Source: a virus. Taken from it: 64,000 nucleotides of DNA. Below, piece after piece: positions 1 through 64,000 of this stretch. How positions within the stretch are numbered: position 1 is the first letter of the stretch; each line of letters begins with the position of its first letter. The notes beneath the pieces were generated by a model. The model was given only the letters and a program-made list of their open reading frames with translations. It did no database searches and was not told where the DNA came from. The stretch is taken from positions 32,001-96,000 of IMG/VR virus record IMGVR_UViG_3300009529_000001; one strand, given 5' to 3'. The position numbers and the translations under genes are program-made.

Positions 1-252
1 GTTATTTCTCTATCTTTATTGCAAGCACATCAAAAAACTATTGATAGAACAATACCAGATATTAAAAAAATCGAGAAAATTATATTGAATTTAATAGAAA
101 AACGAGATTTAAAGCAAAATTTATTGAGAAATTTACAGATTTTAATAGAAAATGAAAAGATTGTAATGCAATCTAAAAAAGAAATAAAAAAACTTCAGGA
201 TGAATTACAGAAATTTCCTGATATTTGTTCTGAATGTGGAAGACCAATATGA
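1..252 (+). CDS. 3' end of the N-terminal half of a split Rad50/SbcC-like ATPase (coiled coil ending at the zinc hook); truncated by the window edge
   Basis: Frame open from base 1; coiled coil ending in CSECGRPI (CxxC hook); directly upstream of Mre11. Confidence 0.7.
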   Translation, partial: VISLSLLQAHQKTIDRTIPDIKKIEKIILNLIEKRDLKQNLLRNLQILIENEKIVMQSKKEIKKLQDELQKFPDICSECGRPI

Positions 253-1181
253 AAATGATTTTTATGACAGATTCTCATTTTAGAGCAAAGACTCCCGTAA
301 GTCGGACTGATAATTTTTTTGAATCTTTATTAAAAAAGTTTAAATGGGTATTGAAATTTGCTAAGAAGCAGAAAGCTTTTATTGTCCACGGTGGTGATTT
401 TTTTGATAGTCCACGAGTAGCAGATTATGTAGCTGTAGCTGTGGCAGATTTGATCTATAAATATAAGGTCCATATCTATTGCATTTTAGGACAACATGAT
501 TTGATTGGGAAAAATATTGATTCTTATGAGCAGACTAAGATGGGAATATTTAAACGATTAAAATATTTTCATCTTATAGGTAATAAAGTAGTCATAAAAG
601 GAAGTATAGCTATACATGGATTAGACTTCGATAAGGAAAATCCAGTTCCCAATACAATTCATGTAGATAGGGTGAAAAAAAAGTTCAACATTGTGGTTGT
701 TCATGGATTGATTGCGGATAGAGATTTGAATGTCAGAGGAAAAGATAAATTAATAGAATGGAACAGAGTTGTAACCAATGCCGATCTTCTATTGTCCGGG
801 GATTATCATCCTGGATATGGATATCAGTTTCATACGTTGATCGGAGCATTTTGTAACCCCGGATCCTTTGCGCGTCTTAGTACATCAGACGGCAAGGAAG
901 ATCGTAAGCCTTGTTTGGGTATATTTGAGTTTAGTAAGTCGTCTATGACAGACTGGAGCGTTCAAGAGATACCTTGTATAGAACAACCCTTTAACTTAAA
1001 AGCTTTAGCGAAGGAAGTAACTGCTCAAGAAGAAAAAGATAAATTTTTGAAAGCTTTGAATGAACTATCAAGAGTTGAAGTTGCTGGTGAAAACGTATTA
1101 AAAATGTTGGACACTGTGGATAAGTATCCTAAGGATATTGTGAAAAAATGTAAAGAAAAAGTGGAGAGTTTGAATGTCTGA
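249..1181 (+). CDS. sbcD: Mre11/SbcD-like metallophosphoesterase nuclease
   Basis: Motifs TDSH, GGDFFD, GQHD, VHG, GDYH, NPGS; ATGA overlap with upstream gene. Confidence 0.9.
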   Translation: MKMIFMTDSHFRAKTPVSRTDNFFESLLKKFKWVLKFAKKQKAFIVHGGDFFDSPRVADYVAVAVADLIYKYKVHIYCILGQHDLIGKNIDSYEQTKMGIFKRLKYFHLIGNKVVIKGSIAIHGLDFDKENPVPNTIHVDRVKKKFNIVVVHGLIADRDLNVRGKDKLIEWNRVVTNADLLLSGDYHPGYGYQFHTLIGAFCNPGSFARLSTSDGKEDRKPCLGIFEFSKSSMTDWSVQEIPCIEQPFNLKALAKEVTAQEEKDKFLKALNELSRVEVAGENVLKMLDTVDKYPKDIVKKCKEKVESLNV

Positions 1182-1413
1182 CATTATTAAAAAAGTCAAG
1201 CGACTTAAAGATAAAATATCAGAGTTGGAAACTGGTAAGAAAATTGCTGAGCACGAGATTGAGAAAATCCATAAAGAATTAGAAGAGGCAGATATAAAGC
1301 CTGAAAATCTTAAGGAAGAAATAGAAAAATTTAGTAAAGATATTAAAAAAATATCTAAGAAATTAGAGAAAGCTGTTAAGAATGCTGAACAAATTATTGA
1401 ACAGAATAAATAG
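1174..1413 (+). CDS. small coiled-coil protein, probably part of the split Rad50 module
   Basis: 79 aa heptad-rich, translationally coupled on both sides. Confidence 0.6.
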   Translation: MSDIIKKVKRLKDKISELETGKKIAEHEIEKIHKELEEADIKPENLKEEIEKFSKDIKKISKKLEKAVKNAEQIIEQNK

Positions 1414-1978
1414 TATAGATAAATTTTATATTGCTGAGAACGGAAGACGTGATGAACTGTATCGTCAATTAAAATCAAAGAAGAAAACAAATAAAAAATT
1501 AAAAAAGGAAAATAAGGACATTGAAAAATGTATTATGTTGTTGGATTATATTACGGCGAATACCGAAGGAAAAATTATAGAATTGTTTCAATCAACAATC
1601 AGTGCAGCATTAAAAGATATTTTTGACGATAGTTATGATTTTAGATTTAATTTTAAGAAAAGAGGCAATGTATCTTCTTGTGATTATGAAATACGAAGTA
1701 GTGAATTTCCTGAATGGCATAATATTAAAATGTGTAATGGGAAATCTGTTCATCAAATTATTGCATTAGCATTGAGGACAATTATTGTGAAGCTTGATAA
1801 ATCTAGTCCGGATATTATAGGATTCGATGAACCTTTAGATGGTCTTAGACCTGAAAGGCAAAGAATAGCCGGGGAATTTATAAACAATCTTTGCAAAACT
1901 TATGGAATGCAATTTATAACGGTGACTCATTCAGACGAATTAGCTGATCAAGCTGATAAAAGAATGGAAGTGAAATAA
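1382..1978 (+). CDS. C-terminal half of Rad50/SbcC-like ABC ATPase
   Basis: Degenerate signature (CNGKS), Walker B IIGFDEP, H-loop ITVTHS; no Walker A. Confidence 0.8.
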   Translation: MLNKLLNRINSIDKFYIAENGRRDELYRQLKSKKKTNKKLKKENKDIEKCIMLLDYITANTEGKIIELFQSTISAALKDIFDDSYDFRFNFKKRGNVSSCDYEIRSSEFPEWHNIKMCNGKSVHQIIALALRTIIVKLDKSSPDIIGFDEPLDGLRPERQRIAGEFINNLCKTYGMQFITVTHSDELADQADKRMEVK

Positions 1979-2712
1979 TGTTAAAAGATATCCTTGCTTG
2001 TATAGTTTGTGGAATGGAACATAGTGGCACAACAATTATGATGAGATTGTTGTGTCAGGATAAAAGGTTAGGAGGTGGGTTAGAGTGCCATGCATTAAGA
2101 CCTAATAAGTTTACAGATTTCAAATACAAAAAATATGCGAAGATATTTAAACAATGTTGGCAGGTAAGCGGAATAGATTTTAGACGATTGACAGATTCTA
2201 ATTCTAAATCTTATGAAGATTTTTTTCGAGATTTACGAGTATGTTCAGGGATTATTAAGGATAAAAGTGTAAGACTGGTAGACAAAACACCATTTTATTT
2301 TTATGATCTTGATAAGCTTTTTGATAGGGTAGGCGATGTTCCTGTAATTGTAATGAGAAAAGATCCACGAAATATGATATCGTCTTTGACAAGAAGAAGA
2401 GTTATGTTGAAAAGAGCTATCAAACTTTATAAAGAATATTATGAAGAAAAATTACCATCATTGATTGAAAAGTATAAAGGAAGATTACAGGTAATCCAGT
2501 GGGAATGGTTGCTTAAAAATCCTGAAAAAGTTTTAAGAAAAGTGTTTAAATTTATTGGATTAAAATTTGATTCTGAAACTTATAAAGAAGTATTATCTTG
2601 TGGAATGATAAAAACATTTTTGATCGACGTTTATAAAACAAGAATGTCTCCTGATAATTTAGAAAAAGTAATTGAACAGATTGATCCAAAATGTTTTTTG
2701 AAAGGTATTTAG
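1978..2712 (+). CDS. sulfotransferase family protein
   Basis: PAPS-binding GMEHSGTT, DKTP, KDPRN, and W-E-x-L-x-x-x-P-E motifs. Confidence 0.8.
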   Translation: MLKDILACIVCGMEHSGTTIMMRLLCQDKRLGGGLECHALRPNKFTDFKYKKYAKIFKQCWQVSGIDFRRLTDSNSKSYEDFFRDLRVCSGIIKDKSVRLVDKTPFYFYDLDKLFDRVGDVPVIVMRKDPRNMISSLTRRRVMLKRAIKLYKEYYEEKLPSLIEKYKGRLQVIQWEWLLKNPEKVLRKVFKFIGLKFDSETYKEVLSCGMIKTFLIDVYKTRMSPDNLEKVIEQIDPKCFLKGI

Positions 2713-3174
2713 ATGAAGGAAGCTGTATTATCAAAACAATTGCGTGACGACATTAAAGAATACTTTGACGATGATGTGCATATAAATCTCTTACATGACA
2801 TGAAAAGAACAGGGAAAAAGTTTTATGATTTTTATTTCCTCAAAAATGAAATATTTGTAGCGATTGAATTGAAGGTAGAAGCCGGAATAAGTTTTACTAT
2901 AAATAAAGTTAAACCACATCAACCAGGATTTTTAGATGAGGTAATGTGCCAGGGTGGATTTGCATTTTTTATGATATGTTTCTTCAATAAGAAAAGAATT
3001 TTTATAGTTCCTCCAGGGATGTGGGATTTTTTAGTGATAAAGTCTTTCGGAAGAAAAAGTATTGAATACGGAATGTTCAAACATAATTGTAGGTCGATTA
3101 AACGGAAGAAGATAGATGGTAAAACAAAATGGGACATTAAAAAACTTTGGAAAATGGTGAAAAAATGGCCTTAA
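2713..3174 (+). CDS. PD-(D/E)xK nuclease, RecU-like Holliday junction resolvase
   Basis: YDF...AIELK, VKPHQ, GGFAFFMI pattern. Confidence 0.7.
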   Translation: MKEAVLSKQLRDDIKEYFDDDVHINLLHDMKRTGKKFYDFYFLKNEIFVAIELKVEAGISFTINKVKPHQPGFLDEVMCQGGFAFFMICFFNKKRIFIVPPGMWDFLVIKSFGRKSIEYGMFKHNCRSIKRKKIDGKTKWDIKKLWKMVKKWP

Positions 3175-3458
3175 TAGATATTGATCCCAATTTTAATTAC
3201 CCTAAAATTACGGAAGAAATATGGCATTATGTATTCGGTAGAGACTGTGGAATATGTCAAAGGTGTGGCGGGAAAGGAGAGGAAGTTCATCACATTATCT
3301 TTAGAAGTCACGGCGTGAACAATGCGCCTAATAATTTAATACTTTTATGTGAAAGATGTCACAAAGTTAGAATACATAGAGATTATGAAATAGACCAAAA
3401 TACTTTAATGGTCAGAACAATAGCAAATGAAAAAGCGTTTAGGGAGGCGTTGTTGTGA
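3165..3458 (+). CDS. HNH endonuclease
   Basis: CQRC...EVHHII...NNLILLCERCH. Confidence 0.9.
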   Translation: MALIDIDPNFNYPKITEEIWHYVFGRDCGICQRCGGKGEEVHHIIFRSHGVNNAPNNLILLCERCHKVRIHRDYEIDQNTLMVRTIANEKAFREALL

Positions 3459-3566
3459 AAAATTACACTAATAAAGATTTTAAAAAAATTGATAAGAAAC
3501 GTCAAAAGGCAGTAACCAAAAAACGAAAGAAAAATCGTTTAGAAAAAAAGATTATTAAGAAATAAT

Positions 3567-3857
3567 ATGCCTACTAAAAATTGTTATTTTTGTAATGTAG
3601 AATTTAATTCATCTGAAGGAGATGAATTAGTTACATGTGATATCTGTGCGGGAATAATTTGTAGAATTGTCAATAGAAGCAAAAAGGTTAGAAAAAAGAT
3701 TATAAAGTCTTTGATTACTGATAACGATTTTATAAAAGAAATAGGTAAAAAACTATTTGAAACACCAATTGTTGATATCGGATTAGGAGGACCGGGCACT
3801 CTTGCCCAATGGTTTTGCGAGAAAAGGAAGAAAAAAGTTAAAAAAGGAACTTCGTAA
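3567..3857 (+). CDS. small zinc-finger protein
   Basis: CYFC...CDIC. Confidence 0.55.
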   Translation: MPTKNCYFCNVEFNSSEGDELVTCDICAGIICRIVNRSKKVRKKIIKSLITDNDFIKEIGKKLFETPIVDIGLGGPGTLAQWFCEKRKKKVKKGTS

Positions 3858-4470
3858 ATATATTGAAAAACATTTACCTTATATCCATTTTACAAATAAT
3901 AAAAGAGATGAATTAAATAATTATAGAGAAGATGCTGCTCAACATATAGTCCAAGAATTAATAAAATTATATCCTAAAAAATATAAATATACAGATTTTG
4001 ATTGGGTTACTCGTTCTGCAATCCGCCGTAAATCCATTGATATTACAAATAAATTCGGCAAAAAAGATAAAAGAGAAGTTAGCGAAAATACCAGATTTAA
4101 AATTAGAGATAAAAATACGGATAATTATGACGATAGTTTAGAATTACAAGATGATCTTTATTGTCATCGCGTTAATGAATCTATGAAAGATTGGGAAGAG
4201 AAAACAGTTAGAAAAAGAAAAATAGAATACATAGAAGATCTTGTTTACAAAATTACATATGGATTTTTAAAAGAGGAATTTAATGATTGGGATAGAGAAT
4301 ACCTTGATTCTTTGATATTTCTTTATAATTTAGGATATTCAAATTTTAGTAAAGATGACATATATGAATGTATGGGTTATGATGTTCAAGACAGGCTAAC
4401 ACTTAATAGTAAATTGGTTTTATTTAGGAATAGATTGAAGAAATGCTGGCCTGATAGGATTGTAATATGA
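3802..4470 (+). CDS. putative sigma-70-like transcription factor
   Basis: REDAAQ...WVTRSAIRRKSID resembles sigma region 2; C-terminal HTH-like segment. Confidence 0.45.
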   Translation: MPNGFARKGRKKLKKELRKYIEKHLPYIHFTNNKRDELNNYREDAAQHIVQELIKLYPKKYKYTDFDWVTRSAIRRKSIDITNKFGKKDKREVSENTRFKIRDKNTDNYDDSLELQDDLYCHRVNESMKDWEEKTVRKRKIEYIEDLVYKITYGFLKEEFNDWDREYLDSLIFLYNLGYSNFSKDDIYECMGYDVQDRLTLNSKLVLFRNRLKKCWPDRIVI

Positions 4471-5570
4471 ATATAGATTTTGATCCTGCCAAGATTTTAA
4501 TTTACAAAGAACAATTGGATAATATATACAAGGGAGATATTCCTTTACCTATTATGCTTGAAATAGATCCATGTAATTTTTGTAATTTTGGATGTGAATG
4601 GTGTAGTAGCGGACATTATGTTAGAAATGAAAAAGAAATTAAAAGCAAGATGATGATTGATGAAATTAGTTTTAGACACATTCTTGATTTTATGGATGCT
4701 ATAGATACAGTACAAGGAATTTATTGGTGTGGTGGTGGTGAACCTACATTAAATATTTACCTTAAAGAATTGATGACAATAACAAAGAAATTAGGGATTA
4801 AAAATTATATTACGACAAACGGATCTACATTGAAAGTGAAATATAAATATCTTGTCGATTTATGTGATTGGATTGCAGTAAGTGTAAATTCTGGATCAGA
4901 AGAACAATGGAAAAGAATTACAAAAACTAAAATAGAATATGGAAAATATTTGAATGGTCTTTATAATATGTGTCAATATAGAAAACATGGTGCTTTAAGA
5001 GATATGGAGATTAATTTTAAATTCTTTTTTGATCCTTTGTCGTATGTTGATATTGAAAATGCTTATGAACAAGCTATAGATCTTGGATTTACACATGTAA
5101 CTATTAAACCTGTAGATATGTTTGTTTATGAACGTGGAAAAGATAGAAAAAGGTTTGATGAAATTTGGCCTAATCACATTGTAGATAGTGTTAATGCGGC
5201 AATTAATAGAATCAAGGAAAGAAATAAAAGTAGTCCTAAAATCAAATTAGAATGTGGAAGTTTTTATGGAATGTTCAATGTAGATAAAAAAGAACATTTA
5301 AATTTTGATAAGTGTTGGACATCAATGATGGCTCCTGTATTTGGAGCGGATGGTTGGGTTCATCTTTGTTGTGTTAGAAGAGGAGAAAAAAAGTTAGTGA
5401 GATGGGATAATGGTGATCTTTTAGATTTTTGGAATTCAGATGAACATAAAAAAATGGTTTGGGGATTTGATCCTAAAGAAGAATGTCCTGTGCGTTGTAA
5501 GATGGGCATGTATAATCAGCTTTTCCAACAGATTTGGCTTGATAAAAAATTCAATGTAGGACATATCTAA
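4467..5570 (+). CDS. radical SAM enzyme with SPASM/twitch domain
   Basis: CNFGCEWC (CxxxCxxC), GGGEPT, TTNGS, C-terminal C...GxVxxCC...CxxxC. Confidence 0.9.
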   Translation: MNIDFDPAKILIYKEQLDNIYKGDIPLPIMLEIDPCNFCNFGCEWCSSGHYVRNEKEIKSKMMIDEISFRHILDFMDAIDTVQGIYWCGGGEPTLNIYLKELMTITKKLGIKNYITTNGSTLKVKYKYLVDLCDWIAVSVNSGSEEQWKRITKTKIEYGKYLNGLYNMCQYRKHGALRDMEINFKFFFDPLSYVDIENAYEQAIDLGFTHVTIKPVDMFVYERGKDRKRFDEIWPNHIVDSVNAAINRIKERNKSSPKIKLECGSFYGMFNVDKKEHLNFDKCWTSMMAPVFGADGWVHLCCVRRGEKKLVRWDNGDLLDFWNSDEHKKMVWGFDPKEECPVRCKMGMYNQLFQQIWLDKKFNVGHI

Positions 5571-6793
5571 TGAAAATTGGTTGGGTAAGATTAACGATGG
5601 CAACCGAATTGGATTATAATATTTCCAAGAACGGGCTAGGTGAAGAACGTCCTATGTTGTTTAAAGGATTTCTTGACAGAGGACACAAGGTTAAGCTTCT
5701 TACTCCAGTAAAGAAGAAAGATCAAAAAACATTACAAGCTGCAAAAAATGGAGATAGTTTTGAAAATTGTATTGTGGATAATTCTTGGTTAAAAAAATTA
5801 GAATATGATCCAAAGGGATTTGCAGATAATTGCGATGTATTAGTCATAGAAAATGGTCCTTTGAACTTTACCTTCATTGATCCTTTCTTTAAAATACCGC
5901 AAATTAGACGGGCGATTGAAATAATTAATAGATTTGAAGGATTAGTAATATTTTATCAGACTGATCCTTTATTACCGTTTCCATTTTGGCGGATGACAAT
6001 GGCGAAATATCCATGGAGTCATCCCAAAAATACTCCAAGAAAAACAGGAAAGGGATTAGAAACACACGGATGGGGTGATTTTGATGAGATATTTAAGAAT
6101 AAGAAAATTCTTGTAATAGGAAAGTCACCTAAACCTAACGAATTTGCTCGGGCAAATAATGGACCTAGATTTAGTTACAATCGTTTTCGTAAGAAAGGAT
6201 TAATGAAGTTTGATTATCTTCATACAGGATACAATAAATATTTTATGCCACATATCAAACCTGTATTTGAAAAAAAGAAAAAGGATTTAATATATGTAGG
6301 TTTTCCGAGAAGTAGAACTAATGCTTTTAAGAGATATTATGGAAATTATTTAGATAGAACACATGTTTATGGTCCTTGGGATTTAACATCAAGAATTGAT
6401 TTTCTTGAAAGATGTAGATTAGAGGGGATGAAATGGTATGGATTTATAGATGGTTTTCCAAATATAACCAAGGCTTATAGTAGATCAAAAATTAGTATAA
6501 ATCTCATGCCTGAAAAAGCACAAGAATTGGGATGGATCACAAGTAGAGTTTATGAAAGCGTATTTTCAGGATGTATAACATTAGGGGAAGAGAGAACATT
6601 TGGGATAGAAAAATGTGAACCAGCAGAGTTAATGATTGATACATTTAATTCTGATGTAATAATAGGAAAAATTTTAGATTATAGTAAACAAGAATATACT
6701 GATAAAATTAGTGAACAATATGGTATGGTTAGACATTTAAATTATAATTATATTGTCAAGAAATTTGAAAAATTGGTGAAAAAATATGGCTGA
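5570..6793 (+). CDS. T4 beta-glucosyltransferase (BGT)-like DNA glycosyltransferase
   Basis: Colinear matches to T4 BGT as recalled: DVLVIENGPLNF~DRLIVVNSSINF, YQTDPLLPF~LFTDIRLPF (catalytic Asp), DLIYVGFPRS~DVIYGGSFRS, WITSRVYE~FITLRVWE. Confidence 0.75.
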   Translation: MKIGWVRLTMATELDYNISKNGLGEERPMLFKGFLDRGHKVKLLTPVKKKDQKTLQAAKNGDSFENCIVDNSWLKKLEYDPKGFADNCDVLVIENGPLNFTFIDPFFKIPQIRRAIEIINRFEGLVIFYQTDPLLPFPFWRMTMAKYPWSHPKNTPRKTGKGLETHGWGDFDEIFKNKKILVIGKSPKPNEFARANNGPRFSYNRFRKKGLMKFDYLHTGYNKYFMPHIKPVFEKKKKDLIYVGFPRSRTNAFKRYYGNYLDRTHVYGPWDLTSRIDFLERCRLEGMKWYGFIDGFPNITKAYSRSKISINLMPEKAQELGWITSRVYESVFSGCITLGEERTFGIEKCEPAELMIDTFNSDVIIGKILDYSKQEYTDKISEQYGMVRHLNYNYIVKKFEKLVKKYG

Positions 6794-7706
6794 GAAAAAG
6801 ATTCTTTGTATAGCGGATGGCGGCATAGGCAATGTTGTACTAGCTACGCCGCTTGTAATAGCAATCAAAGAACTTTTTAAACGATCCCAGATTACTTTTG
6901 GTACTCGTCCCCCATGTTTACCTATTGTGAGTGGTTTAGTTGATCATATACTTGATGTGACAAAAGATGAATTTGAAAAATATTACGATATGGTTCTTTG
7001 TACTATATGGCATAGTTATTTTTTGAAAAGAAAAGATGAGATCAAATTTGATTATTTTGACAGTATAGAATATAAAGCTCCTCCTGTTACTCATGAAGTT
7101 GATTTAAATATGAGATTATTGGATTCTTTTGGATTTAAAAATAGACGTAATCCTAAACCATACTGTAATGAAAAATATTGTGATATGTATATTAATAAAA
7201 ATATTATCAATATTGGAATAGCAAATGGAAAAGCTGATGATGATAATTGGGAAAGAAAAAAATGGCCTCATTTGTATGAGTTTTTAAAATATTTAAGGAA
7301 GAATTTCAAAAAAGAATATTGTGTTTATTTGTTTGGCGGAGAGAGAGAAAAGAAAATTTTTAAGAAATTAGATCTAGAATACAATGAATATAATATAGCA
7401 GGAAAACTAGAGATTGATGAAATTGCATATCTCATGAAACAAATGGATATTAATATAGTCAATGATACAGGATTAGGACATGTTGCTGGAGCAGTAGGAG
7501 CAAAGACTTTAGTTCTTTGGGGTCCAACAAGTTTTAAAAAGAATAGGCACATTGGAGATGAAGTATATACTGTTGTTAGTGATGCGAATTGTATAGAGTG
7601 TCAAGGATCGGATAGATGGCATAAATGTAAAGAGTGGAGATGTATGGATAGATTTGTTCCTGAATTTGTATTCAAAAAAATGTATGAGTTAGTAGATATT
7701 CAATAA
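6786..7706 (+). CDS. glycosyltransferase family 9 (heptosyltransferase-like)
   Basis: GIGNVVLATP, KKWP, NDTGLGHVAGAVG, LWGPT. Confidence 0.85.
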   Translation: MAEKKILCIADGGIGNVVLATPLVIAIKELFKRSQITFGTRPPCLPIVSGLVDHILDVTKDEFEKYYDMVLCTIWHSYFLKRKDEIKFDYFDSIEYKAPPVTHEVDLNMRLLDSFGFKNRRNPKPYCNEKYCDMYINKNIINIGIANGKADDDNWERKKWPHLYEFLKYLRKNFKKEYCVYLFGGEREKKIFKKLDLEYNEYNIAGKLEIDEIAYLMKQMDINIVNDTGLGHVAGAVGAKTLVLWGPTSFKKNRHIGDEVYTVVSDANCIECQGSDRWHKCKEWRCMDRFVPEFVFKKMYELVDIQ

Positions 7707-7731
7707 ACTTTTTAAAGATAATCAATTATAC

Positions 7732-7760
7732 TTGCAAAATGATTTTCCTACCTTTATATT
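7732..7760 (+). promoter_or_regulatory. sigma70-type promoter TTGCAA-N17-TATATT
   Basis: Member of the repeated promoter family; intergenic. Confidence 0.7.
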
Positions 7761-7808
7761 ATAACTATGGATTAAGTTATGTAATAACAAATTAGAAGGG
7801 AGATAGGA

Positions 7809-8054
7809 ATGGCGAAACGCAAAAAAGATTCTAAAAAAATAGCTAGAAAAAAAGCTATAGAAAAAGCTTTATCTGACGGGCGCGAAACGGTAATTATCAA
7901 TGAAAGACCGTGCAGCGTGGAAATTATTAAAAACAGCAAGGGGTATACGTATGCGATGAAAGTTTATGTAGAAGATATTGCGGAGATGAAGAAGAGTGTT
8001 AAAGATCTTAATAGTCTCGATAAATCCATAAGGAAAACATTTGCAATTGACTAA
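7809..8054 (+). CDS. hypothetical protein
   Basis: ORF with SD, after promoter. Confidence 0.7.
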   Translation: MAKRKKDSKKIARKKAIEKALSDGRETVIINERPCSVEIIKNSKGYTYAMKVYVEDIAEMKKSVKDLNSLDKSIRKTFAID

Positions 8055-8103
8055 TTGTTAGTCAGTTTTTTAATGTATCGTTTTTTTAAAAGAGGAGGAA
8101 TTT

Positions 8104-8691
8104 ATGTCGAAGAAGAGTAAGAAGGAAAAGAAAGAAGCAAAGGAAAAGGAAAAAGAAGAGAAGACAAAGAAGAAGACAAAGAAGGAGCCAGAAGAGCGCA
8201 AGGAAGTCATTGTTAAGTGTACAAAAGCTGAACCGATTAGAAAACAGAATCTTGTTCCTCATACTGGTACAAGATTTAAGAAGGGTTCTGCTCGTCAGCT
8301 TGCGTTCGATATTATTGCAAAGGGCGCAAGAAAAGGGAAGGCTATTAGTGCAATTCGTGAGGAATTGAAGAATACACGTAAACCAGATGCTAAGTTCAAT
8401 CTTGATGCTGCTTATCTAAATTTTATAGTTGCATCACATCCGGAATTTTTTAAGGCTTATAACGATGATACGCTTGAGCTAGTAAAAGAGCCTCAAATTG
8501 ATGAGGAAGCTGCAAAGAAGGCTGATGAGGCTGCAAAGGAAAAGAAGAAGAAGGCTGCCGAAGCACGTGAAAAGCGTGAAAAAGCCGTTAAGGGTGAAAA
8601 GAAGAAGAAGGCCGCAAAGCCTGATAACGATGAAGATGAAGACGACGAAGACGACGAAGACGACGAAGACGACGAAGATGAAGATGATTAA
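8104..8691 (+). CDS. highly charged protein: Lys/Glu-rich arms and a poly-Asp/Glu C-terminal tail
   Basis: Strong SD GAGGAGG; (GACGACGAA)n tail; followed by a terminator. Confidence 0.8.
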   Translation: MSKKSKKEKKEAKEKEKEEKTKKKTKKEPEERKEVIVKCTKAEPIRKQNLVPHTGTRFKKGSARQLAFDIIAKGARKGKAISAIREELKNTRKPDAKFNLDAAYLNFIVASHPEFFKAYNDDTLELVKEPQIDEEAAKKADEAAKEKKKKAAEAREKREKAVKGEKKKKAAKPDNDEDEDDEDDEDDEDDEDEDD

Positions 8692-8720
8692 TGCAGCATA
8701 AAAATTGGTTAAGTTGTTTT

Positions 8721-8754
8721 AAATAAGGGGATTAAAAATCCCCTTATTTTTTTA
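8721..8754 (+). terminator. intrinsic terminator
   Basis: AAATAAGGGGATT-AAA-AATCCCCTTATTT followed by a T run. Confidence 0.8.
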
Positions 8755-8764
8755 TAAAAAGGTG

Positions 8765-8795
8765 TTGCAAAAAAATAAGGGGATGTTATTATTAT
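8765..8795 (+). promoter_or_regulatory. promoter (TTGCAA ... TATTAT)
   Basis: Same family as 7732; spacing 16. Confidence 0.5.
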
Positions 8796-8846
8796 AAGCC
8801 GTTAAAATTCAAAGGTTTATGGATTATTTTTTTTGAAGGGAAAAGT

Positions 8847-9515
8847 ATGTCACCCCTCTCGAAAGAACTTCGAGAAACAAAGAAGACGTGGTACAAAGTA
8901 TGGATCAGAAATAAACAAAAGATATTGAATATAGTAAGAAAATTGAAAAATAAGTATAAATTCTATATAATGTCTGAAGAAGAAATATTAACGACTGTAG
9001 AATTTAAATTTTTTGAATTATTTTATAAAACATATGAAAATGATAATCAATATCTTCGATTCATGTTTATAATCACTAAGAATATTATAAATGATTTACA
9101 AAGACGTGAATATCGTTTTGTGAACAAACACAGATATGATGCTGCTAAAATATGTGCTCGATTTAGGATAGTAACAAACGATATAATTGATGATAATTAC
9201 GTAAGAATAACAAATGAGATGGCCGTCGATAATAAGTTTGAAAATAATTGTGAAGAAAAATATATTTATCAAGAACTTTTAAAACAAGTTGAAAATATAT
9301 TAGAAAGACCAGTTTATATAGAAATTTTCCATTTAATTTTAAATGATTATAAAGCTAAAGAAATTAGTAAAATTGTAGGAATGTCAACAGGATTCATAGG
9401 ACAAGTAAAACGACAAGTAATTTTTCCTGCCATCAAAGAAGTTCTCAATATTCCAGATAAAAGGTATGAATGGTTATCTGCAAGCGGACGTATTTATAGC
9501 CCAAGGAGGAAATAG
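8847..9515 (+). CDS. sigma-70/ECF-like factor
   Basis: Region-2-like FMFIITKNIINDLQRR; region-4 HTH YKAKEISKIVGMSTGFIGQVK. Confidence 0.65.
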   Translation: MSPLSKELRETKKTWYKVWIRNKQKILNIVRKLKNKYKFYIMSEEEILTTVEFKFFELFYKTYENDNQYLRFMFIITKNIINDLQRREYRFVNKHRYDAAKICARFRIVTNDIIDDNYVRITNEMAVDNKFENNCEEKYIYQELLKQVENILERPVYIEIFHLILNDYKAKEISKIVGMSTGFIGQVKRQVIFPAIKEVLNIPDKRYEWLSASGRIYSPRRK

Positions 9516-9516
9516 T

Positions 9517-9924
9517 ATGGAAGAGAAATTTGGATGTTATGCAAAGGAATTGTTGAGTGATGTAGATGATGAAGAAGGTGGAGGTGAGATTCCAACATTA
9601 AGATTCCACGATATATTAGCATTAGCAGTAGAACTTCAAAAAGCTAAGAACAAAACTTATAAAGATTCATGGAAAAAGAATGGAGAATTCTTGTCGGCAT
9701 TTGAAAATGTTTCTAGAAAATATGATAGAATACATAACGTTGTTATAGATTATGTAGAAAATAGTGCACCTTTACCAAAGGGTGACGCTTCTATAGCTCA
9801 AGGATTAATGGATCTTCTTGTATATGCTGGTTTATGGCTTACATTAGTTGCAGAAAAAAGACCGAATGAATTTATAGAACTTTTGGAAAGTATTGTTAAA
9901 AGTATTGAAGAAACATCAAAGTAA
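9517..9924 (+). CDS. nucleotide-modification-associated domain 1 (Nmad1/DUF1599)-like, MazG-fold protein
   Basis: KNKTYKDSW...RKYDRI...DLLVYA pattern; SD AGGAGG. Confidence 0.7.
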   Translation: MEEKFGCYAKELLSDVDDEEGGGEIPTLRFHDILALAVELQKAKNKTYKDSWKKNGEFLSAFENVSRKYDRIHNVVIDYVENSAPLPKGDASIAQGLMDLLVYAGLWLTLVAEKRPNEFIELLESIVKSIEETSK

Positions 9925-10003
9925 TTTATAATTGATTTTACATTTGATGTAACACAAGGCATTATAAAGGGTAGTAAATGTTTAACTTTTTAGGAGGAAT
10001 TTA

Positions 10004-10288
10004 ATGGCTTTTCTAAGAAAACCTTGTATTATTAAGTATAGACCTGATCCAGCTAAAACGATTGAAGATAATTTGAAAACTGTATTTGGTTCTATAGCTG
10101 GCTGTGTTGATGATAATGATTTTGAGATAACTTTAGAAATGACGAATGTTGAAGAATTTGATGCTGAAGAAATAGAAAATCTTATAAATGATTCAATGGA
10201 ACTTGCCGAACAAGTAGAAAAATTAGATCTCAAAACGCCTCATAGTGTTACTCCTGACGGTAAACCACTTTTTACAGAAAAGGGATAA
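10004..10288 (+). CDS. hypothetical acidic protein
   Basis: ORF with SD AGGAGG. Confidence 0.7.
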   Translation: MAFLRKPCIIKYRPDPAKTIEDNLKTVFGSIAGCVDDNDFEITLEMTNVEEFDAEEIENLINDSMELAEQVEKLDLKTPHSVTPDGKPLFTEKG

Positions 10289-10291
10289 ATC

Positions 10292-10462
10292 ATGGCCGAC
10301 AAAAAGGAAGTTGTTAAAGGTTTCTGCATGAAATGCAAGCAGAAGAGGAAGATGGTCGAAACAGAAGAAGTGACCATGAAAAATGGTCGTCCTGCTCTTA
10401 AAGGTAAGTGCAAGTTTTGTGGAACAAAGATGTTCAAGATACTTTCGATTAAGAAGGACTAA
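10292..10462 (+). CDS. DUF5679-like zinc-ribbon protein (56 aa, not in the ORF track)
   Basis: GFCMKCKQKRKM...MKNGRPALKGKCKFCGTKMFKI. Confidence 0.85.
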   Translation: MADKKEVVKGFCMKCKQKRKMVETEEVTMKNGRPALKGKCKFCGTKMFKILSIKKD

Positions 10463-10464
10463 TA

Positions 10465-11412
10465 ATGAAGGTAGCGATCATTGACGGAAATGGTTTGTCA
10501 TTCCGCATTTTCGCTCAATTTAAAGACTCCCCGACAGGTTTGTTAAAAAACAATGTTGGACTTCCGACTACAGTAATTTTTGGATTTTTAAGGTCACTTT
10601 TAAAACTTGCAGAACGTATAAAATTTGATAGTTCTATTGTTACTTGGGATGTGACAGGAAGTAAGTTTAGAAAGAAAGTATATCCTAAATACAAAGCACA
10701 TCGCAAACATAAAGACATGAAAGATTATTATGAGGAGCTTGATGCTTGTCGAGACTATATGAAAGTGTTTGGTTTCAACCAAGCTGTAGCAAGAGGAATA
10801 GAAGCGGATGACGTTATAGCTTGGTTATCTAGGAAATTAAAGAAAGATGGACATAGTCCCATAATTGTTTCGGACGATAAGGATTTTTATCAATGCGCAC
10901 GTGGTGTAAGAATTTTTAGACCGATTAAAAACGAATTTGTAAATACAGAATGGGTTAAAAATGAATTTGGAATCCATCCTAAACATATGGCATTACTTCA
11001 AGCTTTAACAGGTGATAAGGTCGATAATATACCAGGGATCAGAGGGATTGGTCCTAAAACTGCGTCAAAACTTATTAACGAATTCGGAACAACAGTTGAT
11101 AAGTTGGTTGATAATTGTAATCATAAGCGTTGGGGTTCGATTTTAAAAGAAGAACGTGAAAATTTAAAAACTTATCTTCAACTCACTACACTAAGAAGAC
11201 AGTTGAAGGAATATAAAAAATGGGAAAGGAAAAGATTAAGGAAATGTTTGAAGGAAGCTTTTGTAAGAAAACATCCGAAGTTGAAGAAAGTTATTCAGTT
11301 GAAGGAAGATTTGGAACTGGAAACTATTGATATAGTTTTTTTGCTTAGGAGAATAGGTATCCAGGTTTTAGGCAAAAATGGAAAACAAAAAAGACCGGAG
11401 ATAATAGTATGA
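10465..11412 (+). CDS. 5'-3' exonuclease / flap endonuclease (PolI N-terminal, T4 RNase H-like)
   Basis: IIDGN, YKAHR, EADDVIA, SDDKDF, GDKVDNIPGIRGIGPKTA. Confidence 0.95.
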   Translation: MKVAIIDGNGLSFRIFAQFKDSPTGLLKNNVGLPTTVIFGFLRSLLKLAERIKFDSSIVTWDVTGSKFRKKVYPKYKAHRKHKDMKDYYEELDACRDYMKVFGFNQAVARGIEADDVIAWLSRKLKKDGHSPIIVSDDKDFYQCARGVRIFRPIKNEFVNTEWVKNEFGIHPKHMALLQALTGDKVDNIPGIRGIGPKTASKLINEFGTTVDKLVDNCNHKRWGSILKEERENLKTYLQLTTLRRQLKEYKKWERKRLRKCLKEAFVRKHPKLKKVIQLKEDLELETIDIVFLLRRIGIQVLGKNGKQKRPEIIV

Positions 11413-12134
11413 GTATTGATCTATATGATACAAAAATTCTTGTGACGGGTGGAACAGGTACTTTAGGAAATGAGCTCAAGAACTATATTCCTAATGCTAT
11501 GTATCCTTCAAGAGAAGAGTTTGATATTCTATGGCCTACAATGAGATTAAGAGATTTTTTATGGAAAGAAAAAGTTGCAATGATTATTCATTGCGCTGCG
11601 ATAATTAATGACAAAATTGATAAAGAAGATCCTGAGAGTATGACTCTTGCTTTTAATACAAATGCAGGAGCAGTAGCCAGTCTATGTCATGCTTGTCGTA
11701 AAACGGATACACATTTATTCTATATCTCGACAGACTATGTATTTGATGGGAAGGGATCGAAGTATAAAGAAACTGATTGTCCTAATCCTCAGAATTTTTA
11801 TGCAATGACAAAATTACTTGGAGAAGCATATGTGAGATTTGTAGGCGGTCATGTGATAAGAACATCGTTTTGCCATAAAGACAAATGGCTATTCGATGGA
11901 GCATATACAAACGTATATTCCAGTAGAGATACGGTAGATGTGATCGCTCCGTTAATTGCAAAGGTAATAGCAAGAACTGATAAATGGGGACAAATCCATG
12001 TAGGAACAGAACGTAAAAGTTTTTATGATCTTGCTGTTAAAATTAAACCAGACGTAAAACGTATTAGAAATAAAGCAAATAAGGATACTTCTTTTGATTT
12101 ATCGTTGATGTACAAAGTATTGGAGGAAGAATAA
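11409..12134 (+). CDS. rmlD: dTDP-4-dehydrorhamnose reductase-like SDR
   Basis: GGTGTLG, HCAA, ISTDYVFDG, YAMTKLLGE. Confidence 0.85.
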   Translation: MSIDLYDTKILVTGGTGTLGNELKNYIPNAMYPSREEFDILWPTMRLRDFLWKEKVAMIIHCAAIINDKIDKEDPESMTLAFNTNAGAVASLCHACRKTDTHLFYISTDYVFDGKGSKYKETDCPNPQNFYAMTKLLGEAYVRFVGGHVIRTSFCHKDKWLFDGAYTNVYSSRDTVDVIAPLIAKVIARTDKWGQIHVGTERKSFYDLAVKIKPDVKRIRNKANKDTSFDLSLMYKVLEEE

Positions 12135-12745
12135 TGGAATTTGAGTATTTAAAGCACTTGAAAGAACGGGGAGAAGATCCCAAAGGATATGGTAAAACAA
12201 ATTATGAAGATTTTTTAAAGCAGGGTAACTATGTATTTAAAGGAAAAATTGAAGGTGTAGAAATAAGAAAACTTGAAAAGTTTGTTGATGATCGTGGATT
12301 TCTTAGCGAAATTTGTAGATCAGATTGGGAAGAAATAATTAAACTTGCTCCTGGAGGAAGAGATGATATTTTAGGTAACCTTAATCAAGTTTACATCGTA
12401 GGTAATTGGAGCAAAGGAACTGTAAGAGCATTTCATAAACATGAAAAACTTGTAGACTTTTTTGTGATTGTTAGAGGAGTAGCAAAATTTATATTATTTG
12501 ATGATCGTCCTGATTCCCCAACATTTGGGATATTACAACAAATTATTTCAGAAGCAGGTGATCTTAAAATGATTACCGTTCCTTCTGGAGTTTTTCATGG
12601 TTGGCAAAGTCTTTGTGTTGAAACTCTTTTAGTCAGCGTAGCAAATGATCTTTATATGGGATATAATAAAAAAGAATACCTTGATGAACATCGTATTCCG
12701 TATGATATATTTGGGAAAAATATTTGGGAAGTGGAATATAAATGA
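12134..12745 (+). CDS. rmlC: dTDP-4-dehydrorhamnose 3,5-epimerase-like cupin
   Basis: DDRGF, VRAFHKH, DDRPDSPT, VPSGVFHGW. Confidence 0.85.
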   Translation: MEFEYLKHLKERGEDPKGYGKTNYEDFLKQGNYVFKGKIEGVEIRKLEKFVDDRGFLSEICRSDWEEIIKLAPGGRDDILGNLNQVYIVGNWSKGTVRAFHKHEKLVDFFVIVRGVAKFILFDDRPDSPTFGILQQIISEAGDLKMITVPSGVFHGWQSLCVETLLVSVANDLYMGYNKKEYLDEHRIPYDIFGKNIWEVEYK

Positions 12746-12909
12746 AAATGACTTTATTAAATTTTGTGATTTTGATAGTTGTTCTATTTTTATGGTGGGC
12801 TAGTTTCAATGCAGCTAATTGGATAGCAGGACGTTTAGGAGTATATATAACTTTTGGACTTTGGATAGTTGGCGGCATTCTTATTGTTGTATATAAAAAG
12901 GATGAATAA
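12742..12909 (+). CDS. small two-TM membrane protein (55 aa, not in the ORF track)
   Basis: MKMTLLNFVILIVVLFLWW...; ATGA-type overlap. Confidence 0.55.
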   Translation: MKMTLLNFVILIVVLFLWWASFNAANWIAGRLGVYITFGLWIVGGILIVVYKKDE

Positions 12910-12910
12910 A

Positions 12911-13234
12911 ATGAGTAAATTGACGGCATTTATGCTTATTCTTTTTGTATCTGGATTGCTTCTGTTTTTTGTTGGTCTTGGCGTTTCTCGTCCAACAGCT
13001 AAATTTAAACGTGGGGATTTAGTAAGAATAAAAATAAGTGAAGACCAAAAAATTGGGATGATAATAGCACCTGCTTGGTATTTTTCTTCTGGTGTGATTT
13101 ATGATGTAAGAATAACTGTTAAAAGAACAGAAATTCCTTATAATGAATTAGGTAGTGGTGGACCATTAAATGAAACAGAATATCAGATAGTACAATTTGT
13201 AGAATACGAATTAGAAAAGGTAGAATACAAATGA
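12911..13234 (+). CDS. membrane-anchored hypothetical protein
   Basis: N-terminal TM segment, then FKRGDLV SH3/KOW-like segment. Confidence 0.65.
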   Translation: MSKLTAFMLILFVSGLLLFFVGLGVSRPTAKFKRGDLVRIKISEDQKIGMIIAPAWYFSSGVIYDVRITVKRTEIPYNELGSGGPLNETEYQIVQFVEYELEKVEYK

Positions 13235-14268
13235 ATTGGCTATTAATTTCCGGAGGAGCAGGATATGTGGGGACTTTGCTCCTAAAACGTATTGTTAATA
13301 AATACGATAGAGTCGCTGTATTGGATCCTTGCATATTTGGAACAAATGGCATAGAAAAATATACCAATGTTGTGATATTCAAACGTGGATTTAAGGATTT
13401 TCAAAAAAGAATAAGTGGTTCAAAAACTTGTGCAGGCATAATTCACTTAGGTGGGTTAAGCAATGACCCTATGGTAGACAATAATCCTGAAGCCAATATG
13501 CGAATCAATGTAGAGCTAACTAAGCTGCTTACAAAATGGGCCGTTAAAAATAAAATAAAGAAGTTTTTGTATGCAAGTAGTGCTTCTGTATATGGATTCA
13601 ATGATACTAAAGTTTTGACAGAAGAAGATGAACTTAATCCACAAAGTGCATATGGTAGAAGTAAAGTTGAATGCGAAAAATTTTTAGAAGATTGGGAAGA
13701 AATCAATCCTGTTATGGTTCGTAAAGGAACTTTGATGGGCGTAAGTGATAGAATGCGTTTTGATCTTGTAGTAAATACCTTATGTTGGTACGCTTATTTT
13801 GAAGGGAAAATTAGTTTATTTTCAGGAGGAGAAACATGGCGTCCCATGGTAAATGTTAAAGACGCTGCAAAATTATATGATTGGCTATTTCATCATAAAG
13901 AATATGAAAAATTTTCTGGACAAAAAATAAATTTAGTTCATAAAAATTATAGAGTAAGTGAATTAGGTTTATTTATGAAATCTTTAATAGAAAATGACAA
14001 TAAGTATCCAAAACAAATAGAAATTCATTCTGCTTATGCTATTGAAGAACCACGGAGTTATCAGATCAGTAAGGATAAACTCACTAAATTAGGATTTTTG
14101 ACTTATTTTGGTTTAAGAGAAACTGTAAAAGAAATATGGCATAATCTCAATGATGGAAAGTATAAGATTAATGATCCAATCTATTGGAGTGCAAGGTGGT
14201 TGGATCATTGTAAAAAAGTTTGTAATATTATTGGAAGGAAGTTTGATCCATTAGAAACTTATGTTTAA
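13231..14268 (+). CDS. NAD-dependent sugar-nucleotide epimerase/dehydratase (extended SDR)
   Basis: GGAGYVG, ASSASVYG, YGRSK, RMRFDLVVN. Confidence 0.9.
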   Translation: MNWLLISGGAGYVGTLLLKRIVNKYDRVAVLDPCIFGTNGIEKYTNVVIFKRGFKDFQKRISGSKTCAGIIHLGGLSNDPMVDNNPEANMRINVELTKLLTKWAVKNKIKKFLYASSASVYGFNDTKVLTEEDELNPQSAYGRSKVECEKFLEDWEEINPVMVRKGTLMGVSDRMRFDLVVNTLCWYAYFEGKISLFSGGETWRPMVNVKDAAKLYDWLFHHKEYEKFSGQKINLVHKNYRVSELGLFMKSLIENDNKYPKQIEIHSAYAIEEPRSYQISKDKLTKLGFLTYFGLRETVKEIWHNLNDGKYKINDPIYWSARWLDHCKKVCNIIGRKFDPLETYV

Positions 14269-14584
14269 AACAAAGACAAGATTAATTAATACTCTTGGAA
14301 GAGTTTATTACGCTTTTTATTTGAAAGGTGGTAGAAAAAATCCTAAAAGAAAAGATATAGAAGAAAATATATATAAAACAAAATATCCTGATTCTTTGAA
14401 ATCATATCAAAAACTTTTTTCTCGATTATTTATACATATTAATGAAAAATTGACACAAAAATCTTATAAGAAAATAATAAAAATATTAAAAGAAGAAGAT
14501 AAATTAACCGAGAAAAAAAGGCGCGGTTATATTAAGTGCTGGCGTTTAATGGAGAAATATTATGGAGGTTATTCAAGCGAATAG
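14261..14584 (+). CDS. hypothetical basic protein
   Basis: Coupled ORF. Confidence 0.55.
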   Translation: MFKTKTRLINTLGRVYYAFYLKGGRKNPKRKDIEENIYKTKYPDSLKSYQKLFSRLFIHINEKLTQKSYKKIIKILKEEDKLTEKKRRGYIKCWRLMEKYYGGYSSE

Positions 14585-16847
14585 TATTAATGATGGATTA
14601 GCAAAAGTTCTTGAAGGTATAGTAGGTAGAGGGAATAAAGTTGATATAAAAGGTAAAGAAACTCTAGAACTTCATCCTTGTTTAATAGAATTTGATAAAC
14701 CTCTTAAACGTACATTGCTTTATCCAGGAAGGGGTAATAATCCTTTCGCTAGTCTTGCTGAAACTTTATGGATTTTAGCAGGACGAAATGACGTTGATTG
14801 GCTAAAATTCTTTTTGCCAAGAGCGCCTGATTGGAGCGATGATGGTGAAGTTTGGAGAGCAGGTTATGGACCTCGATTGAGGCAATGGAAAGCAGAGGGT
14901 GAATGTTCTAGTGAATGGACGTTCATTGATCAAATTAAATATGTCTACGATACACTTAAAAATGATCTAATGAGCAGACAAGCAATAATATCTTTATGGG
15001 ATCCTGGTGAAGAATGTACTGTGGGAAAAACATTAGATTGTCCTTGTTCCAATTGGCTACATTTTATGGTAAGGAGAAAATATAGGCCAGAATTAGCAGA
15101 TATAAAAGACAAACCTGAAACTTGGACTTTCCATCTAGATTGTGAATTTGTGATCAGATCAAATGATGCAATTTGGGGATTCTGTCTTTCCGGTGCTACT
15201 AAAATAAAATTATTGGATGGAACTGTTAAACCTATAAAAGATCTTGTTGATAAACAGTTTTGGGTTTATTCAAAAAATAATGATAAAGAAATAGTACCCG
15301 GAAAAGTTATAAAATGTAAAAAAACAGGAAAGAAAAAAATATTAAAAATAACTTTTAGTGATGGAAGCTTCGTAAGATGTTCTAAAAACCATAAGTTTTT
15401 ATTAAGAGATTGGAAATATAGAAAAGCAAAAAATCTAAAAGTAGGTGATTCAATTGATAGTGTATATTTTAGATTGAATAAAAAAGGTTATGAACAATAT
15501 AACAACGGTGATGGCTGGTTTAATACGCATATAATGGCAAATATTCTGTCGGAAAAGGGAGAATTAGATAGTAATAATAATTTTCATATAACTCACCATA
15601 AAGATTTTGTTAAACGAAATAATAATCCTGAAAATCTTTTATGGCTGGGGAATTATGATCATCATAGTTTTCATGCTGAATTATTGCGTAAAATGTGGCG
15701 GGATCCTAAATATAGAAAATCAAGAAAGAAAGTTATAAAAAAACTTTTAGCTTTTAATAGAAAACAATGGAAAAATCCTGAATATAGAAGAGAAAGACGT
15801 AAAATCTTAAGTGAAAGAATGATCCAATGGTGGGAAGAAGAAAGATTTGATACTGAATTACATAAAGAAGCTGCTAAAAATAATTTAATCAATTACAATA
15901 AATCTTTTAAAGGGCGTAATAAATCTAGAGAGATTGGACAAACATTTGGAACAGATAATTTTAAGAAATATCACAAAACGGGCGGACATTTAAAAACTTT
16001 AGCAAAAATTCATAGAGAAAAATTAAACAATACTCCAAAAATTAAATTTAAACGCACTAGAACTAGAATCCTTAATGTTTTTAATGAATTGAAAAAAAGA
16101 TTCTTAGAATTTAATGAAGAAAATTATTTTAATTATAAACCAATGGGTAATCCTGGATGGAAAAAAGTTTTTGAATATTTTAAAGATTTGGATGAAATAA
16201 ATGAATGCTTAGAAAATTATAATCACATAGTTACTTCTATAAAATCTGACGGTTATGAAGATACTTATGATTTGGAAGTAGAAGATTATCACAATTTTGT
16301 ATTGGAAAATGGTGTTATCGTTCACAATTCTAATATTAATTTTTATGAATGGAGTGTATTACAAGAAATATTAGCAAGTGTATTAGGTATAGAAATTGGG
16401 ACATTTTATTATTATGTATCAAGTATACATGTTTACAAACATCATTGGAAACGTGTTAAAAAATTATTGGAAAATAAAGAAAAATTTGTAGACAATCTTC
16501 CTGAATTTAGATTTTGTAGAGGGCAAATTAATCTTGATAAATATTTGGAAGACTGTGAAATGTTATGTAAATATGTAGAAGAAATAATAATAAATGATAA
16601 GAAAAAACTTAAATATTTTATACCTTTTCATGGGGAGAGAGGATCTACTTTAAACGATATTGCTTGTTTATTGTCAGTTTTTGTAAAAATGAAACAAAAC
16701 GATAATGCTTGGAGAAAAACTTTGCATTGTATTCCATTTTCTGATTTAAAAGTATCTTGTTATTACTATGCAATGAAAAATATTTTTAAATACAAAGATT
16801 ATACAATTCAAGAAGCAATAGAAAAGGTGCAAAAAAATGAGTATTAA
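14562..16847 (+). CDS. thymidylate-synthase-family enzyme, probable dUMP hydroxymethylase, intein-containing
   Basis: YGPRLR, SRQAII, catalytic PC, spliced motif RSNDAIWGF|SNINFYEWS, SIHVY. Confidence 0.8.
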   Translation: MEVIQANSINDGLAKVLEGIVGRGNKVDIKGKETLELHPCLIEFDKPLKRTLLYPGRGNNPFASLAETLWILAGRNDVDWLKFFLPRAPDWSDDGEVWRAGYGPRLRQWKAEGECSSEWTFIDQIKYVYDTLKNDLMSRQAIISLWDPGEECTVGKTLDCPCSNWLHFMVRRKYRPELADIKDKPETWTFHLDCEFVIRSNDAIWGFCLSGATKIKLLDGTVKPIKDLVDKQFWVYSKNNDKEIVPGKVIKCKKTGKKKILKITFSDGSFVRCSKNHKFLLRDWKYRKAKNLKVGDSIDSVYFRLNKKGYEQYNNGDGWFNTHIMANILSEKGELDSNNNFHITHHKDFVKRNNNPENLLWLGNYDHHSFHAELLRKMWRDPKYRKSRKKVIKKLLAFNRKQWKNPEYRRERRKILSERMIQWWEEERFDTELHKEAAKNNLINYNKSFKGRNKSREIGQTFGTDNFKKYHKTGGHLKTLAKIHREKLNNTPKIKFKRTRTRILNVFNELKKRFLEFNEENYFNYKPMGNPGWKKVFEYFKDLDEINECLENYNHIVTSIKSDGYEDTYDLEVEDYHNFVLENGVIVHNSNINFYEWSVLQEILASVLGIEIGTFYYYVSSIHVYKHHWKRVKKLLENKEKFVDNLPEFRFCRGQINLDKYLEDCEMLCKYVEEIIINDKKKLKYFIPFHGERGSTLNDIACLLSVFVKMKQNDNAWRKTLHCIPFSDLKVSCYYYAMKNIFKYKDYTIQEAIEKVQKNEY
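15183..16328 (+). mobile_element. intein (382 aa) with HNH homing endonuclease
   Basis: Starts CLSGATKI, block B CSKNHKF, HHKDFVKRNNNPENL, ends YDLEV..HNF..NGVIVHN followed by Ser. Confidence 0.92.
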
Positions 16848-18891
16848 TATTGATCATGGAAAAGATGTTAGAGATACATGGACGCATACTGCTCCTCCTG
16901 TAAAAAGAAACCATGTTGAAGAGCGATTTTGTCTTAATGCTGATATTAAAAAACTTCTGTATTCTAATCCTCAAGAATTTGGGTATGATTATTTTGGAGA
17001 ATTTATTTTCTATAGAACTTATAGTAGGTCGAAAGAAGATGGAACAAATGAATCTTGGGCTGATGTTGTAATCAGAGTGACAGAAGGTACATTTTCTATT
17101 AGAAAAGACTGGTATAAGAAATGCGGTATAAGATGGAATGAAAACGCGGCTCAAAGTTATGCTCGGAAATTTGCACTATCACTTTTCAATATAAAATGGA
17201 CTCCACCTGGACGTGGTCTTTGGGCAATGGGCACAGATTATGTATACAAACGTGGATCCGCTGCTTTGTATAATTGCGCCTACGTAACAATTAAAGACCT
17301 TCCTGGAGATGCTCATTGGTTAATGGATATGTTGATGAATGGAGTAGGTGTAGGATTTGGAATCGGTGATAATTTTAATCAATGCTTACAATTTCCTAAT
17401 CCTGATAAACATTTGGAAGTAGTTATTGGAGATGACAGAGAAGGATGGTGTGAATCTGTTAGATTATTATTACAATCTTATATTATACCTGGATTTTCTA
17501 CAGTAAAATTTAATTATAGTAAAATAAGAAAAGCTGGTCTTCTTATAAAAGGATTTGGTGGATTAAGTTCTGGACCTGAACCTTTAATACAATTACATGA
17601 GAGAATAAGAAAATATTGTTCAGATTATATTGGAATGAAAAATAGCGAAACAAGATTGATCACAGATATTATAAATGCAATAGGATGCTGTGTTGTTGCA
17701 GGAAATGTCAGACGATCAGCGGAAATTGCTGTAGGTTCTATATATGATGAAGTATTTTTAAATCTTAAAAATTATGATAAATATCCCGAAAGAAAAGATA
17801 TTGGATGGATGTCAAATAATTCTGTATGGTTAAAGAAAACAGAGGATTTTGCGTATCTTCCTCAGATAGCAAAACGCATTATTGAAAATGGAGAACCTGG
17901 ATTTGTGAATGGAATCAACGTAAAAGAATATGGAAGAGTTGGTAAAAAAGATGTTGTGCGAGAAGATGAAGCAGAAGGAATAAATCCTTGTGGTGAAGTT
18001 CCGTTGGAAAGCTGTGAGGTATGTAACCTTTCGGAGACCTATCCAACAAGATGTAATAGTTGGGAAGATTGGTTAGATGCTTGTGAACATGCAACGTTTT
18101 ATTGTTCTACTGTAGCTTTACTTCCTACACATAGATCAGAAACAAATGCTGTGGTAGCAAGAAATAGAAGGATTGGTGTAGGATTAGTTGATTTTAGTGG
18201 ATGGAAAGAACAAACAAATCTTACTGAGATTACTACGCTGCTGCGTAAGGGCTACAAACATATAAGGTCGGTTAATAAGCGTCTAGCGGCCGAAGCTGGC
18301 GTCCCAGAAAGCATTAGAGTAACGGTTGTAAAACCGGGCGGTACTGTGCCAAAGCTTGCAGGCAGAACAAGCGGTATAGGACATCCTACATTTATTTATA
18401 CTATTAGAAGGGTGAGAATTCAAAACAATAGTCCTATAGCAAAATTTCTTGCAGACCATAATGTGCCTTATGAAAAAGATAAATATAGTGATAATACTTT
18501 GGTGTTTGAATTTCCTATTAAACAGGGTCCAGCAAAACCTGCGAGTGAAGTAAGATTATGGGAACAGGCAATGAACGTTGTACTAATACAGAGGGAGTGG
18601 GCTGATAATGCTGTATCAAATACCATTATGTTCAATCCTGAAACAGAGGCAAAAGAAGTAGAATCTGTAATTGCATGTATAGCTCCTTTGGTCAAGTCAA
18701 TTTCAATGTGTCCACACAGTACAAGAGGAGCCTATGAACAGATGCCCGAGGAAGGATGTAGTAAAGAAGAATACGAAAAAAGGTTAAGCGATATTAAAAA
18801 GATGGATTGGTCCAAATATTCTGGAACAGATGGAATGGATACAAAATTTTGTGATGGGGAGGCTTGTGAATTAGATGTTCAAAATTCTTAA
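16837..18891 (+). CDS. nrdJ: class II (AdoCbl) ribonucleotide reductase, monomeric RTPR type
   Basis: RTYSR, PPGRGLW, NCAY, GNVRRSAE, NPCGE, CNL, VKPGGT. Confidence 0.93.
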   Translation: MSINIDHGKDVRDTWTHTAPPVKRNHVEERFCLNADIKKLLYSNPQEFGYDYFGEFIFYRTYSRSKEDGTNESWADVVIRVTEGTFSIRKDWYKKCGIRWNENAAQSYARKFALSLFNIKWTPPGRGLWAMGTDYVYKRGSAALYNCAYVTIKDLPGDAHWLMDMLMNGVGVGFGIGDNFNQCLQFPNPDKHLEVVIGDDREGWCESVRLLLQSYIIPGFSTVKFNYSKIRKAGLLIKGFGGLSSGPEPLIQLHERIRKYCSDYIGMKNSETRLITDIINAIGCCVVAGNVRRSAEIAVGSIYDEVFLNLKNYDKYPERKDIGWMSNNSVWLKKTEDFAYLPQIAKRIIENGEPGFVNGINVKEYGRVGKKDVVREDEAEGINPCGEVPLESCEVCNLSETYPTRCNSWEDWLDACEHATFYCSTVALLPTHRSETNAVVARNRRIGVGLVDFSGWKEQTNLTEITTLLRKGYKHIRSVNKRLAAEAGVPESIRVTVVKPGGTVPKLAGRTSGIGHPTFIYTIRRVRIQNNSPIAKFLADHNVPYEKDKYSDNTLVFEFPIKQGPAKPASEVRLWEQAMNVVLIQREWADNAVSNTIMFNPETEAKEVESVIACIAPLVKSISMCPHSTRGAYEQMPEEGCSKEEYEKRLSDIKKMDWSKYSGTDGMDTKFCDGEACELDVQNS

Positions 18892-18902
18892 AGGAGAAGA
18901 TC

Positions 18903-19142
18903 ATGGCTGATGAAGAGAAAGTTGAAAAAAAGAAGAAGAGTTGGAAGACTACGATTTGTGGTATTGTGGTAGGATTGGGACTCATTATTAAAGCATTTAC
19001 GCCAATGTTGGATGGAATTGAAGAGACTGTGTTTTCTTTGAAAGAAGCATGGCCGATCATTATTACTGGACTCGGAGCAATGGGAATCGGTTGGTTTGCG
19101 CGTGATAACAAGGTAAGTTCTGAAGATGCAGGAGTTAAGTAA
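18903..19142 (+). CDS. holin-like two-TM protein
   Basis: KSWKTTICG...GWFARD; two hydrophobic helices. Confidence 0.55.
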   Translation: MADEEKVEKKKKSWKTTICGIVVGLGLIIKAFTPMLDGIEETVFSLKEAWPIIITGLGAMGIGWFARDNKVSSEDAGVK

Positions 19143-19324
19143 TGGGTTGGATCAGCGAAATTATAAAAGGCATTGCCCATCTACTGAAAGTCTTTTTTGG
19201 TATGGATAAACCTGAAGAAAAGGAAATAAAAGATGCTCCTACGCCGGATGCTCTTAAGCCTACTGATGATGAGCTTGATGCTGGTCTCGGGATGCATAAC
19301 AATCGGTCCGAGAATAAAAACTGA
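19142..19324 (+). CDS. small amphipathic/membrane protein, possible i-spanin-like
   Basis: N-terminal amphipathic helix; overlaps the lipoprotein gene. Confidence 0.4.
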   Translation: MGWISEIIKGIAHLLKVFFGMDKPEEKEIKDAPTPDALKPTDDELDAGLGMHNNRSENKN

Positions 19325-19538
19325 ATTCGTCATTGTTCGTCTTGGCAATCCAGTTCAAGTTCTTGATAATAAAGTTGTAAGATGCAGACGAGTAGGTGAT
19401 AAGTCCATAGGTGAACAAGACATAGGCGGTTGGTATGCGATGCCTGAAGATTCCTTTAATAGAATGATGAAGTTAGCTACGATAGGGAAAAAATATGAAA
19501 AAGAAGAAAAGCGAGAAAAAGAAGAGGGTAATCCGTAG
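19233..19538 (+). CDS. lipoprotein, possible o-spanin-like
   Basis: Signal peptide with lipobox LVSG-C. Confidence 0.6.
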   Translation: MLLRRMLLSLLMMSLMLVSGCITIGPRIKTEFVIVRLGNPVQVLDNKVVRCRRVGDKSIGEQDIGGWYAMPEDSFNRMMKLATIGKKYEKEEKREKEEGNP

Positions 19539-19878
19539 AATTCAAAGATATGTTGATGAAGCGAATGGAACAGAAGTTAGATGTTATACCCGTGTTGGAG
19601 CAAAAAAAGATATCTTTTTTACAACTCCTGTTAAAGCTATAACAGGACAAATAGTAGAAGTGAAAATTGAGGATGCGCATACTGTAGATGGCGCATACGA
19701 TAAATTAGAAGCTAGTGTGGAAAAGTTTGGAAAAGAAATGGAAGAAAAATTTAAGAAAAAACTTCAAGAAAAACAGAAGAAAATAATTAAAGCTGGTATG
19801 TCTCCTGATGAACTTATGGATATTGTCCAAAAACAAGGCATGGATGAAGAAGATATTAAAGGTATTATAATCCCATGA
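19495..19878 (+). CDS. hypothetical protein
   Basis: Coupled ORF. Confidence 0.65.
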   Translation: MKKKKSEKKKRVIRRIQRYVDEANGTEVRCYTRVGAKKDIFFTTPVKAITGQIVEVKIEDAHTVDGAYDKLEASVEKFGKEMEEKFKKKLQEKQKKIIKAGMSPDELMDIVQKQGMDEEDIKGIIIP

Positions 19879-20414
19879 ATAGAAATATTGATTTAGACGG
19901 AAATATTGGTCATAGAATAGCTATACTTATAGATGTAGAAAATGTTTATAAGATAGCAAAAAGGTTCCGAGATTCACGACTTAATTATGAAAAATTTTTG
20001 AAATGGGTTGCTGGAGAATATAGTGTCACTATTGCTACAGCTTATGTGTTAATGGATCCTGGTAATATAGAAAATGAAAAAAAGTTTTTAAGCGCATTAA
20101 GATTATCAGGTTATGATATCAGAACAAAACCTGCTTGGTTTAAAAAATCTAATTTAGATGAAGAGAAGGTTCCTAGGAATGATTGGGTTTTAGGAATTTC
20201 TTTGGACGCTATAACATTATCTCATAAGGTAGATACTATAGCTATAGTCAGTAGTAATAGAAACTTTGTTGAAACTTGTTATTATTTGAAAAATAAAGTA
20301 AGAATAGAAATAATATCTATTAAAGACGCTATAGATCCAGTTTTGTTAAAAGCGTGTACTGAGTTTAATGAAATCAACGAAGAATGTTTTGATCCTTTTA
20401 ATAGAGAAGATTAA
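19875..20414 (+). CDS. NYN-domain (LabA/DUF88, PIN-like) protein
   Basis: ILIDVENV...AY...DWVLGISLDA...IVSSNRNF; some catalytic Asp replaced. Confidence 0.8.
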   Translation: MNRNIDLDGNIGHRIAILIDVENVYKIAKRFRDSRLNYEKFLKWVAGEYSVTIATAYVLMDPGNIENEKKFLSALRLSGYDIRTKPAWFKKSNLDEEKVPRNDWVLGISLDAITLSHKVDTIAIVSSNRNFVETCYYLKNKVRIEIISIKDAIDPVLLKACTEFNEINEECFDPFNRED

Positions 20415-20698
20415 TGATTACAGTAAAATATCAATGCCAAAACTGTGAATATATTGAAAAGCATTATCTTAAAAATAAAAATTGGGATGATGCTGCAAAA
20501 TTTATAGATTGTCCAAAGTGTGGATTTTTATCCGAAAAACTATTTCCATGTCCACGGCATGAAATAAAAGAAACCAATGAACCTTTCAGTGCAAAGCCCG
20601 GAAGTTATTGGAGGAATGCAGAAAAAAATCGTCAAAAAGTTGCAAGAAAAAAAGCTGAAGCCGAAGCAGAAAAGAAACGTTATGGCAAAAAAGATTGA
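20414..20698 (+). CDS. FmdB-like zinc-ribbon protein
   Basis: YQCQNC...CPKCG. Confidence 0.7.
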   Translation: MITVKYQCQNCEYIEKHYLKNKNWDDAAKFIDCPKCGFLSEKLFPCPRHEIKETNEPFSAKPGSYWRNAEKNRQKVARKKAEAEAEKKRYGKKD

Positions 20699-21686
20699 TG
20701 CGAAGGAATTTATTTTACAACTTTTAGAAGAAGCAAATTGTCGTGGAATTCATCCAGTAGGTAAAGAAAATTTTAATTGTCAATGTCCATTTCATAGACC
20801 TAAGAAAAATACAACAGCTTTTGGAATATCTTTTGTTAATGAAGAATTTGGTTATCCTTTCAGATGTTTTAGTTGTGGAATAACTGGAACAATAATATCT
20901 TTAATTGTTTTTTTGAAAAAATGCTCTTATAAGCAAGCTGAAAATATATTTTATAAAAGAGTTTTAATAACTCCTGCTGATACGAAAACACTTAAAAGAA
21001 AATTGAAAAATATTAAATATAGAATGGATGAATCTATAGATCATAAACTTAAACTTGAATTACCGAAAAGATCTAATAAAAATAAAAAAATGTGGAATTA
21101 TCTAAAGGAACGCAATGAAGAAAAACACCATACTTTGTTGTTTCCTGAGTATCTGGTGGGTAAGTACCTTCTCTATTACTGCAATACTGGATTCTATTCT
21201 CGTCGGATCATTATGCCTATCCGTGACATGGATGGGACTGTTATATACCTTACCAACAGAGCTATTGACGACAACGAGACAAGAAAAACTTTGCATCCAC
21301 CAGGATTTAACAATGAAGAATATGTCCATGGATTGTATGAAGCAAGAGAAAAGAAAAAGGTAATAGTAGTTGAAGGTCCATTTGATATGTTCCAATTAGT
21401 TTGCGGATCATTAAGAATAAAAAGGAAGGATATTGGTATAATATCTATTTTAGGCACAGAGATGAATGAAGAACGTGCAAGCATTATTTCTGATACATTT
21501 GAAGAAGCTTATTTATTATTTGATCAGGATGAAGCGGGTTGGATAGCTGATAAAAAAGGTAAAAATATTCTTGGTGACTATATGAAGGTAACATCTTTGC
21601 ATGGATCAATAAATCGTGGAAAAGACCCCGGTTCATGCAATATGAGGCTGTTAAGACGAGTTTTTAATCAAATAGCCGAAAACTAA
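20682..21686 (+). CDS. dnaG: DNA primase (CHC2 zinc finger + TOPRIM)
   Basis: CPFH...CFSCG; RIIMPI; VVEGPFD; FDQDEAG; KDPG. Confidence 0.9.
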   Translation: MAKKIDAKEFILQLLEEANCRGIHPVGKENFNCQCPFHRPKKNTTAFGISFVNEEFGYPFRCFSCGITGTIISLIVFLKKCSYKQAENIFYKRVLITPADTKTLKRKLKNIKYRMDESIDHKLKLELPKRSNKNKKMWNYLKERNEEKHHTLLFPEYLVGKYLLYYCNTGFYSRRIIMPIRDMDGTVIYLTNRAIDDNETRKTLHPPGFNNEEYVHGLYEAREKKKVIVVEGPFDMFQLVCGSLRIKRKDIGIISILGTEMNEERASIISDTFEEAYLLFDQDEAGWIADKKGKNILGDYMKVTSLHGSINRGKDPGSCNMRLLRRVFNQIAEN

Positions 21687-21895
21687 GCAAAACTGGAACG
21701 TTGTAGTGCCCATAGGACGATCAGAAATAAGTAAGGTATACCAAGGGTAGGGGGTTAAAATGGCCTATGAACAACGACGAATCAAGAGATATCTTCTTAG
21801 GGATTTTGATTATAACGGTGATATTATCTGTCTTCATAGGGTTGACATGTATAGTAGTATATGGATTAAAATGGTTATTTTTTTAGGATTATATT

Positions 21896-22110
21896 ATGGC
21901 AAAAGAAGATTTTGAAAAAGAAGAATTTATAAGGAAGTTGGCAAAGAAAAAAAGGATTTAATGTACATAAAGAAGTTGTGCATACTTATCATCTTCATGA
22001 AGATGTTAAGCGTAATGGAGAATTTTCTGTAATAGCTAATCAAGATAGGAAAAAAGCTCAAAAATCAGTAATAAGATTTTTAAGGACAAAAGAAGATAAG
22101 GGGGAATTAA
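21896..22110 (+). pseudogene. small gene apparently frameshifted in an A7 run (or assembly error)
   Basis: MAKEDFE...KKK stops at 21961; removing one A continues KKGFNVHKE... to TAA at about 22110. Confidence 0.4.
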
Positions 22111-22389
22111 ATGATTAGAAAAACTCTTCAGGATGATTTAAATAATATAGCTGGAGATCTTAAGACCCTTATCAAAAGACAAAAGAAGAAAAAGCCTAAG
22201 AAAAAACCCAAAAAGAAACCTAAGAAAAAACCCAAAAAGAAACCTAAGAAAAAACCAGCACAAGACGGAAGTGGTGGTGGTGAAGGTCAACCCGGAGGAG
22301 GGAGAAGAAATCGTAATCCTAAACCTTGTCCAACTGATGGACCTGGACAAGGACGTGGTGGTGGAAGAGGAGGAGGGAGAAATAGATAA
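22111..22389 (+). CDS. low-complexity basic protein, (KKKP)n plus Gly/Arg-rich tail
   Basis: 12-bp coding tandem repeats at about 22185-22257; SD GGGG. Confidence 0.7.
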   Translation: MIRKTLQDDLNNIAGDLKTLIKRQKKKKPKKKPKKKPKKKPKKKPKKKPAQDGSGGGEGQPGGGRRNRNPKPCPTDGPGQGRGGGRGGGRNR

Positions 22390-22610
22390 TGCCATTTTCT
22401 ATTAGAAAACAACGTTGTAAAAAAGCTGATGGTTCTAAAGGGAATTATGTAGTATATCGGACAGACACTGGGAAAAAAGTATCTTGTCATTCAACAAGAG
22501 CGAAAGCTGAAGCTGCCATGCGAGCAAGAATAGCAGGATCTGAAGATCTTAGTTTAGATATTCGGGAAGAAATTAAAAAAGATATGGACAATATTGAGGA
22601 GAAATTATGA
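22389..22610 (+). CDS. hypothetical phage protein
   Basis: Coupled ORF; YVVYRTDTGKKVSCHSTRAKA. Confidence 0.7.
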   Translation: MPFSIRKQRCKKADGSKGNYVVYRTDTGKKVSCHSTRAKAEAAMRARIAGSEDLSLDIREEIKKDMDNIEEKL

Positions 22611-23044
22611 AAAAAGAAAAAAAGTCTGGTAAAAAGAAGAAACGTGTTAATTTTCCTTGGTTGAAAAAAAAACAAACGAAAACTTTGAAGTATTTCCTTG
22701 CTTATTATCTTGACAAAATAGGTTTTGCTAAGGTCATAAGAGGAAAACTAAGTTTCGGAAGTTATGTGCAAAAAAAAGTTATTCCTGTTGTGCGTCGAAA
22801 ATTTCCTTCAGCTTACAGGATTGTCAAGAAACATTATAAGGAACATGGAAGGAAATTGAGTCGGAAGGAATTTAATAACTTGATTTTCCTTAGAATCTCT
22901 GCTATGTTTAAGTATCGGAAGGGAGATAAAAAAATCGAGAAAACTTCCGAACATCCTTTGAAATCTAAGAAAAAAAATATGAAGTGTTCTGGACTTGCCA
23001 AGTTATTAATAGAAATGGATAAAACTTATGAAGAAGTTAAGTAA
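22607..23044 (+). CDS. hypothetical basic protein
   Basis: Coupled ORF. Confidence 0.6.
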   Translation: MKKEKKSGKKKKRVNFPWLKKKQTKTLKYFLAYYLDKIGFAKVIRGKLSFGSYVQKKVIPVVRRKFPSAYRIVKKHYKEHGRKLSRKEFNNLIFLRISAMFKYRKGDKKIEKTSEHPLKSKKKNMKCSGLAKLLIEMDKTYEEVK

Positions 23045-23555
23045 GATATTGATAGACCTTGACGGTGTGCTTGCTGAAAACGGAGCGTTTCCTGAAGTTG
23101 GTGAACCGACTAAAGGAATGCGTGATTTTGTTGAAAAATGTATAACGAAAGGAATTAAAGTAATATTATGGTCAGCGCGGTTTAATGGTGGTGAAGAAGG
23201 ACATAATCAATTTGGAACAACTTGTAGAGATCAACTTTTAAAAGTTAATGATTGGATTTTTAATGAATTTAAGTCTGCGGTTAATGATTTTTGTGTTCAC
23301 GAAAAAGCTTGGAGTGAAGCAGATCATCATGCTGATGTATTAATTGATGATAGATGTATAGAATTTTTAAATGCTGATTATTTAGAAAAAAGATTGTTTG
23401 AAAGCAGAGATGAAATATTAGCTAAAGCTATGTATGAAGAAACAAAAGATGAAGATTTTAATATCGTGTGTGACGTTGAAGTAGCAGATGGTGAAGGCTT
23501 TGATAAAGAATACATTTTAATGCGTGTTTTGGAAATGAGAGCAAAGGATAAATAA
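23028..23555 (+). CDS. HAD-superfamily phosphatase
   Basis: IDLDGVL, WSAR, ADVLIDDR. Confidence 0.8.
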   Translation: MKKLSKILIDLDGVLAENGAFPEVGEPTKGMRDFVEKCITKGIKVILWSARFNGGEEGHNQFGTTCRDQLLKVNDWIFNEFKSAVNDFCVHEKAWSEADHHADVLIDDRCIEFLNADYLEKRLFESRDEILAKAMYEETKDEDFNIVCDVEVADGEGFDKEYILMRVLEMRAKDK

Positions 23556-23896
23556 TGTCAATATATTTTACAGATTTTAAAGTTCAAATTAAGAAAGAAA
23601 ATCTTCCCGATGGATGGGATGTACAAAAAAAATATAAAGTTCTTGCAATTGAAGAAGAAGAGACCACTGTTACCATAGATAAAAATGCGAGTATTAGAAA
23701 AAGAATAAAAAATCTTAAACCTTCTGAAATTGATGAAGACGATGAAGATGCCATTGAAGAAAGGTTTGAAGTACCTATGAATGAAAGCAATGAAAGAAAA
23801 GAAGTACAAACAATTCTTTATTTTTTACTTGGTAATCTAAAAACTGGAGAGTTAAGATTTTTTGCGGATGAAGAAGTAAAGTATGCTGAAGACTAA
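23555..23896 (+). CDS. hypothetical protein
   Basis: Coupled ORF. Confidence 0.65.
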   Translation: MSIYFTDFKVQIKKENLPDGWDVQKKYKVLAIEEEETTVTIDKNASIRKRIKNLKPSEIDEDDEDAIEERFEVPMNESNERKEVQTILYFLLGNLKTGELRFFADEEVKYAED

Positions 23897-23944
23897 AGAA
23901 TGATATTAACATATAGACTTTAAGACTTATAAGAGGAGAAGTAA

Positions 23945-24322
23945 ATGCCGTTGGCAGAAATGATAAATGTAACTGATATTCCACTTGACCCTTATGGATT
24001 AAAATATGTTGTAATCGCAGTAGTTGTCATTTTGACTTTAGTATTTGGATTTGTTCTAAAACTTCGGAATGGGAAAAATAAATCAAATTCTACTTCAAAT
24101 CCAACAGACAAAGAAACTTGTGCCAGTGCCCGGACAAGATTAGAACTTGCAGAAAAAACACAGCAAGATCAATGGAAAACTATTAATGATACTAAAGACA
24201 CTGTTATAAGGACTGAAGAAAAAGTAAAGAATATAGAAGGAAAAATAAACGTTGTAGAACAAAAAGTAAGTGGAATGGAACAGGACGTAACTCGTATAGC
24301 ACAAAAAATTCTTGAGGAGTAG
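23945..24322 (+). CDS. single-TM coiled-coil membrane protein
   Basis: TM VVIAVVVILTLVFGFV followed by coiled coil; SD GAGGAG. Confidence 0.7.
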   Translation: MPLAEMINVTDIPLDPYGLKYVVIAVVVILTLVFGFVLKLRNGKNKSNSTSNPTDKETCASARTRLELAEKTQQDQWKTINDTKDTVIRTEEKVKNIEGKINVVEQKVSGMEQDVTRIAQKILEE

Positions 24323-24325
24323 AAA

Positions 24326-24658
24326 ATGGCTTCTTATACTTTACGTGAAAACAAATGTAGATTAATGTCAATTGCCACTACAACAATTGACGAATTATTA
24401 TTTAGAAAAAACGGTCTTTTAAGAAATTTAGATAGTACAAATTCTCTTGTTCTTGTAGATGAATCTGTTGGAAATGCTGCCGATGATGCAGATGTAATAA
24501 CTGCTTTAAATGATGCTACAACTCCATTAGAGAGTAAAATTGTTATTCCAGCCGGAAATGATTTACCTGTGAGACATTTTAGAAGAATGTTTGTAAAAGC
24601 TATTGGCGGTGATATTCTTCTTCAGTGGATTCCGTTAAGGCCAGTTTCTGGTGCTTAA
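24326..24658 (+). CDS. hypothetical protein
   Basis: ORF with SD GAGGAG. Confidence 0.7.
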   Translation: MASYTLRENKCRLMSIATTTIDELLFRKNGLLRNLDSTNSLVLVDESVGNAADDADVITALNDATTPLESKIVIPAGNDLPVRHFRRMFVKAIGGDILLQWIPLRPVSGA

Positions 24659-24664
24659 AAACAG

Positions 24665-24754
24665 AATATTAGCTCTCTTTTCCTCTCTTTGTTTGCCAAA
24701 TTTCATTCAAATCTTCTTTAATCTATCTTCAAATCCTCAAAGAGAGCTAATATT
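24665..24754. repeat. perfect 16-bp inverted repeat with a long pyrimidine-rich spacer, between convergent genes
   Basis: AATATTAGCTCTCTTT (24665-80) / AAAGAGAGCTAATATT (24739-54). Confidence 0.8.
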
Positions 24755-24756
24755 GT

Positions 24757-24969
24757 CTAATCTTTAAATCCCCAAAATTTATTAGGGAGAGGTGGTAAGT
24801 TCATTGGTGAATCGTTATCGTCAGAATTCCACCATACAATGATTGTTAATATCATTGTAAAAATTATACTGAAAACAATACATCCTAATATTAGTAAAAT
24901 CAAAGGCCAAAGCCAAGACAATATCCACATTATTATACAGAAAAAAAGTTTTCCAAGTGCATCTAACAT
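24757..24969 (-). CDS. small membrane protein
   Basis: Hydrophobic 70 aa; SD GGAG on minus strand. Confidence 0.6.
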   Translation of the reverse strand: MLDALGKLFFCIIMWILSWLWPLILLILGCIVFSIIFTMILTIIVWWNSDDNDSPMNLPPLPNKFWGFKD

Positions 24970-25105
24970 TATAATCTCCAGATAACTGCCCTAACCTTTG
25001 TGCATATAATAACTACTGGAATTTCTCATTACAACTCTTTTTTGTAAATCCTCTGATTAGGTTTTACGAAATCAAACAATTTTATTCTTTAATATTAAAA
25101 ACTAC

Positions 25106-25136
25106 TTGTAAAATGATTTTCAAAGTGTTATACCAT
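25106..25136 (+). promoter_or_regulatory. promoter (TTGTAA-N17-TATACC) preceded by ATTAAAAA
   Basis: Repeated promoter family. Confidence 0.65.
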
Positions 25137-25175
25137 TAATAAGGCAACACAAACACTTTTGAAAGGAAAAATGTT

Positions 25176-25532
25176 ATGGCAAAGCGAAAGAGAAAAGTCA
25201 ACAAGTTGAGTAAATGGCAGTTTGGAAGATTGAAGGGTTGGTTGAACAAGTTGGATTTTGATAGACGAACTGATATTGATACGGCAAAGGGAGCAAAAAA
25301 GGCTTTAGGCTTTAAAGTAACAAAAAATAATGTTAAAGGGGCGAGAGAAAAGATTGGTGTTTTCCGAAACAAAGGTGGTAGAATTATTGAAGACAAAAGA
25401 GATTCTGATTCTAAAGCTGCTGCTGTGCCAAAATCTCCTGTAAAAGGTATTGCGTCTCGCCTTCGGAACCTTGAAGAAAAGATTAACATTCTCGATGGGA
25501 AAATAGATAAACTTTTTGCAGTTTGGAGTTAA
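25176..25532 (+). CDS. hypothetical basic protein, HTH-like
   Basis: First gene after promoter; SD AAGGA. Confidence 0.7.
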   Translation: MAKRKRKVNKLSKWQFGRLKGWLNKLDFDRRTDIDTAKGAKKALGFKVTKNNVKGAREKIGVFRNKGGRIIEDKRDSDSKAAAVPKSPVKGIASRLRNLEEKINILDGKIDKLFAVWS

Positions 25533-25534
25533 AA

Positions 25535-25870
25535 ATGGCAAGACCAAAGTCAATAATCCCATACGTTTGTATTAGCATAAAAATTCATAGCTATTTTAAT
25601 TCAACTGCTATTACAAAATGTAAGATTGGAAAGAATACTTCTGTAATCATTAAGATTAATAAGAAGAAGACTAGGCTTTATTTTAAGTTCAACAAAAAAG
25701 GAAAAGGAATAAATGTTGGTGCTCCCACAAAAGTTAATCAAGCTATATTTGGCTTAAGAAGAGTTTTCGAGAAATTTGGTTGTAAAATTGAAGGGAAGTT
25801 TCGATTGAAGCGAGATAAAAAGAAGAAAATATGGTTTGCAAAGTTGAACAAACCTATGGGAGAAAAATAA
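25535..25870 (+). CDS. hypothetical basic protein
   Basis: ORF with SD GGAG. Confidence 0.6.
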   Translation: MARPKSIIPYVCISIKIHSYFNSTAITKCKIGKNTSVIIKINKKKTRLYFKFNKKGKGINVGAPTKVNQAIFGLRRVFEKFGCKIEGKFRLKRDKKKKIWFAKLNKPMGEK

Positions 25871-26061
25871 TGGATAACTACTGTATTTATCACTTTACAA
25901 ATTCTAGCGGAAGTAAAGAGTTTGTTGTAATTTCGGCAGAAAGAATAGATCTTATTGAAAAAGAATATGAAGAAAATGACATTTTATTAGATTCGCATTG
26001 TGAAATTGATGGAGATGCTATAACTTTTCCTTGTGATCGACCTTTAAGAACAGGATTTTAA
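25870..26061 (+). CDS. hypothetical protein
   Basis: TAATG overlap. Confidence 0.55.
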   Translation: MDNYCIYHFTNSSGSKEFVVISAERIDLIEKEYEENDILLDSHCEIDGDAITFPCDRPLRTGF

Positions 26062-26079
26062 CATGTCAAGGATTAAGTA

Positions 26080-26802
26080 ATGGATAGAAATCGCGCTATT
26101 GATTTAATTGGAAAAATCCAACGTCTGTTGGAACCCGGTAGTGGTGCTACTGAAGGAGAAATGCAAGCTGCTGCTAGTGCAGTTCAACGATTGTTAAAAA
26201 ATCACAATTTGTCTATGATCGATGTAGAAGATTCCAAAACGAAAGAAAAAGCTGGTAAAAAAGGTCATGATATTGGACAACGTGAAGGGATGGTCAGAAA
26301 AAGAAGCAGTTTGCCAAAGTTTGAAAAGATTTTGATTAATATAGTTGCAAAAGCTTGTGAATGTCAATGTTATTTGCAGCAAGAATGGTCTGGTAAAGGA
26401 CATGGAAAAGTTTGGCGAATATTCTTTATTGGAGATCAATTTGATATAATTGTTGCAGGAGAATTATATACTTACTTGAACAAAGCCATCAATAAAATGG
26501 CCAGTAAAAGTTATCCTAAACAATACTCAAAACAAAATTCATTCTGGTATGGATGTATTGACAGATTAGGAAAGCGTTTTGAAAAAGAAGCTGAAAAATT
26601 TGAAGAAGAACATGGCGAATACGCTATGGTTCTTTTTGATAAAAAAGGCGTTATTGAAAAATGGGTTGATGATAATTTGAAATTAGTTAGTGGCAAAAGT
26701 AAAAAAGGCGGAACAAACGATTTTGATCCTCTTGCCTATGCACATGGACATCATTACGGAAGTAAGCTTGATATATCAAGCGGAAAACATTTGGAGAATT
26801 AG
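26080..26802 (+). CDS. DUF2786-domain protein
   Basis: KIQRLL...ATEGEMQAAASAVQRLLKNHNL. Confidence 0.8.
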   Translation: MDRNRAIDLIGKIQRLLEPGSGATEGEMQAAASAVQRLLKNHNLSMIDVEDSKTKEKAGKKGHDIGQREGMVRKRSSLPKFEKILINIVAKACECQCYLQQEWSGKGHGKVWRIFFIGDQFDIIVAGELYTYLNKAINKMASKSYPKQYSKQNSFWYGCIDRLGKRFEKEAEKFEEEHGEYAMVLFDKKGVIEKWVDDNLKLVSGKSKKGGTNDFDPLAYAHGHHYGSKLDISSGKHLEN

Positions 26803-26804
26803 TC

Positions 26805-27023
26805 ATGGCGAGTACAATAGATGAAGATTTAAAAGAACAGGTGGAATTTTTTGCTAAAGCTTCGAGGATTCCTTTGATTCTAAACCATGCCTATGGAAAA
26901 GTCAGAATATATTGTAAAAAAGAAAAAGGAATGATGGAAGTTTCACCGCGTCTTTCCAAAGGAAACTTGCGTATGTGGCTTGATGGATTTGAAAAAGCTT
27001 TGGAACTAACATCAAACGATTAA
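26805..27023 (+). CDS. hypothetical protein
   Basis: ORF with SD. Confidence 0.65.
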   Translation: MASTIDEDLKEQVEFFAKASRIPLILNHAYGKVRIYCKKEKGMMEVSPRLSKGNLRMWLDGFEKALELTSND

Positions 27024-27045
27024 TTCAAACAATATTAAAAACCAT

Positions 27046-27074
27046 TTGCAAATTGATTTTCCTGCGTTTACTAT
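27046..27074 (+). promoter_or_regulatory. promoter TTGCAA-N17-TACTAT
   Basis: Upstream AATTCAAACAATATTAAAAACC identical to that before 33879. Confidence 0.75.
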
Positions 27075-27103
27075 AATATAAGGTAAAGCGAAAGGAGACT
27101 ACT

Positions 27104-27400
27104 ATGGATATTAACACACGTGTCAGTATTAGTTTGTCACCCGGTATTCTAAAAGAAGAAATAGCAAGGGAAGTAGGTAGAGGGATTCAGGTTGTTGCTA
27201 AGGATATCCTTAGCAATATGGATACTGCTGAAATTATCCATGAAGTTATTTCGGAAGAGGAAGGGCTTAACCAATTCATCGAAAATGAGATAAGGGGACA
27301 GGTAGGTCCAATTGTAAAACGTATCCTAAACAAGGTTATCGAATCCGAGATAGGTGCTCACATTCATGCTAAGGCTAGGGAGGTTGACAATGCGAGATGA
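27104..27400 (+). CDS. hypothetical protein
   Basis: SD AAGGAG after promoter. Confidence 0.7.
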   Translation: MDINTRVSISLSPGILKEEIAREVGRGIQVVAKDILSNMDTAEIIHEVISEEEGLNQFIENEIRGQVGPIVKRILNKVIESEIGAHIHAKAREVDNAR

Positions 27401-27716
27401 AATGTATATTGGTTCTTCGCCTATTGACGAAAAATGTGCGCAGTTAGGAACAGATGGGTATTGGGAAAAAGCACAAAAGGAATGCAGAGCTTTTATCAAT
27501 CAATTAAGACGAGTGTTTGGTAAAGAACCCGGAAGTGCTCGGTTGATAATTAAACGGAATCCTCACGATTTTGGTACGTATTTATCTGTCAATTGTTATT
27601 ATAACGATGGAGACGAGGAAGCATTGGATTATGCTTTAAGATGTGAAGGCGAAACACCTGAAAACTGGGATGACGAAGCAAGGGAAGAACTCGGTTTGGA
27701 AAAGGAGAAAGTATAA
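27390..27716 (+). CDS. conserved hypothetical phage protein
   Basis: IGSSP..E.CAQLG...HDFGTY pattern; SD GGGAGG. Confidence 0.7.
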   Translation: MRDEMYIGSSPIDEKCAQLGTDGYWEKAQKECRAFINQLRRVFGKEPGSARLIIKRNPHDFGTYLSVNCYYNDGDEEALDYALRCEGETPENWDDEAREELGLEKEKV

Positions 27717-27831
27717 TGGTAGATTTATCTCAAAGTATTGCTATTTGTTTGATAGGAATTGCACATATTCTTCATTGTTTGTCCCATCTTCGAAAACAAT
27801 AGGAAACTTAAGACTAACGGAGGGCTTAACA

Positions 27832-28155
27832 ATGCGTATGAATCAACACATGGGCTTTACCGCTGAAGCCGATGTGTTTCTTGAAGAATACGCTAAGAAA
27901 GTTGGAACGCATCCATGTCCGCATTGTGGTGAAATGACTGATAAAACATTTGAAAAATTGTCGTATAGTTCATACACGGGAATGTTTCAACAGGAATATC
28001 CTCTTCACATATATCTTTTAAAAGACGGATCAACTGTAAAAGAAATTGTGCAGGCTGAACCTTGGTCTTCGGGACCATGTTTCTTTATGTGTCTTGAAAG
28101 GGATAATGGTAAAAGAATTGGTAAATGGTCACAAGAAGAAATTAACAATGCTTAG
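27832..28155 (+). CDS. hypothetical protein with CPHC motif
   Basis: SD GGAGGG. Confidence 0.65.
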   Translation: MRMNQHMGFTAEADVFLEEYAKKVGTHPCPHCGEMTDKTFEKLSYSSYTGMFQQEYPLHIYLLKDGSTVKEIVQAEPWSSGPCFFMCLERDNGKRIGKWSQEEINNA

Positions 28156-28164
28156 AACATAATC

Positions 28165-28515
28165 ATGAACTGTATACCTCCAGCACAAGCAAATTTTCCA
28201 AACAACATAAGTATCATTGTTTTGAATGGACATTGGTTTCGTGTCACAAAATTTTTCACACTTGAAGTTGCGCGAAAGATTTATGAAAAACTATTTGAAA
28301 ATCAGCCAATCACAATTAAATCTCGAACAAACGTTAAAGTCTACAAAGTCAAAAGCAGTAAGGGGGACAAATATTATAAGATTGTCAATAACGGTAATAA
28401 TAATTGGACCTGTAACTGTTTAGGCTTTACGTATAGACGAAGATGCCGTCACATTGAAGAATGTAAACAACAGGAAAAAGGATACAAGGAGTTTAAGAGA
28501 AAATGCAAGGAATAA
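28165..28515 (+). CDS. SWIM zinc-finger protein
   Basis: WTCNCLGFTYRRRCRHI. Confidence 0.8.
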   Translation: MNCIPPAQANFPNNISIIVLNGHWFRVTKFFTLEVARKIYEKLFENQPITIKSRTNVKVYKVKSSKGDKYYKIVNNGNNNWTCNCLGFTYRRRCRHIEECKQQEKGYKEFKRKCKE

Positions 28516-28901
28516 AAATACTTTGTTCTGATTGTAGGAAACGTCCTCCTTCAAAAGGAATGAAAACTTGTGCAAAATGCAGGAAACGAAAACGTGATTA
28601 TCACATCAGACAAAGAGACAAAAAAATATGTCCTTGTGGAAAACCTATCACGAAATATACATGGCATTGTAATGATTGTATGTTGAAGATTAAAGAAAAT
28701 ATGCGTAAACTTCATCAAGAAAGACGCGATAATGGATTTTGTCCTCGATGTGGTAAAGAACTTAACTTGGAAGAAGAAATAACTATTCTTCATTTATCTG
28801 TATTTACTTGTTTAAAATGTAGAACGAAAAACAAAAAGGCCCGTTTAAAAAGACTGGAGACAAGCAATGTCCAAAAGAACTTGCAGGAGAACACAAATTG
28901 A
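28503..28901 (+). CDS. Cys-rich multi-zinc-finger protein
   Basis: Repeated CxxC pairs. Confidence 0.65.
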   Translation: MQGIKILCSDCRKRPPSKGMKTCAKCRKRKRDYHIRQRDKKICPCGKPITKYTWHCNDCMLKIKENMRKLHQERRDNGFCPRCGKELNLEEEITILHLSVFTCLKCRTKNKKARLKRLETSNVQKNLQENTN

Positions 28902-29055
28902 AAACATAATCTGTGAACCATTTATGGATTCACGAGATTCTTTTGGACATTGGGCTTATTGGTGTGGTTCTAAACAGGATGGATGGAGAGCTACTCCTTG
29001 CGAACACATTAAAGAAGGAAATTATAGTAAAACCAAAAGGAGAAAATTAAAATAG
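28867..29055 (+). CDS. hypothetical protein
   Basis: ORF with SD GGAG. Confidence 0.55.
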   Translation: MSKRTCRRTQIENIICEPFMDSRDSFGHWAYWCGSKQDGWRATPCEHIKEGNYSKTKRRKLK

Positions 29056-29079
29056 GATTCAATAAACATTAAAAAGGAG

Positions 29080-29108
29080 TTGCAATAGGAAGTTCATGCT
29101 GTTATAAA
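29080..29108 (+). promoter_or_regulatory. promoter TTGCAA-N17-TATAAA (extended -10)
   Basis: Repeated promoter family. Confidence 0.7.
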
Positions 29109-29144
29109 CAGTGTATAAGGCCAGTAGGCTAAAAGGAAATTGTT

Positions 29145-30746
29145 ATGCCCATCCCGAATTGTCCTCAATGCGAAGCACCTATGAAAAAACGTATTCGGAA
29201 GAGTGATAATTCATTCTTCTGGGGATGTCCCAATTATTTTGATAAGGGATGCAAGGGTTTTCGTCTCTACAGAGATGAAGATAGAGCCGAAAGAAAAAAG
29301 ATCATACCTTCTAAATACCAGGAAGCTATTTTTGATTGGATTAAGGAAAGTAAAGGTCATGCTTTTGTAGAAGCTGTTGCTGGTTCGGGGAAGACCAGCA
29401 CTATCGAAATGTCCTTAGATTACCTATCGAAGAAGGATCAACGACAGACGATCTTCTGTGCTTTTAATAGGCACATAGCCAATGAGCTACAATCACGTGT
29501 CCCTGCGGGAGTGAGAGCGTCAACAATACATTCCCTAGGCTTTAACGCCATAAATAAATCATTCGACGAAAAACCTATGGTAGATAGTAAAAAGTTAATC
29601 AATATCATTAACGAAGTACTTGAACCCATACAATTTGATAAGTTGCAGACGAGAAAAGTTGTATTTGATATTCTTCAAAGATTGATTCCATTAGTCAAAG
29701 CTACACTGAAAAATCCTTCTAAAAGAAAAACAATGGAAAAGTTGTGTGAGCGTTATAGTATTGAGACTAACGGCGGATTCAATATAGCTTTTCCGCTAAT
29801 CGAAGAAGTATTAACAAAATGCAGAGAATACAAGTCTGTCATTGACTTCGATGATATGATTTGGTTGCCAGTGATTGAAAAAATTCCTGTTGAAAAATTC
29901 AAATGGATATTTGTCGATGAAGCGCAAGACTTAAATGCTTGCCAAATGGAATTTATCATGAAAATGCGCAAACGAGGAACGAGAATTGTTTGCGTAGGGG
30001 ATCGTCATCAGTCCATCTACGGCTTTAGAGGGGCTGACTTCCAAGCTGTACCAAAACTCATAAAGAAGTTAAAAGCCAAATGTCTACCTCTTAGTATTTG
30101 CTATCGTTGTGGAAAAACGATAGTTGAATATGCGAAGAGGATTGTTCCGCATATTGAAGCGTGGGATGAACAGGAAGACGGTGTTGTAGAAAGTTTACCA
30201 TCAATGCAAACTACTCAAGAAATGGAATATGGAAATATGGTTATGTGTAGAATCAACGCACCATTGATTCCGCTGGCTTATAGATTGATCAAAATGGATA
30301 AGAAGGTCGTAATTCGTGGAAGAGATATCGGTAAAGGATTAATAAATTTAATAGAAAAACTTGGCGGAACAACAGTTGAAGAATTGATTGTGCGTATCCA
30401 GGAATACCGAGCAAAGGAAATGAGAAAATTAGCATTAGCAAAGAAAGAAAACCAGCTTCAGACTCTTGAAGATAAATGTGATACGCTTATTGCTTTAACA
30501 GAAGGTATGAATAGTATTGCGGAGATCAAAAGCCGTATCGAATCAATCTTTAGCGATGATGTAACTGGCATTATTTTGAGCTCAATCCACAGAGCAAAAG
30601 GATTGGAAGCTGATACTACATTTATTCTTGAGCCCGGATTGTTACCGTTTCCAAAAGCTAAGGGCGAGAATCAAATGCAGCAAGAAAAAAACCTTGAGTA
30701 TGTCTGCTACACTAGGGCGAAAAAAAGAATGGTATTTATAAGATAG
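29145..30746 (+). CDS. UvrD/Rep-like SF1 helicase with an N-terminal topoisomerase-type zinc ribbon
   Basis: CPQC...FWGCPNY..C; AVAGSGKT; VDEAQD; VGDRHQSIYGFRGA; HRAKGLE; YVCYTRAK. Confidence 0.92.
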   Translation: MPIPNCPQCEAPMKKRIRKSDNSFFWGCPNYFDKGCKGFRLYRDEDRAERKKIIPSKYQEAIFDWIKESKGHAFVEAVAGSGKTSTIEMSLDYLSKKDQRQTIFCAFNRHIANELQSRVPAGVRASTIHSLGFNAINKSFDEKPMVDSKKLINIINEVLEPIQFDKLQTRKVVFDILQRLIPLVKATLKNPSKRKTMEKLCERYSIETNGGFNIAFPLIEEVLTKCREYKSVIDFDDMIWLPVIEKIPVEKFKWIFVDEAQDLNACQMEFIMKMRKRGTRIVCVGDRHQSIYGFRGADFQAVPKLIKKLKAKCLPLSICYRCGKTIVEYAKRIVPHIEAWDEQEDGVVESLPSMQTTQEMEYGNMVMCRINAPLIPLAYRLIKMDKKVVIRGRDIGKGLINLIEKLGGTTVEELIVRIQEYRAKEMRKLALAKKENQLQTLEDKCDTLIALTEGMNSIAEIKSRIESIFSDDVTGIILSSIHRAKGLEADTTFILEPGLLPFPKAKGENQMQQEKNLEYVCYTRAKKRMVFIR

Positions 30747-30755
30747 GAGATTGTT

Positions 30756-31313
30756 ATGATTGAATGGGAAAATATTATAGATGGAGACGACTACTCTGCA
30801 TTTGGACCCGAAGAAGATACGGGCGAAATGAAGTTTAGAGTCCAAATTAAAGTAGATAATCTTGATTCTGCTGCTGGTGAATTAGCATGGTATGGACAAG
30901 TTAATGTTGTAAAAAATCCTTTTCAAATACCAAAAGAAGAATTTGAAAAAGCATTAAGATTAATGGGTTTTGATTCTGAAGGGCCAGAGATTACTGGTTT
31001 AAATGAACTAGCACTATATGAAATATTATCGTCATACGGAATACATGCTACGGTCTTTCAGTGTCTTGCATGGTATGGGAAGCCAAAAGATCTTAGTTGG
31101 GGTCAAGGAATGATTACTATGGATTTTATCAACGAAGACGAGGATTGGGAACCCGCTTTTGAGTGGGTAAAGAAAAAAGTAGAAGAAGAAGCACAAGGTG
31201 TTTATATCATGTTAGGTATGTATCTTGATCGTGTTTTGAATAAAATAGGTTCCACAGGTTGGGACTTTATCAACGGCGATGTTCTTAGGCCGATAAGGGA
31301 GATGAAAAAATGA
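30756..31313 (+). CDS. hypothetical acidic protein
   Basis: ORF with SD AGGAG. Confidence 0.7.
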   Translation: MIEWENIIDGDDYSAFGPEEDTGEMKFRVQIKVDNLDSAAGELAWYGQVNVVKNPFQIPKEEFEKALRLMGFDSEGPEITGLNELALYEILSSYGIHATVFQCLAWYGKPKDLSWGQGMITMDFINEDEDWEPAFEWVKKKVEEEAQGVYIMLGMYLDRVLNKIGSTGWDFINGDVLRPIREMKK

Positions 31314-31645
31314 AAGATGATGAAGTGAAGCGGCCGGAAGATCCGTTTACTCAAATAACTAAAGAGGCAGAAATACAACCGTATCCGATTCAGAGAGAAG
31401 GGAATAAGCTTGTTTGTACCGCTTGTGGTGAAAGAATGTGGATGGGAGTTTTTCCAGGATATCGTCCTATCGTTTGGAGTTTTCAATCTGAGGATGGTAC
31501 CACTACCCTAAAGTGCATTTGCGGGAATGTAAGTTCCATCGAAGGACCTCCGAAACAGTTTCTTCTCTTGTTAAAAATTGGAGAAAAGATTTTATTCACA
31601 AATGTAACAAAAATCATTGGTGTATTACTAACCCAGAATTTTTAA
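31310..31645 (+). CDS. hypothetical zinc-binding protein
   Basis: CTAC...CICG. Confidence 0.55.
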   Translation: MKDDEVKRPEDPFTQITKEAEIQPYPIQREGNKLVCTACGERMWMGVFPGYRPIVWSFQSEDGTTTLKCICGNVSSIEGPPKQFLLLLKIGEKILFTNVTKIIGVLLTQNF

Positions 31646-31655
31646 AGGATTAATT

Positions 31656-31847
31656 ATGTCTAATTTTAAAAAGGAAAAAAAAATGGTTAAATTCAGTAGA
31701 TGGTGGTATCGTTTTCGTGGAAATTTTTACGCTTATGGTCCTACTACTAAAAAATTTAGTTCTGAAAGAAAAGTACGAGCACATCTACGTGAAGTTTGGG
31801 AATGCAAACGTCTCCCTTATGGTACGGAAATTTGGAGAGCTGATTAA
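31656..31847 (+). CDS. hypothetical protein
   Basis: Short ORF in early cluster. Confidence 0.55.
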   Translation: MSNFKKEKKMVKFSRWWYRFRGNFYAYGPTTKKFSSERKVRAHLREVWECKRLPYGTEIWRAD

Positions 31848-32146
31848 TGGTTAAAAGAACAAAAACTCAGGCTATGAGGGAAGAACGACTACATAAACTT
31901 CCTATGGATGAAAGAATGAAAAGAGTATTGGAAACTATTTGGCAAATAATTGCTTGTGATTGTTTACAGTCGACAGATAACGGTATAATGTCACAAGATG
32001 AAGTTATCGAAATAGTTCTTGACGCAAGTCGTCCTGAAACATTAGGCGGTGACAAAGAAGCTGCTAAGGAATTAGATAAAATGTCTTACGAAGATCAGAT
32101 CAAAATTGCCAAAGAAGTTTTTAAGTATAGGGAATATGGTTATTAG
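31847..32146 (+). CDS. hypothetical protein
   Basis: Coupled ORF. Confidence 0.65.
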   Translation: MVKRTKTQAMREERLHKLPMDERMKRVLETIWQIIACDCLQSTDNGIMSQDEVIEIVLDASRPETLGGDKEAAKELDKMSYEDQIKIAKEVFKYREYGY

Positions 32147-32149
32147 GAG

Positions 32150-32368
32150 ATGATGATGGCTAATACGATGACTAAAAGACAGCTTGAGGTTCTAGTATAC
32201 GCTGCAATTAGACGATTGCGAAAATATAAGGAACGTATGCAGACTCATGATACAGATGAAGCTAAACGTATTGTATTGAAAACCAGCGGACAACTTGAAG
32301 CTTTAGAAGATGTATATTCTGCAATGCAAGGTAATCCAGTTCTATTAAAAATGATAGCAGAAGAATAG
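32150..32368 (+). CDS. hypothetical protein
   Basis: SD AGGAG. Confidence 0.65.
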   Translation: MMMANTMTKRQLEVLVYAAIRRLRKYKERMQTHDTDEAKRIVLKTSGQLEALEDVYSAMQGNPVLLKMIAEE

Positions 32369-32379
32369 GGAGGTAAATC

Positions 32380-32646
32380 ATGGATAAAGTATCTGGTGAT
32401 GAACTTGCAAGTGTCGTAGAAAATTCTTTAAATACGTATAATTTCACCGAAGATATTGAAAAATTTGTAGAACGAATGAGTTGTTCTCATAGGACTTTAC
32501 AACAAACTTTCACAAGACTTTGTATTAAATGGTTAACTCATCTTTCTGAAGTAGGAAATAATTACGATCTTAGAAATGAAGCTAGTGTAGATTTTACTAA
32601 GTCTATCAAAAAAGAATTGAACAAAGCAGCACTACCATTTATCTAA
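32380..32646 (+). CDS. hypothetical protein
   Basis: SD GGGAGG; HRTLQQ motif. Confidence 0.7.
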   Translation: MDKVSGDELASVVENSLNTYNFTEDIEKFVERMSCSHRTLQQTFTRLCIKWLTHLSEVGNNYDLRNEASVDFTKSIKKELNKAALPFI

Positions 32647-32656
32647 GGAATAACAA

Positions 32657-32884
32657 ATGTATTTTGTAATCCAAAAATGTGGAACTACAGATAATTCATG
32701 GGCTATTTTCAAAGTAGGCTCTACAAAACCTACGATGAAAGGATTATCAGAGAATGATGCAAAGTTTCATCAAGAAAATCTTAACAAGATTGAAGATGAT
32801 ATAAAAGAGAGTAAACCTGAAGAACCAGATAAGACTTTAACCTTGGCAATTAACGGCTACATAGCCGATAAAGAGCATAAATAG
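32657..32884 (+). CDS. hypothetical protein
   Basis: SD AAGGA. Confidence 0.6.
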   Translation: MYFVIQKCGTTDNSWAIFKVGSTKPTMKGLSENDAKFHQENLNKIEDDIKESKPEEPDKTLTLAINGYIADKEHK

Positions 32885-32961
32885 GATCGTTTTAAGGCCC
32901 GTCAGACGTTTCAAACGGGTTAAATGGTATACCGAGTAGGTCGTAATATTTTGGAGGTTGT

Positions 32962-33348
32962 ATGACACATAACTTCAAACTCGATTGGGAAGTAGGATAT
33001 AAGATTGTGAAGGCTTTGCCTTCAGGTTTGTGGTCTATTTTTTACCATCAAGGAGCAGAAGTACGTTATTCACCAATGGGAAAAATAGTTGCTCCTAAAA
33101 AAAGTTGTGGACCTCTTGCTGTTTTTGTAGATTTACCAAGAGCAGAAGTATTTGCAAGAGTATGTATACGTCATCATGGTGTAGGAAAAAGAATTGTACA
33201 AATATTTGAATGTTTGTATCTTCCAAGTGAGGAAAAAAGTCTTTGGAGAATACATAGAAGTGTGTTTAGTAGGAATCTAGATACTACTCCTTGGGGGACA
33301 GTATTTGCCAGCAGATTAAAATTACTTGGGAAAAACTTAAGGGAATAA
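32962..33348 (+). CDS. hypothetical protein
   Basis: SD GGAGG. Confidence 0.65.
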   Translation: MTHNFKLDWEVGYKIVKALPSGLWSIFYHQGAEVRYSPMGKIVAPKKSCGPLAVFVDLPRAEVFARVCIRHHGVGKRIVQIFECLYLPSEEKSLWRIHRSVFSRNLDTTPWGTVFASRLKLLGKNLRE

Positions 33349-33350
33349 TT

Positions 33351-33677
33351 ATGATCGCTTTCACAAAAGCATCCAGTCATAGTAAATTCTTTGGCGACAA
33401 ACAATTGTTCAAACTTGGGACATTGTATGTTTCTGAAGGAGTTATAGAAATTTTTGATTTATATAATGTAGAAGGTACTAAGTTTGTAGAACTTCTTAAA
33501 AGACATTCTAAGGGAGATTGGGGTGATGTAGATAATCATGACAAAAAAATCAATGACAGTGCTGTAAAACATGGAGGACGAATTCTTAGTTCTTACAAGG
33601 TAAATGAAAAAGAAGTATGGGTCATTACAGAAGACGATAGAAGTTCCACAATAATGATAACACCTGAGGAGTATTAA
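33351..33677 (+). CDS. conserved phage/plasmid hypothetical protein
   Basis: LKRHSKGDWGDV...GRILSSY...VWVITEDDRSSTIMITPEEY pattern. Confidence 0.75.
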   Translation: MIAFTKASSHSKFFGDKQLFKLGTLYVSEGVIEIFDLYNVEGTKFVELLKRHSKGDWGDVDNHDKKINDSAVKHGGRILSSYKVNEKEVWVITEDDRSSTIMITPEEY

Positions 33678-33678
33678 T

Positions 33679-33855
33679 ATGATTTCCAAACAAACAGTTA
33701 GGGAAGTTTGTAAGGTAATAGAAAACTGGAGAACTGAATGGTCTATACCACACGGTTCTGTATTGGCTCTTCTTAGAAAACTTACTACAGTCAAAGGAAA
33801 TAAAAGTTTTACGGAAACTATACAAACTATAAGACAAGAGTACTTCAACCTATAA
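33679..33855 (+). CDS. hypothetical protein (58 aa, not in the ORF track)
   Basis: SD GAGGAG; fills the gap before a promoter. Confidence 0.6.
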   Translation: MISKQTVREVCKVIENWRTEWSIPHGSVLALLRKLTTVKGNKSFTETIQTIRQEYFNL

Positions 33856-33878
33856 ATTCAAACAATATTAAAAACCCC

Positions 33879-33907
33879 TTGCAAAGTGAAAATCCTTATG
33901 CTATACC
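33879..33907 (+). promoter_or_regulatory. promoter TTGCAA-N17-TATACC (extended -10)
   Basis: Repeated promoter family. Confidence 0.7.
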
Positions 33908-33939
33908 CTATATAGTAAGGTAAGCAAAGGAGTTAAAGG

Positions 33940-34140
33940 ATGCAAGTAATGTATGATACGATTAACAAAAAACTTGATTCAATTGTAGCTGGTGTAGTTG
34001 AGATTAAAAATGAATTAGCACAACGTGATGCAACCGAAGAAGAACTTAAAAACGTTATTTCTCAGTTAACTGATGTAGATAGCAATTTGTGGGATATTGA
34101 AGAATATGTTGAGTATTTTGCCAAAAAGAAAGGAAGGTAA
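33940..34140 (+). CDS. hypothetical coiled-coil protein
   Basis: SD after promoter. Confidence 0.65.
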   Translation: MQVMYDTINKKLDSIVAGVVEIKNELAQRDATEEELKNVISQLTDVDSNLWDIEEYVEYFAKKKGR

Positions 34141-34143
34141 GTA

Positions 34144-34332
34144 ATGGAAAAACCTTCAGTTAGCCTTGTTGGTGAAGATGGCAATGTGTTCAATGTAATT
34201 GGACGCGTATGTAAGGCATTACGTAAAGCTAAGATGCCTGAGCAGGCGCGGGAATTTCAAGCGAAAGCACTTAGTTCAGGCAGTTATGATGAAGTTCTTC
34301 GACTTGCTACAGAATACTGTGAAGTTTCTTAA
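34144..34332 (+). CDS. conserved hypothetical phage protein
   Basis: LVGEDGNVFNVIGRV...SGSYDEVL. Confidence 0.75.
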   Translation: MEKPSVSLVGEDGNVFNVIGRVCKALRKAKMPEQAREFQAKALSSGSYDEVLRLATEYCEVS

Positions 34333-34364
34333 AGATGACCAGTAGGTCTAAAGGAGACAATGTT

Positions 34365-34598
34365 ATGGCAGAAGAAACAGAGACAGAACTGGTCTATACA
34401 CGTGACAAAAGGTATGGCTCATGCTTTTTGTCACAAGAAGTGGAGATTCTGCTAAAGGAAGTTCCCAGTGACGGACACCGTGAAAAAAGCAAAGCATTTG
34501 AAGTAACAATCTACGGAGGTATTATCTATACACATATGCACATGGAAGATGTCATTGCGGAACTCGTGGAGGTTTTCCAAAGGATCGAGGAAAACTAA
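34365..34598 (+). CDS. hypothetical protein
   Basis: SD AAGGAG. Confidence 0.6.
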   Translation: MAEETETELVYTRDKRYGSCFLSQEVEILLKEVPSDGHREKSKAFEVTIYGGIIYTHMHMEDVIAELVEVFQRIEEN

Positions 34599-34852
34599 TG
34601 GGAAAGAAAACGATAGCTACATTAATTGGAGAAGAACTTGAACCTATACTATGGAAAAATGTAAATGACGGTATGATTGTTTATCTTTATGCCACACACG
34701 AAGGGAAAGAATATGATGGATGTGGCCCTTTTCGTGTGATAAACGCAAATAAAAGAACACTCACACGTTGTGATAGCCATAGGCAATTTTTTCATTATCC
34801 TGAGGAATTGTATCGTTTAACAGGAAAAATTAAATTAATAGGAGATCTATAA
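34598..34852 (+). CDS. hypothetical protein
   Basis: Coupled ORF. Confidence 0.6.
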   Translation: MGKKTIATLIGEELEPILWKNVNDGMIVYLYATHEGKEYDGCGPFRVINANKRTLTRCDSHRQFFHYPEELYRLTGKIKLIGDL

Positions 34853-35040
34853 TGGCGAAAGGAAAAAACAAAACTCCCATAAGAATGCACACTTGCATTA
34901 GTTGTGAAGAAGAAGTATCTTGTCGTCAGTCACTTGCTGTAATTGGTGACAAATGGAAAGGTTATCGTGCTGGTAAAGGATTTCCGAGCAATCAGGCCGA
35001 AAGGAAGTGCAGGAAGAAGTGCAAAACAAAAGAAAATTGA
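34852..35040 (+). CDS. small Cys-containing hypothetical protein
   Basis: Coupled ORF. Confidence 0.55.
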   Translation: MAKGKNKTPIRMHTCISCEEEVSCRQSLAVIGDKWKGYRAGKGFPSNQAERKCRKKCKTKEN

Positions 35041-35195
35041 TAAATAAAGATTCTTGTTTTGAATGTGAAGGCAAAGGATGGGTTTTTGCTGATGATAACG
35101 ATATGATGGGAAATTATCTTCCGAGTAGATGCATACCGTGTGAAGTTTGTAATGGAACTGGGAAAACCAAAGGAGGGATTGAAGATGGACGTTGA
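35037..35195 (+). CDS. small DnaJ-type CxxCxGxG zinc-finger protein
   Basis: CFECEGKG...CEVCNGTG. Confidence 0.55.
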   Translation: MINKDSCFECEGKGWVFADDNDMMGNYLPSRCIPCEVCNGTGKTKGGIEDGR

Positions 35196-35517
35196 CGATC
35201 TGACTATCAGAGAAGTGAAGCGGCTGCAAGCAATGTTCGGGGCTGGTGAGCCGGGAATCCCAATCGTTGACGTGGGGCGGAAGGTTTTTATCCGCACGGT
35301 TACGCACCACTACACCGGGCGGGTGACCGCGTGCAATCCCGCGTGGCTTGAACTGGAAGAAGCCGCGTGGATCGCTTACGACGGACGATTTCACGAATGT
35401 CTGGCGAACGGTACGCCGGATGAGGTTGAGCCATTCGTGGATTGGGTCCGCATTCCTGTCGGCTCGATCATCGACCTGACTCCCTGGAACCATGATCTGC
35501 CGCAAAAGGTGAAATAA
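35185..35517 (+). CDS. conserved phage protein (Sm/DUF6948-like), GC-rich
   Basis: VFIRTVTHHYTGRV...AAWIAYDGRF...EVEP; SD GGAGGG. Confidence 0.75.
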   Translation: MDVDDLTIREVKRLQAMFGAGEPGIPIVDVGRKVFIRTVTHHYTGRVTACNPAWLELEEAAWIAYDGRFHECLANGTPDEVEPFVDWVRIPVGSIIDLTPWNHDLPQKVK

Positions 35518-35518
35518 T

Positions 35519-35758
35519 ATGAATCAAGCTCTATTAAGAACAAGTTTTGATTGGTCAAGGTCATGGTCAAGGTCATGGTCAAGGTCAAGGTCAAGGTCAT
35601 GGTCATGGTCATGGTCAAGGTCAAGGTCAGGGTCATGGTCAGGGTCAAGGTCAGGGTCATGGTCAGGGTCAAGGTCAGGGTCAAGGTCAGGGTCAAGGTC
35701 AAGGTCAGGGTCAAGGTCAGGGTCAGGGTCAAGGTCAGGGTCAAGGTCAAAGGAATAA
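35519..35758 (+). CDS. Ser-Arg/Ser-Trp/Ser-Gly dipeptide repeat protein
   Basis: MNQALLRTSFDW(SR/SW/SG)n. Confidence 0.6.
   Translation: MNQALLRTSFDWSRSWSRSWSRSRSRSWSWSWSRSRSGSWSGSRSGSWSGSRSGSRSGSRSRSGSRSGSGSRSGSRSKE
35553..35750 (+). repeat. tandem hexamer repeat (GGTCAD) x33
   Basis: GGTCAA/GGTCAT/GGTCAG units. Confidence 0.95.
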
Positions 35759-35760
35759 TT

Positions 35761-35934
35761 ATGAGCAACAAACGAAGAAATAAATGGAAGAAGCCTAAGC
35801 CTGGAAGCCTACGATCAAGACCCGAAGATCGTAAGGGTTCAGATGCACATCAAAGAGCGAAGAAATGTGAAGAAATTAGGCGTAGACGAGATTTTTGTGT
35901 CTATAGCGGAATTTTTAGTGGACAATTTGATTAG
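35761..35934 (+). CDS. hypothetical basic protein
   Basis: ATG at 35761 with SD AAGGA. Confidence 0.55.
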   Translation: MSNKRRNKWKKPKPGSLRSRPEDRKGSDAHQRAKKCEEIRRRRDFCVYSGIFSGQFD

Positions 35935-35942
35935 GAACTGAC

Positions 35943-36242
35943 ATGCAAATCCTTGATGCTTATTATTCTTCTGAAGCTGCTGAACTTCATGGCTACGCCA
36001 TCTATAAAAATGGATGGGGACGAGAAGTTACAGTCACAGAAGTTGTAACTGCCGGTAAGAAACCAGGATCAGTGTGGGAAGATCTTCGATTTGTCGGAAA
36101 AGTAATTGAGTTTGTCGAATCATATCCAAGCCTCATAGATGTGTTTTTCGATGAATTATACGATAGAGAAGAAGATTTTTGTAGGAATCCGGATTACGAA
36201 ATTTACGAAGAGGAATATAGAAAGGAGTATTGTTATGGCTGA
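35943..36242 (+). CDS. hypothetical protein
   Basis: ORF with SD. Confidence 0.65.
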   Translation: MQILDAYYSSEAAELHGYAIYKNGWGREVTVTEVVTAGKKPGSVWEDLRFVGKVIEFVESYPSLIDVFFDELYDREEDFCRNPDYEIYEEEYRKEYCYG

Positions 36243-36624
36243 AGAAAAGAAAAACCCATTGGATATTTTTGTTGAAGTATGTGCAGATTTTAACGCTGCA
36301 ATCAATAACCTTACTTATATGGATATACGCGCTCTTGAAGAAATGAGAATAGAGGGTAGTGAAGAAGATTTCTCGGCACGTGAAGTCCTAATATTTTTAG
36401 GACAAATGCACGATTTCACAGAACGTATCGAAAAACACGTAAACAATTACATTGGACCTATCAAAATAAACGGAGTCAAAATAAATTGGGTTCCTATTGA
36501 TAAACAAATCGAAACTGGACACACAATCAAAGCAATAAAATTGTTAAGAGACCAAGTTCCAATTGTTTTAAATGCAGCAAAAGAAGTGATCGAAAAACGA
36601 AGAGGGGATAAAGACGATGGCTGA
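36235..36624 (+). CDS. hypothetical protein with an L7/L12-CTD-like C-terminus
   Basis: TIKAIKLLRDQVPIVLNAAKEVIE. Confidence 0.55.
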   Translation: MAEEKKNPLDIFVEVCADFNAAINNLTYMDIRALEEMRIEGSEEDFSAREVLIFLGQMHDFTERIEKHVNNYIGPIKINGVKINWVPIDKQIETGHTIKAIKLLRDQVPIVLNAAKEVIEKRRGDKDDG

Positions 36625-36817
36625 TACCGATCATGACGTATGGTCTAAGTTTCCGGACGACGATGAATGGAAACAACGTGCTATTATGCCTGACAAGGAT
36701 AGCGCACTTCTTGCTATGTTTGAACTTGTTGATACCGATCATGCAAATGGACAGATTGGTGGAAAATACAAAACACTTTCCACAAGAGGTAATATTGTGA
36801 GGGAGGTTTATCCATGA
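36617..36817 (+). CDS. hypothetical protein
   Basis: Coupled ORF. Confidence 0.6.
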   Translation: MADTDHDVWSKFPDDDEWKQRAIMPDKDSALLAMFELVDTDHANGQIGGKYKTLSTRGNIVREVYP

Positions 36818-37044
36818 ACGAATATGAAGAAGAACAAATGGCAAGACAAAAACGTCACAGAGATTATGTAGGTATTTCTTGGATAGGTGCTTTCATGATG
36901 TTGTTTTCTTTAATCCTTCCAATTATCATTTGGTGTAACGGAGGAGGATTTTTCTCAGGACTTGAATGGTGTCTCGGACTCATGTTAGCAGGATTATTTG
37001 TTTATGGAGCAGGAGGAGCAGGAACAGGATTTAATAAGCCATAA
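36814..37044 (+). CDS. small membrane protein
   Basis: Two hydrophobic segments; SD GGAGG. Confidence 0.65.
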   Translation: MNEYEEEQMARQKRHRDYVGISWIGAFMMLFSLILPIIIWCNGGGFFSGLEWCLGLMLAGLFVYGAGGAGTGFNKP

Positions 37045-37138
37045 GGCTCAAAAAGTATTGATAGTAGAACAGTCCCTTATAAATGGGATAGTATTTAGTT
37101 TATGTCATACTTTAAAGTTTTTAATAGGGAGCGAAATC

Positions 37139-37411
37139 ATGGTTACAAAAGAACAATATAAAGCGGCGTGTGATGCTCTTCAAATTAATGAAGGCGCTTG
37201 TAATGGCAGGGGAGTTTCAAAGGCTCTTGCCAAGGCTTATGACGCTTGGGAAGGTGATACAGATGAGTCTAATAGATCGGCTCCAGTAAGACTGATCCTT
37301 TACCAACTTTGTCATCTTGCGAAGATACCAGTAGATCTTTCAATGAGTGAATATGGCGAAGACGTCAACAAATGCAAACAAATCAAAGAAGAATACGAAA
37401 GTTCAAAGTAA
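37139..37411 (+). CDS. hypothetical protein
   Basis: SD GGGGAG. Confidence 0.65.
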   Translation: MVTKEQYKAACDALQINEGACNGRGVSKALAKAYDAWEGDTDESNRSAPVRLILYQLCHLAKIPVDLSMSEYGEDVNKCKQIKEEYESSK

Positions 37412-37434
37412 TTTGGGTTAAAACAAAAAAGGAG

Positions 37435-37463
37435 TTGCAAAAAGATTTTCCTTACGTTACAAT
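37435..37463 (+). promoter_or_regulatory. promoter TTGCAA-N17-TACAAT
   Basis: Repeated promoter family. Confidence 0.75.
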
Positions 37464-37516
37464 AGTATTAAATAAACAGGCGTAGGAACGCCACAACCTT
37501 TGGAAAGGAGACAAGA

Positions 37517-37882
37517 ATGGCTAAGAAAGAGAAGAAACCTCGTTACGAGCACCAGAACCCCGAAGAGGTAAGAATGGGCAAGACAGCCGTCAAGAATCCC
37601 ATTCATGGTGCGCGAGGCTGGAAGCGGGCAACCACGATTGCTCTGGTGGTTGCTTTCGGGAAGCTGAAGAAGCGCGACATCAAGAGGTCGGAACTGGCTA
37701 CGCTCTTGACGATGGCGGGTATCACGTTCAAGTGCGATAGCCCGAAGGAAGGACTGTCCGGCCAGGATCGTGAGGCTAACGCCTACGCGAAGTGGGGACT
37801 TGACAACGCGAAGACCTACAACAACAAGAAGGTCGAAACGGTGATGGGATTCGCGGAAGCTGTGGTAAGCAAGAGTTCCTAA
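37517..37882 (+). CDS. novel basic protein, paralog of 41720-42133; GC-rich, monocistronic
   Basis: Own promoter, SD AAGGAG and terminator; colinear similarity to 41720. Confidence 0.85.
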   Translation: MAKKEKKPRYEHQNPEEVRMGKTAVKNPIHGARGWKRATTIALVVAFGKLKKRDIKRSELATLLTMAGITFKCDSPKEGLSGQDREANAYAKWGLDNAKTYNNKKVETVMGFAEAVVSKSS

Positions 37883-37911
37883 AATCCCTAGTGCTACGGG
37901 GATGCGGGGGG

Positions 37912-37950
37912 AAGCGTGGGATGGTGACGGCACTGTTCCACGCTTTTTTT
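37912..37950 (+). terminator. intrinsic terminator
   Basis: AAGCGTGGGATGGTG-ACGG-CACTGTTCCACGCTT followed by a T run. Confidence 0.85.
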
Positions 37951-37970
37951 CCAATGGTATTAAAAAAGAG

Positions 37971-37999
37971 TTGCAAAATGAATACAATGAACTTATACT
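37971..37999 (+). promoter_or_regulatory. promoter TTGCAA-N17-TATACT
   Basis: Repeated promoter family. Confidence 0.8.
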
Positions 38000-38040
38000 A
38001 TATACAGTAGCAAAGGGGTTGAAAACAAAGGAGACAAGAA

Positions 38041-38379
38041 ATGATTGAAATCAATGAAGAAGAAGTTGTTACTAGTAGAAAGTTGAAGCTTGAAGGCGTA
38101 GAATGGCGTGTAACAAAAAGGGAAAACGGCCGCACTAATGAATATATGTTGCGGCAGATTTGGGAAATCGAGGAGTTTCCTGTCATTGAAAATACGCTTT
38201 CGAGACTGGAATACTTTGACGATGGTGATGCAGAAAACGGCCCGCGAATAGGATCAGATTGGGTTGATATCGAACATTCACAAATGATGGGCAAACCTTG
38301 CGAAACACAAGATGAAGCGGATAACTTTGTCGAGCAGATTCTCATTGAAATATTGGAAGCGAAAATAGGACAGCAATGA
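38041..38379 (+). CDS. hypothetical acidic protein
   Basis: SD AAGGAGACAAGAA, same leader as 37517. Confidence 0.7.
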   Translation: MIEINEEEVVTSRKLKLEGVEWRVTKRENGRTNEYMLRQIWEIEEFPVIENTLSRLEYFDDGDAENGPRIGSDWVDIEHSQMMGKPCETQDEADNFVEQILIEILEAKIGQQ

Positions 38380-38696
38380 CAAACGACAAAAAACTTCTGG
38401 TTTGGCTCGATGATGAACGGGCAATGCCAGAAGGTTACAATATTCATGTTAAAACTGCCGCTGAAGCTATTAAACTTCTTCGAAGCGGAACAGTAAAACA
38501 TATTAGCTTTGATCATCACCTAGGAAATAGTAAAGGTACTGGCTATGATGTTGCTAAGTGGATCGAAGAACAAGCGTACCATGGACGATTCATGAGCATA
38601 ACTTGGCATATTCATACCGACAATCCTGTAGCATATCTAAATATTCATGCTGCTATGGCAAACGCAGACAAATATTGGGAAAAACAATGCTCGTAA
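38376..38696 (+). CDS. cyclic-phosphate-processing receiver-like domain protein
   Basis: VWLDDER.MP...ISFDHHLG...TGYDVAKW...IHTDNPV. Confidence 0.8.
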   Translation: MTNDKKLLVWLDDERAMPEGYNIHVKTAAEAIKLLRSGTVKHISFDHHLGNSKGTGYDVAKWIEEQAYHGRFMSITWHIHTDNPVAYLNIHAAMANADKYWEKQCS

Positions 38697-38863
38697 CCTC
38701 ATGGGAATGGCTTGTTAACCTAACCCACATCAAAAGGATGTGGATAATGTGGCTACACAAGGATCATCATACCATTCCGCCAAAAGAAAAACTAGCCCAT
38801 CTTAGGGCAGAGATCAAACGATTTGATGTGCCTGGAAAAAGGCGCAAAAAGAAAGGAAAATAA
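38687..38863 (+). CDS. hypothetical protein
   Basis: Overlapping short ORF. Confidence 0.45.
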   Translation: MLVTSWEWLVNLTHIKRMWIMWLHKDHHTIPPKEKLAHLRAEIKRFDVPGKRRKKKGK

Positions 38864-38865
38864 GA

Positions 38866-39174
38866 ATGACTAAGATTATTGAATTTGTCGCAGGTATCAA
38901 AGGCGATATGTCTGTAGGGATTATTCCCTTCGATGAAAAGGTAACTATAATTTTCCATGGTGATAAGCACGGCCAAAGCGTTCTTGATGATGAACCTACT
39001 CGAACAGAGATGACAACCGCTTTAGCTCAAACAATAGCAGAACTTGTGGATGGCTTTTGCGTTTCACGAAAAATTTATGAAGAGGACGTTATAAAAGAAC
39101 GAATTATGTATGCGATTGAGGAGGACAGGAGACAGGATGAAAAGCAAGAAGAACAAGAAGCCCAAAAACAGTAA
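38866..39174 (+). CDS. hypothetical protein
   Basis: GDMSVGI motif; SD. Confidence 0.65.
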   Translation: MTKIIEFVAGIKGDMSVGIIPFDEKVTIIFHGDKHGQSVLDDEPTRTEMTTALAQTIAELVDGFCVSRKIYEEDVIKERIMYAIEEDRRQDEKQEEQEAQKQ

Positions 39175-39615
39175 AGATTGTCCAAACTGCAAAGGGACAG
39201 GTAAGAAGTCTAAGGACATTTGGCCCAAAGGCACTACAGAATGTTGGGCTTGTCGTGGACGTGGCTGGTTTTTGAAAGGGTAAAACAATGGATGTTAATA
39301 TTCTGCCAAAGTGTCCTAAATGTGGAAAACCCACAAAGATACTTCGTGATTATTTCCTGTACGTAACCTGCACTGATAAAGACTGTACATATATCGAAGA
39401 TGTTTTAACGTTAGGAGTACGTCAACAAAAGGAAGAAAAGCCAAAGAAAGGGTAGTATTATGGAACAAATAGCAAAACATCTATGGATTCACCACGTGCA
39501 TCCACACTTAGGGATATAAAGGATATTTTCAAAGAAATCTGGAAAAAGAACAGGAAAAGGATTAAGGACTAGCCCAAGACGCTAAATAAAGCGAAACTCT
39601 TTATTGGAGGAAGAT

Positions 39616-39822
39616 ATGCCCCATAATAAAACAGAGGTAGAGGTATTAAGCAATTTTAACAAACTTCTCGAAGAAGTAGAGGCTGAAAGAGCAAGGATAA
39701 AGGTATGGCATAATACGCATGAATTTGAAATAAGTAGAGACGGGAAAGTAGTACAGTTTTTTTCTACGATAGCTGAGTGTAGGGCTTTTCTAAAAGGATA
39801 TCTATTAAAAACGAAGAAGTAA
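39616..39822 (+). CDS. hypothetical protein
   Basis: SD GGAGG. Confidence 0.6.
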   Translation: MPHNKTEVEVLSNFNKLLEEVEAERARIKVWHNTHEFEISRDGKVVQFFSTIAECRAFLKGYLLKTKK

Positions 39823-40340
39823 TTCTATTAAAAACCTCTAATAATTCTATTAAAAACCCTTCGATTTTCTCGGGAAAGTGTTCATTTTGAGTTCATTTTA
39901 GAAAAAAGTGTTCATGGCTTCGAGGGATTTTTGACAAAAAATTTTTCACCACAATTCCTTTCCTTTCATATTAAAAATAAAAAAGAAATGAAAGAACTGA
40001 AATGAATCCAATCATATTAAGAATATTAAAAACAAGAACACATTCATACTGTTTCTTTTACAGAACTGAAATGAAAGGAATCAATTCACATTAAAAACTC
40101 TGACATGATCGTTTGAAAAGAGCTAAGTTTTCATTACAATGGGACGAACCTCATGAATGATTAGAGTTTAGAGTATTTTCACACAGATCAGAGTCAATTC
40201 TCCATAGAAAAGAGTCATTTCTTTTCAATTTAATATGAAAGGATTCTTTTCTTTTCTATTAAAAACAGAATAGATTCAAAAAGTATTAAAATGAGAAATG
40301 AATTTTTTCAAAGTATGAAATTAAAAACATTAAAAACTAC

Positions 40341-40369
40341 TTGCAAAATGAACGAAAATGATATATACT
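40341..40369 (+). promoter_or_regulatory. promoter TTGCAA-N17-TATACT
   Basis: Repeated promoter family; two ATTAAAAAC upstream. Confidence 0.8.
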
Positions 40370-40407
40370 ATATATTAGCAAAGGGGCACTAGAACAAGGA
40401 GGTTGTT

Positions 40408-40680
40408 ATGATTTTAACGGAATTGGGTATGTTCCCAGCATTAAGAAGTATGTTTCAGGAAATATTTCTCGATCAGGGGCTAAACTATCCTACAGCTTTT
40501 AATGTGGCGGAAGGTTTCGATTTACAACACATGGAAAGTTTGGCACAGAAGCTTACTCGAAGCGAACGGGAAAGCTTCGCAACGGGAAATCTCGACGAGG
40601 AGATTTTACCGTTGGTAAAAGCTAAAGGTCTTGAAGAACTACATGAGTTCTGTGACGAATGTTATCACATTATGTTTTAG
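40408..40680 (+). CDS. hypothetical protein
   Basis: SD AAGGAGG after promoter. Confidence 0.75.
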   Translation: MILTELGMFPALRSMFQEIFLDQGLNYPTAFNVAEGFDLQHMESLAQKLTRSERESFATGNLDEEILPLVKAKGLEELHEFCDECYHIMF

Positions 40681-40688
40681 GAGAAACC

Positions 40689-40892
40689 ATGCTAAGAGGA
40701 ATTACAAAGAAGCCGAAGAGAAGGAAGTCTTGGCTAGAATCACATCGTTGCAAGAACAAAACGGTAAAGGGAGGGAAGAAACCCGTTACGGTAATATGCG
40801 AAGATAAAAGATGTTCTTCGTTGTTCATCGTGAAGGAGGAAGGACAGAAATTCTGTTCAACCTGTCAGCGGTTAAGAGGCAAAACTTCATAA
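40689..40892 (+). CDS. small zinc-finger protein
   Basis: CEDKRC...FCSTC; SD AGGAG. Confidence 0.6.
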   Translation: MLRGITKKPKRRKSWLESHRCKNKTVKGGKKPVTVICEDKRCSSLFIVKEEGQKFCSTCQRLRGKTS

Positions 40893-40901
40893 GACCCCTT
40901 G

Positions 40902-40948
40902 GAAAGAAGGAGTTGAGGTCATACGGATGACTTCTTCCTTCTTTTTTT
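40902..40948 (+). terminator. probable intrinsic terminator
   Basis: AAAGAAGGA..GAGGTCAT-ACGG-ATGACTTC.TCCTTCTTT followed by a T run. Confidence 0.65.
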
Positions 40949-41130
40949 AAGAATTTTTGGAAAAGATTCTTTTCTAAAAAAGAAAATTTCCCCAAAACTT
41001 TCTGAAGATGAAGACATTCCTGTGAATCTTTTCATACCAGTTATGGTTTGAATCATGTCATAGTCATAGCCCTGAGATGATTCTAATCCTTCTTTTCTGG
41101 CCTATACCATAACGGTATCGAAAAATTCGG

Positions 41131-41176
41131 TCGAGTATACGTTTTGTATACAAAAGTATTAAAAACGTATACTCGA
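41131..41176. repeat. 15-bp perfect inverted repeat enclosing a second palindrome
   Basis: TCGAGTATACGTTTT ... AAAACGTATACTCGA; inner TTTTGTATACAAAA. Confidence 0.85.
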
Positions 41177-41274
41177 AAACGCCAAAAATTTACTTCGATA
41201 AATGTTTAACAAAAGCATTAAAAACCTAAGCACGAAAAGCATTAAAAAAAACTTTAGTTTTTAATGTTTTTCGC

Positions 41275-41303
41275 TTTACAAACTTTTGCCAATGTGCGAT
41301 AAT
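41275..41303 (+). promoter_or_regulatory. sigma70-type promoter TTTACA-N17-GATAAT with extended -10 TG
   Basis: Upstream of the GA/TC-depleted cassette. Confidence 0.7.
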
Positions 41304-41445
41304 GCGCTTGTAGGTTATTAATGCTTTTTGGCAATTTAACGGTGCGGCGCACAAGGTACACAAACCCCTTGTAGTTTAGCACGGGTAGTAAACCGTTTTT
41401 AATACGTTTGCAATTTCGTAAACGTAAACAACAAGGGGCAATGCA

Positions 41446-41625
41446 ATGGGTAAATTTCGATACCACCGTGCAAAAGGTACGGCCTACGGCTGGCGTGCTG
41501 TATGGCAAATGCTCGCCAGCGACGGCGAGCTGTCGATACATAATGGCTATCGTTGGTGCTGTACAAACAAGCTAGCAAACCGTTGGCTACGCCGCGAAAG
41601 CTTTGTGCAGTTAACAGGTATTTAA
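41446..41625 (+). CDS. 59-aa Trp/Arg-rich hypothetical protein (not in the ORF track)
   Basis: SD AAGGGG 7 nt upstream; MGKFRYHRAKGTAYGWRAVW... Confidence 0.55.
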   Translation: MGKFRYHRAKGTAYGWRAVWQMLASDGELSIHNGYRWCCTNKLANRWLRRESFVQLTGI

Positions 41626-41719
41626 TGCCGTTACCTTATTTTAAACGAAAGGTAGGTGCTCGACAAAGCTAACGTTATTAATGTGTTTCGTTTTTAATAT
41701 TTTTACAAGGGGCTTTACA

Positions 41720-42133
41720 ATGGCAAAAGCAAAAACGACCGAAACGACCGAAACGACCGAAACGAAAACCGAAAAGCCAAAGGCCAAATACGAATTTGTA
41801 CGGGCCGTTGGTATTGCCCTCGGCGGCACAACGCATACTTTGCCCGCAAGCAAGCGCGCGCGTGCCCTGGCGATTGTTGCGGCCTTTGCCGAAAGGCACA
41901 AACGCAAGCCGAACGCCAGCGAGCTAGCGGTTATACTCGGCAACGTTTCGACGATAATGGCGCGCTCGGCTAATTTCGCCTACGACATTAAAAACCGCGA
42001 AAGCGAAATGCGCGCATACGCTCGCTGGTCGTTAAAATCGGGTACGTGCCGCGACGCCGATTTGCAAGCGGCTATGCCGTGGGCGAGGGCGATTGTAAAC
42101 GACGGCAAGCCCGTTACCGAAACGAAAAAGTAA
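41720..42133 (+). CDS. novel basic protein, paralog of 37517-37882; candidate first-expressed host-takeover or anti-defence protein
   Basis: SD AAGGGG; GC-rich; strong terminator follows. Confidence 0.85.
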   Translation: MAKAKTTETTETTETKTEKPKAKYEFVRAVGIALGGTTHTLPASKRARALAIVAAFAERHKRKPNASELAVILGNVSTIMARSANFAYDIKNRESEMRAYARWSLKSGTCRDADLQAAMPWARAIVNDGKPVTETKK

Positions 42134-42157
42134 ATGACCGAAACGAAAACCATTAAC

Positions 42158-42188
42158 AACGGGCGCCTACGGGCGCCCGTTTTTTTTT
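42158..42188 (+). terminator. intrinsic terminator
   Basis: AACGGGCGCC-TACG-GGCGCCCGTT followed by a T run. Confidence 0.92.
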
Positions 42189-42197
42189 GTCGATATT

Positions 42198-42260
42198 AAA
42201 AAACGAAAACGAAAAACGAAAACGAAAACGAAAAACGAAAACGAAAACGAAAAACGAAAA
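42198..42260 (+). repeat. tandem (A4-5CG)n repeat
   Basis: AAAACGAAAACGAAAAACG... about nine units. Confidence 0.9.
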
Positions 42261-42604
42261 GTATTAATAACTTTTTTGCTGCACAAACATTTTAGTAATA
42301 CCATATTAAAAATAATAATATTAAAACCCCCCCCACATAATAAACAAAATTTTTTTTTATTTTGTATGAGTGTTCCCCTTTTAGAAACCTCGAGAATTTT
42401 TGAACTTTAAAACAGTTAATATCAAAAATTTAGAAATCTCGAATGTCCTGGAAACCTCAAAATATTAATATCAAACTATTTCCCGTATATTGAACTCAAT
42501 CTGCCTCATATGACTGGAATCTGGAAATCAGATCGCTCAAAAAATATAGCACAACTACCTACAGGCGAAAAGGTTTTTAATAGAATTGACAAAAGAGTTA
42601 GTTA

Positions 42605-43072
42605 TTATGTAGCGTCTAAAATATTTTCAAGTTGTTTTTTCAGAGTTTGAAGTTCATTGGGGATATCAGAAGATCGAGCGGCGGGATGCGTCAGTTGGAA
42701 AATACAAAGATCGTCTGGAAAATCTAAAGAATCAAAATTGGGGAAACGATCAAAAGTCTGTATAGCTAAATTGCCAAAAAGGATAATAACTTGTGGTTTG
42801 AATTTATTGATAATTTTCTTAATATGTTTATAATCAGCAGGAAAATGTGACGATGATTTGGAACCTATTTTGGGAGAAATGTTTTCCCAATGGATTTGAC
42901 GAAAAAGATCTTCGCCCAAATATTTAATAAGACGTTTGCCTGTGAAGGATTGGGCTAGGAGTCTTTTTTGAAATTCAACCTTATGTCCTCTTTTTTCGGA
43001 ACGATCAAGAGCTTCTTGGACGCGCTCAGGATTATAGACCCACATGTTTTGAAGGAAGGCGAGGATATTCAA
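42605..43072 (-). CDS. uracil-DNA-glycosylase-fold protein
   Basis: TGKRL, KPQVIILFG..A, THPAAR (UDG-superfamily HP motif). Confidence 0.55.
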   Translation of the reverse strand: MNILAFLQNMWVYNPERVQEALDRSEKRGHKVEFQKRLLAQSFTGKRLIKYLGEDLFRQIHWENISPKIGSKSSSHFPADYKHIKKIINKFKPQVIILFGNLAIQTFDRFPNFDSLDFPDDLCIFQLTHPAARSSDIPNELQTLKKQLENILDAT

Positions 43073-43287
43073 TTTATTCTACCTTCGTTCTTTAATTGAT
43101 TTTCGAGAGATTGAATATGACTAATAAGAATATTAGTGATTTCTTGTAATGTATACCAAGTAACCAAACCAAAAGTATTTCCTATACTTATCTGATATTC
43201 TATGTGAATTTTTATACATGTAAGACAATTATTTTTATCAGGAAAACATTCTCCGTCGTAATCAGGATGATCTGGGCAACGTTGCAT
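43069..43287 (-). CDS. hypothetical Cys/His protein
   Basis: CPDHPDY...CLTC. Confidence 0.6.
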   Translation of the reverse strand: MQRCPDHPDYDGECFPDKNNCLTCIKIHIEYQISIGNTFGLVTWYTLQEITNILISHIQSLENQLKNEGRIN

Positions 43288-43289
43288 AG

Positions 43290-43706
43290 TTAATCCTTAT
43301 TGAACCTTTCCCATAAACCATATTTGTTTAAATTTTCAATAAAAGGACGTAATGCTTCTTTTTGTCTTTGGACTTTTTCTTGATATTCTATTAGAAGTTT
43401 TCTGATCTTTGGAGTATCGGGGTATAGATCAATATTGCCAATTTCAAAAGAACATATATGTTCTGATTGGTTAATAAACATATCAGGATACATAATAGAT
43501 TCTAATCCTTTAATATATTCTGCAATTATGGTAATTACTAAGGGATAATGGGGAGAGTCTTTATGTTCTTTTTCGCTATCAATAGAAACGTATGCATCTA
43601 TAACTTTATAAAGAGAAAATTTGTCACCCTTTCTATCCGAACACCATACATTCGTAGGGATTTTATATTTTTTTCTATCTAATTTTCTATGGAATTTAAG
43701 TTGCAT
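43290..43706 (-). CDS. hypothetical protein
   Basis: SD AGGAG on minus strand. Confidence 0.65.
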   Translation of the reverse strand: MQLKFHRKLDRKKYKIPTNVWCSDRKGDKFSLYKVIDAYVSIDSEKEHKDSPHYPLVITIIAEYIKGLESIMYPDMFINQSEHICSFEIGNIDLYPDTPKIRKLLIEYQEKVQRQKEALRPFIENLNKYGLWERFNKD

Positions 43707-43715
43707 AACAATCTC

Positions 43716-44231
43716 CTATTCAGTGTAAACATAAGGATCTTTGGTCATCTCATACAAAGTATTTTCTATATTATACTTTTGTTCTTGAAGAGCTAATAGT
43801 TCTCTTTCTGTAAGACTTTTATTACTTGACTTTTCTTCGACAGGAAGTTCTAATAATTTTTCGATTTGTTTCAATCTATAATGTAGTCTATCAAATTCTT
43901 GAGTTTTTTCATGGAGTTTTTTAGCATGTTCTTCTTTGGGAAGATATTTATAGACTCTTTTGAATTTTTGTACACCATTTAGTTCTCCCAATGATACACA
44001 ATATTCTTCAGGATCTAATTCAAAAACGGCTTGTGGAATATTTACATCAGTTGCTATTGTAGATTTAACTGTAAACATATCAGGATCCCGTAAAGGTATA
44101 GCAACATGGACATTTGGTGAATCAAACAATGGTTTATCGACACATAAACCTAGTATAACTTTTCTAATATCTATGGACATAAGTTTTTCCCAAAAATATT
44201 TTCCCATTGTCTGTTCTACCATTGACTTCAC
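43716..44231 (-). CDS. hypothetical protein (true start may be 44180)
   Basis: ORF in minus-strand operon. Confidence 0.6.
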   Translation of the reverse strand: MKSMVEQTMGKYFWEKLMSIDIRKVILGLCVDKPLFDSPNVHVAIPLRDPDMFTVKSTIATDVNIPQAVFELDPEEYCVSLGELNGVQKFKRVYKYLPKEEHAKKLHEKTQEFDRLHYRLKQIEKLLELPVEEKSSNKSLTERELLALQEQKYNIENTLYEMTKDPYVYTE

Positions 44232-44258
44232 AAATTTTGATAGCCATCTTCCCCTCCG

Positions 44259-44771
44259 CTATTTCCAATGAACAAGCCTAGTATCCAGCCACGCTATTAT
44301 TTCTTCCCTCGGAACTTTTGATCCGATTGGATATCTCTCTTGCGCCTCGTCGAGCAGGCGAGTAAAAACGTCTCGCTTTAGGTGTTTGTTCTCGGCCTCA
44401 AGCCCAGAAACTACTATCCTGACGGCATCCAGCGGCATTCCGTATTCCTCGGGAAGTGCGGGACATTTCTCCCGGAGGTACTTTTCGATAGCTTTGTTTG
44501 AATCTACGGCCACGCTCTGCCACGCCTCAAGCTCGGCGATGCGCAGGCTCCGCTCAAAGGCTGACGTGTCGGCCTCGGTAAGCCGACTGCGCTCGGCGCG
44601 GATAAGCTCGACGACAGCCTCGACCGCACCCTGTCCCGGTTCGCCATCGTCATCCCACTGACGCCAGAATTCCCTCGCCCTCTCTTCCGCGTCGTCAGCT
44701 TGTTTCCTATGTGCAGGACATGTACGAGCGTCGCCAGTGCAATTTGGATCTTTTCTTGCTGGATCAATCAT
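44259..44771 (-). CDS. hypothetical protein with a GC-rich core
   Basis: Coupled ORF; coiled coil. Confidence 0.6.
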   Translation of the reverse strand: MIDPARKDPNCTGDARTCPAHRKQADDAEERAREFWRQWDDDGEPGQGAVEAVVELIRAERSRLTEADTSAFERSLRIAELEAWQSVAVDSNKAIEKYLREKCPALPEEYGMPLDAVRIVVSGLEAENKHLKRDVFTRLLDEAQERYPIGSKVPREEIIAWLDTRLVHWK

Positions 44772-44953
44772 GGCCTTAATTCCTTAGGAAGAGGACCGAT
44801 ATAACCTTTTGTAAAGATCCATTTTGTGGACCATTCTTCACCATCTTCACTAGATTCCACAATAACAATACGATTGAGTTTTCGCATTTTTTCCGAAAAC
44901 TTTTTAATATCTTCAGGAAGCGGATATTCAGGTGGAAGATTTAGATACTCCAT
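44768..44953 (-). CDS. hypothetical protein
   Basis: SD AAGGAG on minus strand. Confidence 0.65.
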   Translation of the reverse strand: MEYLNLPPEYPLPEDIKKFSEKMRKLNRIVIVESSEDGEEWSTKWIFTKGYIGPLPKELRP

Positions 44954-44977
44954 TGTATATCTCCTTAAAGAATAAAT

Positions 44978-45119
44978 GCCCTGATGGTCACGTTACATTT
45001 TAAAGATGCTCAGGGCCGGACACCCCTGGAGACAATGTGCATCCATTTGCGCCCACTTCTTTCTGTCATCTGGATGCAAACGCACGTGACCTCCACGCCA
45101 ATGGCGAAAATGACAGAAA
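44978..45119 (-). ncRNA. candidate structured, multi-pseudoknotted leader RNA
   Basis: Four perfect 7-10 bp helices in 142 nt of intergenic DNA downstream of a minus-strand promoter. Confidence 0.5.
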
Positions 45120-45219
45120 ATACGTTATAGCTACCATACTTACCCCTACCTCACTTGTTTTTGATCGTCCTCTGTCTATCTGAGCGATCCATTTTTAAGC
45201 CCTTACTGTTACTATAGTT

Positions 45220-45248
45220 AATATAACATCCATGGGTTCAAATAGCAA
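45220..45248 (-). promoter_or_regulatory. promoter TTGCTA-N17-TATATT (extended -10)
   Basis: Minus strand, intergenic. Confidence 0.65.
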
Positions 45249-45270
45249 ATCCTATTAAAAATTAATTGAT

Positions 45271-45714
45271 TTATCTATTTTGCAATTCTTTTCTTACTTG
45301 CATAAGAATTTTGCCTAGTTTATTTTTTCCTACCCATTTACCATCAGCTCTACATTTTCCCCAATATTCATCACCCCAACGATTTCCTTCAATAAGTTTT
45401 GCATTTCCAGTATCAATGAGTTTTTTAGCTAAATCGGAATTTTGGAAAAACTTTGCTTTAACTGTTTTATACATGATTTTATCTTTAACATCATCCCAAT
45501 CTTTGCGTAATTTAAGTTTTTTTCCTAAACGTTTTGCTTGGATAAAATTTTCACACTTACGAATTTCTTTACGAAGTTTTTTCTTTTTAGTTTTATGAGC
45601 TTGATAGTAATGTTCAACAGAACGCCATTTTTTTTCAGCAATTATAAATGACGCCATATAAAAATTACTAAGGAATCCATAACCTCTTCTAAAAGAAAAA
45701 ATCTTTTTAGCCAT
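45271..45714 (-). CDS. NADAR (YbiA-like) ADP-ribosyl/N-glycosyl hydrolase
   Basis: FLSNFY, SVEHYYQAHK, DWDDVK..IM...KF.QN, LIEGN.WGD.YWG, GKNKLGKILM.VR. Confidence 0.92.
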   Translation of the reverse strand: MAKKIFSFRRGYGFLSNFYMASFIIAEKKWRSVEHYYQAHKTKKKKLRKEIRKCENFIQAKRLGKKLKLRKDWDDVKDKIMYKTVKAKFFQNSDLAKKLIDTGNAKLIEGNRWGDEYWGKCRADGKWVGKNKLGKILMQVRKELQNR

Positions 45715-45922
45715 TAGATATTACCTTTTCTATAATTTCTGTAGAAGTATCATTCTCCCAATGGAGAATCAATAAATTATCTATTTTCTTTTTAGGATTT
45801 TTTAATCTAATAGCATTTTTGAAAATTTTATCAATTATCAAAATATCGCCAGAATGAGCAAAATCTCCTATTCTGTATTTTGCTTTGACTCTATCACCAA
45901 CTTTTATATTAATAGATTTCAT
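45707..45922 (-). CDS. hypothetical SH3-like protein
   Basis: IKVGDRVK. Confidence 0.55.
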   Translation of the reverse strand: MKSINIKVGDRVKAKYRIGDFAHSGDILIIDKIFKNAIRLKNPKKKIDNLLILHWENDTSTEIIEKVISNG

Positions 45923-46104
45923 TTGAGTATTTCTAATGCAATTTGTTCGATAAGATCTTCGTTTGAAATTTTGCCGAATTTTTCGAGATCAAGAACAATA
46001 CGTTTAGGATGCATACCTATGACAAAACGTTGTGCGTGAAGTTCTTCGCTCCATGAAATATTGTGTTTTTCACAATATTTTTTGATTATTGTAGGATTAG
46101 CCAT
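45919..46104 (-). CDS. hypothetical protein
   Basis: SD AGGAGG on minus strand. Confidence 0.65.
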   Translation of the reverse strand: MANPTIIKKYCEKHNISWSEELHAQRFVIGMHPKRIVLDLEKFGKISNEDLIEQIALEILK

Positions 46105-46130
46105 GTTTTCCTCCTATGTTTGTTGTACTT

Positions 46131-46159
46131 ATAATACCATTAAAAAGCCATCAAGTAAA
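46131..46159 (-). promoter_or_regulatory. promoter TTTACT-N17-TATTAT
   Basis: Divergent intergenic gap. Confidence 0.55.
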
Positions 46160-46194
46160 GGGTAAAGGATATTCCTTTTGCGTTATTCAGAATT

Positions 46195-46893
46195 ATGAAA
46201 TTTTCTATTTTAATGGCAAATTATAATGGTGCAGAATTTATTGAACAAGCGATACAGTCTGTTTTAAATCAAACTTATAAGAATTGGGAATTAATAATTG
46301 TTGACGATGCATCGACAGATGGTTCTATTGATATTATATCCAAAATAAAAGATTCAAGAATTTTATTAATTAAACGTGATACAAATTATGGTTATGGAAG
46401 AAGTTTACAGATTGCGGCTGCAAATGTAACAGGTGATATAATCGGGATATTAGACAGTGATGATGCTTTAAGATTTGATACTTTGAAAATAATGAAAAAA
46501 GCTTATGAAGAGAATCTTGACTGTGGATTAATTTATAGTCAACATTTTGTGTGCGATGAAAATCTTGACATAATATCCAGAGAAGGCAAATGCGGAGAAT
46601 TACCTGAAAATATGACTTATCTGGATGTTTTGCAAGATAAATCTCAAAGAACAAGAGTTAGCCATTTTAAAACATTTAGAAAATCTGTTTACAGAAAGAC
46701 TGAAGGATTTACAGATCATAGAAGGGCAGTTGATAAAGATATTATTTTGAAACTTGAAGAAGTTACCAAATTAGAATTTATAGATCTTTGTTTATATTAT
46801 TATCGGAAACATTCTAAAGGAATTTCTATAAATCCAAGTTCTATTTATAATCAATTTGCAATAGATGATGCTAAAGAAAGACGTGGTCTATGA
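46195..46893 (+). CDS. glycosyltransferase family 2
   Basis: SILMANYN, IIVDDASTDGS, LDSDD, YYYRKH. Confidence 0.92.
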   Translation: MKFSILMANYNGAEFIEQAIQSVLNQTYKNWELIIVDDASTDGSIDIISKIKDSRILLIKRDTNYGYGRSLQIAAANVTGDIIGILDSDDALRFDTLKIMKKAYEENLDCGLIYSQHFVCDENLDIISREGKCGELPENMTYLDVLQDKSQRTRVSHFKTFRKSVYRKTEGFTDHRRAVDKDIILKLEEVTKLEFIDLCLYYYRKHSKGISINPSSIYNQFAIDDAKERRGL

Positions 46894-47828
46894 AAGTTCT
46901 TTTTCCTCCTTTAAAACGCTGGTCTGAAATTAAGACAGGAAAAGGATTTTTTCTGCATAGATTAGTGCAGGCTATAACTGACTTTGATATTAAATTTGTA
47001 GATAATATCAAAGAAGCTGATTTGGTTTTTTCTCTGTTTAAATCTCATCCACAAGGTTATGGTCCTAAAACTATAGCTAGAATAGATGGTATGTATTATG
47101 AACAAGAAAAAGATCCAAGAAATAAATCAATAGGAAAACATCTTGAGAAATGCGATGGGATTATTTATCAAAGTAATTTTTCTAGAAAATGCTCTGAAAG
47201 ATTTTTAAAAAAATACTTTAATTTTAAGAACAGTGTCAAAGAAACTGTTATATTAAATGGATGCGATATATCTTTTTATGATAAAATAAAACCAAGGAAA
47301 AGCAAATTTGGATATAATATATTTTGTTCTTCTCGTTGGAGAAAAGGGAAAAGATTAAAAGAAATAATAGAATTAGTTTTAAGTCTTCCTAATACTGCTT
47401 TATGGATTGCTGGAGAACCTGATTGCAGAATAAAAAATAAACGTATTAAATATTTTGGAAGAATGACACAAGAAAAAATGTCAGAAATTATAAAGATGTG
47501 TGACGCATGTATCCATCTTTGTTCACATGATTCTTGTCCCAATGGAATAGTAGAAGCAATAGGTGCCGGTACTCCTGTTTTGTGTTTGAATAATGGCGGT
47601 ACTCCTGAAATTGTTGGGGAAAATGGTGTAATTTCTAAAGCAGAAATTCCATATAATTTTGAACCTTGCGATGTTCAAAATCTTCCAAAGCCTAATATGG
47701 ATGTATTAAAAAAAGACTTGATAGAATTATTATTAAATGTTCCAATAAAGATAGATAGATATTCTGTAGACATAAAGAAAACTGCAAAACAGTATTATGA
47801 TTTTTTCTTGGAGGTTTTGAATGCCTAA
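46890..47828 (+). CDS. glycosyltransferase family 4 (GT-B)
   Basis: DSCPNGIVEAIGAGTPV...GGTPEIV. Confidence 0.88.
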   Translation: MKVLFPPLKRWSEIKTGKGFFLHRLVQAITDFDIKFVDNIKEADLVFSLFKSHPQGYGPKTIARIDGMYYEQEKDPRNKSIGKHLEKCDGIIYQSNFSRKCSERFLKKYFNFKNSVKETVILNGCDISFYDKIKPRKSKFGYNIFCSSRWRKGKRLKEIIELVLSLPNTALWIAGEPDCRIKNKRIKYFGRMTQEKMSEIIKMCDACIHLCSHDSCPNGIVEAIGAGTPVLCLNNGGTPEIVGENGVISKAEIPYNFEPCDVQNLPKPNMDVLKKDLIELLLNVPIKIDRYSVDIKKTAKQYYDFFLEVLNA

Positions 47829-48396
47829 AGTTTTAATTGATTGTGGAGCACATAATGGTAATATCCTTGAATTGCTTATAGAAAAACTTGGACCTTTTGA
47901 TAGAATATATGCTTTTGAATGCAATCCGGAATTTAAGAAGTATCCTCCCAATGTAACTTATATGCAAGCCGCTGTATGGACTAAAAATGGAGAAATAGAT
48001 TTTTATCTTTCTCCATTAGGAACAAAACCTTCTTCTTTATTAAAAGAAAAAACTACTGGAAAATTAGATATTGAACATCCTATAAAAGTTCGATGTATTG
48101 ACTTTAGTCAATGGTTGAAAAATACAATTACAAAATATGATCATGTAACTATGAAAATGAATATTGAAGGTGCGGAGTATGATGTACTTGAAAAATTGAT
48201 AAAAGATGAAACTATAAAATTGATTGATGCTCTTTATGTTTCTTTCCATAGATCAAAATTGGATTTACCTGATCTTTTAAAACGAGAAAACAGTATTAAG
48301 ACAGCATTGACATTCAGGAATATATCTATTTCGGATTGGGGAGATCTTTTAAGAGGATGGATTCGTGAACGAAAAACTAAAAAAGCAAATTCTTAA
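47821..48396 (+). CDS. FkbM-family methyltransferase
   Basis: IDCGAHNG, AFECNP, KMNIEGAEY. Confidence 0.88.
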   Translation: MPKVLIDCGAHNGNILELLIEKLGPFDRIYAFECNPEFKKYPPNVTYMQAAVWTKNGEIDFYLSPLGTKPSSLLKEKTTGKLDIEHPIKVRCIDFSQWLKNTITKYDHVTMKMNIEGAEYDVLEKLIKDETIKLIDALYVSFHRSKLDLPDLLKRENSIKTALTFRNISISDWGDLLRGWIRERKTKKANS

Positions 48397-48964
48397 GAAT
48401 ACACAGTGGCCCATCGGTAAGCGTGATAAACAATATCAATCCATTGAAGAAATGTCTGGGATTAGAGATATGGAACATAGATATGGAATTATGCGTTTAC
48501 CAAGAGATTTTGGAAATAAAAATGTTTTGGATTTAGGATGTAATTTAGGCACAGTTTGCGTTTATTCTAAAAAAGCTAACGCTAATAGAGTTGTTGGAAT
48601 TGATTATAAAACAAAAACTATTGATACTGCAAAAGATTATGTTTTGGAGTTAGGATTAGCTATAGGTTATTATACATTTGATATTAATCAAGGATTAGAA
48701 GAATTAAAGGATCTTATTGGTGATGAAAAATTTCATTATGTGTTTGCTCTTTCTATATGGAATCATGTTGAACATAAAAAAATATTTGAAATTATCAATT
48801 ATTTTTGTAAAGAATTTTGTTGGTTTGAAGGTCATGCAAAAGATGATTCTGCGACAATGCATAAAATCCTCAAGGATAATCTTGACCACAAAATGGTTGA
48901 ATTTCTTGGATTTACTACGGATAGAAATCAAAGACCAAATTTTTTGATAGAGAAAGTATTTTAA
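48365..48964 (+). CDS. class I SAM-dependent methyltransferase
   Basis: VLDLGCNLG, VVGID. Confidence 0.85.
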   Translation: MNEKLKKQILKNTQWPIGKRDKQYQSIEEMSGIRDMEHRYGIMRLPRDFGNKNVLDLGCNLGTVCVYSKKANANRVVGIDYKTKTIDTAKDYVLELGLAIGYYTFDINQGLEELKDLIGDEKFHYVFALSIWNHVEHKKIFEIINYFCKEFCWFEGHAKDDSATMHKILKDNLDHKMVEFLGFTTDRNQRPNFLIEKVF

Positions 48965-49488
48965 TGAAATCTTTTGTTTTAGATGTTATAGATAGAAAAA
49001 ATATAAAAATAGATGATATAGTTTATAATGATCTTTGCATAGGGAAATGGTCCGTATACTTACAGTATGGGAAACATGGTTATAAATTTTTTCTTTATCC
49101 TTTAAAGCAAGATGGAAAATGTATTTTTGATATAGATTTACTTGAGACATGTTCTCTAAAAAAGATTGAAGAATTGGCAGAGATTTATGAGATATTATCA
49201 AGTTACAATTTAGCTCCTAAATTGAAAGAAATATTTTCTTTTTCTTTTAGAAACAAAAAAGGATATGGATTAAAAGTCGAACACATTATTCTAAATGAAA
49301 AAGTTTTATCATGGAAAGCAAAGGGTGATTATCTGAAATATTTACGAGACATTTGTATAAAACATAAAATTGTAAGATGGGGAACCATCGAAAATCTTAT
49401 ATGGGAATCGAGCAAATCAGGAAATTACATTTACAGTGAAAACGGATTTAAAGTTGTAGATATTGATCCAAGATGGGAGATAAAATGA
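48964..49488 (+). CDS. kinase-like hypothetical protein
   Basis: LAPK...GNY...KVVDID resembles a degenerate PK-like fold. Confidence 0.4.
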   Translation: MKSFVLDVIDRKNIKIDDIVYNDLCIGKWSVYLQYGKHGYKFFLYPLKQDGKCIFDIDLLETCSLKKIEELAEIYEILSSYNLAPKLKEIFSFSFRNKKGYGLKVEHIILNEKVLSWKAKGDYLKYLRDICIKHKIVRWGTIENLIWESSKSGNYIYSENGFKVVDIDPRWEIK

Positions 49489-49853
49489 CTGATTACGCTA
49501 AAGAGATTAAAACAATTTTTTGTGATATTGATGGTGTAATTTTTAAACATTGTGGAGATTTGACTATTACTTATGATCAAGGCGGAAAACTTTTACTCGG
49601 AGTTACAGACAAATTTAAAGAATGGGCTTTTAAAGGATATAAGATTATTCTTATAACGGGTAGACCTGAAAGTATGCGAGAATTTACTAAAAAACAATTA
49701 GAAAACGCAGGATTATTTTATGATCAACTTATTATGGGATTACCACGTGGGGAACGTGTTGTAATTAATGATCGAAAACCAAATTCACATATTCCAACTA
49801 CAAAAGCAATTGATTTAGAACGTAATAAAGGATTAGAAAATGTTGACATCTAA
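49485..49853 (+). CDS. HAD-superfamily phosphatase
   Basis: FCDIDG, ITGR, YDQLIMG, INDRKP. Confidence 0.85.
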   Translation: MTDYAKEIKTIFCDIDGVIFKHCGDLTITYDQGGKLLLGVTDKFKEWAFKGYKIILITGRPESMREFTKKQLENAGLFYDQLIMGLPRGERVVINDRKPNSHIPTTKAIDLERNKGLENVDI

Positions 49854-50862
49854 ACTAGCATTTGGACCGATGAGTGAAGAAATTATCGAAGCTGTTTACA
49901 GATATTCTTCTAGTAAATACTCCAGTAAAACACTAGTTCAATTGATGCTTATTGCTTCTAGAAATCAAGTTGATTATGATCATGGTTATGTATTTAAAAC
50001 AAAAGAATATGCAACTTTTTTGGATAAAATGTATAAGCGTTATCCTGAAGCTGATATAAAAATTTGTCGAGATCATTGTGGTCTTGGATTTTCTAAAAGA
50101 AAAGATGATGATTTAAAATCTGTTTTTAAAACAATCGAAAATGATATTGAAAATGGCTTTGATCTTATTCACATAGATTTGTGTCATTTAGATGCTAGCC
50201 TTAAAAGAAAACTATGTTGTTCTAAAAAACTTATGACTTTTGCTAAAGATTTAAATAAAAATATTTTGTTTGAAGTTGGAACAGACGAAAATATTGGAAT
50301 TCCTGAAAATAATCCTAAAAAAATTATTGAAAATATTAATTATTTTTTGGATTCTGTTAATCTTGAATTTTATGTAGCGCAAACTGGAAGTCTTATTAAA
50401 GAAATGTACAATGTAGGAACTTTTGTAAAATATCTTGTAAAAGATATATCGGATGTTTTACATAATAAAGGAATAAAACTTAAAGAACATAATGCTGATT
50501 ATTTGTGTAAAGAAAATATTCAGGAAAGAATTGATTCAAATGTAGATGCATTAAATATAGCTCCTCAACTTGGAGTTATTCAAACAAATTGTGTTTTAGC
50601 TCAATGTCAGATATATGGGATTGAATATAGAGATTTTTTATATATAGTGCATCAAGGAAGACGATGGGAAAAATGGACTTCTGAAAAAGAAAATTTATAT
50701 TTTCAAACTATTCTTGCTGGACACTATCACTATAAATCCCCCGAGTATCAGAAAATTATAACAGCGTTAAACAAATATGTCGATATAAAAGAAATAATTA
50801 TCGGACAAGTTACGGATTGCATTAGACATTACGATTCTTGCTTTAGGGGAGTAAACGAATGA
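49840..50862 (+). CDS. GatZ/KbaZ-like (tagatose-6-phosphate epimerase/aldolase-type) TIM-barrel enzyme
   Basis: LIASRNQVD, RDHCG, GFDLIHID, FEVGTDE, KEHNADY, NIAPQLG. Confidence 0.65.
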   Translation: MLTSKLAFGPMSEEIIEAVYRYSSSKYSSKTLVQLMLIASRNQVDYDHGYVFKTKEYATFLDKMYKRYPEADIKICRDHCGLGFSKRKDDDLKSVFKTIENDIENGFDLIHIDLCHLDASLKRKLCCSKKLMTFAKDLNKNILFEVGTDENIGIPENNPKKIIENINYFLDSVNLEFYVAQTGSLIKEMYNVGTFVKYLVKDISDVLHNKGIKLKEHNADYLCKENIQERIDSNVDALNIAPQLGVIQTNCVLAQCQIYGIEYRDFLYIVHQGRRWEKWTSEKENLYFQTILAGHYHYKSPEYQKIITALNKYVDIKEIIIGQVTDCIRHYDSCFRGVNE

Positions 50863-51203
50863 CTGTAATAGATAAACCTTGGGGAACTGAAGAAATTCTA
50901 GAATCTAATGATAAGTATGTAGTTAAACGAATCTACATGGAAATAGGAAAAAAATGTAGTCTTCAATATCACGAAAGAAAGAAAGAAACAATATTTGTCT
51001 TAGTTGGTTCTTTAGAAGTAGATATAGGCGAATCTGTTAATAATCTAAAAACTATTATAGTAAATACAGCAGATGGTTTGACATTAGATCCTGGAGATAT
51101 CCATAGAATGAAAGCTGTAGAAGAAGATTGTATTTATCTGGAGATGTCTACTCCAGAACTTGACGATGTTATAAGATTAGAGGATGATTATGGAAGAGTA
51201 TAA
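50859..51203 (+). CDS. cupin, mannose-6-phosphate isomerase-like
   Basis: KPWG, SLQYHERKKET, IHRM, STPELDDVIRLEDDYGR. Confidence 0.85.
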   Translation: MTVIDKPWGTEEILESNDKYVVKRIYMEIGKKCSLQYHERKKETIFVLVGSLEVDIGESVNNLKTIIVNTADGLTLDPGDIHRMKAVEEDCIYLEMSTPELDDVIRLEDDYGRV

Positions 51204-52764
51204 AGTAGTTATACCTTGCGCTGGAGCAGGTGGACGCTTAGGTGGTCTAACTAAGCATGTCAACAAGGCTCTTATTACTGTTGGCCTTAAACCTATTATT
51301 TCCTATATTATTGAAAAATTTCCTGAAAATATTGAATTTGTAATTGCTCTTGGATATAAAGGGCAATTAGTTAAAGACTTTCTTGAGCTTGCTTATCCTG
51401 AAAGAAAATTTACTTTTGTAGATGTTGATCTTTACGAAGGAGAAGGATCAAGTGTTGGTTATTCTTTATTCTCCTGTAAAAAACATTTACAATGTCCATT
51501 TATTTTTTGTGCTAATGATACGATAGTTACGGAAGAGATTCCTTGTCCAGTAAAAGATTGGATAGGATATTATGCATTAAAAAAAGCTAATGATAATTAT
51601 AGATCAGTTAGTCTTGATTTTAATGTAGTTAATTATGTCCATGAAAAGGGTGAAAATCCGAACGCACGTCCTTATATAGGATTATGCGGTATAAACAGTT
51701 ATAAAAGATTTTGGAGAGCAATGGAAGATAGTGATTTATCAGAAGGGGAATGTATTGGATTAAATGCTATATGTCAACTTCATGCATATCCTTTTATGTG
51801 GCAAGATACGGGTAATCTATCTGATTTAGATTCTGCACGTGCAAGAATTGGACAGCAAAAAGAATTAACTATTCTTCCTAAAGAGGATGAAGCTATTTGG
51901 TTTGTTAATGACAAAGTAATAAAATTCCATATTGATAAAGATTTTATTAAGAATAGAATAGAACGGGCAAAGCATTTAGAAGGATATGTGCCAACGCTTC
52001 TTGACGCAAGAGAAAACATGTATAGTTATAAAAAGGTTGAAGGAAGAATGTTTTCAAAAAGTGATTCTATATTATCGGATTTTAAAATCCTTCTTAAAGT
52101 TTTAGGAGGAGGTTTTTGGAAACTTTGTGGTTTGAATCCCGATGAAGAAAAAGAATTTGATAAAGCTTGTATAAAATTTTATAAAGATAAGACGTATCAA
52201 AGAATTGAACAATATTTTTCAAAATATGATTATAAAGATACTGAAGAAAGAATAAACAGAACATATACGCCGAAATTATTTAGTATGCTTGATACTTTGG
52301 ACTGGGATAATATTACTGATGGTTTTGCTGTCAGATTTCATGGAGATTTACATTTTGAAAATATTGTTATAAATGAAGAAACTGATTTAATGGATTTTTA
52401 TTTTATGGATTGGCGACAAGATTTTGGAGGAATTGTAGGAAGATGTGGGGATATCTATTATGATTTCGCAAAGCTGTTACATGGTATGATAGTTTCTCAT
52501 GAATTGATAGCGGATGGAAAATTTAATATTTGTAAAAAGAATACTATGATTAATTTTGATTTTCTACGGAAACAAAGTCTAATAGATTGTGAGAATTATT
52601 TTATGGAATGGATTTTAACAAAACCTCAATTTGATTATTATAAAGTAGCTGTTTTGACTGCACTTATTTTTCTTAATATTGCTCCGCTTCATGAACATCC
52701 TTATTCTGAATTTTTGTTTTATCTTGGAAAATCGTATCTTTACAAAGTAACAAGTGAAGTATGA
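51184..52764 (+). CDS. nucleotidyltransferase fused to an APH/choline-kinase-like phosphotransferase
   Basis: AGAGGRL...NKAL; WQDTG; FHGDLHFENI, FMDWRQDF, DIYYDFAKL. Confidence 0.85.
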   Translation: MIMEEYKVVIPCAGAGGRLGGLTKHVNKALITVGLKPIISYIIEKFPENIEFVIALGYKGQLVKDFLELAYPERKFTFVDVDLYEGEGSSVGYSLFSCKKHLQCPFIFCANDTIVTEEIPCPVKDWIGYYALKKANDNYRSVSLDFNVVNYVHEKGENPNARPYIGLCGINSYKRFWRAMEDSDLSEGECIGLNAICQLHAYPFMWQDTGNLSDLDSARARIGQQKELTILPKEDEAIWFVNDKVIKFHIDKDFIKNRIERAKHLEGYVPTLLDARENMYSYKKVEGRMFSKSDSILSDFKILLKVLGGGFWKLCGLNPDEEKEFDKACIKFYKDKTYQRIEQYFSKYDYKDTEERINRTYTPKLFSMLDTLDWDNITDGFAVRFHGDLHFENIVINEETDLMDFYFMDWRQDFGGIVGRCGDIYYDFAKLLHGMIVSHELIADGKFNICKKNTMINFDFLRKQSLIDCENYFMEWILTKPQFDYYKVAVLTALIFLNIAPLHEHPYSEFLFYLGKSYLYKVTSEV

Positions 52765-53600
52765 GAATAGCACTTTGTCTATCAGGTCTTATTGGTAATG
52801 CCAAGGGAAAATCTGGCGATGCTTCTTCAGAACAATCTGTTTTAGATATTTCTTTTAAGTATTGGAAGAAACATGTTTTAGATAAAAATGATGATATTGA
52901 TGTTTTTATCCATACTTGGGATGTAGATCTTGAAGATAGAATTAAACAATTATTTGATCCTCTTCTTATTACAGTAGAAAAACAAAAAATTTTTGATATT
53001 CCTGATTATGTAGTTGGACATCCTGAACAAAGAAAACAAAACCATTATAGTAGATGGTATGGAAATAGAGAAGCTGTTGGTTTAAAAAGAGAGTATGAAG
53101 ATTATTGTGATTTTAAATATGATATGGTTATGCTTTCTAGATTTGATGTAGCATGGCAAACCGATGTAATTTTTTCAAAATTTGATTCTTCTTGTTTTTA
53201 TGTAGGAAATTGGTGTACGTTAAGAGATAAAAAAACAAATTTGAATTGTTTTAAAGATGGAAGAGGAGATCTTTATGAACGTTTGGAAACTGAACCTCTT
53301 TCTAATTTTAAACATTCACATTTTCCTATCAGAAGAGGAATGTTAGATCATTGGTTTTTCTCTCATTCTGAAAATATAGATAATTTTGCTGAACTTTATA
53401 GCAATTTGGATGAATATTTAAAAGATCCAAAAGCATCTAGAGATCCTAATAAACCCGATAGTTCTTTAAATATTTGTAATCATCAATTGGTTTGTTATCA
53501 TCTTCAAAAGCTTGGACTTTTTGATAAAGTGCGTTGTGTTTTTCATTCGTTTAGTGATTTTCCATTAACAAGATATAAATTTTTAGGATCCAAAATATGA
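52761..53600 (+). CDS. putative glycosyltransferase (paralog of next gene)
   Basis: IALCLSG, DVFIHTW, YDMVMLSRFD, DHWFFS. Confidence 0.65.
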   Translation: MRIALCLSGLIGNAKGKSGDASSEQSVLDISFKYWKKHVLDKNDDIDVFIHTWDVDLEDRIKQLFDPLLITVEKQKIFDIPDYVVGHPEQRKQNHYSRWYGNREAVGLKREYEDYCDFKYDMVMLSRFDVAWQTDVIFSKFDSSCFYVGNWCTLRDKKTNLNCFKDGRGDLYERLETEPLSNFKHSHFPIRRGMLDHWFFSHSENIDNFAELYSNLDEYLKDPKASRDPNKPDSSLNICNHQLVCYHLQKLGLFDKVRCVFHSFSDFPLTRYKFLGSKI

Positions 53601-54409
53601 AAACAGCATTGTGTTTATTCGGATTAGTCGGTAATATCAAAGGGAAAGCTGGTAAGCATTCTTCTGACAATGAACTTCTTGAACTTTGTTATAAACATTA
53701 TAAAGAACACATTTTAGACAAGAATGATATTGATGTATTTATTCACACTTGGGATATTCAATTTAAAGATAGAATTTTAGAATTATATAAACCTAAAGAT
53801 TCGATTTTTGAAAAACAAATTCAATTTAAAACTCCTGATTATATCAAGAGTAATAAGTTAAGAAAAAATAATCACTATAGTAGATGGTATAGTGCTTGGA
53901 AATCTGTATGTCTTAAATATCGGTTTGAAAGAATGTTTAAATTTAAATATGATATGGTTATGTCAAGTAGATTTGATCAAACTTGGGAAACTGATGTTGT
54001 ATTTGAAAAGTTTGATCCACAATATTTTTACGCAGGACATTGGTGTGAATTATTTGACATGGTTGGTCGAGTTTTTAGTGCTGGACAAGGACCGTTATAT
54101 AAGTGGATAAAAGAAGGTAGAGATATATCTGATCTTAAACATTCGCATTATACTAAAGAAAATAAGGGATTAGTCGATCATTGGTTTTTTTCTAATTCAA
54201 AATATATGGATAAATTCCATACACTTTTTTTGCATTTGGATGAATATCTAAAAGACCCCGAAGCATCTAAAAATGGTAAAATTTCTAATCATGCTTTGGC
54301 TCCTTATCATCTTAAAAAAATTGGATTGTGGGATAAACTCAAATTTGTATTCCATTTTTTCGATGATTTCCCATTAGCGCGAAGAAAATATTTTGGAGTG
54401 ATAGAATGA
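53597..54409 (+). CDS. putative glycosyltransferase (tandem duplicate)
   Basis: ALCLFG, DVFIHTW, YDMVMSSRFD, DHWFFS. Confidence 0.65.
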   Translation: MKTALCLFGLVGNIKGKAGKHSSDNELLELCYKHYKEHILDKNDIDVFIHTWDIQFKDRILELYKPKDSIFEKQIQFKTPDYIKSNKLRKNNHYSRWYSAWKSVCLKYRFERMFKFKYDMVMSSRFDQTWETDVVFEKFDPQYFYAGHWCELFDMVGRVFSAGQGPLYKWIKEGRDISDLKHSHYTKENKGLVDHWFFSNSKYMDKFHTLFLHLDEYLKDPEASKNGKISNHALAPYHLKKIGLWDKLKFVFHFFDDFPLARRKYFGVIE

Positions 54410-54960
54410 GTTTTAATAAAGAAATGATAATAGAAGCCATAGAATTAATTGATCCTAGATATGAACACGTTCTTGAATTTGGAGTATATAAAGGACGATC
54501 TATAAAAATTATTCGAGAAAATCTACCAAATTCTTTTAGAGTATTTGGTTTTGATTCTTTTGAAGGATTGCCAGAAGATTGGAAAGATTCTAAAAACAAT
54601 CTTGTAGGAAAATGTAAAAAGGGATTTTTTTCTACTAATGGTAAAATTCCCGATATAAGAGGAGTAAAGTTTTTTAAAGGATGGTTTAAAGATACAATTT
54701 CTGAATATAAAAAGATCGCTCAGAAAATTGCTTTTATCCATATAGATTCTGATTTGTATAGTTCTGCGAAAGAAATATTATGGGGATTAAATGATTATAT
54801 TGTTAAAGGGACCATTCTTCTTTTTGATGAATGGTATTATGATCATGATCCTAAATATAATGATCATGAAGAAAAAGCATTTTTTGAATGGTCAGAAAAA
54901 TTTAAAAGAAGATATGAAATGTTTGCTGAATACGATGGTAAACAAATTGTGAGGATTTAA
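54406..54960 (+). CDS. TylF/MycF-like sugar O-methyltransferase
   Basis: LEFGVYKG, GFDSFEGLPEDW, GWFKDT, HIDSDLYSS, FDEW. Confidence 0.88.
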   Translation: MSFNKEMIIEAIELIDPRYEHVLEFGVYKGRSIKIIRENLPNSFRVFGFDSFEGLPEDWKDSKNNLVGKCKKGFFSTNGKIPDIRGVKFFKGWFKDTISEYKKIAQKIAFIHIDSDLYSSAKEILWGLNDYIVKGTILLFDEWYYDHDPKYNDHEEKAFFEWSEKFKRRYEMFAEYDGKQIVRI

Positions 54961-54962
54961 AA

Positions 54963-56267
54963 ATGATTAGATGTGATTACCCTAATTGTGGATGTAAAAA
55001 AACTACTACTTTCAAATGGATTTCTCATGTTTTAAAAACAATTTATTTTGAAGTTCCTAAAGTAGCATCTACAAGTATACGAAAAGGATGTTTCGGTATT
55101 GATGTAAATGATCTAAAGAAAAATAATCCTTATGATTTTGAAGTATTTCGAGATTCCAATCTTGAAAAATATTCTGATTATTTTAAATTTACAATTGTCC
55201 GAAATCCTTGGGACAGAATCGTATCTATTTGGAAAATGTATACAACACAGTCTTCTCGCAAAAAACAAATAAAAAAATTATTCAAAATAGAAGATCCTGC
55301 TAATCTTTCTTTCCTAGAATTTATTGAAAAAATGACAGAAAAGAGGAATCACCATTGGGAACAACAAATTGAATTTTTGCCTAATTTAAATGAATTAGAT
55401 TACATAGGAAGATTTGAAAATCTTAGGGAAGCTTGGCATTTTATTTCTTATAAATTAGGAATAAATACAAAATTACAGAAATTAAATGTCACAGATCATT
55501 ACCATTATCATTATAGTGAATATTATGACAGAATAACAAAAGGAATTGTAGAGAAAGAATATGCGAAAGATTTTAAAATACTTAAATTCAAATTTGAAGT
55601 GCTTTCTTACTGTGATAATTTTTCTAAAGAAAAATCTAATATTGCAGGATTAAAATATATTCCGACTCAGGAACCATATAGAAGTAATGGTTGTCAAATG
55701 ATGAATATTCCTTCTTGGTTAGTAAGAAGAAAGGAAATGAGAAAAGATAGTTTTTCTGTAAGGAATAGAAAAATTTTATTTAAACGTATTACTCCTGAAA
55801 TGAAATGTATCTTAGAAATTGGCGTCAATAGATATGCAGAAAAATCTTCTACAAGTATTGTTTTTAAAGGTAAATCTGACGATTGTGTTTACTTAGGAAT
55901 TGATTTAATGGATAAATCTTATTTGGATAATCCTGAAAAGAATATATATACAATGAAATGCAATTCAAATTTAAAACAAAAGGTTATAGATAAATTAAAT
56001 AGTTTAGGACAAGAACAGATAAATCTTCTTATTATTGATGGGGATCATTCAATCAATGGCGTTATAGGTGATTGGGGATTTACTAAATGGCTTGCTGAAG
56101 ATGGGATTGTATTTTTACATGATACAAATGCACATACTGGTCCTATGCTTGTTTATGACGCTATAGATGAAACTATGTACAAAAAGAAGAAACGTTGTAC
56201 TGGAAGAAATGAAGATGGCAGTTTTAAAGATTGGGGAATTGGTGTTTGTAGGAAGATTAAAGAATAG
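54963..56267 (+). CDS. sulfotransferase (Sulfotransfer_2) fused to a SAM methyltransferase
   Basis: VPKVASTSI, VRNPWDRIVS, HWEQQ, GRFENL; C-terminal LEIGV, IIDGDHS, HDT. Confidence 0.85.
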   Translation: MIRCDYPNCGCKKTTTFKWISHVLKTIYFEVPKVASTSIRKGCFGIDVNDLKKNNPYDFEVFRDSNLEKYSDYFKFTIVRNPWDRIVSIWKMYTTQSSRKKQIKKLFKIEDPANLSFLEFIEKMTEKRNHHWEQQIEFLPNLNELDYIGRFENLREAWHFISYKLGINTKLQKLNVTDHYHYHYSEYYDRITKGIVEKEYAKDFKILKFKFEVLSYCDNFSKEKSNIAGLKYIPTQEPYRSNGCQMMNIPSWLVRRKEMRKDSFSVRNRKILFKRITPEMKCILEIGVNRYAEKSSTSIVFKGKSDDCVYLGIDLMDKSYLDNPEKNIYTMKCNSNLKQKVIDKLNSLGQEQINLLIIDGDHSINGVIGDWGFTKWLAEDGIVFLHDTNAHTGPMLVYDAIDETMYKKKKRCTGRNEDGSFKDWGIGVCRKIKE

Positions 56268-57195
56268 AAATTACATCTACAAATTTAAGCATATTACTTT
56301 TTCTATTCCCAATATAAGAAATTAATCTTTTTTGTAGATTTTTCGCTAATTTTTGGCGAAATTCATGATTTTTTATAAGATATTTTGTATATTCTATAAG
56401 TTTTTCGGGTGTTCTTGCTAAAAGTGCAGTTTCCTTGTGTATAGCATAATCCCGGACCCCTCCAATATCCATACCTGCAATAGCACAACCACAGAGACCA
56501 GCTTCCATTGGAGGAATATGTAAGCCTTCCGTCTGAGAAGTAAACATCCAAATATCACACTCATTATAGATCCAATTTAATTTTTCAGAATCAGGAGATC
56601 TGTAATAAGAACAAGTATTAAATTTTACATCATTCACTCCAAATGTTATGACTCTGATTTTTTCTGTTTTTCTAATTTCGTTTATAGTTCTTTTAAATAA
56701 ATCAAATCTTTTATATCCTCTTTCGTGATACAATCCTCCGATAGTTATTCCTGTTCTTGCGAAATTACGAGAATAAAATATATCCAAATCTAAACCCGGA
56801 TAAACAACAGGTGGATAAGAATTAAATCTTCCAATTCTATTACTAAGCCATCTTGCATTCGTAATAATTCTGATTTTTTTGCAAAGTTCTAATATTTTTT
56901 CATCAGACTGAGACCAATTTTCCCAACCTCTTACGTACCAAATTTTCTTAGCTTTAGTTTTAAATTCCAACAATGGAGGAACTGAATTAATACCAGTAGC
57001 TATTATAACATCTAAATCTTTAGAATATTCTTTTGTAATACGTGCTACACATTTAGACCATGTGTAATTGTATTTGTCTGCAACAAGATAGACTTCATGT
57101 CCTAATTCTGTCAAAACATTTGCACAGGAAACAATAGTTTTTGTTCCACCATTGTTTCCATAACCACAGCCTAAAGCAGTGAAAGCAATTCTCAT
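56257..57195 (-). CDS. glycosyltransferase family 4
   Basis: NNGG, EGLHIPPMEAGLCG, GGVRDYA. Confidence 0.85.
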   Translation of the reverse strand: MRIAFTALGCGYGNNGGTKTIVSCANVLTELGHEVYLVADKYNYTWSKCVARITKEYSKDLDVIIATGINSVPPLLEFKTKAKKIWYVRGWENWSQSDEKILELCKKIRIITNARWLSNRIGRFNSYPPVVYPGLDLDIFYSRNFARTGITIGGLYHERGYKRFDLFKRTINEIRKTEKIRVITFGVNDVKFNTCSYYRSPDSEKLNWIYNECDIWMFTSQTEGLHIPPMEAGLCGCAIAGMDIGGVRDYAIHKETALLARTPEKLIEYTKYLIKNHEFRQKLAKNLQKRLISYIGNRKSNMLKFVDVISIL

Positions 57196-58160
57196 TTGAT
57201 TATATCCCAAAGATGTTTTGCAGCATGATTGATAGAAAGATTTTTCCAGTAATAATTATAAGAATTGTATTGATCGTAATGTTTAAGGATATGATAAATG
57301 CCATTTAATATACCTAATGTATTAAGTTGACAAGATATTCCAGTTTCAGGAGTAATATATTTTTCAAACCAAATATTCATGTCATTGGTCACTATTACAG
57401 GAAGACCACATACAAGAAATTCTGGTAAAACTCTTGGACAAGAATCGTATTCTGTGCTGCATATCAAACCCATTTTACATTGACTCATAAAAGCAGAAAG
57501 ATTTGCTCGTCTTTGCCATCCTACTGATTTGATATTATGTTTTTTGGCAAGCTGTTTATCTCTATCATTTAACATTCCTATATGAAGAAGAGAATATCTA
57601 GAATCTTTGAAAGTTTCAAAAGTTAGTTTGATTCTTTTTATATCTTTGTCAGTAGAATTTGCCATAAAACAAACATCGTAATTTTTCTTTCCAAATCGAA
57701 ACGAAGGATGAGGATAAAAGATATTTTCTGCTGCGGGTTTAATAAATAATTTAGAACCAGGAACTTGTTTTTGTTGTTTGACACTATCGACTAAAATAAT
57801 ATCCCAATTGCCGTCAGACGGTTTAAAACGATTACCGGCACCATAGTATACCCATTTTGCACTTTGAATCGTCTGACGAGCCTTTAAACAATCAGAGAAC
57901 CCACCTCTAGCAATAACAACATCGAAATCGGTAACAGGCAGTTTATTTAAATCAGGAACCCATCTTTCGACGAATCTAGGACTAACAACTTTGATTTTTT
58001 TATAATCTCCTCCCCAATACCATAGTTCTACTTCATTAAAATATTTACACATTCTTTCAGCAAGGATAGTCCACATGTCTTCGCATTGCCATATGTGATC
58101 GTATTTAAGCCTTTCGGGCTTAAAAGTAGGAACTTTACCACGAAGGAAAAGAAGTTTCAC
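57192..58160 (-). CDS. GT-B glycosyltransferase
   Basis: DSCPRVLPEFLVCGLPV. Confidence 0.75.
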   Translation of the reverse strand: MKLLFLRGKVPTFKPERLKYDHIWQCEDMWTILAERMCKYFNEVELWYWGGDYKKIKVVSPRFVERWVPDLNKLPVTDFDVVIARGGFSDCLKARQTIQSAKWVYYGAGNRFKPSDGNWDIILVDSVKQQKQVPGSKLFIKPAAENIFYPHPSFRFGKKNYDVCFMANSTDKDIKRIKLTFETFKDSRYSLLHIGMLNDRDKQLAKKHNIKSVGWQRRANLSAFMSQCKMGLICSTEYDSCPRVLPEFLVCGLPVIVTNDMNIWFEKYITPETGISCQLNTLGILNGIYHILKHYDQYNSYNYYWKNLSINHAAKHLWDIIK

Positions 58161-58996
58161 AGAATCGCTCCCTCGATATCTTCCCAGTCACGTTTTTTAC
58201 GAAGACGTAAATTGTTTTCCCAAGCGGATTCAAGGAAAGAAGTATCAATATCTAAATCTTTGAATAATCCTATGATTGATCGCATATCTTTAGGAAGACA
58301 TTTGCCACCAAATCCTCTAGCATTGGAAACTTTCAAATGTTCAGCAGAATACATAGGATCGGCAGTAACGATTTCTACAAGTTTTTCGTAATCTACACCA
58401 AGTTTATCAAATCCTTGTTTCATCACATTTGCGTATATGACTTTGATTGCTCCTAAGGAATTTGCAAAATATTTTGTAGCTTCAGCAGTAACAGTATCAC
58501 ATCTATATATTGGAATATCTTTGTTAATATTTTCTAAAGATCTTATGTATTCATTGACCTTACAAGGATATTCTGCCCCTATAACATGACGTTTTGGATT
58601 TATGGCGTCAAACATCCAAATAGATTCAGTAAGAAATTCAGGAGAAAAATAGATATTAGAATAGCCAGTACTTCTGATTAATTCTTTAGTTGTACCAGGA
58701 GTAACAGAAGATTTGATAATAATATGTTTTAAATGTTTGGTTTTGATTTTAACTATATCTCCTACTATTTGTTCTACAAGATGAACACTTATTCTAGGAT
58801 TATTATTTATATCTACACAAGGAGTAGGAACACAAACAAAAATAAATTTGGATTCTTTTACAACTTCTTCAAAGCTATAAGTATCAGGATTTTTAGGATC
58901 ATAAAATTTTATTGAAATATTTTTTCGATGATGTTTAAAGAAAAGAGCTGTTGCTTTTCCAACAATGCCATAACCTATGATTCCAATATTATTCAT
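58157..58996 (-). CDS. ugd: UDP-glucose/GDP-mannose dehydrogenase family (lacking the C-terminal domain)
   Basis: GYGIVG, CVPTP, KSSVTPGTT, PEFLTE, AEATKY, GFGGKCLPKD. Confidence 0.88.
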   Translation of the reverse strand: MNNIGIIGYGIVGKATALFFKHHRKNISIKFYDPKNPDTYSFEEVVKESKFIFVCVPTPCVDINNNPRISVHLVEQIVGDIVKIKTKHLKHIIIKSSVTPGTTKELIRSTGYSNIYFSPEFLTESIWMFDAINPKRHVIGAEYPCKVNEYIRSLENINKDIPIYRCDTVTAEATKYFANSLGAIKVIYANVMKQGFDKLGVDYEKLVEIVTADPMYSAEHLKVSNARGFGGKCLPKDMRSIIGLFKDLDIDTSFLESAWENNLRLRKKRDWEDIEGAIL

Positions 58997-58998
58997 TT

Positions 58999-59937
58999 TT
59001 AAACCTTTGTAATAGGATGAAAATGCATTCTGGCTTTACCTACCTGTTTTTTAATCTTCCAATACTTACCCCACTCACAGAGACAAAATTCCATATCTTG
59101 AAGTGTCAATCGTGGACCTTTGAATTTAATGCCAAGATGTTCAAAATGTTCATCTTGTTCATCGGTAAGTTCCGACATTGCATCTGTGTAGGAAATACAT
59201 TCCCTATTAGGATATATTGTTTCTATTCCAAATTCGCATCCTGGTCCTGGATTAGCAAAAGTATCACGAACTTTGTCAGGGAATACTCCAGCATAGACCA
59301 TATCTATACAGACTTCGTATGAAGTAAATCCTCCGAATCCATATTGTTTAAGAAAAAATTTAAAGCATCCTTCCCAATCTAAAATTTTTCTAAACTTTTT
59401 AATTTCTTTCCAGATATACTTCCAATTCTTTTTGAGTTTGGTGACGATAGTAATGAAATTAGCAATACGAGACTGCTTAAGATTTGATTGACAAGTAATG
59501 TGCGCATTTGTAAAGACTCTAAATCCTTTTGATTTGTAGGAATTAAGGCGTTTTTCGTATTTTTCGGGATTAAATTTTTTTCTGAGAGGAATTCCACAGG
59601 CTTCAAAGGTTTCGATATTGTTGTTAATCCTATAAAAAATGCAAGCCCAAACTTTATCTTGAAGTCTCGGATACTTATCGTTTTCAATAATATTTTTAAT
59701 CATCCACTGACTGCCACGATCAAGAATACGATAAACATTAGTAAATTTATATTTTTCTAATATTGGGTCTTTAGTCCACGGAGGAGGTTTTTTCTTTATA
59801 AATCGACGTATATAAATGTTATGACGTTTATGAAGGAATCTGAAAAACATATCAAGATTTTTCTGACAAACTTCAGGATAATCTTCAGGTTTTGGAAGAG
59901 CAGATAAAGATTTAGAAGATTCTCTTTTTAGAACCAT
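58999..59937 (-). CDS. aGPT-Pplase1 / 5-hmdU DNA kinase helical-domain-like (HhH glycosylase-fold) thymidine hypermodification protein
   Basis: PPPWTKDPIL..YKFTNVYR..DR; GFGGFTSYEVCID; GPG; EFCLCEWGKY. Confidence 0.8.
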   Translation of the reverse strand: MVLKRESSKSLSALPKPEDYPEVCQKNLDMFFRFLHKRHNIYIRRFIKKKPPPWTKDPILEKYKFTNVYRILDRGSQWMIKNIIENDKYPRLQDKVWACIFYRINNNIETFEACGIPLRKKFNPEKYEKRLNSYKSKGFRVFTNAHITCQSNLKQSRIANFITIVTKLKKNWKYIWKEIKKFRKILDWEGCFKFFLKQYGFGGFTSYEVCIDMVYAGVFPDKVRDTFANPGPGCEFGIETIYPNRECISYTDAMSELTDEQDEHFEHLGIKFKGPRLTLQDMEFCLCEWGKYWKIKKQVGKARMHFHPITKV

Positions 59938-60755
59938 TATTCACCCCTTGTAAAACCGTACTGATATTGTTGGAGAATTTTGTCAACTTTGTCATCTTCT
60001 ATATCGCAATGCCATTGTTTTTTAAAAGCATTTCTTGACTCATGAAAATGTAATAACAATATACCTTCGACGTTAACCTTTTTACGATAATCAATTAAAC
60101 GCTTTTTAAGTGATGGAAGTAAATTTCTAAGAAGCTGAATATGTTTACCTAATTGACAATCAAAATTATATTCGCTGATTTTAAGAGAAATTCTTATATC
60201 ACCAAAGAGAATAATGCGCATTAAAAAATCTGTTACTGCATATGTAGGATGTTTAAAATTAAGATTAAACATTCCTATCATATCAAAGACTTTCTTGTGA
60301 ACAAGAAAACAATTAAACCCTGAAGCAATTAACATTGATCCTTTCATTACTTGTTCACAAAATATATTAAACCAATTATATTTCCACATAACATCGTATC
60401 CACTAATTAAAATCCAGTCTGTATTAGACGCTGTAATAATAGCATTACAAAATTTTGAAAAATTACAATTTTCAAAATCTATATCCGTATCTATTATATT
60501 TAAATCATGTATTGTTTGAAATGATGACTCTTTATCTAAAAATTTTTCCAATTTTTCTATTTCTTCTTTTTTAAAAAAAGAAAATTCAAAAACTTTATTG
60601 TTAAGCATTTTATAAAGTTTAATAGGATCAAAATTATTACTAAGAATATTTACATCTGTATTGGAAGGAAGTGTATTAAGAAGAGAAATAACTGATAAAT
60701 AAGTCACTTCTGTTGGCATAAAATAATTCAGAATATTGCAAGTGATTGGTATCAT
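59937..60755 (-). CDS. GT2-like glycosyltransferase (degenerate)
   Basis: FSKFCN, DWILISGYDV, FLVHKKVFDMIGMF; start uncertain (ORF extends to 60863). Confidence 0.5.
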   Translation of the reverse strand: MIPITCNILNYFMPTEVTYLSVISLLNTLPSNTDVNILSNNFDPIKLYKMLNNKVFEFSFFKKEEIEKLEKFLDKESSFQTIHDLNIIDTDIDFENCNFSKFCNAIITASNTDWILISGYDVMWKYNWFNIFCEQVMKGSMLIASGFNCFLVHKKVFDMIGMFNLNFKHPTYAVTDFLMRIILFGDIRISLKISEYNFDCQLGKHIQLLRNLLPSLKKRLIDYRKKVNVEGILLLHFHESRNAFKKQWHCDIEDDKVDKILQQYQYGFTRGE

Positions 60756-60842
60756 ACTATAATTAATATGACAGAGTTGATCATGAAAAATATTTAATAT
60801 TTTTAAATATTTTTTATTATATGAATTTCTTCCAACATTACG

Positions 60843-60884
60843 AGACGCTAGGGCGTCGCGCACAGGCGCTTGCCCTAAGCGTCT
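60843..60884. promoter_or_regulatory. GC-rich hairpin just upstream of the small terminase gene
   Basis: AGACGCT-AGGGC ... GCCCT-AAGCGTCT. Confidence 0.5.
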
Positions 60885-60911
60885 TAAGGGAGGAAGCTGG
60901 AGATTAGGATC

Positions 60912-61796
60912 ATGGAATTTGAAAAAGCATTAACAAAAGAACAAAAAAGAAAACAAAAATTAGAAAAATTATTAAAAAAATATGGACATCTTCTTAGTAT
61001 TCCTGCGGGAGTTTTACCTTTAGAACATAAAGCTCCTTTAGGTGGTGGATTGAAATGTTTTCAGAAAATATATCAGCGCAAAAATGGTAAAAAAATAAAA
61101 AACCTTCCAAAAATCCGCTGTACTAATCCTGCCGTAAAAGGATCATTTTTTTGTAAAAAGCATGGCGGTGGTAATACACATGCAATGGTTCATGGGAAAA
61201 GAAGAATGTCCTCTATTACCGGAGGATTATACGGAAGAGGAATGCAACAAGATTTTAGTAATCTTCTTGAAGAATTTTTAAATGATCCTAAAATGGTAGA
61301 TCTTAGACCTGAACTTGCCGCATTACGATTAGCTCTATCGGAATATATGAGTGAACTTACTTCTGGAGAACCCAAACAGTCTCCAAAGAGATTAATCAAA
61401 TATATTAAAGATATTACAGAAAGTGAAAATACAAATTATGGAGAAAAATTTGTATTGATAAGAGATTTATGCGCTTCTCAAAGTTTTTTAACTGATGGTG
61501 ATTCTTTAGATAGACTGTATAAGATAATAGAAACTATAAGTAGAGTTGCAGAAAGAATGCATAAAATACAAATGCAAGATAATTATATTTTGACTCCTGA
61601 TGGGTTGAAAGTTTTCTTAAGATCTATAGTTGATTTATTAAAACAAACTATTCCTGATCCAGACATATTGAAAGAAATTCAAGAAAAATTGTTAGAAATT
61701 TCTATGCAGACAAAGGGAAATATACACGATGTTGGTAGAAAAAACGTAAATATAATGAATGAAAAGGAAGATATGGAATTTCAGGAATTTGATTAA
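60912..61796 (+). CDS. terminase small subunit-like protein
   Basis: RC..P....FCKKHGG...HG motif; LRPELAALR; directly upstream of TerL. Confidence 0.65.
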   Translation: MEFEKALTKEQKRKQKLEKLLKKYGHLLSIPAGVLPLEHKAPLGGGLKCFQKIYQRKNGKKIKNLPKIRCTNPAVKGSFFCKKHGGGNTHAMVHGKRRMSSITGGLYGRGMQQDFSNLLEEFLNDPKMVDLRPELAALRLALSEYMSELTSGEPKQSPKRLIKYIKDITESENTNYGEKFVLIRDLCASQSFLTDGDSLDRLYKIIETISRVAERMHKIQMQDNYILTPDGLKVFLRSIVDLLKQTIPDPDILKEIQEKLLEISMQTKGNIHDVGRKNVNIMNEKEDMEFQEFD

Positions 61797-63541
61797 TGGC
61801 ACAAAAACGTAGAAGAATAATCCAACACATAGTTCAAAATCCTTTTGAAGAATTAGCTCTCGGATTATCAGCAGATAAAATTGAAGATGAAATATGGGAA
61901 GAAAAGCCTGTAAGTATTCAAGAATTTATTGAAGGCGAAGAATATCTTAATTTAAAGTGGAACGGAAGAATTGGTTGTCGTCCTGAGATAATGAAAATAT
62001 TGAAAAAAGTATCTCAAGATCATATACGCGAAGCTGTTCTTTTATTAGGTAAGGGTTCTGGGAAGGATTATTCAGCAGCAATACTACATTGTTATGGAAT
62101 TTATAAATGTTTATGTATGAGGAATCCTCAAGGATTTTATGGATTATCTAGAAGATCAAAGATTTATTTTGTTAATACCGCAAGAAATGACCAACAGGCA
62201 AGGAAAGTTTTCTTTGAAGAGTTTAGAGGAATGGTAGAAGATTGTCCTTGGTTTGAAGGACAATTTTCTGAACCTACAGGCAGTAGTATTTTTTTTGCAA
62301 AACGAATTGAAGCGATTAGTGTAAATAGTCAAGCTTTTGGATGGCTTGGATATAATACCATACAGTGGGTTGGAGATGAATTGGCATTTTTCTTAGAAAA
62401 TGATAAAGATGAAGAATCTGATTCTCGTGCAGAAGAATGTTGGGAAGCCGCTTATGGTTCCTGTAGTACGAGATTTGGAAATTATTATAAAATGATTGGA
62501 ATAACAACACCACGTTATGATGATGATTTTGTAATGAAAAAATTCTATGAATTACAAGATAGACCTGATGGCTACGCAATTCAAAAGGCAACTTGGAATA
62601 TTCACCCTGATAGAGAAAAGAAAGATTATTATTGGGCGTTGACTAGAAACTATCGTCGTGCTATGCGTGATTTTGGAGCAGTTCCAAGTGGTGTTATAGA
62701 ATCGTTCTGGGCTGATCCTGATTTTGTAGAAAACAATATTTGTCAACAATGTAGGCAATGTCCTGTTTATCAGAATAGAGGAATAGATAGCGATATTTAT
62801 AGTTGTTGGGATTATGATAAGTGTAAAGTAAATGCTTATATGGGAAATGGAAGATGGCGTGAATGGTTTAAACCTGAAGAAGATAAAGAAATATTTATTC
62901 ATTTTGATTTATCAAAAAATAAAGATAGAGTAGGATTTTCAGTAGGGTACGTAAATGATTATATTCAAGTCGAATTAGATTTACATGTAATGAAAGAAAA
63001 AGCAGAAAAAGAAAAAGTGGAATTAAAAACTCTTGATGACGATGATCGTTTCGAAGAAAAACCAATGATAAAAATCTGTGCCATTGGTACAATTTCTCCT
63101 GCAAGTAAAAGAGACTCAAGACTTACAAAAAATGGTGAAATTTATTATACTGGTATTTTAAAGCATATTATTGTAACTCTAATAGATAAAGGATTTGAGA
63201 TAGGCACTATTTCTTTCGATCAATTCCAAAGTCACATGTTGAAACAATCTTTAGAAGATATGGGAATAGATGTAGAATTGATTTCTTTGGATAGGAATGA
63301 TACTTTACCAGTGCAGGCTAAATTAGCCCTAACAGAGAATAGAGTTGAATATCCTTATTCTAAACTTTTATGTGATGAAGCAAGACATTTAAAGTATATT
63401 AAAGGTAAGAAAGTGGATCACGCGAAGAAAAAGTCAAAGGACGTATGGGATGGATTTGCTGGCACTATAGCAGATTGTGAAAATTATTCCGGAGGAAGTA
63501 AAACATTTGCTTTTGAGGATGATGAAGAAGACGATGATTAA
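61796..63541 (+). CDS. terL: terminase large subunit
   Basis: Walker A GKGSGKD, Walker B VGDE, coupling ITTP, nuclease HFDLS...SFDQFQS...KVDH...SKDVWD. Confidence 0.9.
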   Translation: MAQKRRRIIQHIVQNPFEELALGLSADKIEDEIWEEKPVSIQEFIEGEEYLNLKWNGRIGCRPEIMKILKKVSQDHIREAVLLLGKGSGKDYSAAILHCYGIYKCLCMRNPQGFYGLSRRSKIYFVNTARNDQQARKVFFEEFRGMVEDCPWFEGQFSEPTGSSIFFAKRIEAISVNSQAFGWLGYNTIQWVGDELAFFLENDKDEESDSRAEECWEAAYGSCSTRFGNYYKMIGITTPRYDDDFVMKKFYELQDRPDGYAIQKATWNIHPDREKKDYYWALTRNYRRAMRDFGAVPSGVIESFWADPDFVENNICQQCRQCPVYQNRGIDSDIYSCWDYDKCKVNAYMGNGRWREWFKPEEDKEIFIHFDLSKNKDRVGFSVGYVNDYIQVELDLHVMKEKAEKEKVELKTLDDDDRFEEKPMIKICAIGTISPASKRDSRLTKNGEIYYTGILKHIIVTLIDKGFEIGTISFDQFQSHMLKQSLEDMGIDVELISLDRNDTLPVQAKLALTENRVEYPYSKLLCDEARHLKYIKGKKVDHAKKKSKDVWDGFAGTIADCENYSGGSKTFAFEDDEEDDD

Positions 63542-64000
63542 AAGAACAATTCCTGAAATTAAAACCAGCAATATCGAGATGCGCACAAAAGAAGCTTCTG
63601 GCTTCATAGAAGATATTATATTTGGAGATATTTTAACTTCTGCTTTTGAAAGAATATCGGATCAGGATGCGTTCGATTTATATAAATCAAACGAATGGGT
63701 TGGAAATACTGTAAATAGAATTGTAAGAGATTGTGTTAAAAATGAACCTGTTGTTGTTCCAATTAGAAAAACTAATAAAGTTTCTAAACGTCAAGAAGGA
63801 AGGATTAGAAAAGTCCAAGATTTTCTTTGGAATCCTAATAAGGGTAAAGAAAGTTTTAAAGAAATAAGAGAAAAACTTATACGGGATGAATTAATATATG
63901 GACGTGGAGGAATAGAAAAAGTAGTTGATAAAGATTCTAGAAAATTATTAGAAATTTATTCGGTATCTGGTAAAGACATTAGAGTAATGGCGGATAAAAA
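63534..64000 (+). CDS. portal protein (HK97-like), N-terminal part; truncated by the window edge
   Basis: Open to the end; YKSNEWV..VNRI, FLWNPN..ESF.E......DELIYGRGGIEKV; follows TerL. Confidence 0.8.
   Translation, partial: MIKRTIPEIKTSNIEMRTKEASGFIEDIIFGDILTSAFERISDQDAFDLYKSNEWVGNTVNRIVRDCVKNEPVVVPIRKTNKVSKRQEGRIRKVQDFLWNPNKGKESFKEIREKLIRDELIYGRGGIEKVVDKDSRKLLEIYSVSGKDIRVMADK

Follow-up and report, generated by a model that had tools for sequence, protein, structure and literature searches.

A predicted route to glycosylated hydroxymethyluracil in the DNA of an uncultured phage

Our analysis suggests that the DNA of G000, an uncultured phage with a 110-kb genome, probably bears sugar-decorated hydroxymethyluracil (hmU), since the phage encodes both a predicted maker of hydroxymethyl-dUMP, replacing dTMP, and a genuine homolog of the T4 DNA glucosyltransferase. 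The explanation we favour, and consider reasonably probable, is a two-stage pyrimidine hypermodification of the T4 type that is built on uracil. We found no report of glycosylated hmU in any virus in the literature. All coordinates refer to the window, the 64,000-nucleotide stretch of the G000 genome that was analysed.

An intein-containing, predicted uracil-type hydroxymethylase

The gene of the putative dUMP hydroxymethylase, a thymidylate synthase (TS) homolog on the plus strand, is interrupted by an intein, as the earlier note on this DNA had proposed. The N-extein (14562–15182, aa 1–207; 34% identity to SPO1 gp29 by tblastn, 2e-27) contains Cys146 and Asp143, and is followed by a 382-residue intein (15183–16328, aa 208–589; Pfam Intein_splicing 8.5e-20) with a weak HNH-like match (HNH_3, 0.006, under cut-off). 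The C-extein (16329–16847) bears Asn177 and a long C-terminal tail. The intein boundaries read C...HN/S, giving the spliced junction ...RSNDAIWGF/SNINFYEWS, and the homolog in the phage contig L041 is intein-less and continuous across exactly this junction. Outside the 64-kb window, a catalytically dead TS paralog is also present.

Alignment of the spliced protein with E. coli ThyA, SPO1 gp29 and T4 gp42 revealed a signature of Cys146, Asp143 (Leu in ThyA) and retained Asp169 and Asn177. The previously noted Asn in place of the Asp of T4 dCMP hydroxymethylase is real: the column of Asn177 in E. coli ThyA is occupied by the second N of SNIN, as in SPO1 gp29. Cys146 is the catalytic residue, and Asn177 the one tied to uracil specificity. 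In a published signature scheme, an acidic residue at Leu143 denotes a hydroxymethyl rather than a methyl product, and retention of Asp169 denotes an enzyme other than a 5hoC synthase (PMC13326640). In blastp, residues 16–378 aligned with residues 16–382 of SPO1 gp29, C-terminal tail included, at 142 bits, compared with 130 for the Kuttervirus homolog, 104 for Yuavirus, 62 for E. coli ThyA, 34 for RB69 gp48 and 33 for T4 gp42. Groups already known for hmU-derived DNA dominated the 609 phage matches of the enzyme. The suspected likeness to dUMP hydroxymethylases is borne out by residues 143, 169 and 177 together with the full-length SPO1 gp29 match, and a uracil-type enzyme with hmdUMP as its predicted product is supported.

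Alternatively, the TS homolog could be a normal thymidylate synthase or an enzyme specific for cytosine, in which case the acceptor would be hmC, 5hoC or none. Homologs are annotated 'thymidylate synthase' in databases, the best PDB sequence match is the CMP hydroxymethylase MilA, and a small maximum-likelihood tree of TS homologs, the phylogeny suggested earlier, did not resolve their groupings, although the blastp scores favour SPO1 gp29 over ThyA and T4 gp42. We give this alternative very little credence, because the enzyme has Asn rather than Asp at position 177, Asp rather than Leu at 143 and Asp rather than Asn at 169, and its full-length match to SPO1 gp29 scores far above its matches to T4 gp42 and RB69 gp48.

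A distant T4 BGT homolog in a conserved gene module

Profile and structure comparisons place the 407-residue GT-B glycosyltransferase encoded at 5570–6793 (plus strand) in the T4 beta-glucosyltransferase (BGT) family of DNA beta-glucosyltransferases, which we take to be CAZy GT63, and we predict that it glycosylates hmU in DNA. In Foldseek, all six of its best PDB matches were T4 BGT (E 9e-12 to 1e-10), and its fold is nearest to BGT across the whole length, with a Z margin over GT4 enzymes of only about 3. A profile of 50 family sequences found T4 BGT (1bgt) at E 3.6e-19, the next PDB match lying at 0.16, and hhalign of the family against T4 BGT gave 98.4% (E 9e-15, 323 columns). T4 BGT was not reached from the single sequence or a 12-sequence profile, and Pfam T4-Gluco-transf (PF09198) matched neither the protein at E<=5 nor the six-frame genome translation at E<=10. 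In both profile and structure comparisons, FYQTD132PLLPF aligned with YYLFTD100IRLPF of T4 BGT, and Asp100, Arg269 and Glu272 of BGT aligned with Asp132, Arg326 and Glu329, which are conserved in 38, 49 and 30 members, respectively, of the 50-sequence family alignment. Foldseek, hhalign and the family profile hence uphold the colinear match to T4 BGT, catalytic Asp included, that had been read from the sequence. Together, these data support a genuine T4 BGT homolog rather than a generic GT-B enzyme, one that, judged by its sequence, is a distant branch and not a T4-like orthologue. BGT fold and family alone would not prove a DNA acceptor, and the role on hmU-DNA is predicted from genomic context. 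The family is small but real, with 281 clusters among 1.84 billion representatives, one cultured phage included; tblastn detected no homolog at E<=1e-5 in 50,697 phage records, a set that may or may not include SP-15, YerA41 and Carin-5.

Translational coupling links the BGT-like gene to two genes absent from the earlier note, both on the plus strand. The upstream gene (4467–5570) encodes a radical SAM enzyme whose C-terminal auxiliary domain is Cys-rich (twitch/SPASM-like); it is a candidate sugar-tailoring enzyme with only four distant matches in the 50,697 phage records (tblastn, E<=1e-5). Its fold is nearest to the sugar-acting DesII and BlsE and also resembles SkfB; its top 50 fold matches do not include spore photoproduct lyase, with which the literature compares M6 gp53 (PMC8989533). 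The downstream gene (6786–7706, 8-nt overlap) encodes a heptosyltransferase-like GT9 enzyme (Pfam Glyco_transf_9, 3.4e-20), which may perform a second sugar transfer; no homologs were detected in the contigs G001, G002, L037 or L041. A conserved ORF of 222 aa (3802–4470, plus strand) overlaps the radical SAM gene by 4 nt and has equally placed homologs in L037 and L041; it has no match in Pfam, PHROG or NCBIfam, and a weak ESM Atlas lead to sigma-70 region 2. Further downstream on this strand, the ORF at 9466–9924, earlier called Nmad1-like, could not be confirmed as such: it has no Pfam match even at E<=5 and a weak PHROG 'replication protein' match, and the sole support is a weak pairwise match to gp110 of phage Molly, which is annotated as Nmad1 (E 0.018). 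A 5'-3' exonuclease (10465–11412; Pfam 5_3_exonuc_N, 1.2e-35) is a replication gene within the module, with homologs downstream of the glycosyltransferase in L037 and L041, and a class II (B12) ribonucleotide reductase (RNR) is encoded at 16837–18891 (plus strand; RNR_Alpha 2.2e-26, RNR-II_ins_dom).

This arrangement recurs across phage contigs. The glycosyltransferase lies 4–9 kb from a uracil-type hydroxymethylase in four contigs (G000, G001, G002 and L041), even though G001 and G002 have only about 10 genes in common with G000. The radical SAM gene is found just upstream of the glycosyltransferase in G000, G001, L037 and L041, and homologs of both occur on equal-sized contigs in five further cases. 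The module is always located among replication genes (5'-3' exonuclease, ligase, PolIII alpha, RecA), and a further radical SAM gene, of the B12-binding kind, is present in relatives. "Glycosylated hmU DNA" is the best reading because a uracil-type hydroxymethylase and a genuine BGT homolog are linked across several unrelated phages.

Linker-borne sugars are known on the thymidine hypermodifications of phages SP-15, YerA41 and Carin-5 (PMC12686479). By analogy, the uracil C5 substituent could first be given a carbon or phosphate linker, for instance through the radical SAM enzyme or aided by the HMUDK_hel protein described below, so that sugars, including a uronic acid, would sit on the linker and not directly on the hmU hydroxyl. 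Strict coupling of the radical SAM gene to the glycosyltransferase gene, the extra B12-binding enzyme in relatives and an NDP-sugar dehydrogenase in G000 are in line with such chemistry. We nonetheless think it highly unlikely, as BGT-type enzymes work directly on the 5-CH2OH group, the radical SAM fold points to sugar-acting enzymes rather than to spore photoproduct lyase, and the searched phage records yielded no homolog of the glycosyltransferase and few of the radical SAM enzyme.

Sugar-nucleotide genes and an HMUDK_hel operon

Between the module and the hydroxymethylase, the plus strand encodes an RmlD-like short SDR (11409–12134, 241 aa; RmlD_sub_bind 2.2e-31; 105 bits against TIGR01214, under its cut-off of 224), an RmlC-like cupin of the sugar 3,5-epimerase family (12134–12745; dTDP_sugar_isom 9e-11) and an SDR NDP-sugar epimerase/dehydratase (13231–14268; Epimerase 1.3e-25; GalE and heptose epimerase matches under cut-off). 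While the Pfam matches of these previously listed enzymes are real, all three fall below NCBIfam equivalog cut-offs. The block is accessory, since the syntenic relative L041 lacks it and it was undetected in G001 and G002, and the rhamnose-like sugar proposed earlier is not supported; rhamnose as the transferred sugar is only a guess.

A minus-strand operon begins with a divergent viral GT-A enzyme (59937–60863, GT2-like; no Pfam match, ESM Atlas features 0.97, structure TM 0.59–0.68 to viral GT2 clusters). It is followed by a stand-alone HMUDK_hel/aGPT-Pplase1-type protein of the ViI gp160 type (58999–59937; phrog_2396), whose earlier assignment holds firmly (PF18723, 1.9e-60, spanning 276/281 profile positions). 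Next come a short-form NDP-sugar (UDP-glucose-type) dehydrogenase (58157–58996; UDPG_MGDP_dh 1.2e-17, TIGR03026 2.7e-41) and two GT4-type glycosyltransferases (56257–58160; Pfam Glycos_transf_1), both with ~31% identical homologs in G002. The operon therefore joins HMUDK_hel to three glycosyltransferases and a sugar dehydrogenase, and HMUDK_hel shows translational coupling to glycosyltransferases. HMUDK_hel occurs in 490 phage records, largely in the same groups as the hydroxymethylase, and is a marker of hmU-DNA phages.

A large sugar-tailoring cluster on the plus strand (46195–56267) encodes GT2, GT1, FkbM and other methyltransferases, HAD, cupin, an NTP-transferase/kinase fusion, a TylF methyltransferase and a sulfotransferase-methyltransferase. 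Its link to DNA is at most putative, which counts against our overall reading. The phage could have plain hmU DNA like SPO1, with the BGT-like enzyme and the other glycosyltransferases modifying virion proteins, glycans of the host envelope or small molecules. Its seven glycosyltransferases, with methyl- and sulfotransferases, resemble a polysaccharide or protein-glycan toolkit. Such a target would agree with the modest Z margin over GT4 enzymes, and with the finding that ~65% of contigs with phage GT-A/GT-B matches have no nearby base-modification enzyme (Pyle et al. 2024). Against this, T4 BGT is the sole significant PDB match by profile, the glycosyltransferase sits among replication genes and near a hydroxymethylase in four dissimilar phages, and the hmU-DNA marker lies inside a glycosyltransferase operon, so that we regard a non-DNA target as distinctly unlikely.

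Predicted pathway and relation to known systems

Sequence, profile and predicted-fold evidence backs the enzyme identities and their conserved linkage, and G000 appears to lack the kinase/ADDT and TET routes. No P-loop 5-hmdU DNA kinase was matched at E<=1 in G000, G001, G002 or Molly, using a single Kuttervirus kinase query with no positive control, and neither ADDT (PF18724, which we take to be the former aGPT-Pplase2) nor a TET/JBP thymine dioxygenase (PF12851) was matched at E<=1. The dCMP deaminase and dTTPase named in the earlier note were likewise not recognised in G000. Full thymine replacement is uncertain, because neither these two enzymes (the latter of MazG type) nor a thymidylate or dNMP kinase is recognisable; no dCTPase was recognised in the annotated ORFs.

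Beyond this, we infer that DNA is the acceptor and hmU the base modified, along with the sugar, the sequence of steps and how far thymine is replaced. The most likely outcome is hmU DNA that is O-glycosylated after replication. Before replication, the spliced TS homolog would turn dUMP, supplied by the phage dUTPase and class II RNR, into 5-hydroxymethyl-dUMP, and hmdUTP would replace dTTP, partly or fully, in DNA synthesis. After replication, the BGT-family enzyme would flip hmU from the duplex and move the sugar of an NDP-sugar onto the 5-CH2OH group, with Asp132 as catalytic base, like Asp100 in T4 BGT. The coupled twitch-type radical SAM enzyme and GT9 would then tailor or extend the sugar, probably joined by the HMUDK_hel operon with its GT-A, dehydrogenase and two GT4 enzymes. 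Such a modification would probably serve to protect the phage against host restriction and further defences that target DNA.

The same two-stage logic, with a TS-family hydroxymethylase acting on the mononucleotide and a GT-B enzyme on DNA, operates in T4 with gp42 and BGT (PDB 1bgt/1j39/1qkj; glucosyl-hmC DNA). The G000 glycosyltransferase aligns the catalytic Asp and UDP-binding Arg/Glu of BGT; however, it is only 16–18% identical and missed by PF09198, the hydroxymethylase is long and uracil-type (Asn177, SPO1 gp29-like) rather than dCMP-type, and a radical SAM partner, GT9 and further glycosyltransferases are added. The enzyme shares full-length similarity and an identical active-site signature with gp29 of the Bacillus phage SPO1, which has hmU DNA, but differs in its intein and its linkage to a DNA-glycosyltransferase homolog; to our knowledge, SPO1 leaves its hmU undecorated. 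Phages ViI, M6, PhiW-14, SP10 and PaMx11 (5-HMUDK kinase and ADDT/aGPT-Pplase2, with or without PLP, radical SAM and FAD enzymes) also start from hmU made by a homologous hydroxymethylase, and ViI-type systems share the gp160-type HMUDK_hel protein. In G000, by contrast, ADDT is unmatched, the predicted adduct is a sugar rather than an amino acid or amine, and the radical SAM enzyme is of the DesII/BlsE/SkfB kind, unlike M6 gp53. Kinetoplastid base J (beta-D-glucosyl-hmU; JBP1/2 and JGT) belongs to the same predicted product class, O-glycosylated hmU in DNA, but there hmU arises by oxidation of T in DNA by the TET/JBP dioxygenase, and JGT is a GT-A enzyme whereas the G000 enzyme is a BGT-like GT-B.

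In the cultured Maribacter phage Molly (and Colly), gp100–gp103 are a UDP-Glc dehydrogenase, an epimerase, a 'beta glucosyl transferase' and a TS homolog. This is the same gene pair: a BGT-family glycosyltransferase (hhalign 99.2%) immediately precedes the nearest hydroxymethylase homolog from a cultured phage (37% identity to that of G000, Asn177/Asp143). The two glycosyltransferases are only 23% identical, and Molly has no radical SAM homolog and PolA where G000 has PolIII alpha; DNA modification is not discussed in the Molly paper. The RB69/DLP3 5-hydroxy-dCMP synthase with arabinosyltransferases and the TET-dependent glycosyl-5hmC pathways (Pyle et al. 2024) likewise use a TS homolog or dioxygenase to make a hydroxyl acceptor, on which phage glycosyltransferases build mono- to oligosaccharides in DNA. 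Those pathways act on cytosine (D169N/N177D, or methyltransferase with TET), whereas G000 has Asp169, Asn177 and no TET match. Since GT-B genes adjoining TS homologs were already surveyed in that study, and given the Molly gene pair and the linker sugars of SP-15, YerA41 and Carin-5, the earlier note's claim of a new pathway was too strong in its novelty, while its hmU glycosylation stands as the best reading. The G000 scheme is a new variant on the T4 scheme, with known precedent for the gene pair.

More speculatively, the radical SAM enzyme and BGT-family glycosyltransferase could form a dedicated module that equips hmU in DNA with a sugar tailored by radical chemistry (deoxygenated, decarboxylated or C-methylated), with stand-alone HMUDK_hel as the hmU-recognising subunit of a GT-A/GT4 operon extending it to a methylated, even sulfated, oligosaccharide. 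We consider this combination rather unlikely, and are aware of no earlier case in which a radical SAM enzyme modifies the sugar of a glycan linked to DNA, nor of any DNA glycan that is sulfated.

Our prediction is directly testable because the family includes a cultured phage. If the chemistry is confirmed, it would mean that a virus makes a base-J-like nucleobase (glycosyl-hmU) by T4 logic (TS-family hydroxymethylase and BGT-family glycosyltransferase) and not by kinetoplastid logic (dioxygenase and GT-A). It would add to the phage thymidine hypermodifications known so far (amino acids, amines and linker-borne sugars), document a radical SAM enzyme acting together with a DNA glycosyltransferase, and provide new hmU-specific DNA glycosyltransferases of use for hmU mapping. 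It would also bear on restriction evasion by such phages and on virome sequencing bias.

The glycosyltransferase and its kinship with T4 BGT

Judged from its sequence and predicted fold, the 407-residue product of the gene at 5570–6793 is a deep branch of the T4 beta-glucosyltransferase (BGT) family. Single-sequence searches with this glycosyltransferase (GT) gave no matches in Pfam, PHROGs, NCBIfam or, by phmmer, the PDB; tblastn found none among 50,697 phage records, a 12-sequence profile found none in the PDB, and Pfam's T4 BGT model did not match the GT. A word-indexed search of 5.8 billion proteins yielded 12 relatives, none of them named. An AlphaFold2 model built on these 12 sequences (pLDDT 86, pTM 0.88) was compared with the PDB by Foldseek, where the best six matches were T4 BGT (E 9e-12 to 1e-10), with T4 alpha-glucosyltransferase next. 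Since this margin at the level of the fold was modest, we sought proof at the level of sequence.

When 1.84 billion cluster representatives were searched exhaustively with HMMER, 281 relatives emerged (38 at E ≤ 1e-30), and a 50-sequence family alignment was drawn from these. T4 BGT was the sole significant match of its profile in the PDB (E 3.6e-19; runner-up 0.16), and hhalign aligned the family with T4 BGT over 323 columns with a probability of 98.4% (E 9e-15), compared with 7% for an earlier, shallow alignment of the GT. The homology is visible only through the fold and the 50-sequence profile. The catalytic base of T4 BGT (YYLFTD100IRLPF) pairs with FYQTD132PLLPF in the GT, and the UDP-binding residues R269 and E272 pair with R326 and E329; within the family alignment, D132 is conserved in 38 of 50 sequences, R249 and R326 in 49 each, and E329 in 30. 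Profile, hhalign and aligned residues therefore show that the colinear match to T4 BGT described in the earlier note is real.

A predicted hydroxymethylase, its linkage to the GT and its genome setting

The thymidylate synthase (TS) homolog at 14562–16847 is a 761-residue ORF containing a 382-residue intein (residues 208–589), which leaves a spliced protein of 379 residues. The intein has the termini Cys...His-Asn, followed by Ser, and matches Pfam Intein_splicing at 8.5e-20; in L041, a metagenomic contig with a GT relative, the homolog has no intein and its sequence is uninterrupted across the predicted splice junction. At the diagnostic positions of Lee et al. 2026 (PMC13326640; E. coli ThyA numbering), the spliced protein has the catalytic Cys146, carries Asp at Leu143, the signature of hydroxymethylation rather than methylation, and keeps Asp169, which rules out a 5-hydroxy-dCMP synthase. 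At position 177 it has Asn, indicating specificity for uracil rather than cytosine. This residue lies nine positions past Asp169, as it does in SPO1 gp29 and in the Kuttervirus, Yuavirus and Maribacter phage Molly enzymes; compared with ThyA and T4 gp42, all of these have one residue inserted in a loop.

Similarity scores follow the same pattern. The closest of the enzymes compared was SPO1 gp29, annotated as a dUMP hydroxymethylase (142 bits, full length including the C-terminal tail), followed by those of Kuttervirus (130 bits) and Yuavirus (104 bits), E. coli ThyA (62 bits), RB69 gp48 (34 bits) and T4 gp42 (33 bits), and most of the 609 phage matches fall in ViI-like, M6-like and SPO1-like phages. 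A small maximum-likelihood tree of 11 sequences had long branches and no resolution, so the assignment to the dUMP hydroxymethylases relies on the signature residues and the similarity scores. On this basis we predict a uracil-type (dUMP) hydroxymethylase, in agreement with the earlier note, which had seen Asn in place of Asp and a likeness to such enzymes.

Gene context for most GT homologs comes from five loci together with contigs of the same sizes. The GT and a uracil-type hydroxymethylase are separated by ~9 kb in the studied phage (G000), ~4 kb in a 140-kb virus with direct terminal repeats (G001), ~5 kb in a 96-kb virus fragment (G002) and ~4 kb in L041, a contig of 49 kb placed by binning in a Bacteroidales MAG; all four linked hydroxymethylases carry Asn177. 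The fifth locus, an 8-kb metagenome contig (L037), stops short of the expected hydroxymethylase position. G001 and G002 share only ~10 genes with G000, and the linkage is therefore not simply a matter of whole-genome common ancestry. In the loci with usable context, the GT module always lies amid replication and repair genes. L041 is syntenic with 234–16847, in the order SbcD, RecU, the ORF corresponding to that at 3802, radical SAM, B12-radical SAM, BGT-like GT, two small ORFs, 5'-3' exonuclease, ligase and hydroxymethylase. The locus (CAZJYD010000014.1, 14999–32258, from an uncultured Bacteroidales MAG) also carries genes for TnpB and an MT-A70 methyltransferase. Synteny between G000 and a contig of this origin hints at a Bacteroidota host.

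G000 is a 109,578-bp IMG/VR virus record, of which the window covers bases 32001–96000, with direct terminal repeats of 123 bp and a completeness rating of 100%, encoding DnaB, an intein-split PolIII alpha, RecA, dUTPase, primase, a UvrD-like helicase, class II RNR and large terminase. None of 50,697 phage records proved to be a near relative when 20 kb of the window was compared with them by megablast. GC content is ~30%, but 0.38–0.43 at 34000–42000; this stretch has many short ORFs, and no tRNA genes were found there or in the rest of the window. A promoter scan gave a signal no better than shuffled sequence. Outside the window, a second TS paralog of 372 residues lies between DnaB and PolIII alpha (G000:C1:22412–23530, or L011:2412–3530; phrog_5131, 6e-24). 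Asn replaces its catalytic Cys146, and R166, D169, H207 and Y209 are missing; judged by these residues, its TS fold appears catalytically dead. PolIII alpha itself (G000:C1:23797–27584, or L011:3797–7584) is encoded in two overlapping ORFs, the first ending in an Intein_splicing/Hint segment and the second containing the HHH_6 domain, a layout that suggests a naturally split intein.

The radical SAM partner and other sugar genes

The radical SAM gene at 4467–5570 overlaps the GT start by 1 base and the upstream ORF at 3802 by 4. Its homologs adjoin the GT in G001 (53% identity), L037 and L041, and five of the nine close homologs are on contigs of the same size as those carrying GT homologs. 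Matches in NCBIfam were generic and all below threshold, and the best folds, DesII, BlsE and SkfB, were tied. Because of this tie, a role for the enzyme in tailoring the donor sugar, or the sugar once bound to DNA, is no more than a plausible lead. We saw no likeness to spore photoproduct lyase, the enzyme with which M6 gp53 has been compared (PMC8989533). In L037 (1896–3284) and L041 (6601–7992), an additional B12-binding radical SAM gene lies between the twitch-type radical SAM and BGT-like genes; G000 lacks it, and there the GT is followed by a GT9 gene instead.

The RmlD-like, RmlC-like and SDR genes at 11409–14268 are genuine by family matches, yet all score under the NCBIfam equivalog cut-offs, and G001, G002 and L041 yielded no homologs. 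The genes named in the earlier note thus stand, while its rhamnose-like sugar is a guess. A further sugar cluster at 46195–56267 encodes GT2, GT1, three methyltransferases, a HAD phosphatase, a cupin, an NTP-transferase/kinase fusion and a sulfotransferase-methyltransferase fusion. Two sulfotransferase-family genes are present (1978–2712 and 54963–56267, one fused to a methyltransferase domain), with FkbM- and TylF-type methyltransferases alongside in this 10-kb cluster.

Alternative routes and known systems

A translationally coupled five-gene operon on the minus strand (60863–56257) encodes a divergent, viral GT-A, HMUDK_hel, an NDP-sugar dehydrogenase and two GT4 enzymes. The HMUDK_hel protein is stand-alone, and its match at 1.9e-60 confirms the HMUDK_hel/aGPT-Pplase1 gene reported at 58999. 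Homologs occur in 490 phage records, largely in the same groups as the hydroxymethylase; some are sporadically labelled aGPT-Pplase1, and one of them, Shigella phage Ag3 orf00160, suggests a protein of the ViI gp160 type. In M6 lysates the first transfer step did not require the corresponding paralog, gp55 (PMC8989533).

We found in G000 no ADDT (aGPT-Pplase2), no match to the one Kuttervirus 5-hmdU kinase used as query, and no TET/JBP, making both an amino-acid route and a dioxygenase route unlikely; HMUDK_hel, a putative recognition protein for 5-hydroxymethyluracil (hmU), is embedded among glycosyltransferases instead. A search of G000 for dCMP deaminase, thymidylate kinase and MazG-type dTTPase found none of them, dUTPase being the only such nucleotide-pool enzyme recognised.

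A cultured counterpart is Maribacter phage Molly, in which gp100–gp103 (L014:8300–13059) consecutively encode a UDP-glucose dehydrogenase, an epimerase, a 'beta glucosyl transferase' and a hydroxymethylase. The Molly GT belongs to the same family as the GT studied here (hhalign 99.2%), and its hydroxymethylase is the nearest cultured homolog (37% identity), with Asn177 and Asp143; DNA modification is not a topic of the Molly paper. In ~25,000 contigs matching phage GT-A or GT-B enzymes, Pyle et al. 2024 found a TS homolog neighbouring 28% of GT-B contigs, framed mainly in terms of cytosine pathways, and Lee et al. described glycosylated 5-hydroxycytosine. In SP-15, YerA41 and Carin-5, thymidine bears sugars via a linker (PMC12686479). 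Base J is the only glycosyl-hmU in the literature covered, and our full-text search retrieved no account of native phage DNA containing O-glycosylated hmU.

The observation in the earlier note is sound as a whole, except for the Nmad1 identity of 9466–9924, which was not borne out. Glycosylated hmU is the best available interpretation, but an inferential one. The scheme in G000 varies a known strategy and is not new in kind; what most sets it apart is that the GT has an obligate radical SAM partner and that HMUDK_hel is encoded inside a GT operon.

Follow-up and report, generated by a model that had tools for sequence, protein, structure and literature searches.

In the genome of an uncultured 110-kb phage, one small gene unit is free of the three-base word TCH (DGA on the opposite strand), whereas elsewhere in the genome the spacing of this word is unusually regular. 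The unit lies in a window of 64,000 nt (positions 32,001 to 96,000 of IMG/VR record IMGVR_UViG_3300009529_000001), and the features listed below are given as positions in that window. We propose that TCH is the context in which this phage modifies thymine, and that the word-free island is an early unit left unmarked, consisting of a σ70-type promoter, a 59-aa ORF, an HTH protein and a terminator; we put the chance that this is correct at a little under even.

A gene unit without TCH or DGA

41099..42366, no strand: DGA/TCH-free island with one exception (word counts)
42135..42137, + strand: the sole exception, a TGA, arising from CGA to TGA in a copy of the AAACGACCGAAACGAAAACC repeat (repeat comparison)

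The first-pass annotation had claimed that DGA and TCH are almost completely absent between 41099 and 42366, with one TGA at 42135, and word counts agree. Given its base composition, the island should hold ~122 words, and it holds this one (Poisson P ~1e-51); genome-wide, the density is 110 per kb. The flanking words are TCT at 41096 and TGA at 42367, and the TGA at 42135, the only word between them, splits the island into gaps of 1039 nt and 232 nt. All but this one of the 51 GA dinucleotides in the island are CGA, and all 22 TC dinucleotides are TCG; the CpG surplus of the island consists wholly of these 50 CGA and 22 TCG, which are 2.6-fold and 1.6-fold above expectation, respectively. AAA (108 vs 46 expected) and TTT (65 vs 17.5 expected) are also abundant, and GC content is 43% vs 33% elsewhere, with a sharp shift in composition at both edges. 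At the exception, the C of a CpG has become T. A 4-mer analysis of the island detected no hidden rule besides the DGA/TCH ban.

Other long word-free windows, a check that had been proposed with the original claim, do not occur in this genome: word-free runs elsewhere in its 109.6 kb reach 59 nt at most. The longest run in 1.28 Mb of unrelated viral loci (random contigs matched by an island 14-mer) is 147 nt, and none of three complete polB-related phages has a word-free island.

Organization of the cassette

41131..41176, no strand: palindrome at the left edge, with 21-nt arms that are 90% complementary and a 4-nt spacer (repeat search)
41275..41303, + strand: σ70-type promoter-like site, TTTACA-17-(TG)GATAAT (consensus match)
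41446..41625, + strand: ORF P0001, a Trp- and Arg-rich orphan of 59 aa with SD AAGGGG (ORF and codon tests)
41720..42133, + strand: ORF P0002, 137 aa, with a Lys/Thr/Glu-rich tail and a helical HTH-like core; paralog of P0003 (sequence comparison)
41733..41765, + strand: 9-nt tandem repeat AAACGACCG, 3.7 copies within P0002, encoding TTETTETTE (repeat search)
42158..42190, + strand: intrinsic-terminator-like hairpin (10 pairs, 8 of them G-C) followed by T9 (hairpin search)
42200..42260, no strand: tandem repeat of the 19-mer AAAACGAAAACGAAAAACG, 3.2 copies (repeat search)
39804..42573, no strand: cluster of ATTAAAAAC words (word count)

The island lies where gene blocks converge, at a natural break of the gene map, and an imperfect inverted repeat crosses its left edge. 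It had been described as a complete unit bounded by a palindrome and a tandem repeat, with a TTTACA -35 box and AAGGGG Shine-Dalgarno sites in place of the GGA type used elsewhere, and we recovered each of these elements. The -35 box is spaced 17 nt from a TG-extended GATAAT, and the promoter TTTACA-17-TGnGATAAT matches 10 of 12 consensus positions, this being a consensus match only. Both cassette ORFs have AAGGGG; among 127 ORF leaders elsewhere, 64 have a GGA-type SD and two the GGGG type. P0001 and P0002 also have an upstream block in common, and we consider it plausible that P0001 is protein-coding. Copies related to AAACGACCG recur at 42116 and 42137.

The promoter is flanked by operator-like words, AAAAG[CT]ATTAAAA / ATTAAAAAC, in both orientations, and the ATTAAAAAC / AAAAGCATTAAAA words may be binding words for P0002. 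Fifteen of the 25 ATTAAAAAC words in the genome (5.3 expected genome-wide) fall in the cluster at 39804..42573. Given that this cluster covers both the island and the intergenic region of normal composition at 39.8-40.4 kb, the island has regulatory words in common with the native sequence around it.

Recoding of both ORFs

37517..37882, + strand: P0003, paralog of P0002, 121 aa, with 38 words, of which 5 or more cannot be avoided (sequence comparison)

The absence of the word extends to the choice of codons and of amino acids. P0001 has no word where 15.8±2.5 would be expected at genome codon usage, and P0002 has none where 34.1±3.5 would be expected (minimum 23 in 5000 recodings). Moreover, the amino-acid sequences of P0001 and P0002 demand no unavoidable word, as compared with 5 for P0003, 8 for P0004 and 3 for P0009; all 57 long proteins demand unavoidable words, at 2.2 or more per 100 aa. 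Acidic residues have been retained in P0002 (10.2% vs 10.7% in P0003), and each of its 17 Glu/Asp codons follows a C-ending codon, as had been noted from the sequence. The ban is made by selection, acting at both the codon and the amino-acid level, and not by hypermutation or foreign composition.

The paralog at 37517, 3.6 kb from the island, also proved to be as first described: P0002 and P0003 are 29% identical (E 8e-11) over the whole length of P0002, and in P0003, with a GC content of 54%, the word occurs at the normal rate of 104 per kb. The middle of P0002 resembles proteins built from HTH units of the HNH_repeat type (PF18780) in tandem, and an exhaustive profile search for its family recovered only P0004, P0009 and multi-HTH repeat proteins. 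We found no meaningful match to P0001, P0002 or P0003 in Pfam, PHROG or NCBIfam; word-index searches with P0002 and P0001 recovered only the proteins themselves. The AlphaFold model of P0002 is poor (pLDDT 54), and protein look-alikes in the Atlas were uninformative.

Even spacing of the word elsewhere in the genome

Outside the island, only 124 DGA/TCH gaps exceed 30 nt. Synonymous shuffling gives 223±11 (z -9), codon shuffling 250±12 and an order-3 Markov model 207±12. Among 64 word sets, DGA/TCH ranks first in synonymous and codon shuffles alike. The signal is weak for single words (0.84-0.94) and strongest for the DGA/TCH union (0.56), and it weakens when CGA/TCG are added (0.67) or a single strand is considered (0.78-0.83); TG word sets gave no spacing signal in this genome. 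The word is also in slight excess, 2.7% above synonymous expectation. The even spacing arises through synonymous codon choice. Six-mer palindromes that contain the word occur about as often as expected (median o/e 0.97, n=6) and others are avoided (0.55, n=37), a difference that is not significant (p=0.064); the most avoided are NTCGAN sites.

Three unrelated control phages that lack PF18723 (see below) gave GA/TC spacing values of 0.99 (G001), 1.02 (G002) and 0.81 (G004), so that two of the three do not show the spacing. G004 has strong even spacing of a different word, DCA/TGH, indicating that such signals can have causes other than modification. The first 50 kb of SP-10, a known T-hypermodified phage run as a positive control, contain no island and give no clear spacing signal, which counts against the modification reading. 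In relatives identified by their terminase, the top four of 64 word sets are all GA/TC sets.

Putative thymidine-modification genes

58999..59937, - strand: PF18723 (HMUDK_hel) protein (profile match)
14562..16847, + strand: thymidylate-synthase-family enzyme with an intein (sequence comparison)
42605..43072, - strand: UDG-superfamily protein, converging on the island (PF03167, 25.8 bits vs a cut-off of 24.3)

The genome encodes a protein that matches PF18723 over residues 27-297 of 312 aa (E 1.9e-60), which we take to be a marker of 5-hmdU-derived thymidine hypermodification. Homologs of this protein occur in SP-10-like, M6/YuA-like and ViI-like phages, and those in Nachito and Sonora are annotated as aGPT-pyrophosphorylase, not kinase. 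We detected no homolog in the genome of the P-loop kinase of SP-10-like phages and Bacillus phage Nachito, no Pfam or PDB match for the PF18723 neighbour at 59937-60863, and no relative in an IMG/VR search with the PF18723 protein. For the HhH glycosylase-like aGPT-Pplase, the PF18723 protein is the sole candidate in this genome. The modification pathway in this phage may be incomplete or different.

The N-extein of the TS-family enzyme is nearer to the CMP 5-hydroxymethylase MilA (3e-12) than to ThyA (1e-6), and the enzyme is 36% identical to a 387-aa TS-family gene beside the modification genes of Nachito; its best solved relative acts on CMP, and its own substrate may be dUMP or dCMP. There is a second TS-family gene at G000:22412-23530, along with genes for a dUTPase and a radical SAM protein. 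Many sugar-, sulfo- and methyl-transferase genes are also present, which suggests an adduct other than those in known phages. UDGs are common in phages whose genomes carry modified T (PMC13697223). Published thymine hypermodification is context-specific, at the dinucleotides TG/TC (PMC6449724, PMC13458397).

Modification by 7-deazaguanine (DpdA) was considered separately and rejected, the complete genome having no match to PF01702 or PF06508, both of which are matched in control genomes.

Searches for related cassettes

A blastn search of 50,697 phage records with the island, and with the 12 kb surrounding it, recovered no related cassette; nor did protein-based searches of IMG/VR loci (P0002 and the family alignment) or a search of JGI metagenomes with the P0004/P0003 alignment. 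Likewise, there is no island in terminase relatives, which are fragments of up to 17.5 kb, or near polB in polB relatives, which are at most 38% identical, and five polB-relative records contain no P0002 homolog.

A proposed unmarked early unit and its alternatives

We propose the following model. 5-Hydroxymethyluracil would replace thymine during replication, and hypermodification would then occur on DNA at the T of 5'-TCH-3' (DGA on the opposite strand). If the mark protects the DNA, selection would maintain TCH/DGA throughout the genome at intervals of roughly 9 bp, with no interval above 59 bp, and with the three words equivalent on either strand and TCG/CGA not counting. A unit without the word would remain unmodified irrespective of how the chromosome is marked; here, the unmarked unit would extend from ~180 bp upstream of the host-type promoter to ~180 bp beyond the terminator. 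Its likeliest purpose would be to remain readable by unaltered host machinery at the start of infection, or to be invisible to modification-dependent host nucleases, and the island would accordingly be an immediate-early regulatory or counter-defence unit. One of two options raised in the first-pass annotation was that hypermodification by the phage takes place at this word, and it has fared well in part: the marker genes, the slight excess and even spacing achieved through synonymous codons, and the published TG/TC specificity all favour it, with the results for SP-10 and G004 on the other side. Early-looking genes that neighbour the island would not be exempt from the mark, which counts against the model.

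The other option, which we regard as unlikely, is that the island is the first DNA into the cell and has lost the sites at which a TC-directed host enzyme of low specificity would act (an ssDNA deaminase, a nuclease cutting between T and C or a DarT-like ADP-ribosyltransferase, for instance), allowing it to express a counter-measure before the rest is attacked. T7-like and T5 phages exemplify the principle (PMC12455610, PMC10644984), and a complete early-type unit with a host-type promoter, placed at a break between converging gene blocks, would suit it, as would the impression that a single site is enough to matter, as in cleavage. Moreover, the 123-bp "terminal repeat" of the contig lies inside a 440-aa ORF, indicating that it is an assembly overlap in a circular assembly, so the contig ends need not be the true genome ends. 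However, the word is not avoided elsewhere, where it exceeds its synonymous expectation and fills gaps, and a strong terminator in a 1.27-kb island would halt transcription-driven entry. No host enzyme specific for TCH is known to us, and literature searches for a TC-specific anti-phage enzyme or deaminase found none. With the word favoured outside the island, the simple form of this option fits poorly; a hybrid, in which an unmarked leading segment escapes modification-dependent restriction, may apply. It is somewhat less probable again that the word is read by another DNA-level factor, such as a phage nicking enzyme, or a coating or condensing protein requiring a site every few turns, with the island exempt from nicks or coating. 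Even spacing combined with a local ban would suit any dense reader, and the nicking enzymes of Chlorella viruses, with their degenerate 3-nt sites (CCD, RAG), provide a precedent; nonetheless, we identified no nickase or candidate coating protein in the genome, and the thymidine-modification marker genes are a more direct candidate.

We give the remaining explanations very little weight. Recent acquisition of a foreign cassette, with the absence of the word inherited from a compositionally different donor, would account for the higher GC content, the orphan P0001, the tiny P0002 family and the placement between gene blocks, yet 1 of 122 words is not attainable by composition, ATTAAAAAC words are common to the island and the adjacent native intergenic region, and the nearby paralog has equally high GC at normal word density; even if the cassette was acquired, the ban needs a cause. 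We find it hardly credible that a TC-specific cytosine deaminase exhausted the word by turning TCH into TTH and DGA into DAA. The surplus of AAA and TTT and the C-to-T nature of the sole exception fit such a process, but the GC content of the island is above, not below, that of its surroundings, the excess of CGA and TCG points to compensation rather than survival, acidic residues are retained, each with a preceding C-ending codon, and both ORFs are intact, with P0002 aligning to its paralog over its full length. Least probable of all is an assembly chimera or artefact: although this is a metagenome contig with a sharp composition shift at both edges, the island is internal with native sequence on either side, it shares motifs and a paralog with the same genome, its proteins are on record from two contigs, and the imperfect inverted repeat spans its left edge.

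Implications

If TCH is indeed the thymine-modification context of this phage, then a hypermodification context could be read from an uncultured genome by a local ban combined with even spacing elsewhere, making it cheap to mine metagenomes for new modification specificities. It would also mean that hypermodification has a cost, solved by exempting a chosen gene unit, and would point to a process with which the mark is incompatible, be it transcription by the host or evasion of modification-dependent restriction; P0001 and P0002 would be proteins that act first in infection. The island would be a natural 1.27-kb stretch of protein-coding DNA under a strict three-base ban, and informative on the limits of recoding. 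Even without a link to modification, a selected three-base ban together with genome-wide spacing implies some reader of three base pairs.

Comparison with known systems

Short, GA-containing phage marks have a precedent in the DpdA system, which modifies DNA with 7-deazaguanine at GA (and GGC) in CAjan-type phages; unlike those phages, this genome lacks genes for TGT/DpdA and QueC, and the island is rich in GGC. The cassette resembles acr-aca operons in having a strong promoter with operator-like words, a small ORF, an HTH gene and a terminator, but motif bans are no known feature of such operons, and P0001 and P0002 show no similarity to known Acr or Aca families.

The closest parallels are with the thymidine-hypermodifying phages M6, ViI, ΦW-14, SP10 and SH-Ab 15599 (5-HMUDK / aGPT-Pplase). 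Like them, this genome has a PF18723 homolog, TS-family hydroxymethylase-like genes, a dUTPase, a UDG and a radical SAM gene. Hypermodification in those phages is partial, context-specific (TG/TC) and restriction-protective (PMC5889632, PMC8989533, PMC6449724, PMC13458397), and TCH sites, which would account for 16.5% of all T here, would fall inside the partial range known for them. By contrast, the putative context here has three bases (TC not before G), with no TG signal and no P-loop kinase homolog, and neither a modification-free cassette nor even spacing of a context is reported for T-hypermodified phages in the cited literature.

The first-step-transfer region of T5/BF23 and the leading region of T7-like phages are likewise small host-promoter units, with sequences shaped by factors that act on incoming DNA ahead of any phage protein (PMC12455610, PMC10644984). 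The host-RNA-polymerase promoter of such regions has its counterpart here in a consensus match only, and the depleted word is no known restriction site and is enriched and evenly spaced elsewhere. Those regions avoid host restriction sites of 4-8 bp, whereas here a 3-bp word is banned fully and favoured in the rest of the genome. It is possible, though we are doubtful, that a ruler-like TCH context maintained over 108 kb through synonymous codons, together with one immediate-early unit rewritten to the amino-acid level as the sole DNA to enter unmarked, would represent an undescribed layout for a hypermodified genome, a counterpart of first-step transfer that is readable by host RNA polymerase and unseen by modification-dependent nucleases.

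A single predicted transcription unit is almost free of DGA and TCH

The phage genome is the 109,578-bp IMG/VR virus record, of which bases 32001-96000 make up the window. The trinucleotides DGA (AGA, GGA or TGA) and TCH (TCA, TCC or TCT), hereafter "the word", occur at 7,014 sites in the window when all occurrences are counted, or 110 per kb. Between 41096 and 42367 there are two neighbouring word-free gaps of 1039 and 232 nt, split only by a TGA at 42135; the longest other gap in the whole genome is 59 nt. The first-pass annotation had described 41099-42366 (hereafter "the island") as nearly word-free, with this TGA as the sole exception, and had proposed a whole-genome count. The description holds, since the island contains one word against ~122 expected from its own base composition (Poisson P ~1e-51), and the count revealed no similarly long word-free stretch elsewhere. 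The longest gap in 1.28 Mb of unrelated viral loci was 147 nt, and three complete control phage genomes had no comparable island for any trinucleotide pair. By 4-mer analysis, DGA/TCH is the entire constraint, with no further hidden rule; TCGA occurs nine times. The lone TGA lies inside a 95% copy of a repeat (family D3) that has CGA at the same position, so the exception is a C-to-T change at a CpG. Sequence searches of phage records, IMG/VR and JGI metagenomes found no cassette homologous to the island.

The island had also been read as a complete unit of promoter, two genes and terminator between a palindrome and a tandem repeat, with TTTACA as the -35 box. We located all of these elements, and the TTTACA is followed, after a 17-nt spacer, by GATAAT with an associated TG. 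The features of the island and its left boundary are as follows (window positions):

40915-40934, terminator-like site ending the rightward gene array
41131-41176, palindrome with 21-nt arms
41275-41303, σ70-type promoter-like site, TTTACA-17-TGnGATAAT
41446-41625, ORF P0001, 59 aa, orphan
41720-42133, ORF P0002, 137 aa
42158-42190, strong terminator-like hairpin, then T9
42200-42260, 19-mer tandem repeat, then an A/T-rich tail with a C8 run

The island occupies the junction between the end of a long rightward gene array and a 3.5-kb block of small leftward genes that runs up to it. An imperfect inverted repeat (I13) crosses its left edge, with arms at 41029-41047 and 41106-41124; its outer arm is TTTTCATACC, which the inner arm repeats in a word-free spelling, TTTTCGATACC. 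P0001 and P0002 have a common upstream block, CGTTTTTAATA...ACAAGGGGC...ATGG (repeat families D11 and D12). The genome has 25 copies of ATTAAAAAC against 5.3 expected, 15 of them between 39804 and 42573, in the island and in the intergenic region of normal composition at 39.8-40.4 kb. Because this element is common to both, the island is wired into the native DNA around it and is no random foreign segment.

The A/T-rich intergenic region at 39804-40340 carries at least eight direct copies of ATTAAAAAC, often as TCTATTAAAAAC, and the element also lies upstream of TTGCA-type -35 boxes at 25094, 27034, 33867 and 40329; possible roles are those of an UP-type element of early promoters or of an iteron array. 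Genome-wide, the longest intergenic stretches free of the word repeatedly contain GGTATACC-like sequences (e.g., window 21723, 32911 and 25120), possibly representing a class of phage promoter. Runs of C8 and T9 occur at 42326-42358, and two 47-nt direct repeats (70% identical; 42380-42475) sit just beyond the right edge of the island, ahead of the leftward block's 3' end.

Selection down to the amino-acid level

The island was made by selection rather than by mutation or composition. At genome codon usage, P0002 would contain 34.1±3.5 words (minimum 23 in 5,000 trials) and P0001 15.8±2.5; both contain none. The codons that the genome prefers for Arg, Gly and Ser (AGA 59%, GGA 53%, TCT+TCA 53%) do not occur in the two ORFs, which use CGN, GGC/GGT and AGC/TCG, respectively, in their place. 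As the first-pass annotation had noticed, acidic codons always follow a C-ending codon (17 of 17), and both Shine-Dalgarno sites are AAGGGG, a type that precedes only 2 of the 127 other ORFs, compared with 64 preceded by a GGA-containing site. The island has 117 CpGs (observed/expected 2.0), 72 of them within CGA/TCG; without these the ratio is ~0.77, versus 0.82 outside. The CpG excess is thus a by-product, since C or G is added wherever GA or TC is needed. Exhaustion of the word by a deaminase-type process is disfavoured by the higher GC (43%, versus 33% elsewhere), the CGA excess and the retained acidic content (10.2% in P0002 versus 10.7% in P0003, its paralog at 37517-37882).

The amino-acid sequences of P0001 and P0002 are themselves adapted to the ban. 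When the minimum word number for each protein sequence was computed by dynamic programming, both were encodable with zero words, P0003 needed at least 5, and the database relatives P0004 and P0009 needed 8 and 3; all 57 long proteins of the phage need at least 2.2 words per 100 residues. The paralogy of P0002 and P0003, proposed earlier, is borne out (29% identity, E 8e-11), and they are the sole family members in the genome. An exhaustive profile search over 1.8 billion representatives recovered only P0004, P0009 and proteins with 4-8 tandem copies of a 45-residue unit, which is HNH_repeat (PF18780), a helix-turn-helix module in Pfam. From this resemblance, P0002 is most likely a small helix-turn-helix DNA-binding protein with a Lys/Thr/Glu-rich tail; its AlphaFold model is all-helical, with low confidence (pLDDT 54).

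Word spacing outside the island

Outside the island, word-free gaps of >30 nt number 124, compared with 207±12 under an order-3 Markov model, 250±12 under within-gene codon shuffling (z -10) and 223±11 under synonymous-codon-only shuffling (z -9), which preserves every protein and each gene's codon usage; the shuffles rest on simple ORF calls. The word is 2.7% more numerous than the synonymous expectation (z ~9). For exponential gaps, a 3% shift in mean spacing is computed to change the tail by ~10%, so this small excess cannot explain a halving of long gaps. Among 64 word sets of the form "three of four bases plus dinucleotide, with complement", DGA/TCH ranked first under both shuffles, followed by other GA/TC sets. 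The three words act as one set: long-gap ratios were 0.94, 0.84 and 0.90 for single words, 0.68-0.84 for pairs and 0.56 for all three. The signal weakened when CGA/TCG was added (0.67) or one strand was taken alone (0.78, 0.83), and CGA/TCG alone went in the opposite direction (1.16).

In terminase relatives of the phage (12 fragments among loci L013-L027, 122.6 kb pooled, 53-63% TerL identity), four GA/TC sets were the top 4 of 64 (ratios 0.69-0.78, z -5.6 to -7.8), indicating that the spacing is a lineage trait at the level of the GA/TC dinucleotide. The DGA/TCH ratio was 0.99, 1.02 and 0.81 in three control phages without a PF18723 gene (G001, G002 and G004), and the first 50 kb of SP-10 gave no clear spacing signal. 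G004 (IMGVR_UViG_3300009509_000004; loci L212-L217), an unrelated 106.8-kb phage of 54.5% GC, has a stronger effect of its own, with DCA/TGH 21% above synonymous expectation, a longest gap of 47 nt and a long-gap ratio of 0.37. Either G004 has a different word-spacing system or the result is a warning about the spacing method.

We also compared 6-mer palindromes with at least two G/C and at least three expected occurrences. Those containing the word (n=6) had observed/expected values of 0.60-1.16 (median 0.97), and those unable to contain it (n=37) had a median of 0.55, a contrast in the direction expected for a word carrying a protective mark, although not significant (one-sided Mann-Whitney p=0.064). 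Among the most avoided were CTGCAG (0 versus 15.4 expected), ATCGAT (2 versus 20.6), TTCGAA (4 versus 19.5) and CTCGAG (1 versus 5.1); in the last three, GA/TC is present in the exempt CGA/TCG form. Also avoided genome-wide were CAGCTG (4 versus 14.6), GCATGC (0 versus 5.1), and GTAC and CTAG (0.57-0.60).

Candidate modification genes

The phage encodes a tape-measure protein, terminase, portal, family-B-type DNA polymerase, DnaB-like helicase, primase, RecA, RecU and ribonucleotide reductase; a sigma-factor-like match is weak. RecU, together with a purine-rich coding strand, points to a host among the Bacillota. The 123-bp "direct terminal repeat" (bases 1-123 = 109456-109578 of the record) lies within a 440-aa ORF that runs uninterrupted over the junction, so it reflects overlap in the assembly of a circular or permuted map and not a physical terminal repeat. 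Candidate genes for DNA modification include:

58999-59937 (minus strand), 312-aa PF18723 protein (HMUDK_hel, 5-hmdU DNA kinase helical domain; E 1.9e-60)
14562-16847, intein-split TS-family gene; intein of ~375 aa with an HNH-type endonuclease
22412-23530 of the whole record (outside the window), second TS-family paralog

The PF18723 match was confirmed by a genome-wide family search, in which no control genome exceeded the cut-off. Among cultured phages, this protein has homologs in the SP-10-like Bacillus (29-30% identity), YuA/M6-like Pseudomonas and ViI-like groups, for which thymidine hypermodification has been demonstrated (PMC5889632, PMC8989533). Bacillus phage Nachito carries its homolog under the name aGPT-pyrophosphorylase clade 1, flanked by a P-loop kinase, of which we detected no homolog in our phage, and a 387-aa "thymidylate synthase", which matches both TS-family genes (36% identity to the intein-bearing one). 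The N-extein of the latter matches the CMP 5-hydroxymethylase MilA (3e-12) better than any thymidylate synthase (best 1e-6). A dUTPase and a radical SAM protein are also encoded; TGT/DpdA and QueC genes are absent from the genome. A UDG-superfamily gene directly adjoins the island, and UDGs are usual among phages with T-modified genomes (PMC13697223).

Two large clusters of sugar-nucleotide, glycosyl-, sulfo- and methyl-transferase genes (1978-14268 and 46195-60863) may build a DNA adduct or a surface glycan. They include at least two sulfotransferases, GT2/GT9/GT1 glycosyltransferases, FkbM- and TylF-type methyltransferases, RmlC/RmlD-like enzymes, epimerases, and one gene each of UDP-glucose dehydrogenase-like, sugar-1-phosphate nucleotidyltransferase-like and radical SAM type.

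Interpretation and relation to known systems

Hypermodification derived from 5-hmdU affects only part of the thymines, the choice being set by the next base (PMC6449724, PMC13458397). For M6, ViI and ΦW-14, the resistance of restriction sites led to an inferred TG or TC context, and the DNA kinase was put forward as what confers the specificity (PMC6449724); for Acinetobacter phage SH-Ab 15599, the reported context is TG (PMC13458397). In our phage, T in TCH makes up 16.5% of all T. Because the word is banned in one unit and dense elsewhere, in a genome with marker genes of the pathway, the simplest account of the sequence would be modification of the T within TCH, with the island remaining unmarked. 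The ban spans the whole transcription unit and ~180 bp to either side. We infer from this extent that the reason for the unmarked state may lie in a process traversing the unit, not in a single binding site, for instance an unaltered host polymerase transcribing it or modification-dependent nucleases scanning it. The proposal in the first-pass annotation that the island is first-entering DNA purged of host targets is, in its plain form, a poor fit, since the word is favoured elsewhere in the genome. The island may nonetheless occupy a leading-DNA position, because the contig is a circular assembly and the island lies at a natural break in the gene map.

There is a fair chance that this layout is something more general. 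Thymidine hypermodification, its context specificity, and site-poor early DNA, as in T5 and T7-like phages (PMC10644984, PMC12455610), are known components. Two features are not described in the literature that we found: a complete gene cassette, putatively modification-free, whose recoding extends to its protein sequences, and a ruler-like spacing of the context through synonymous choice.
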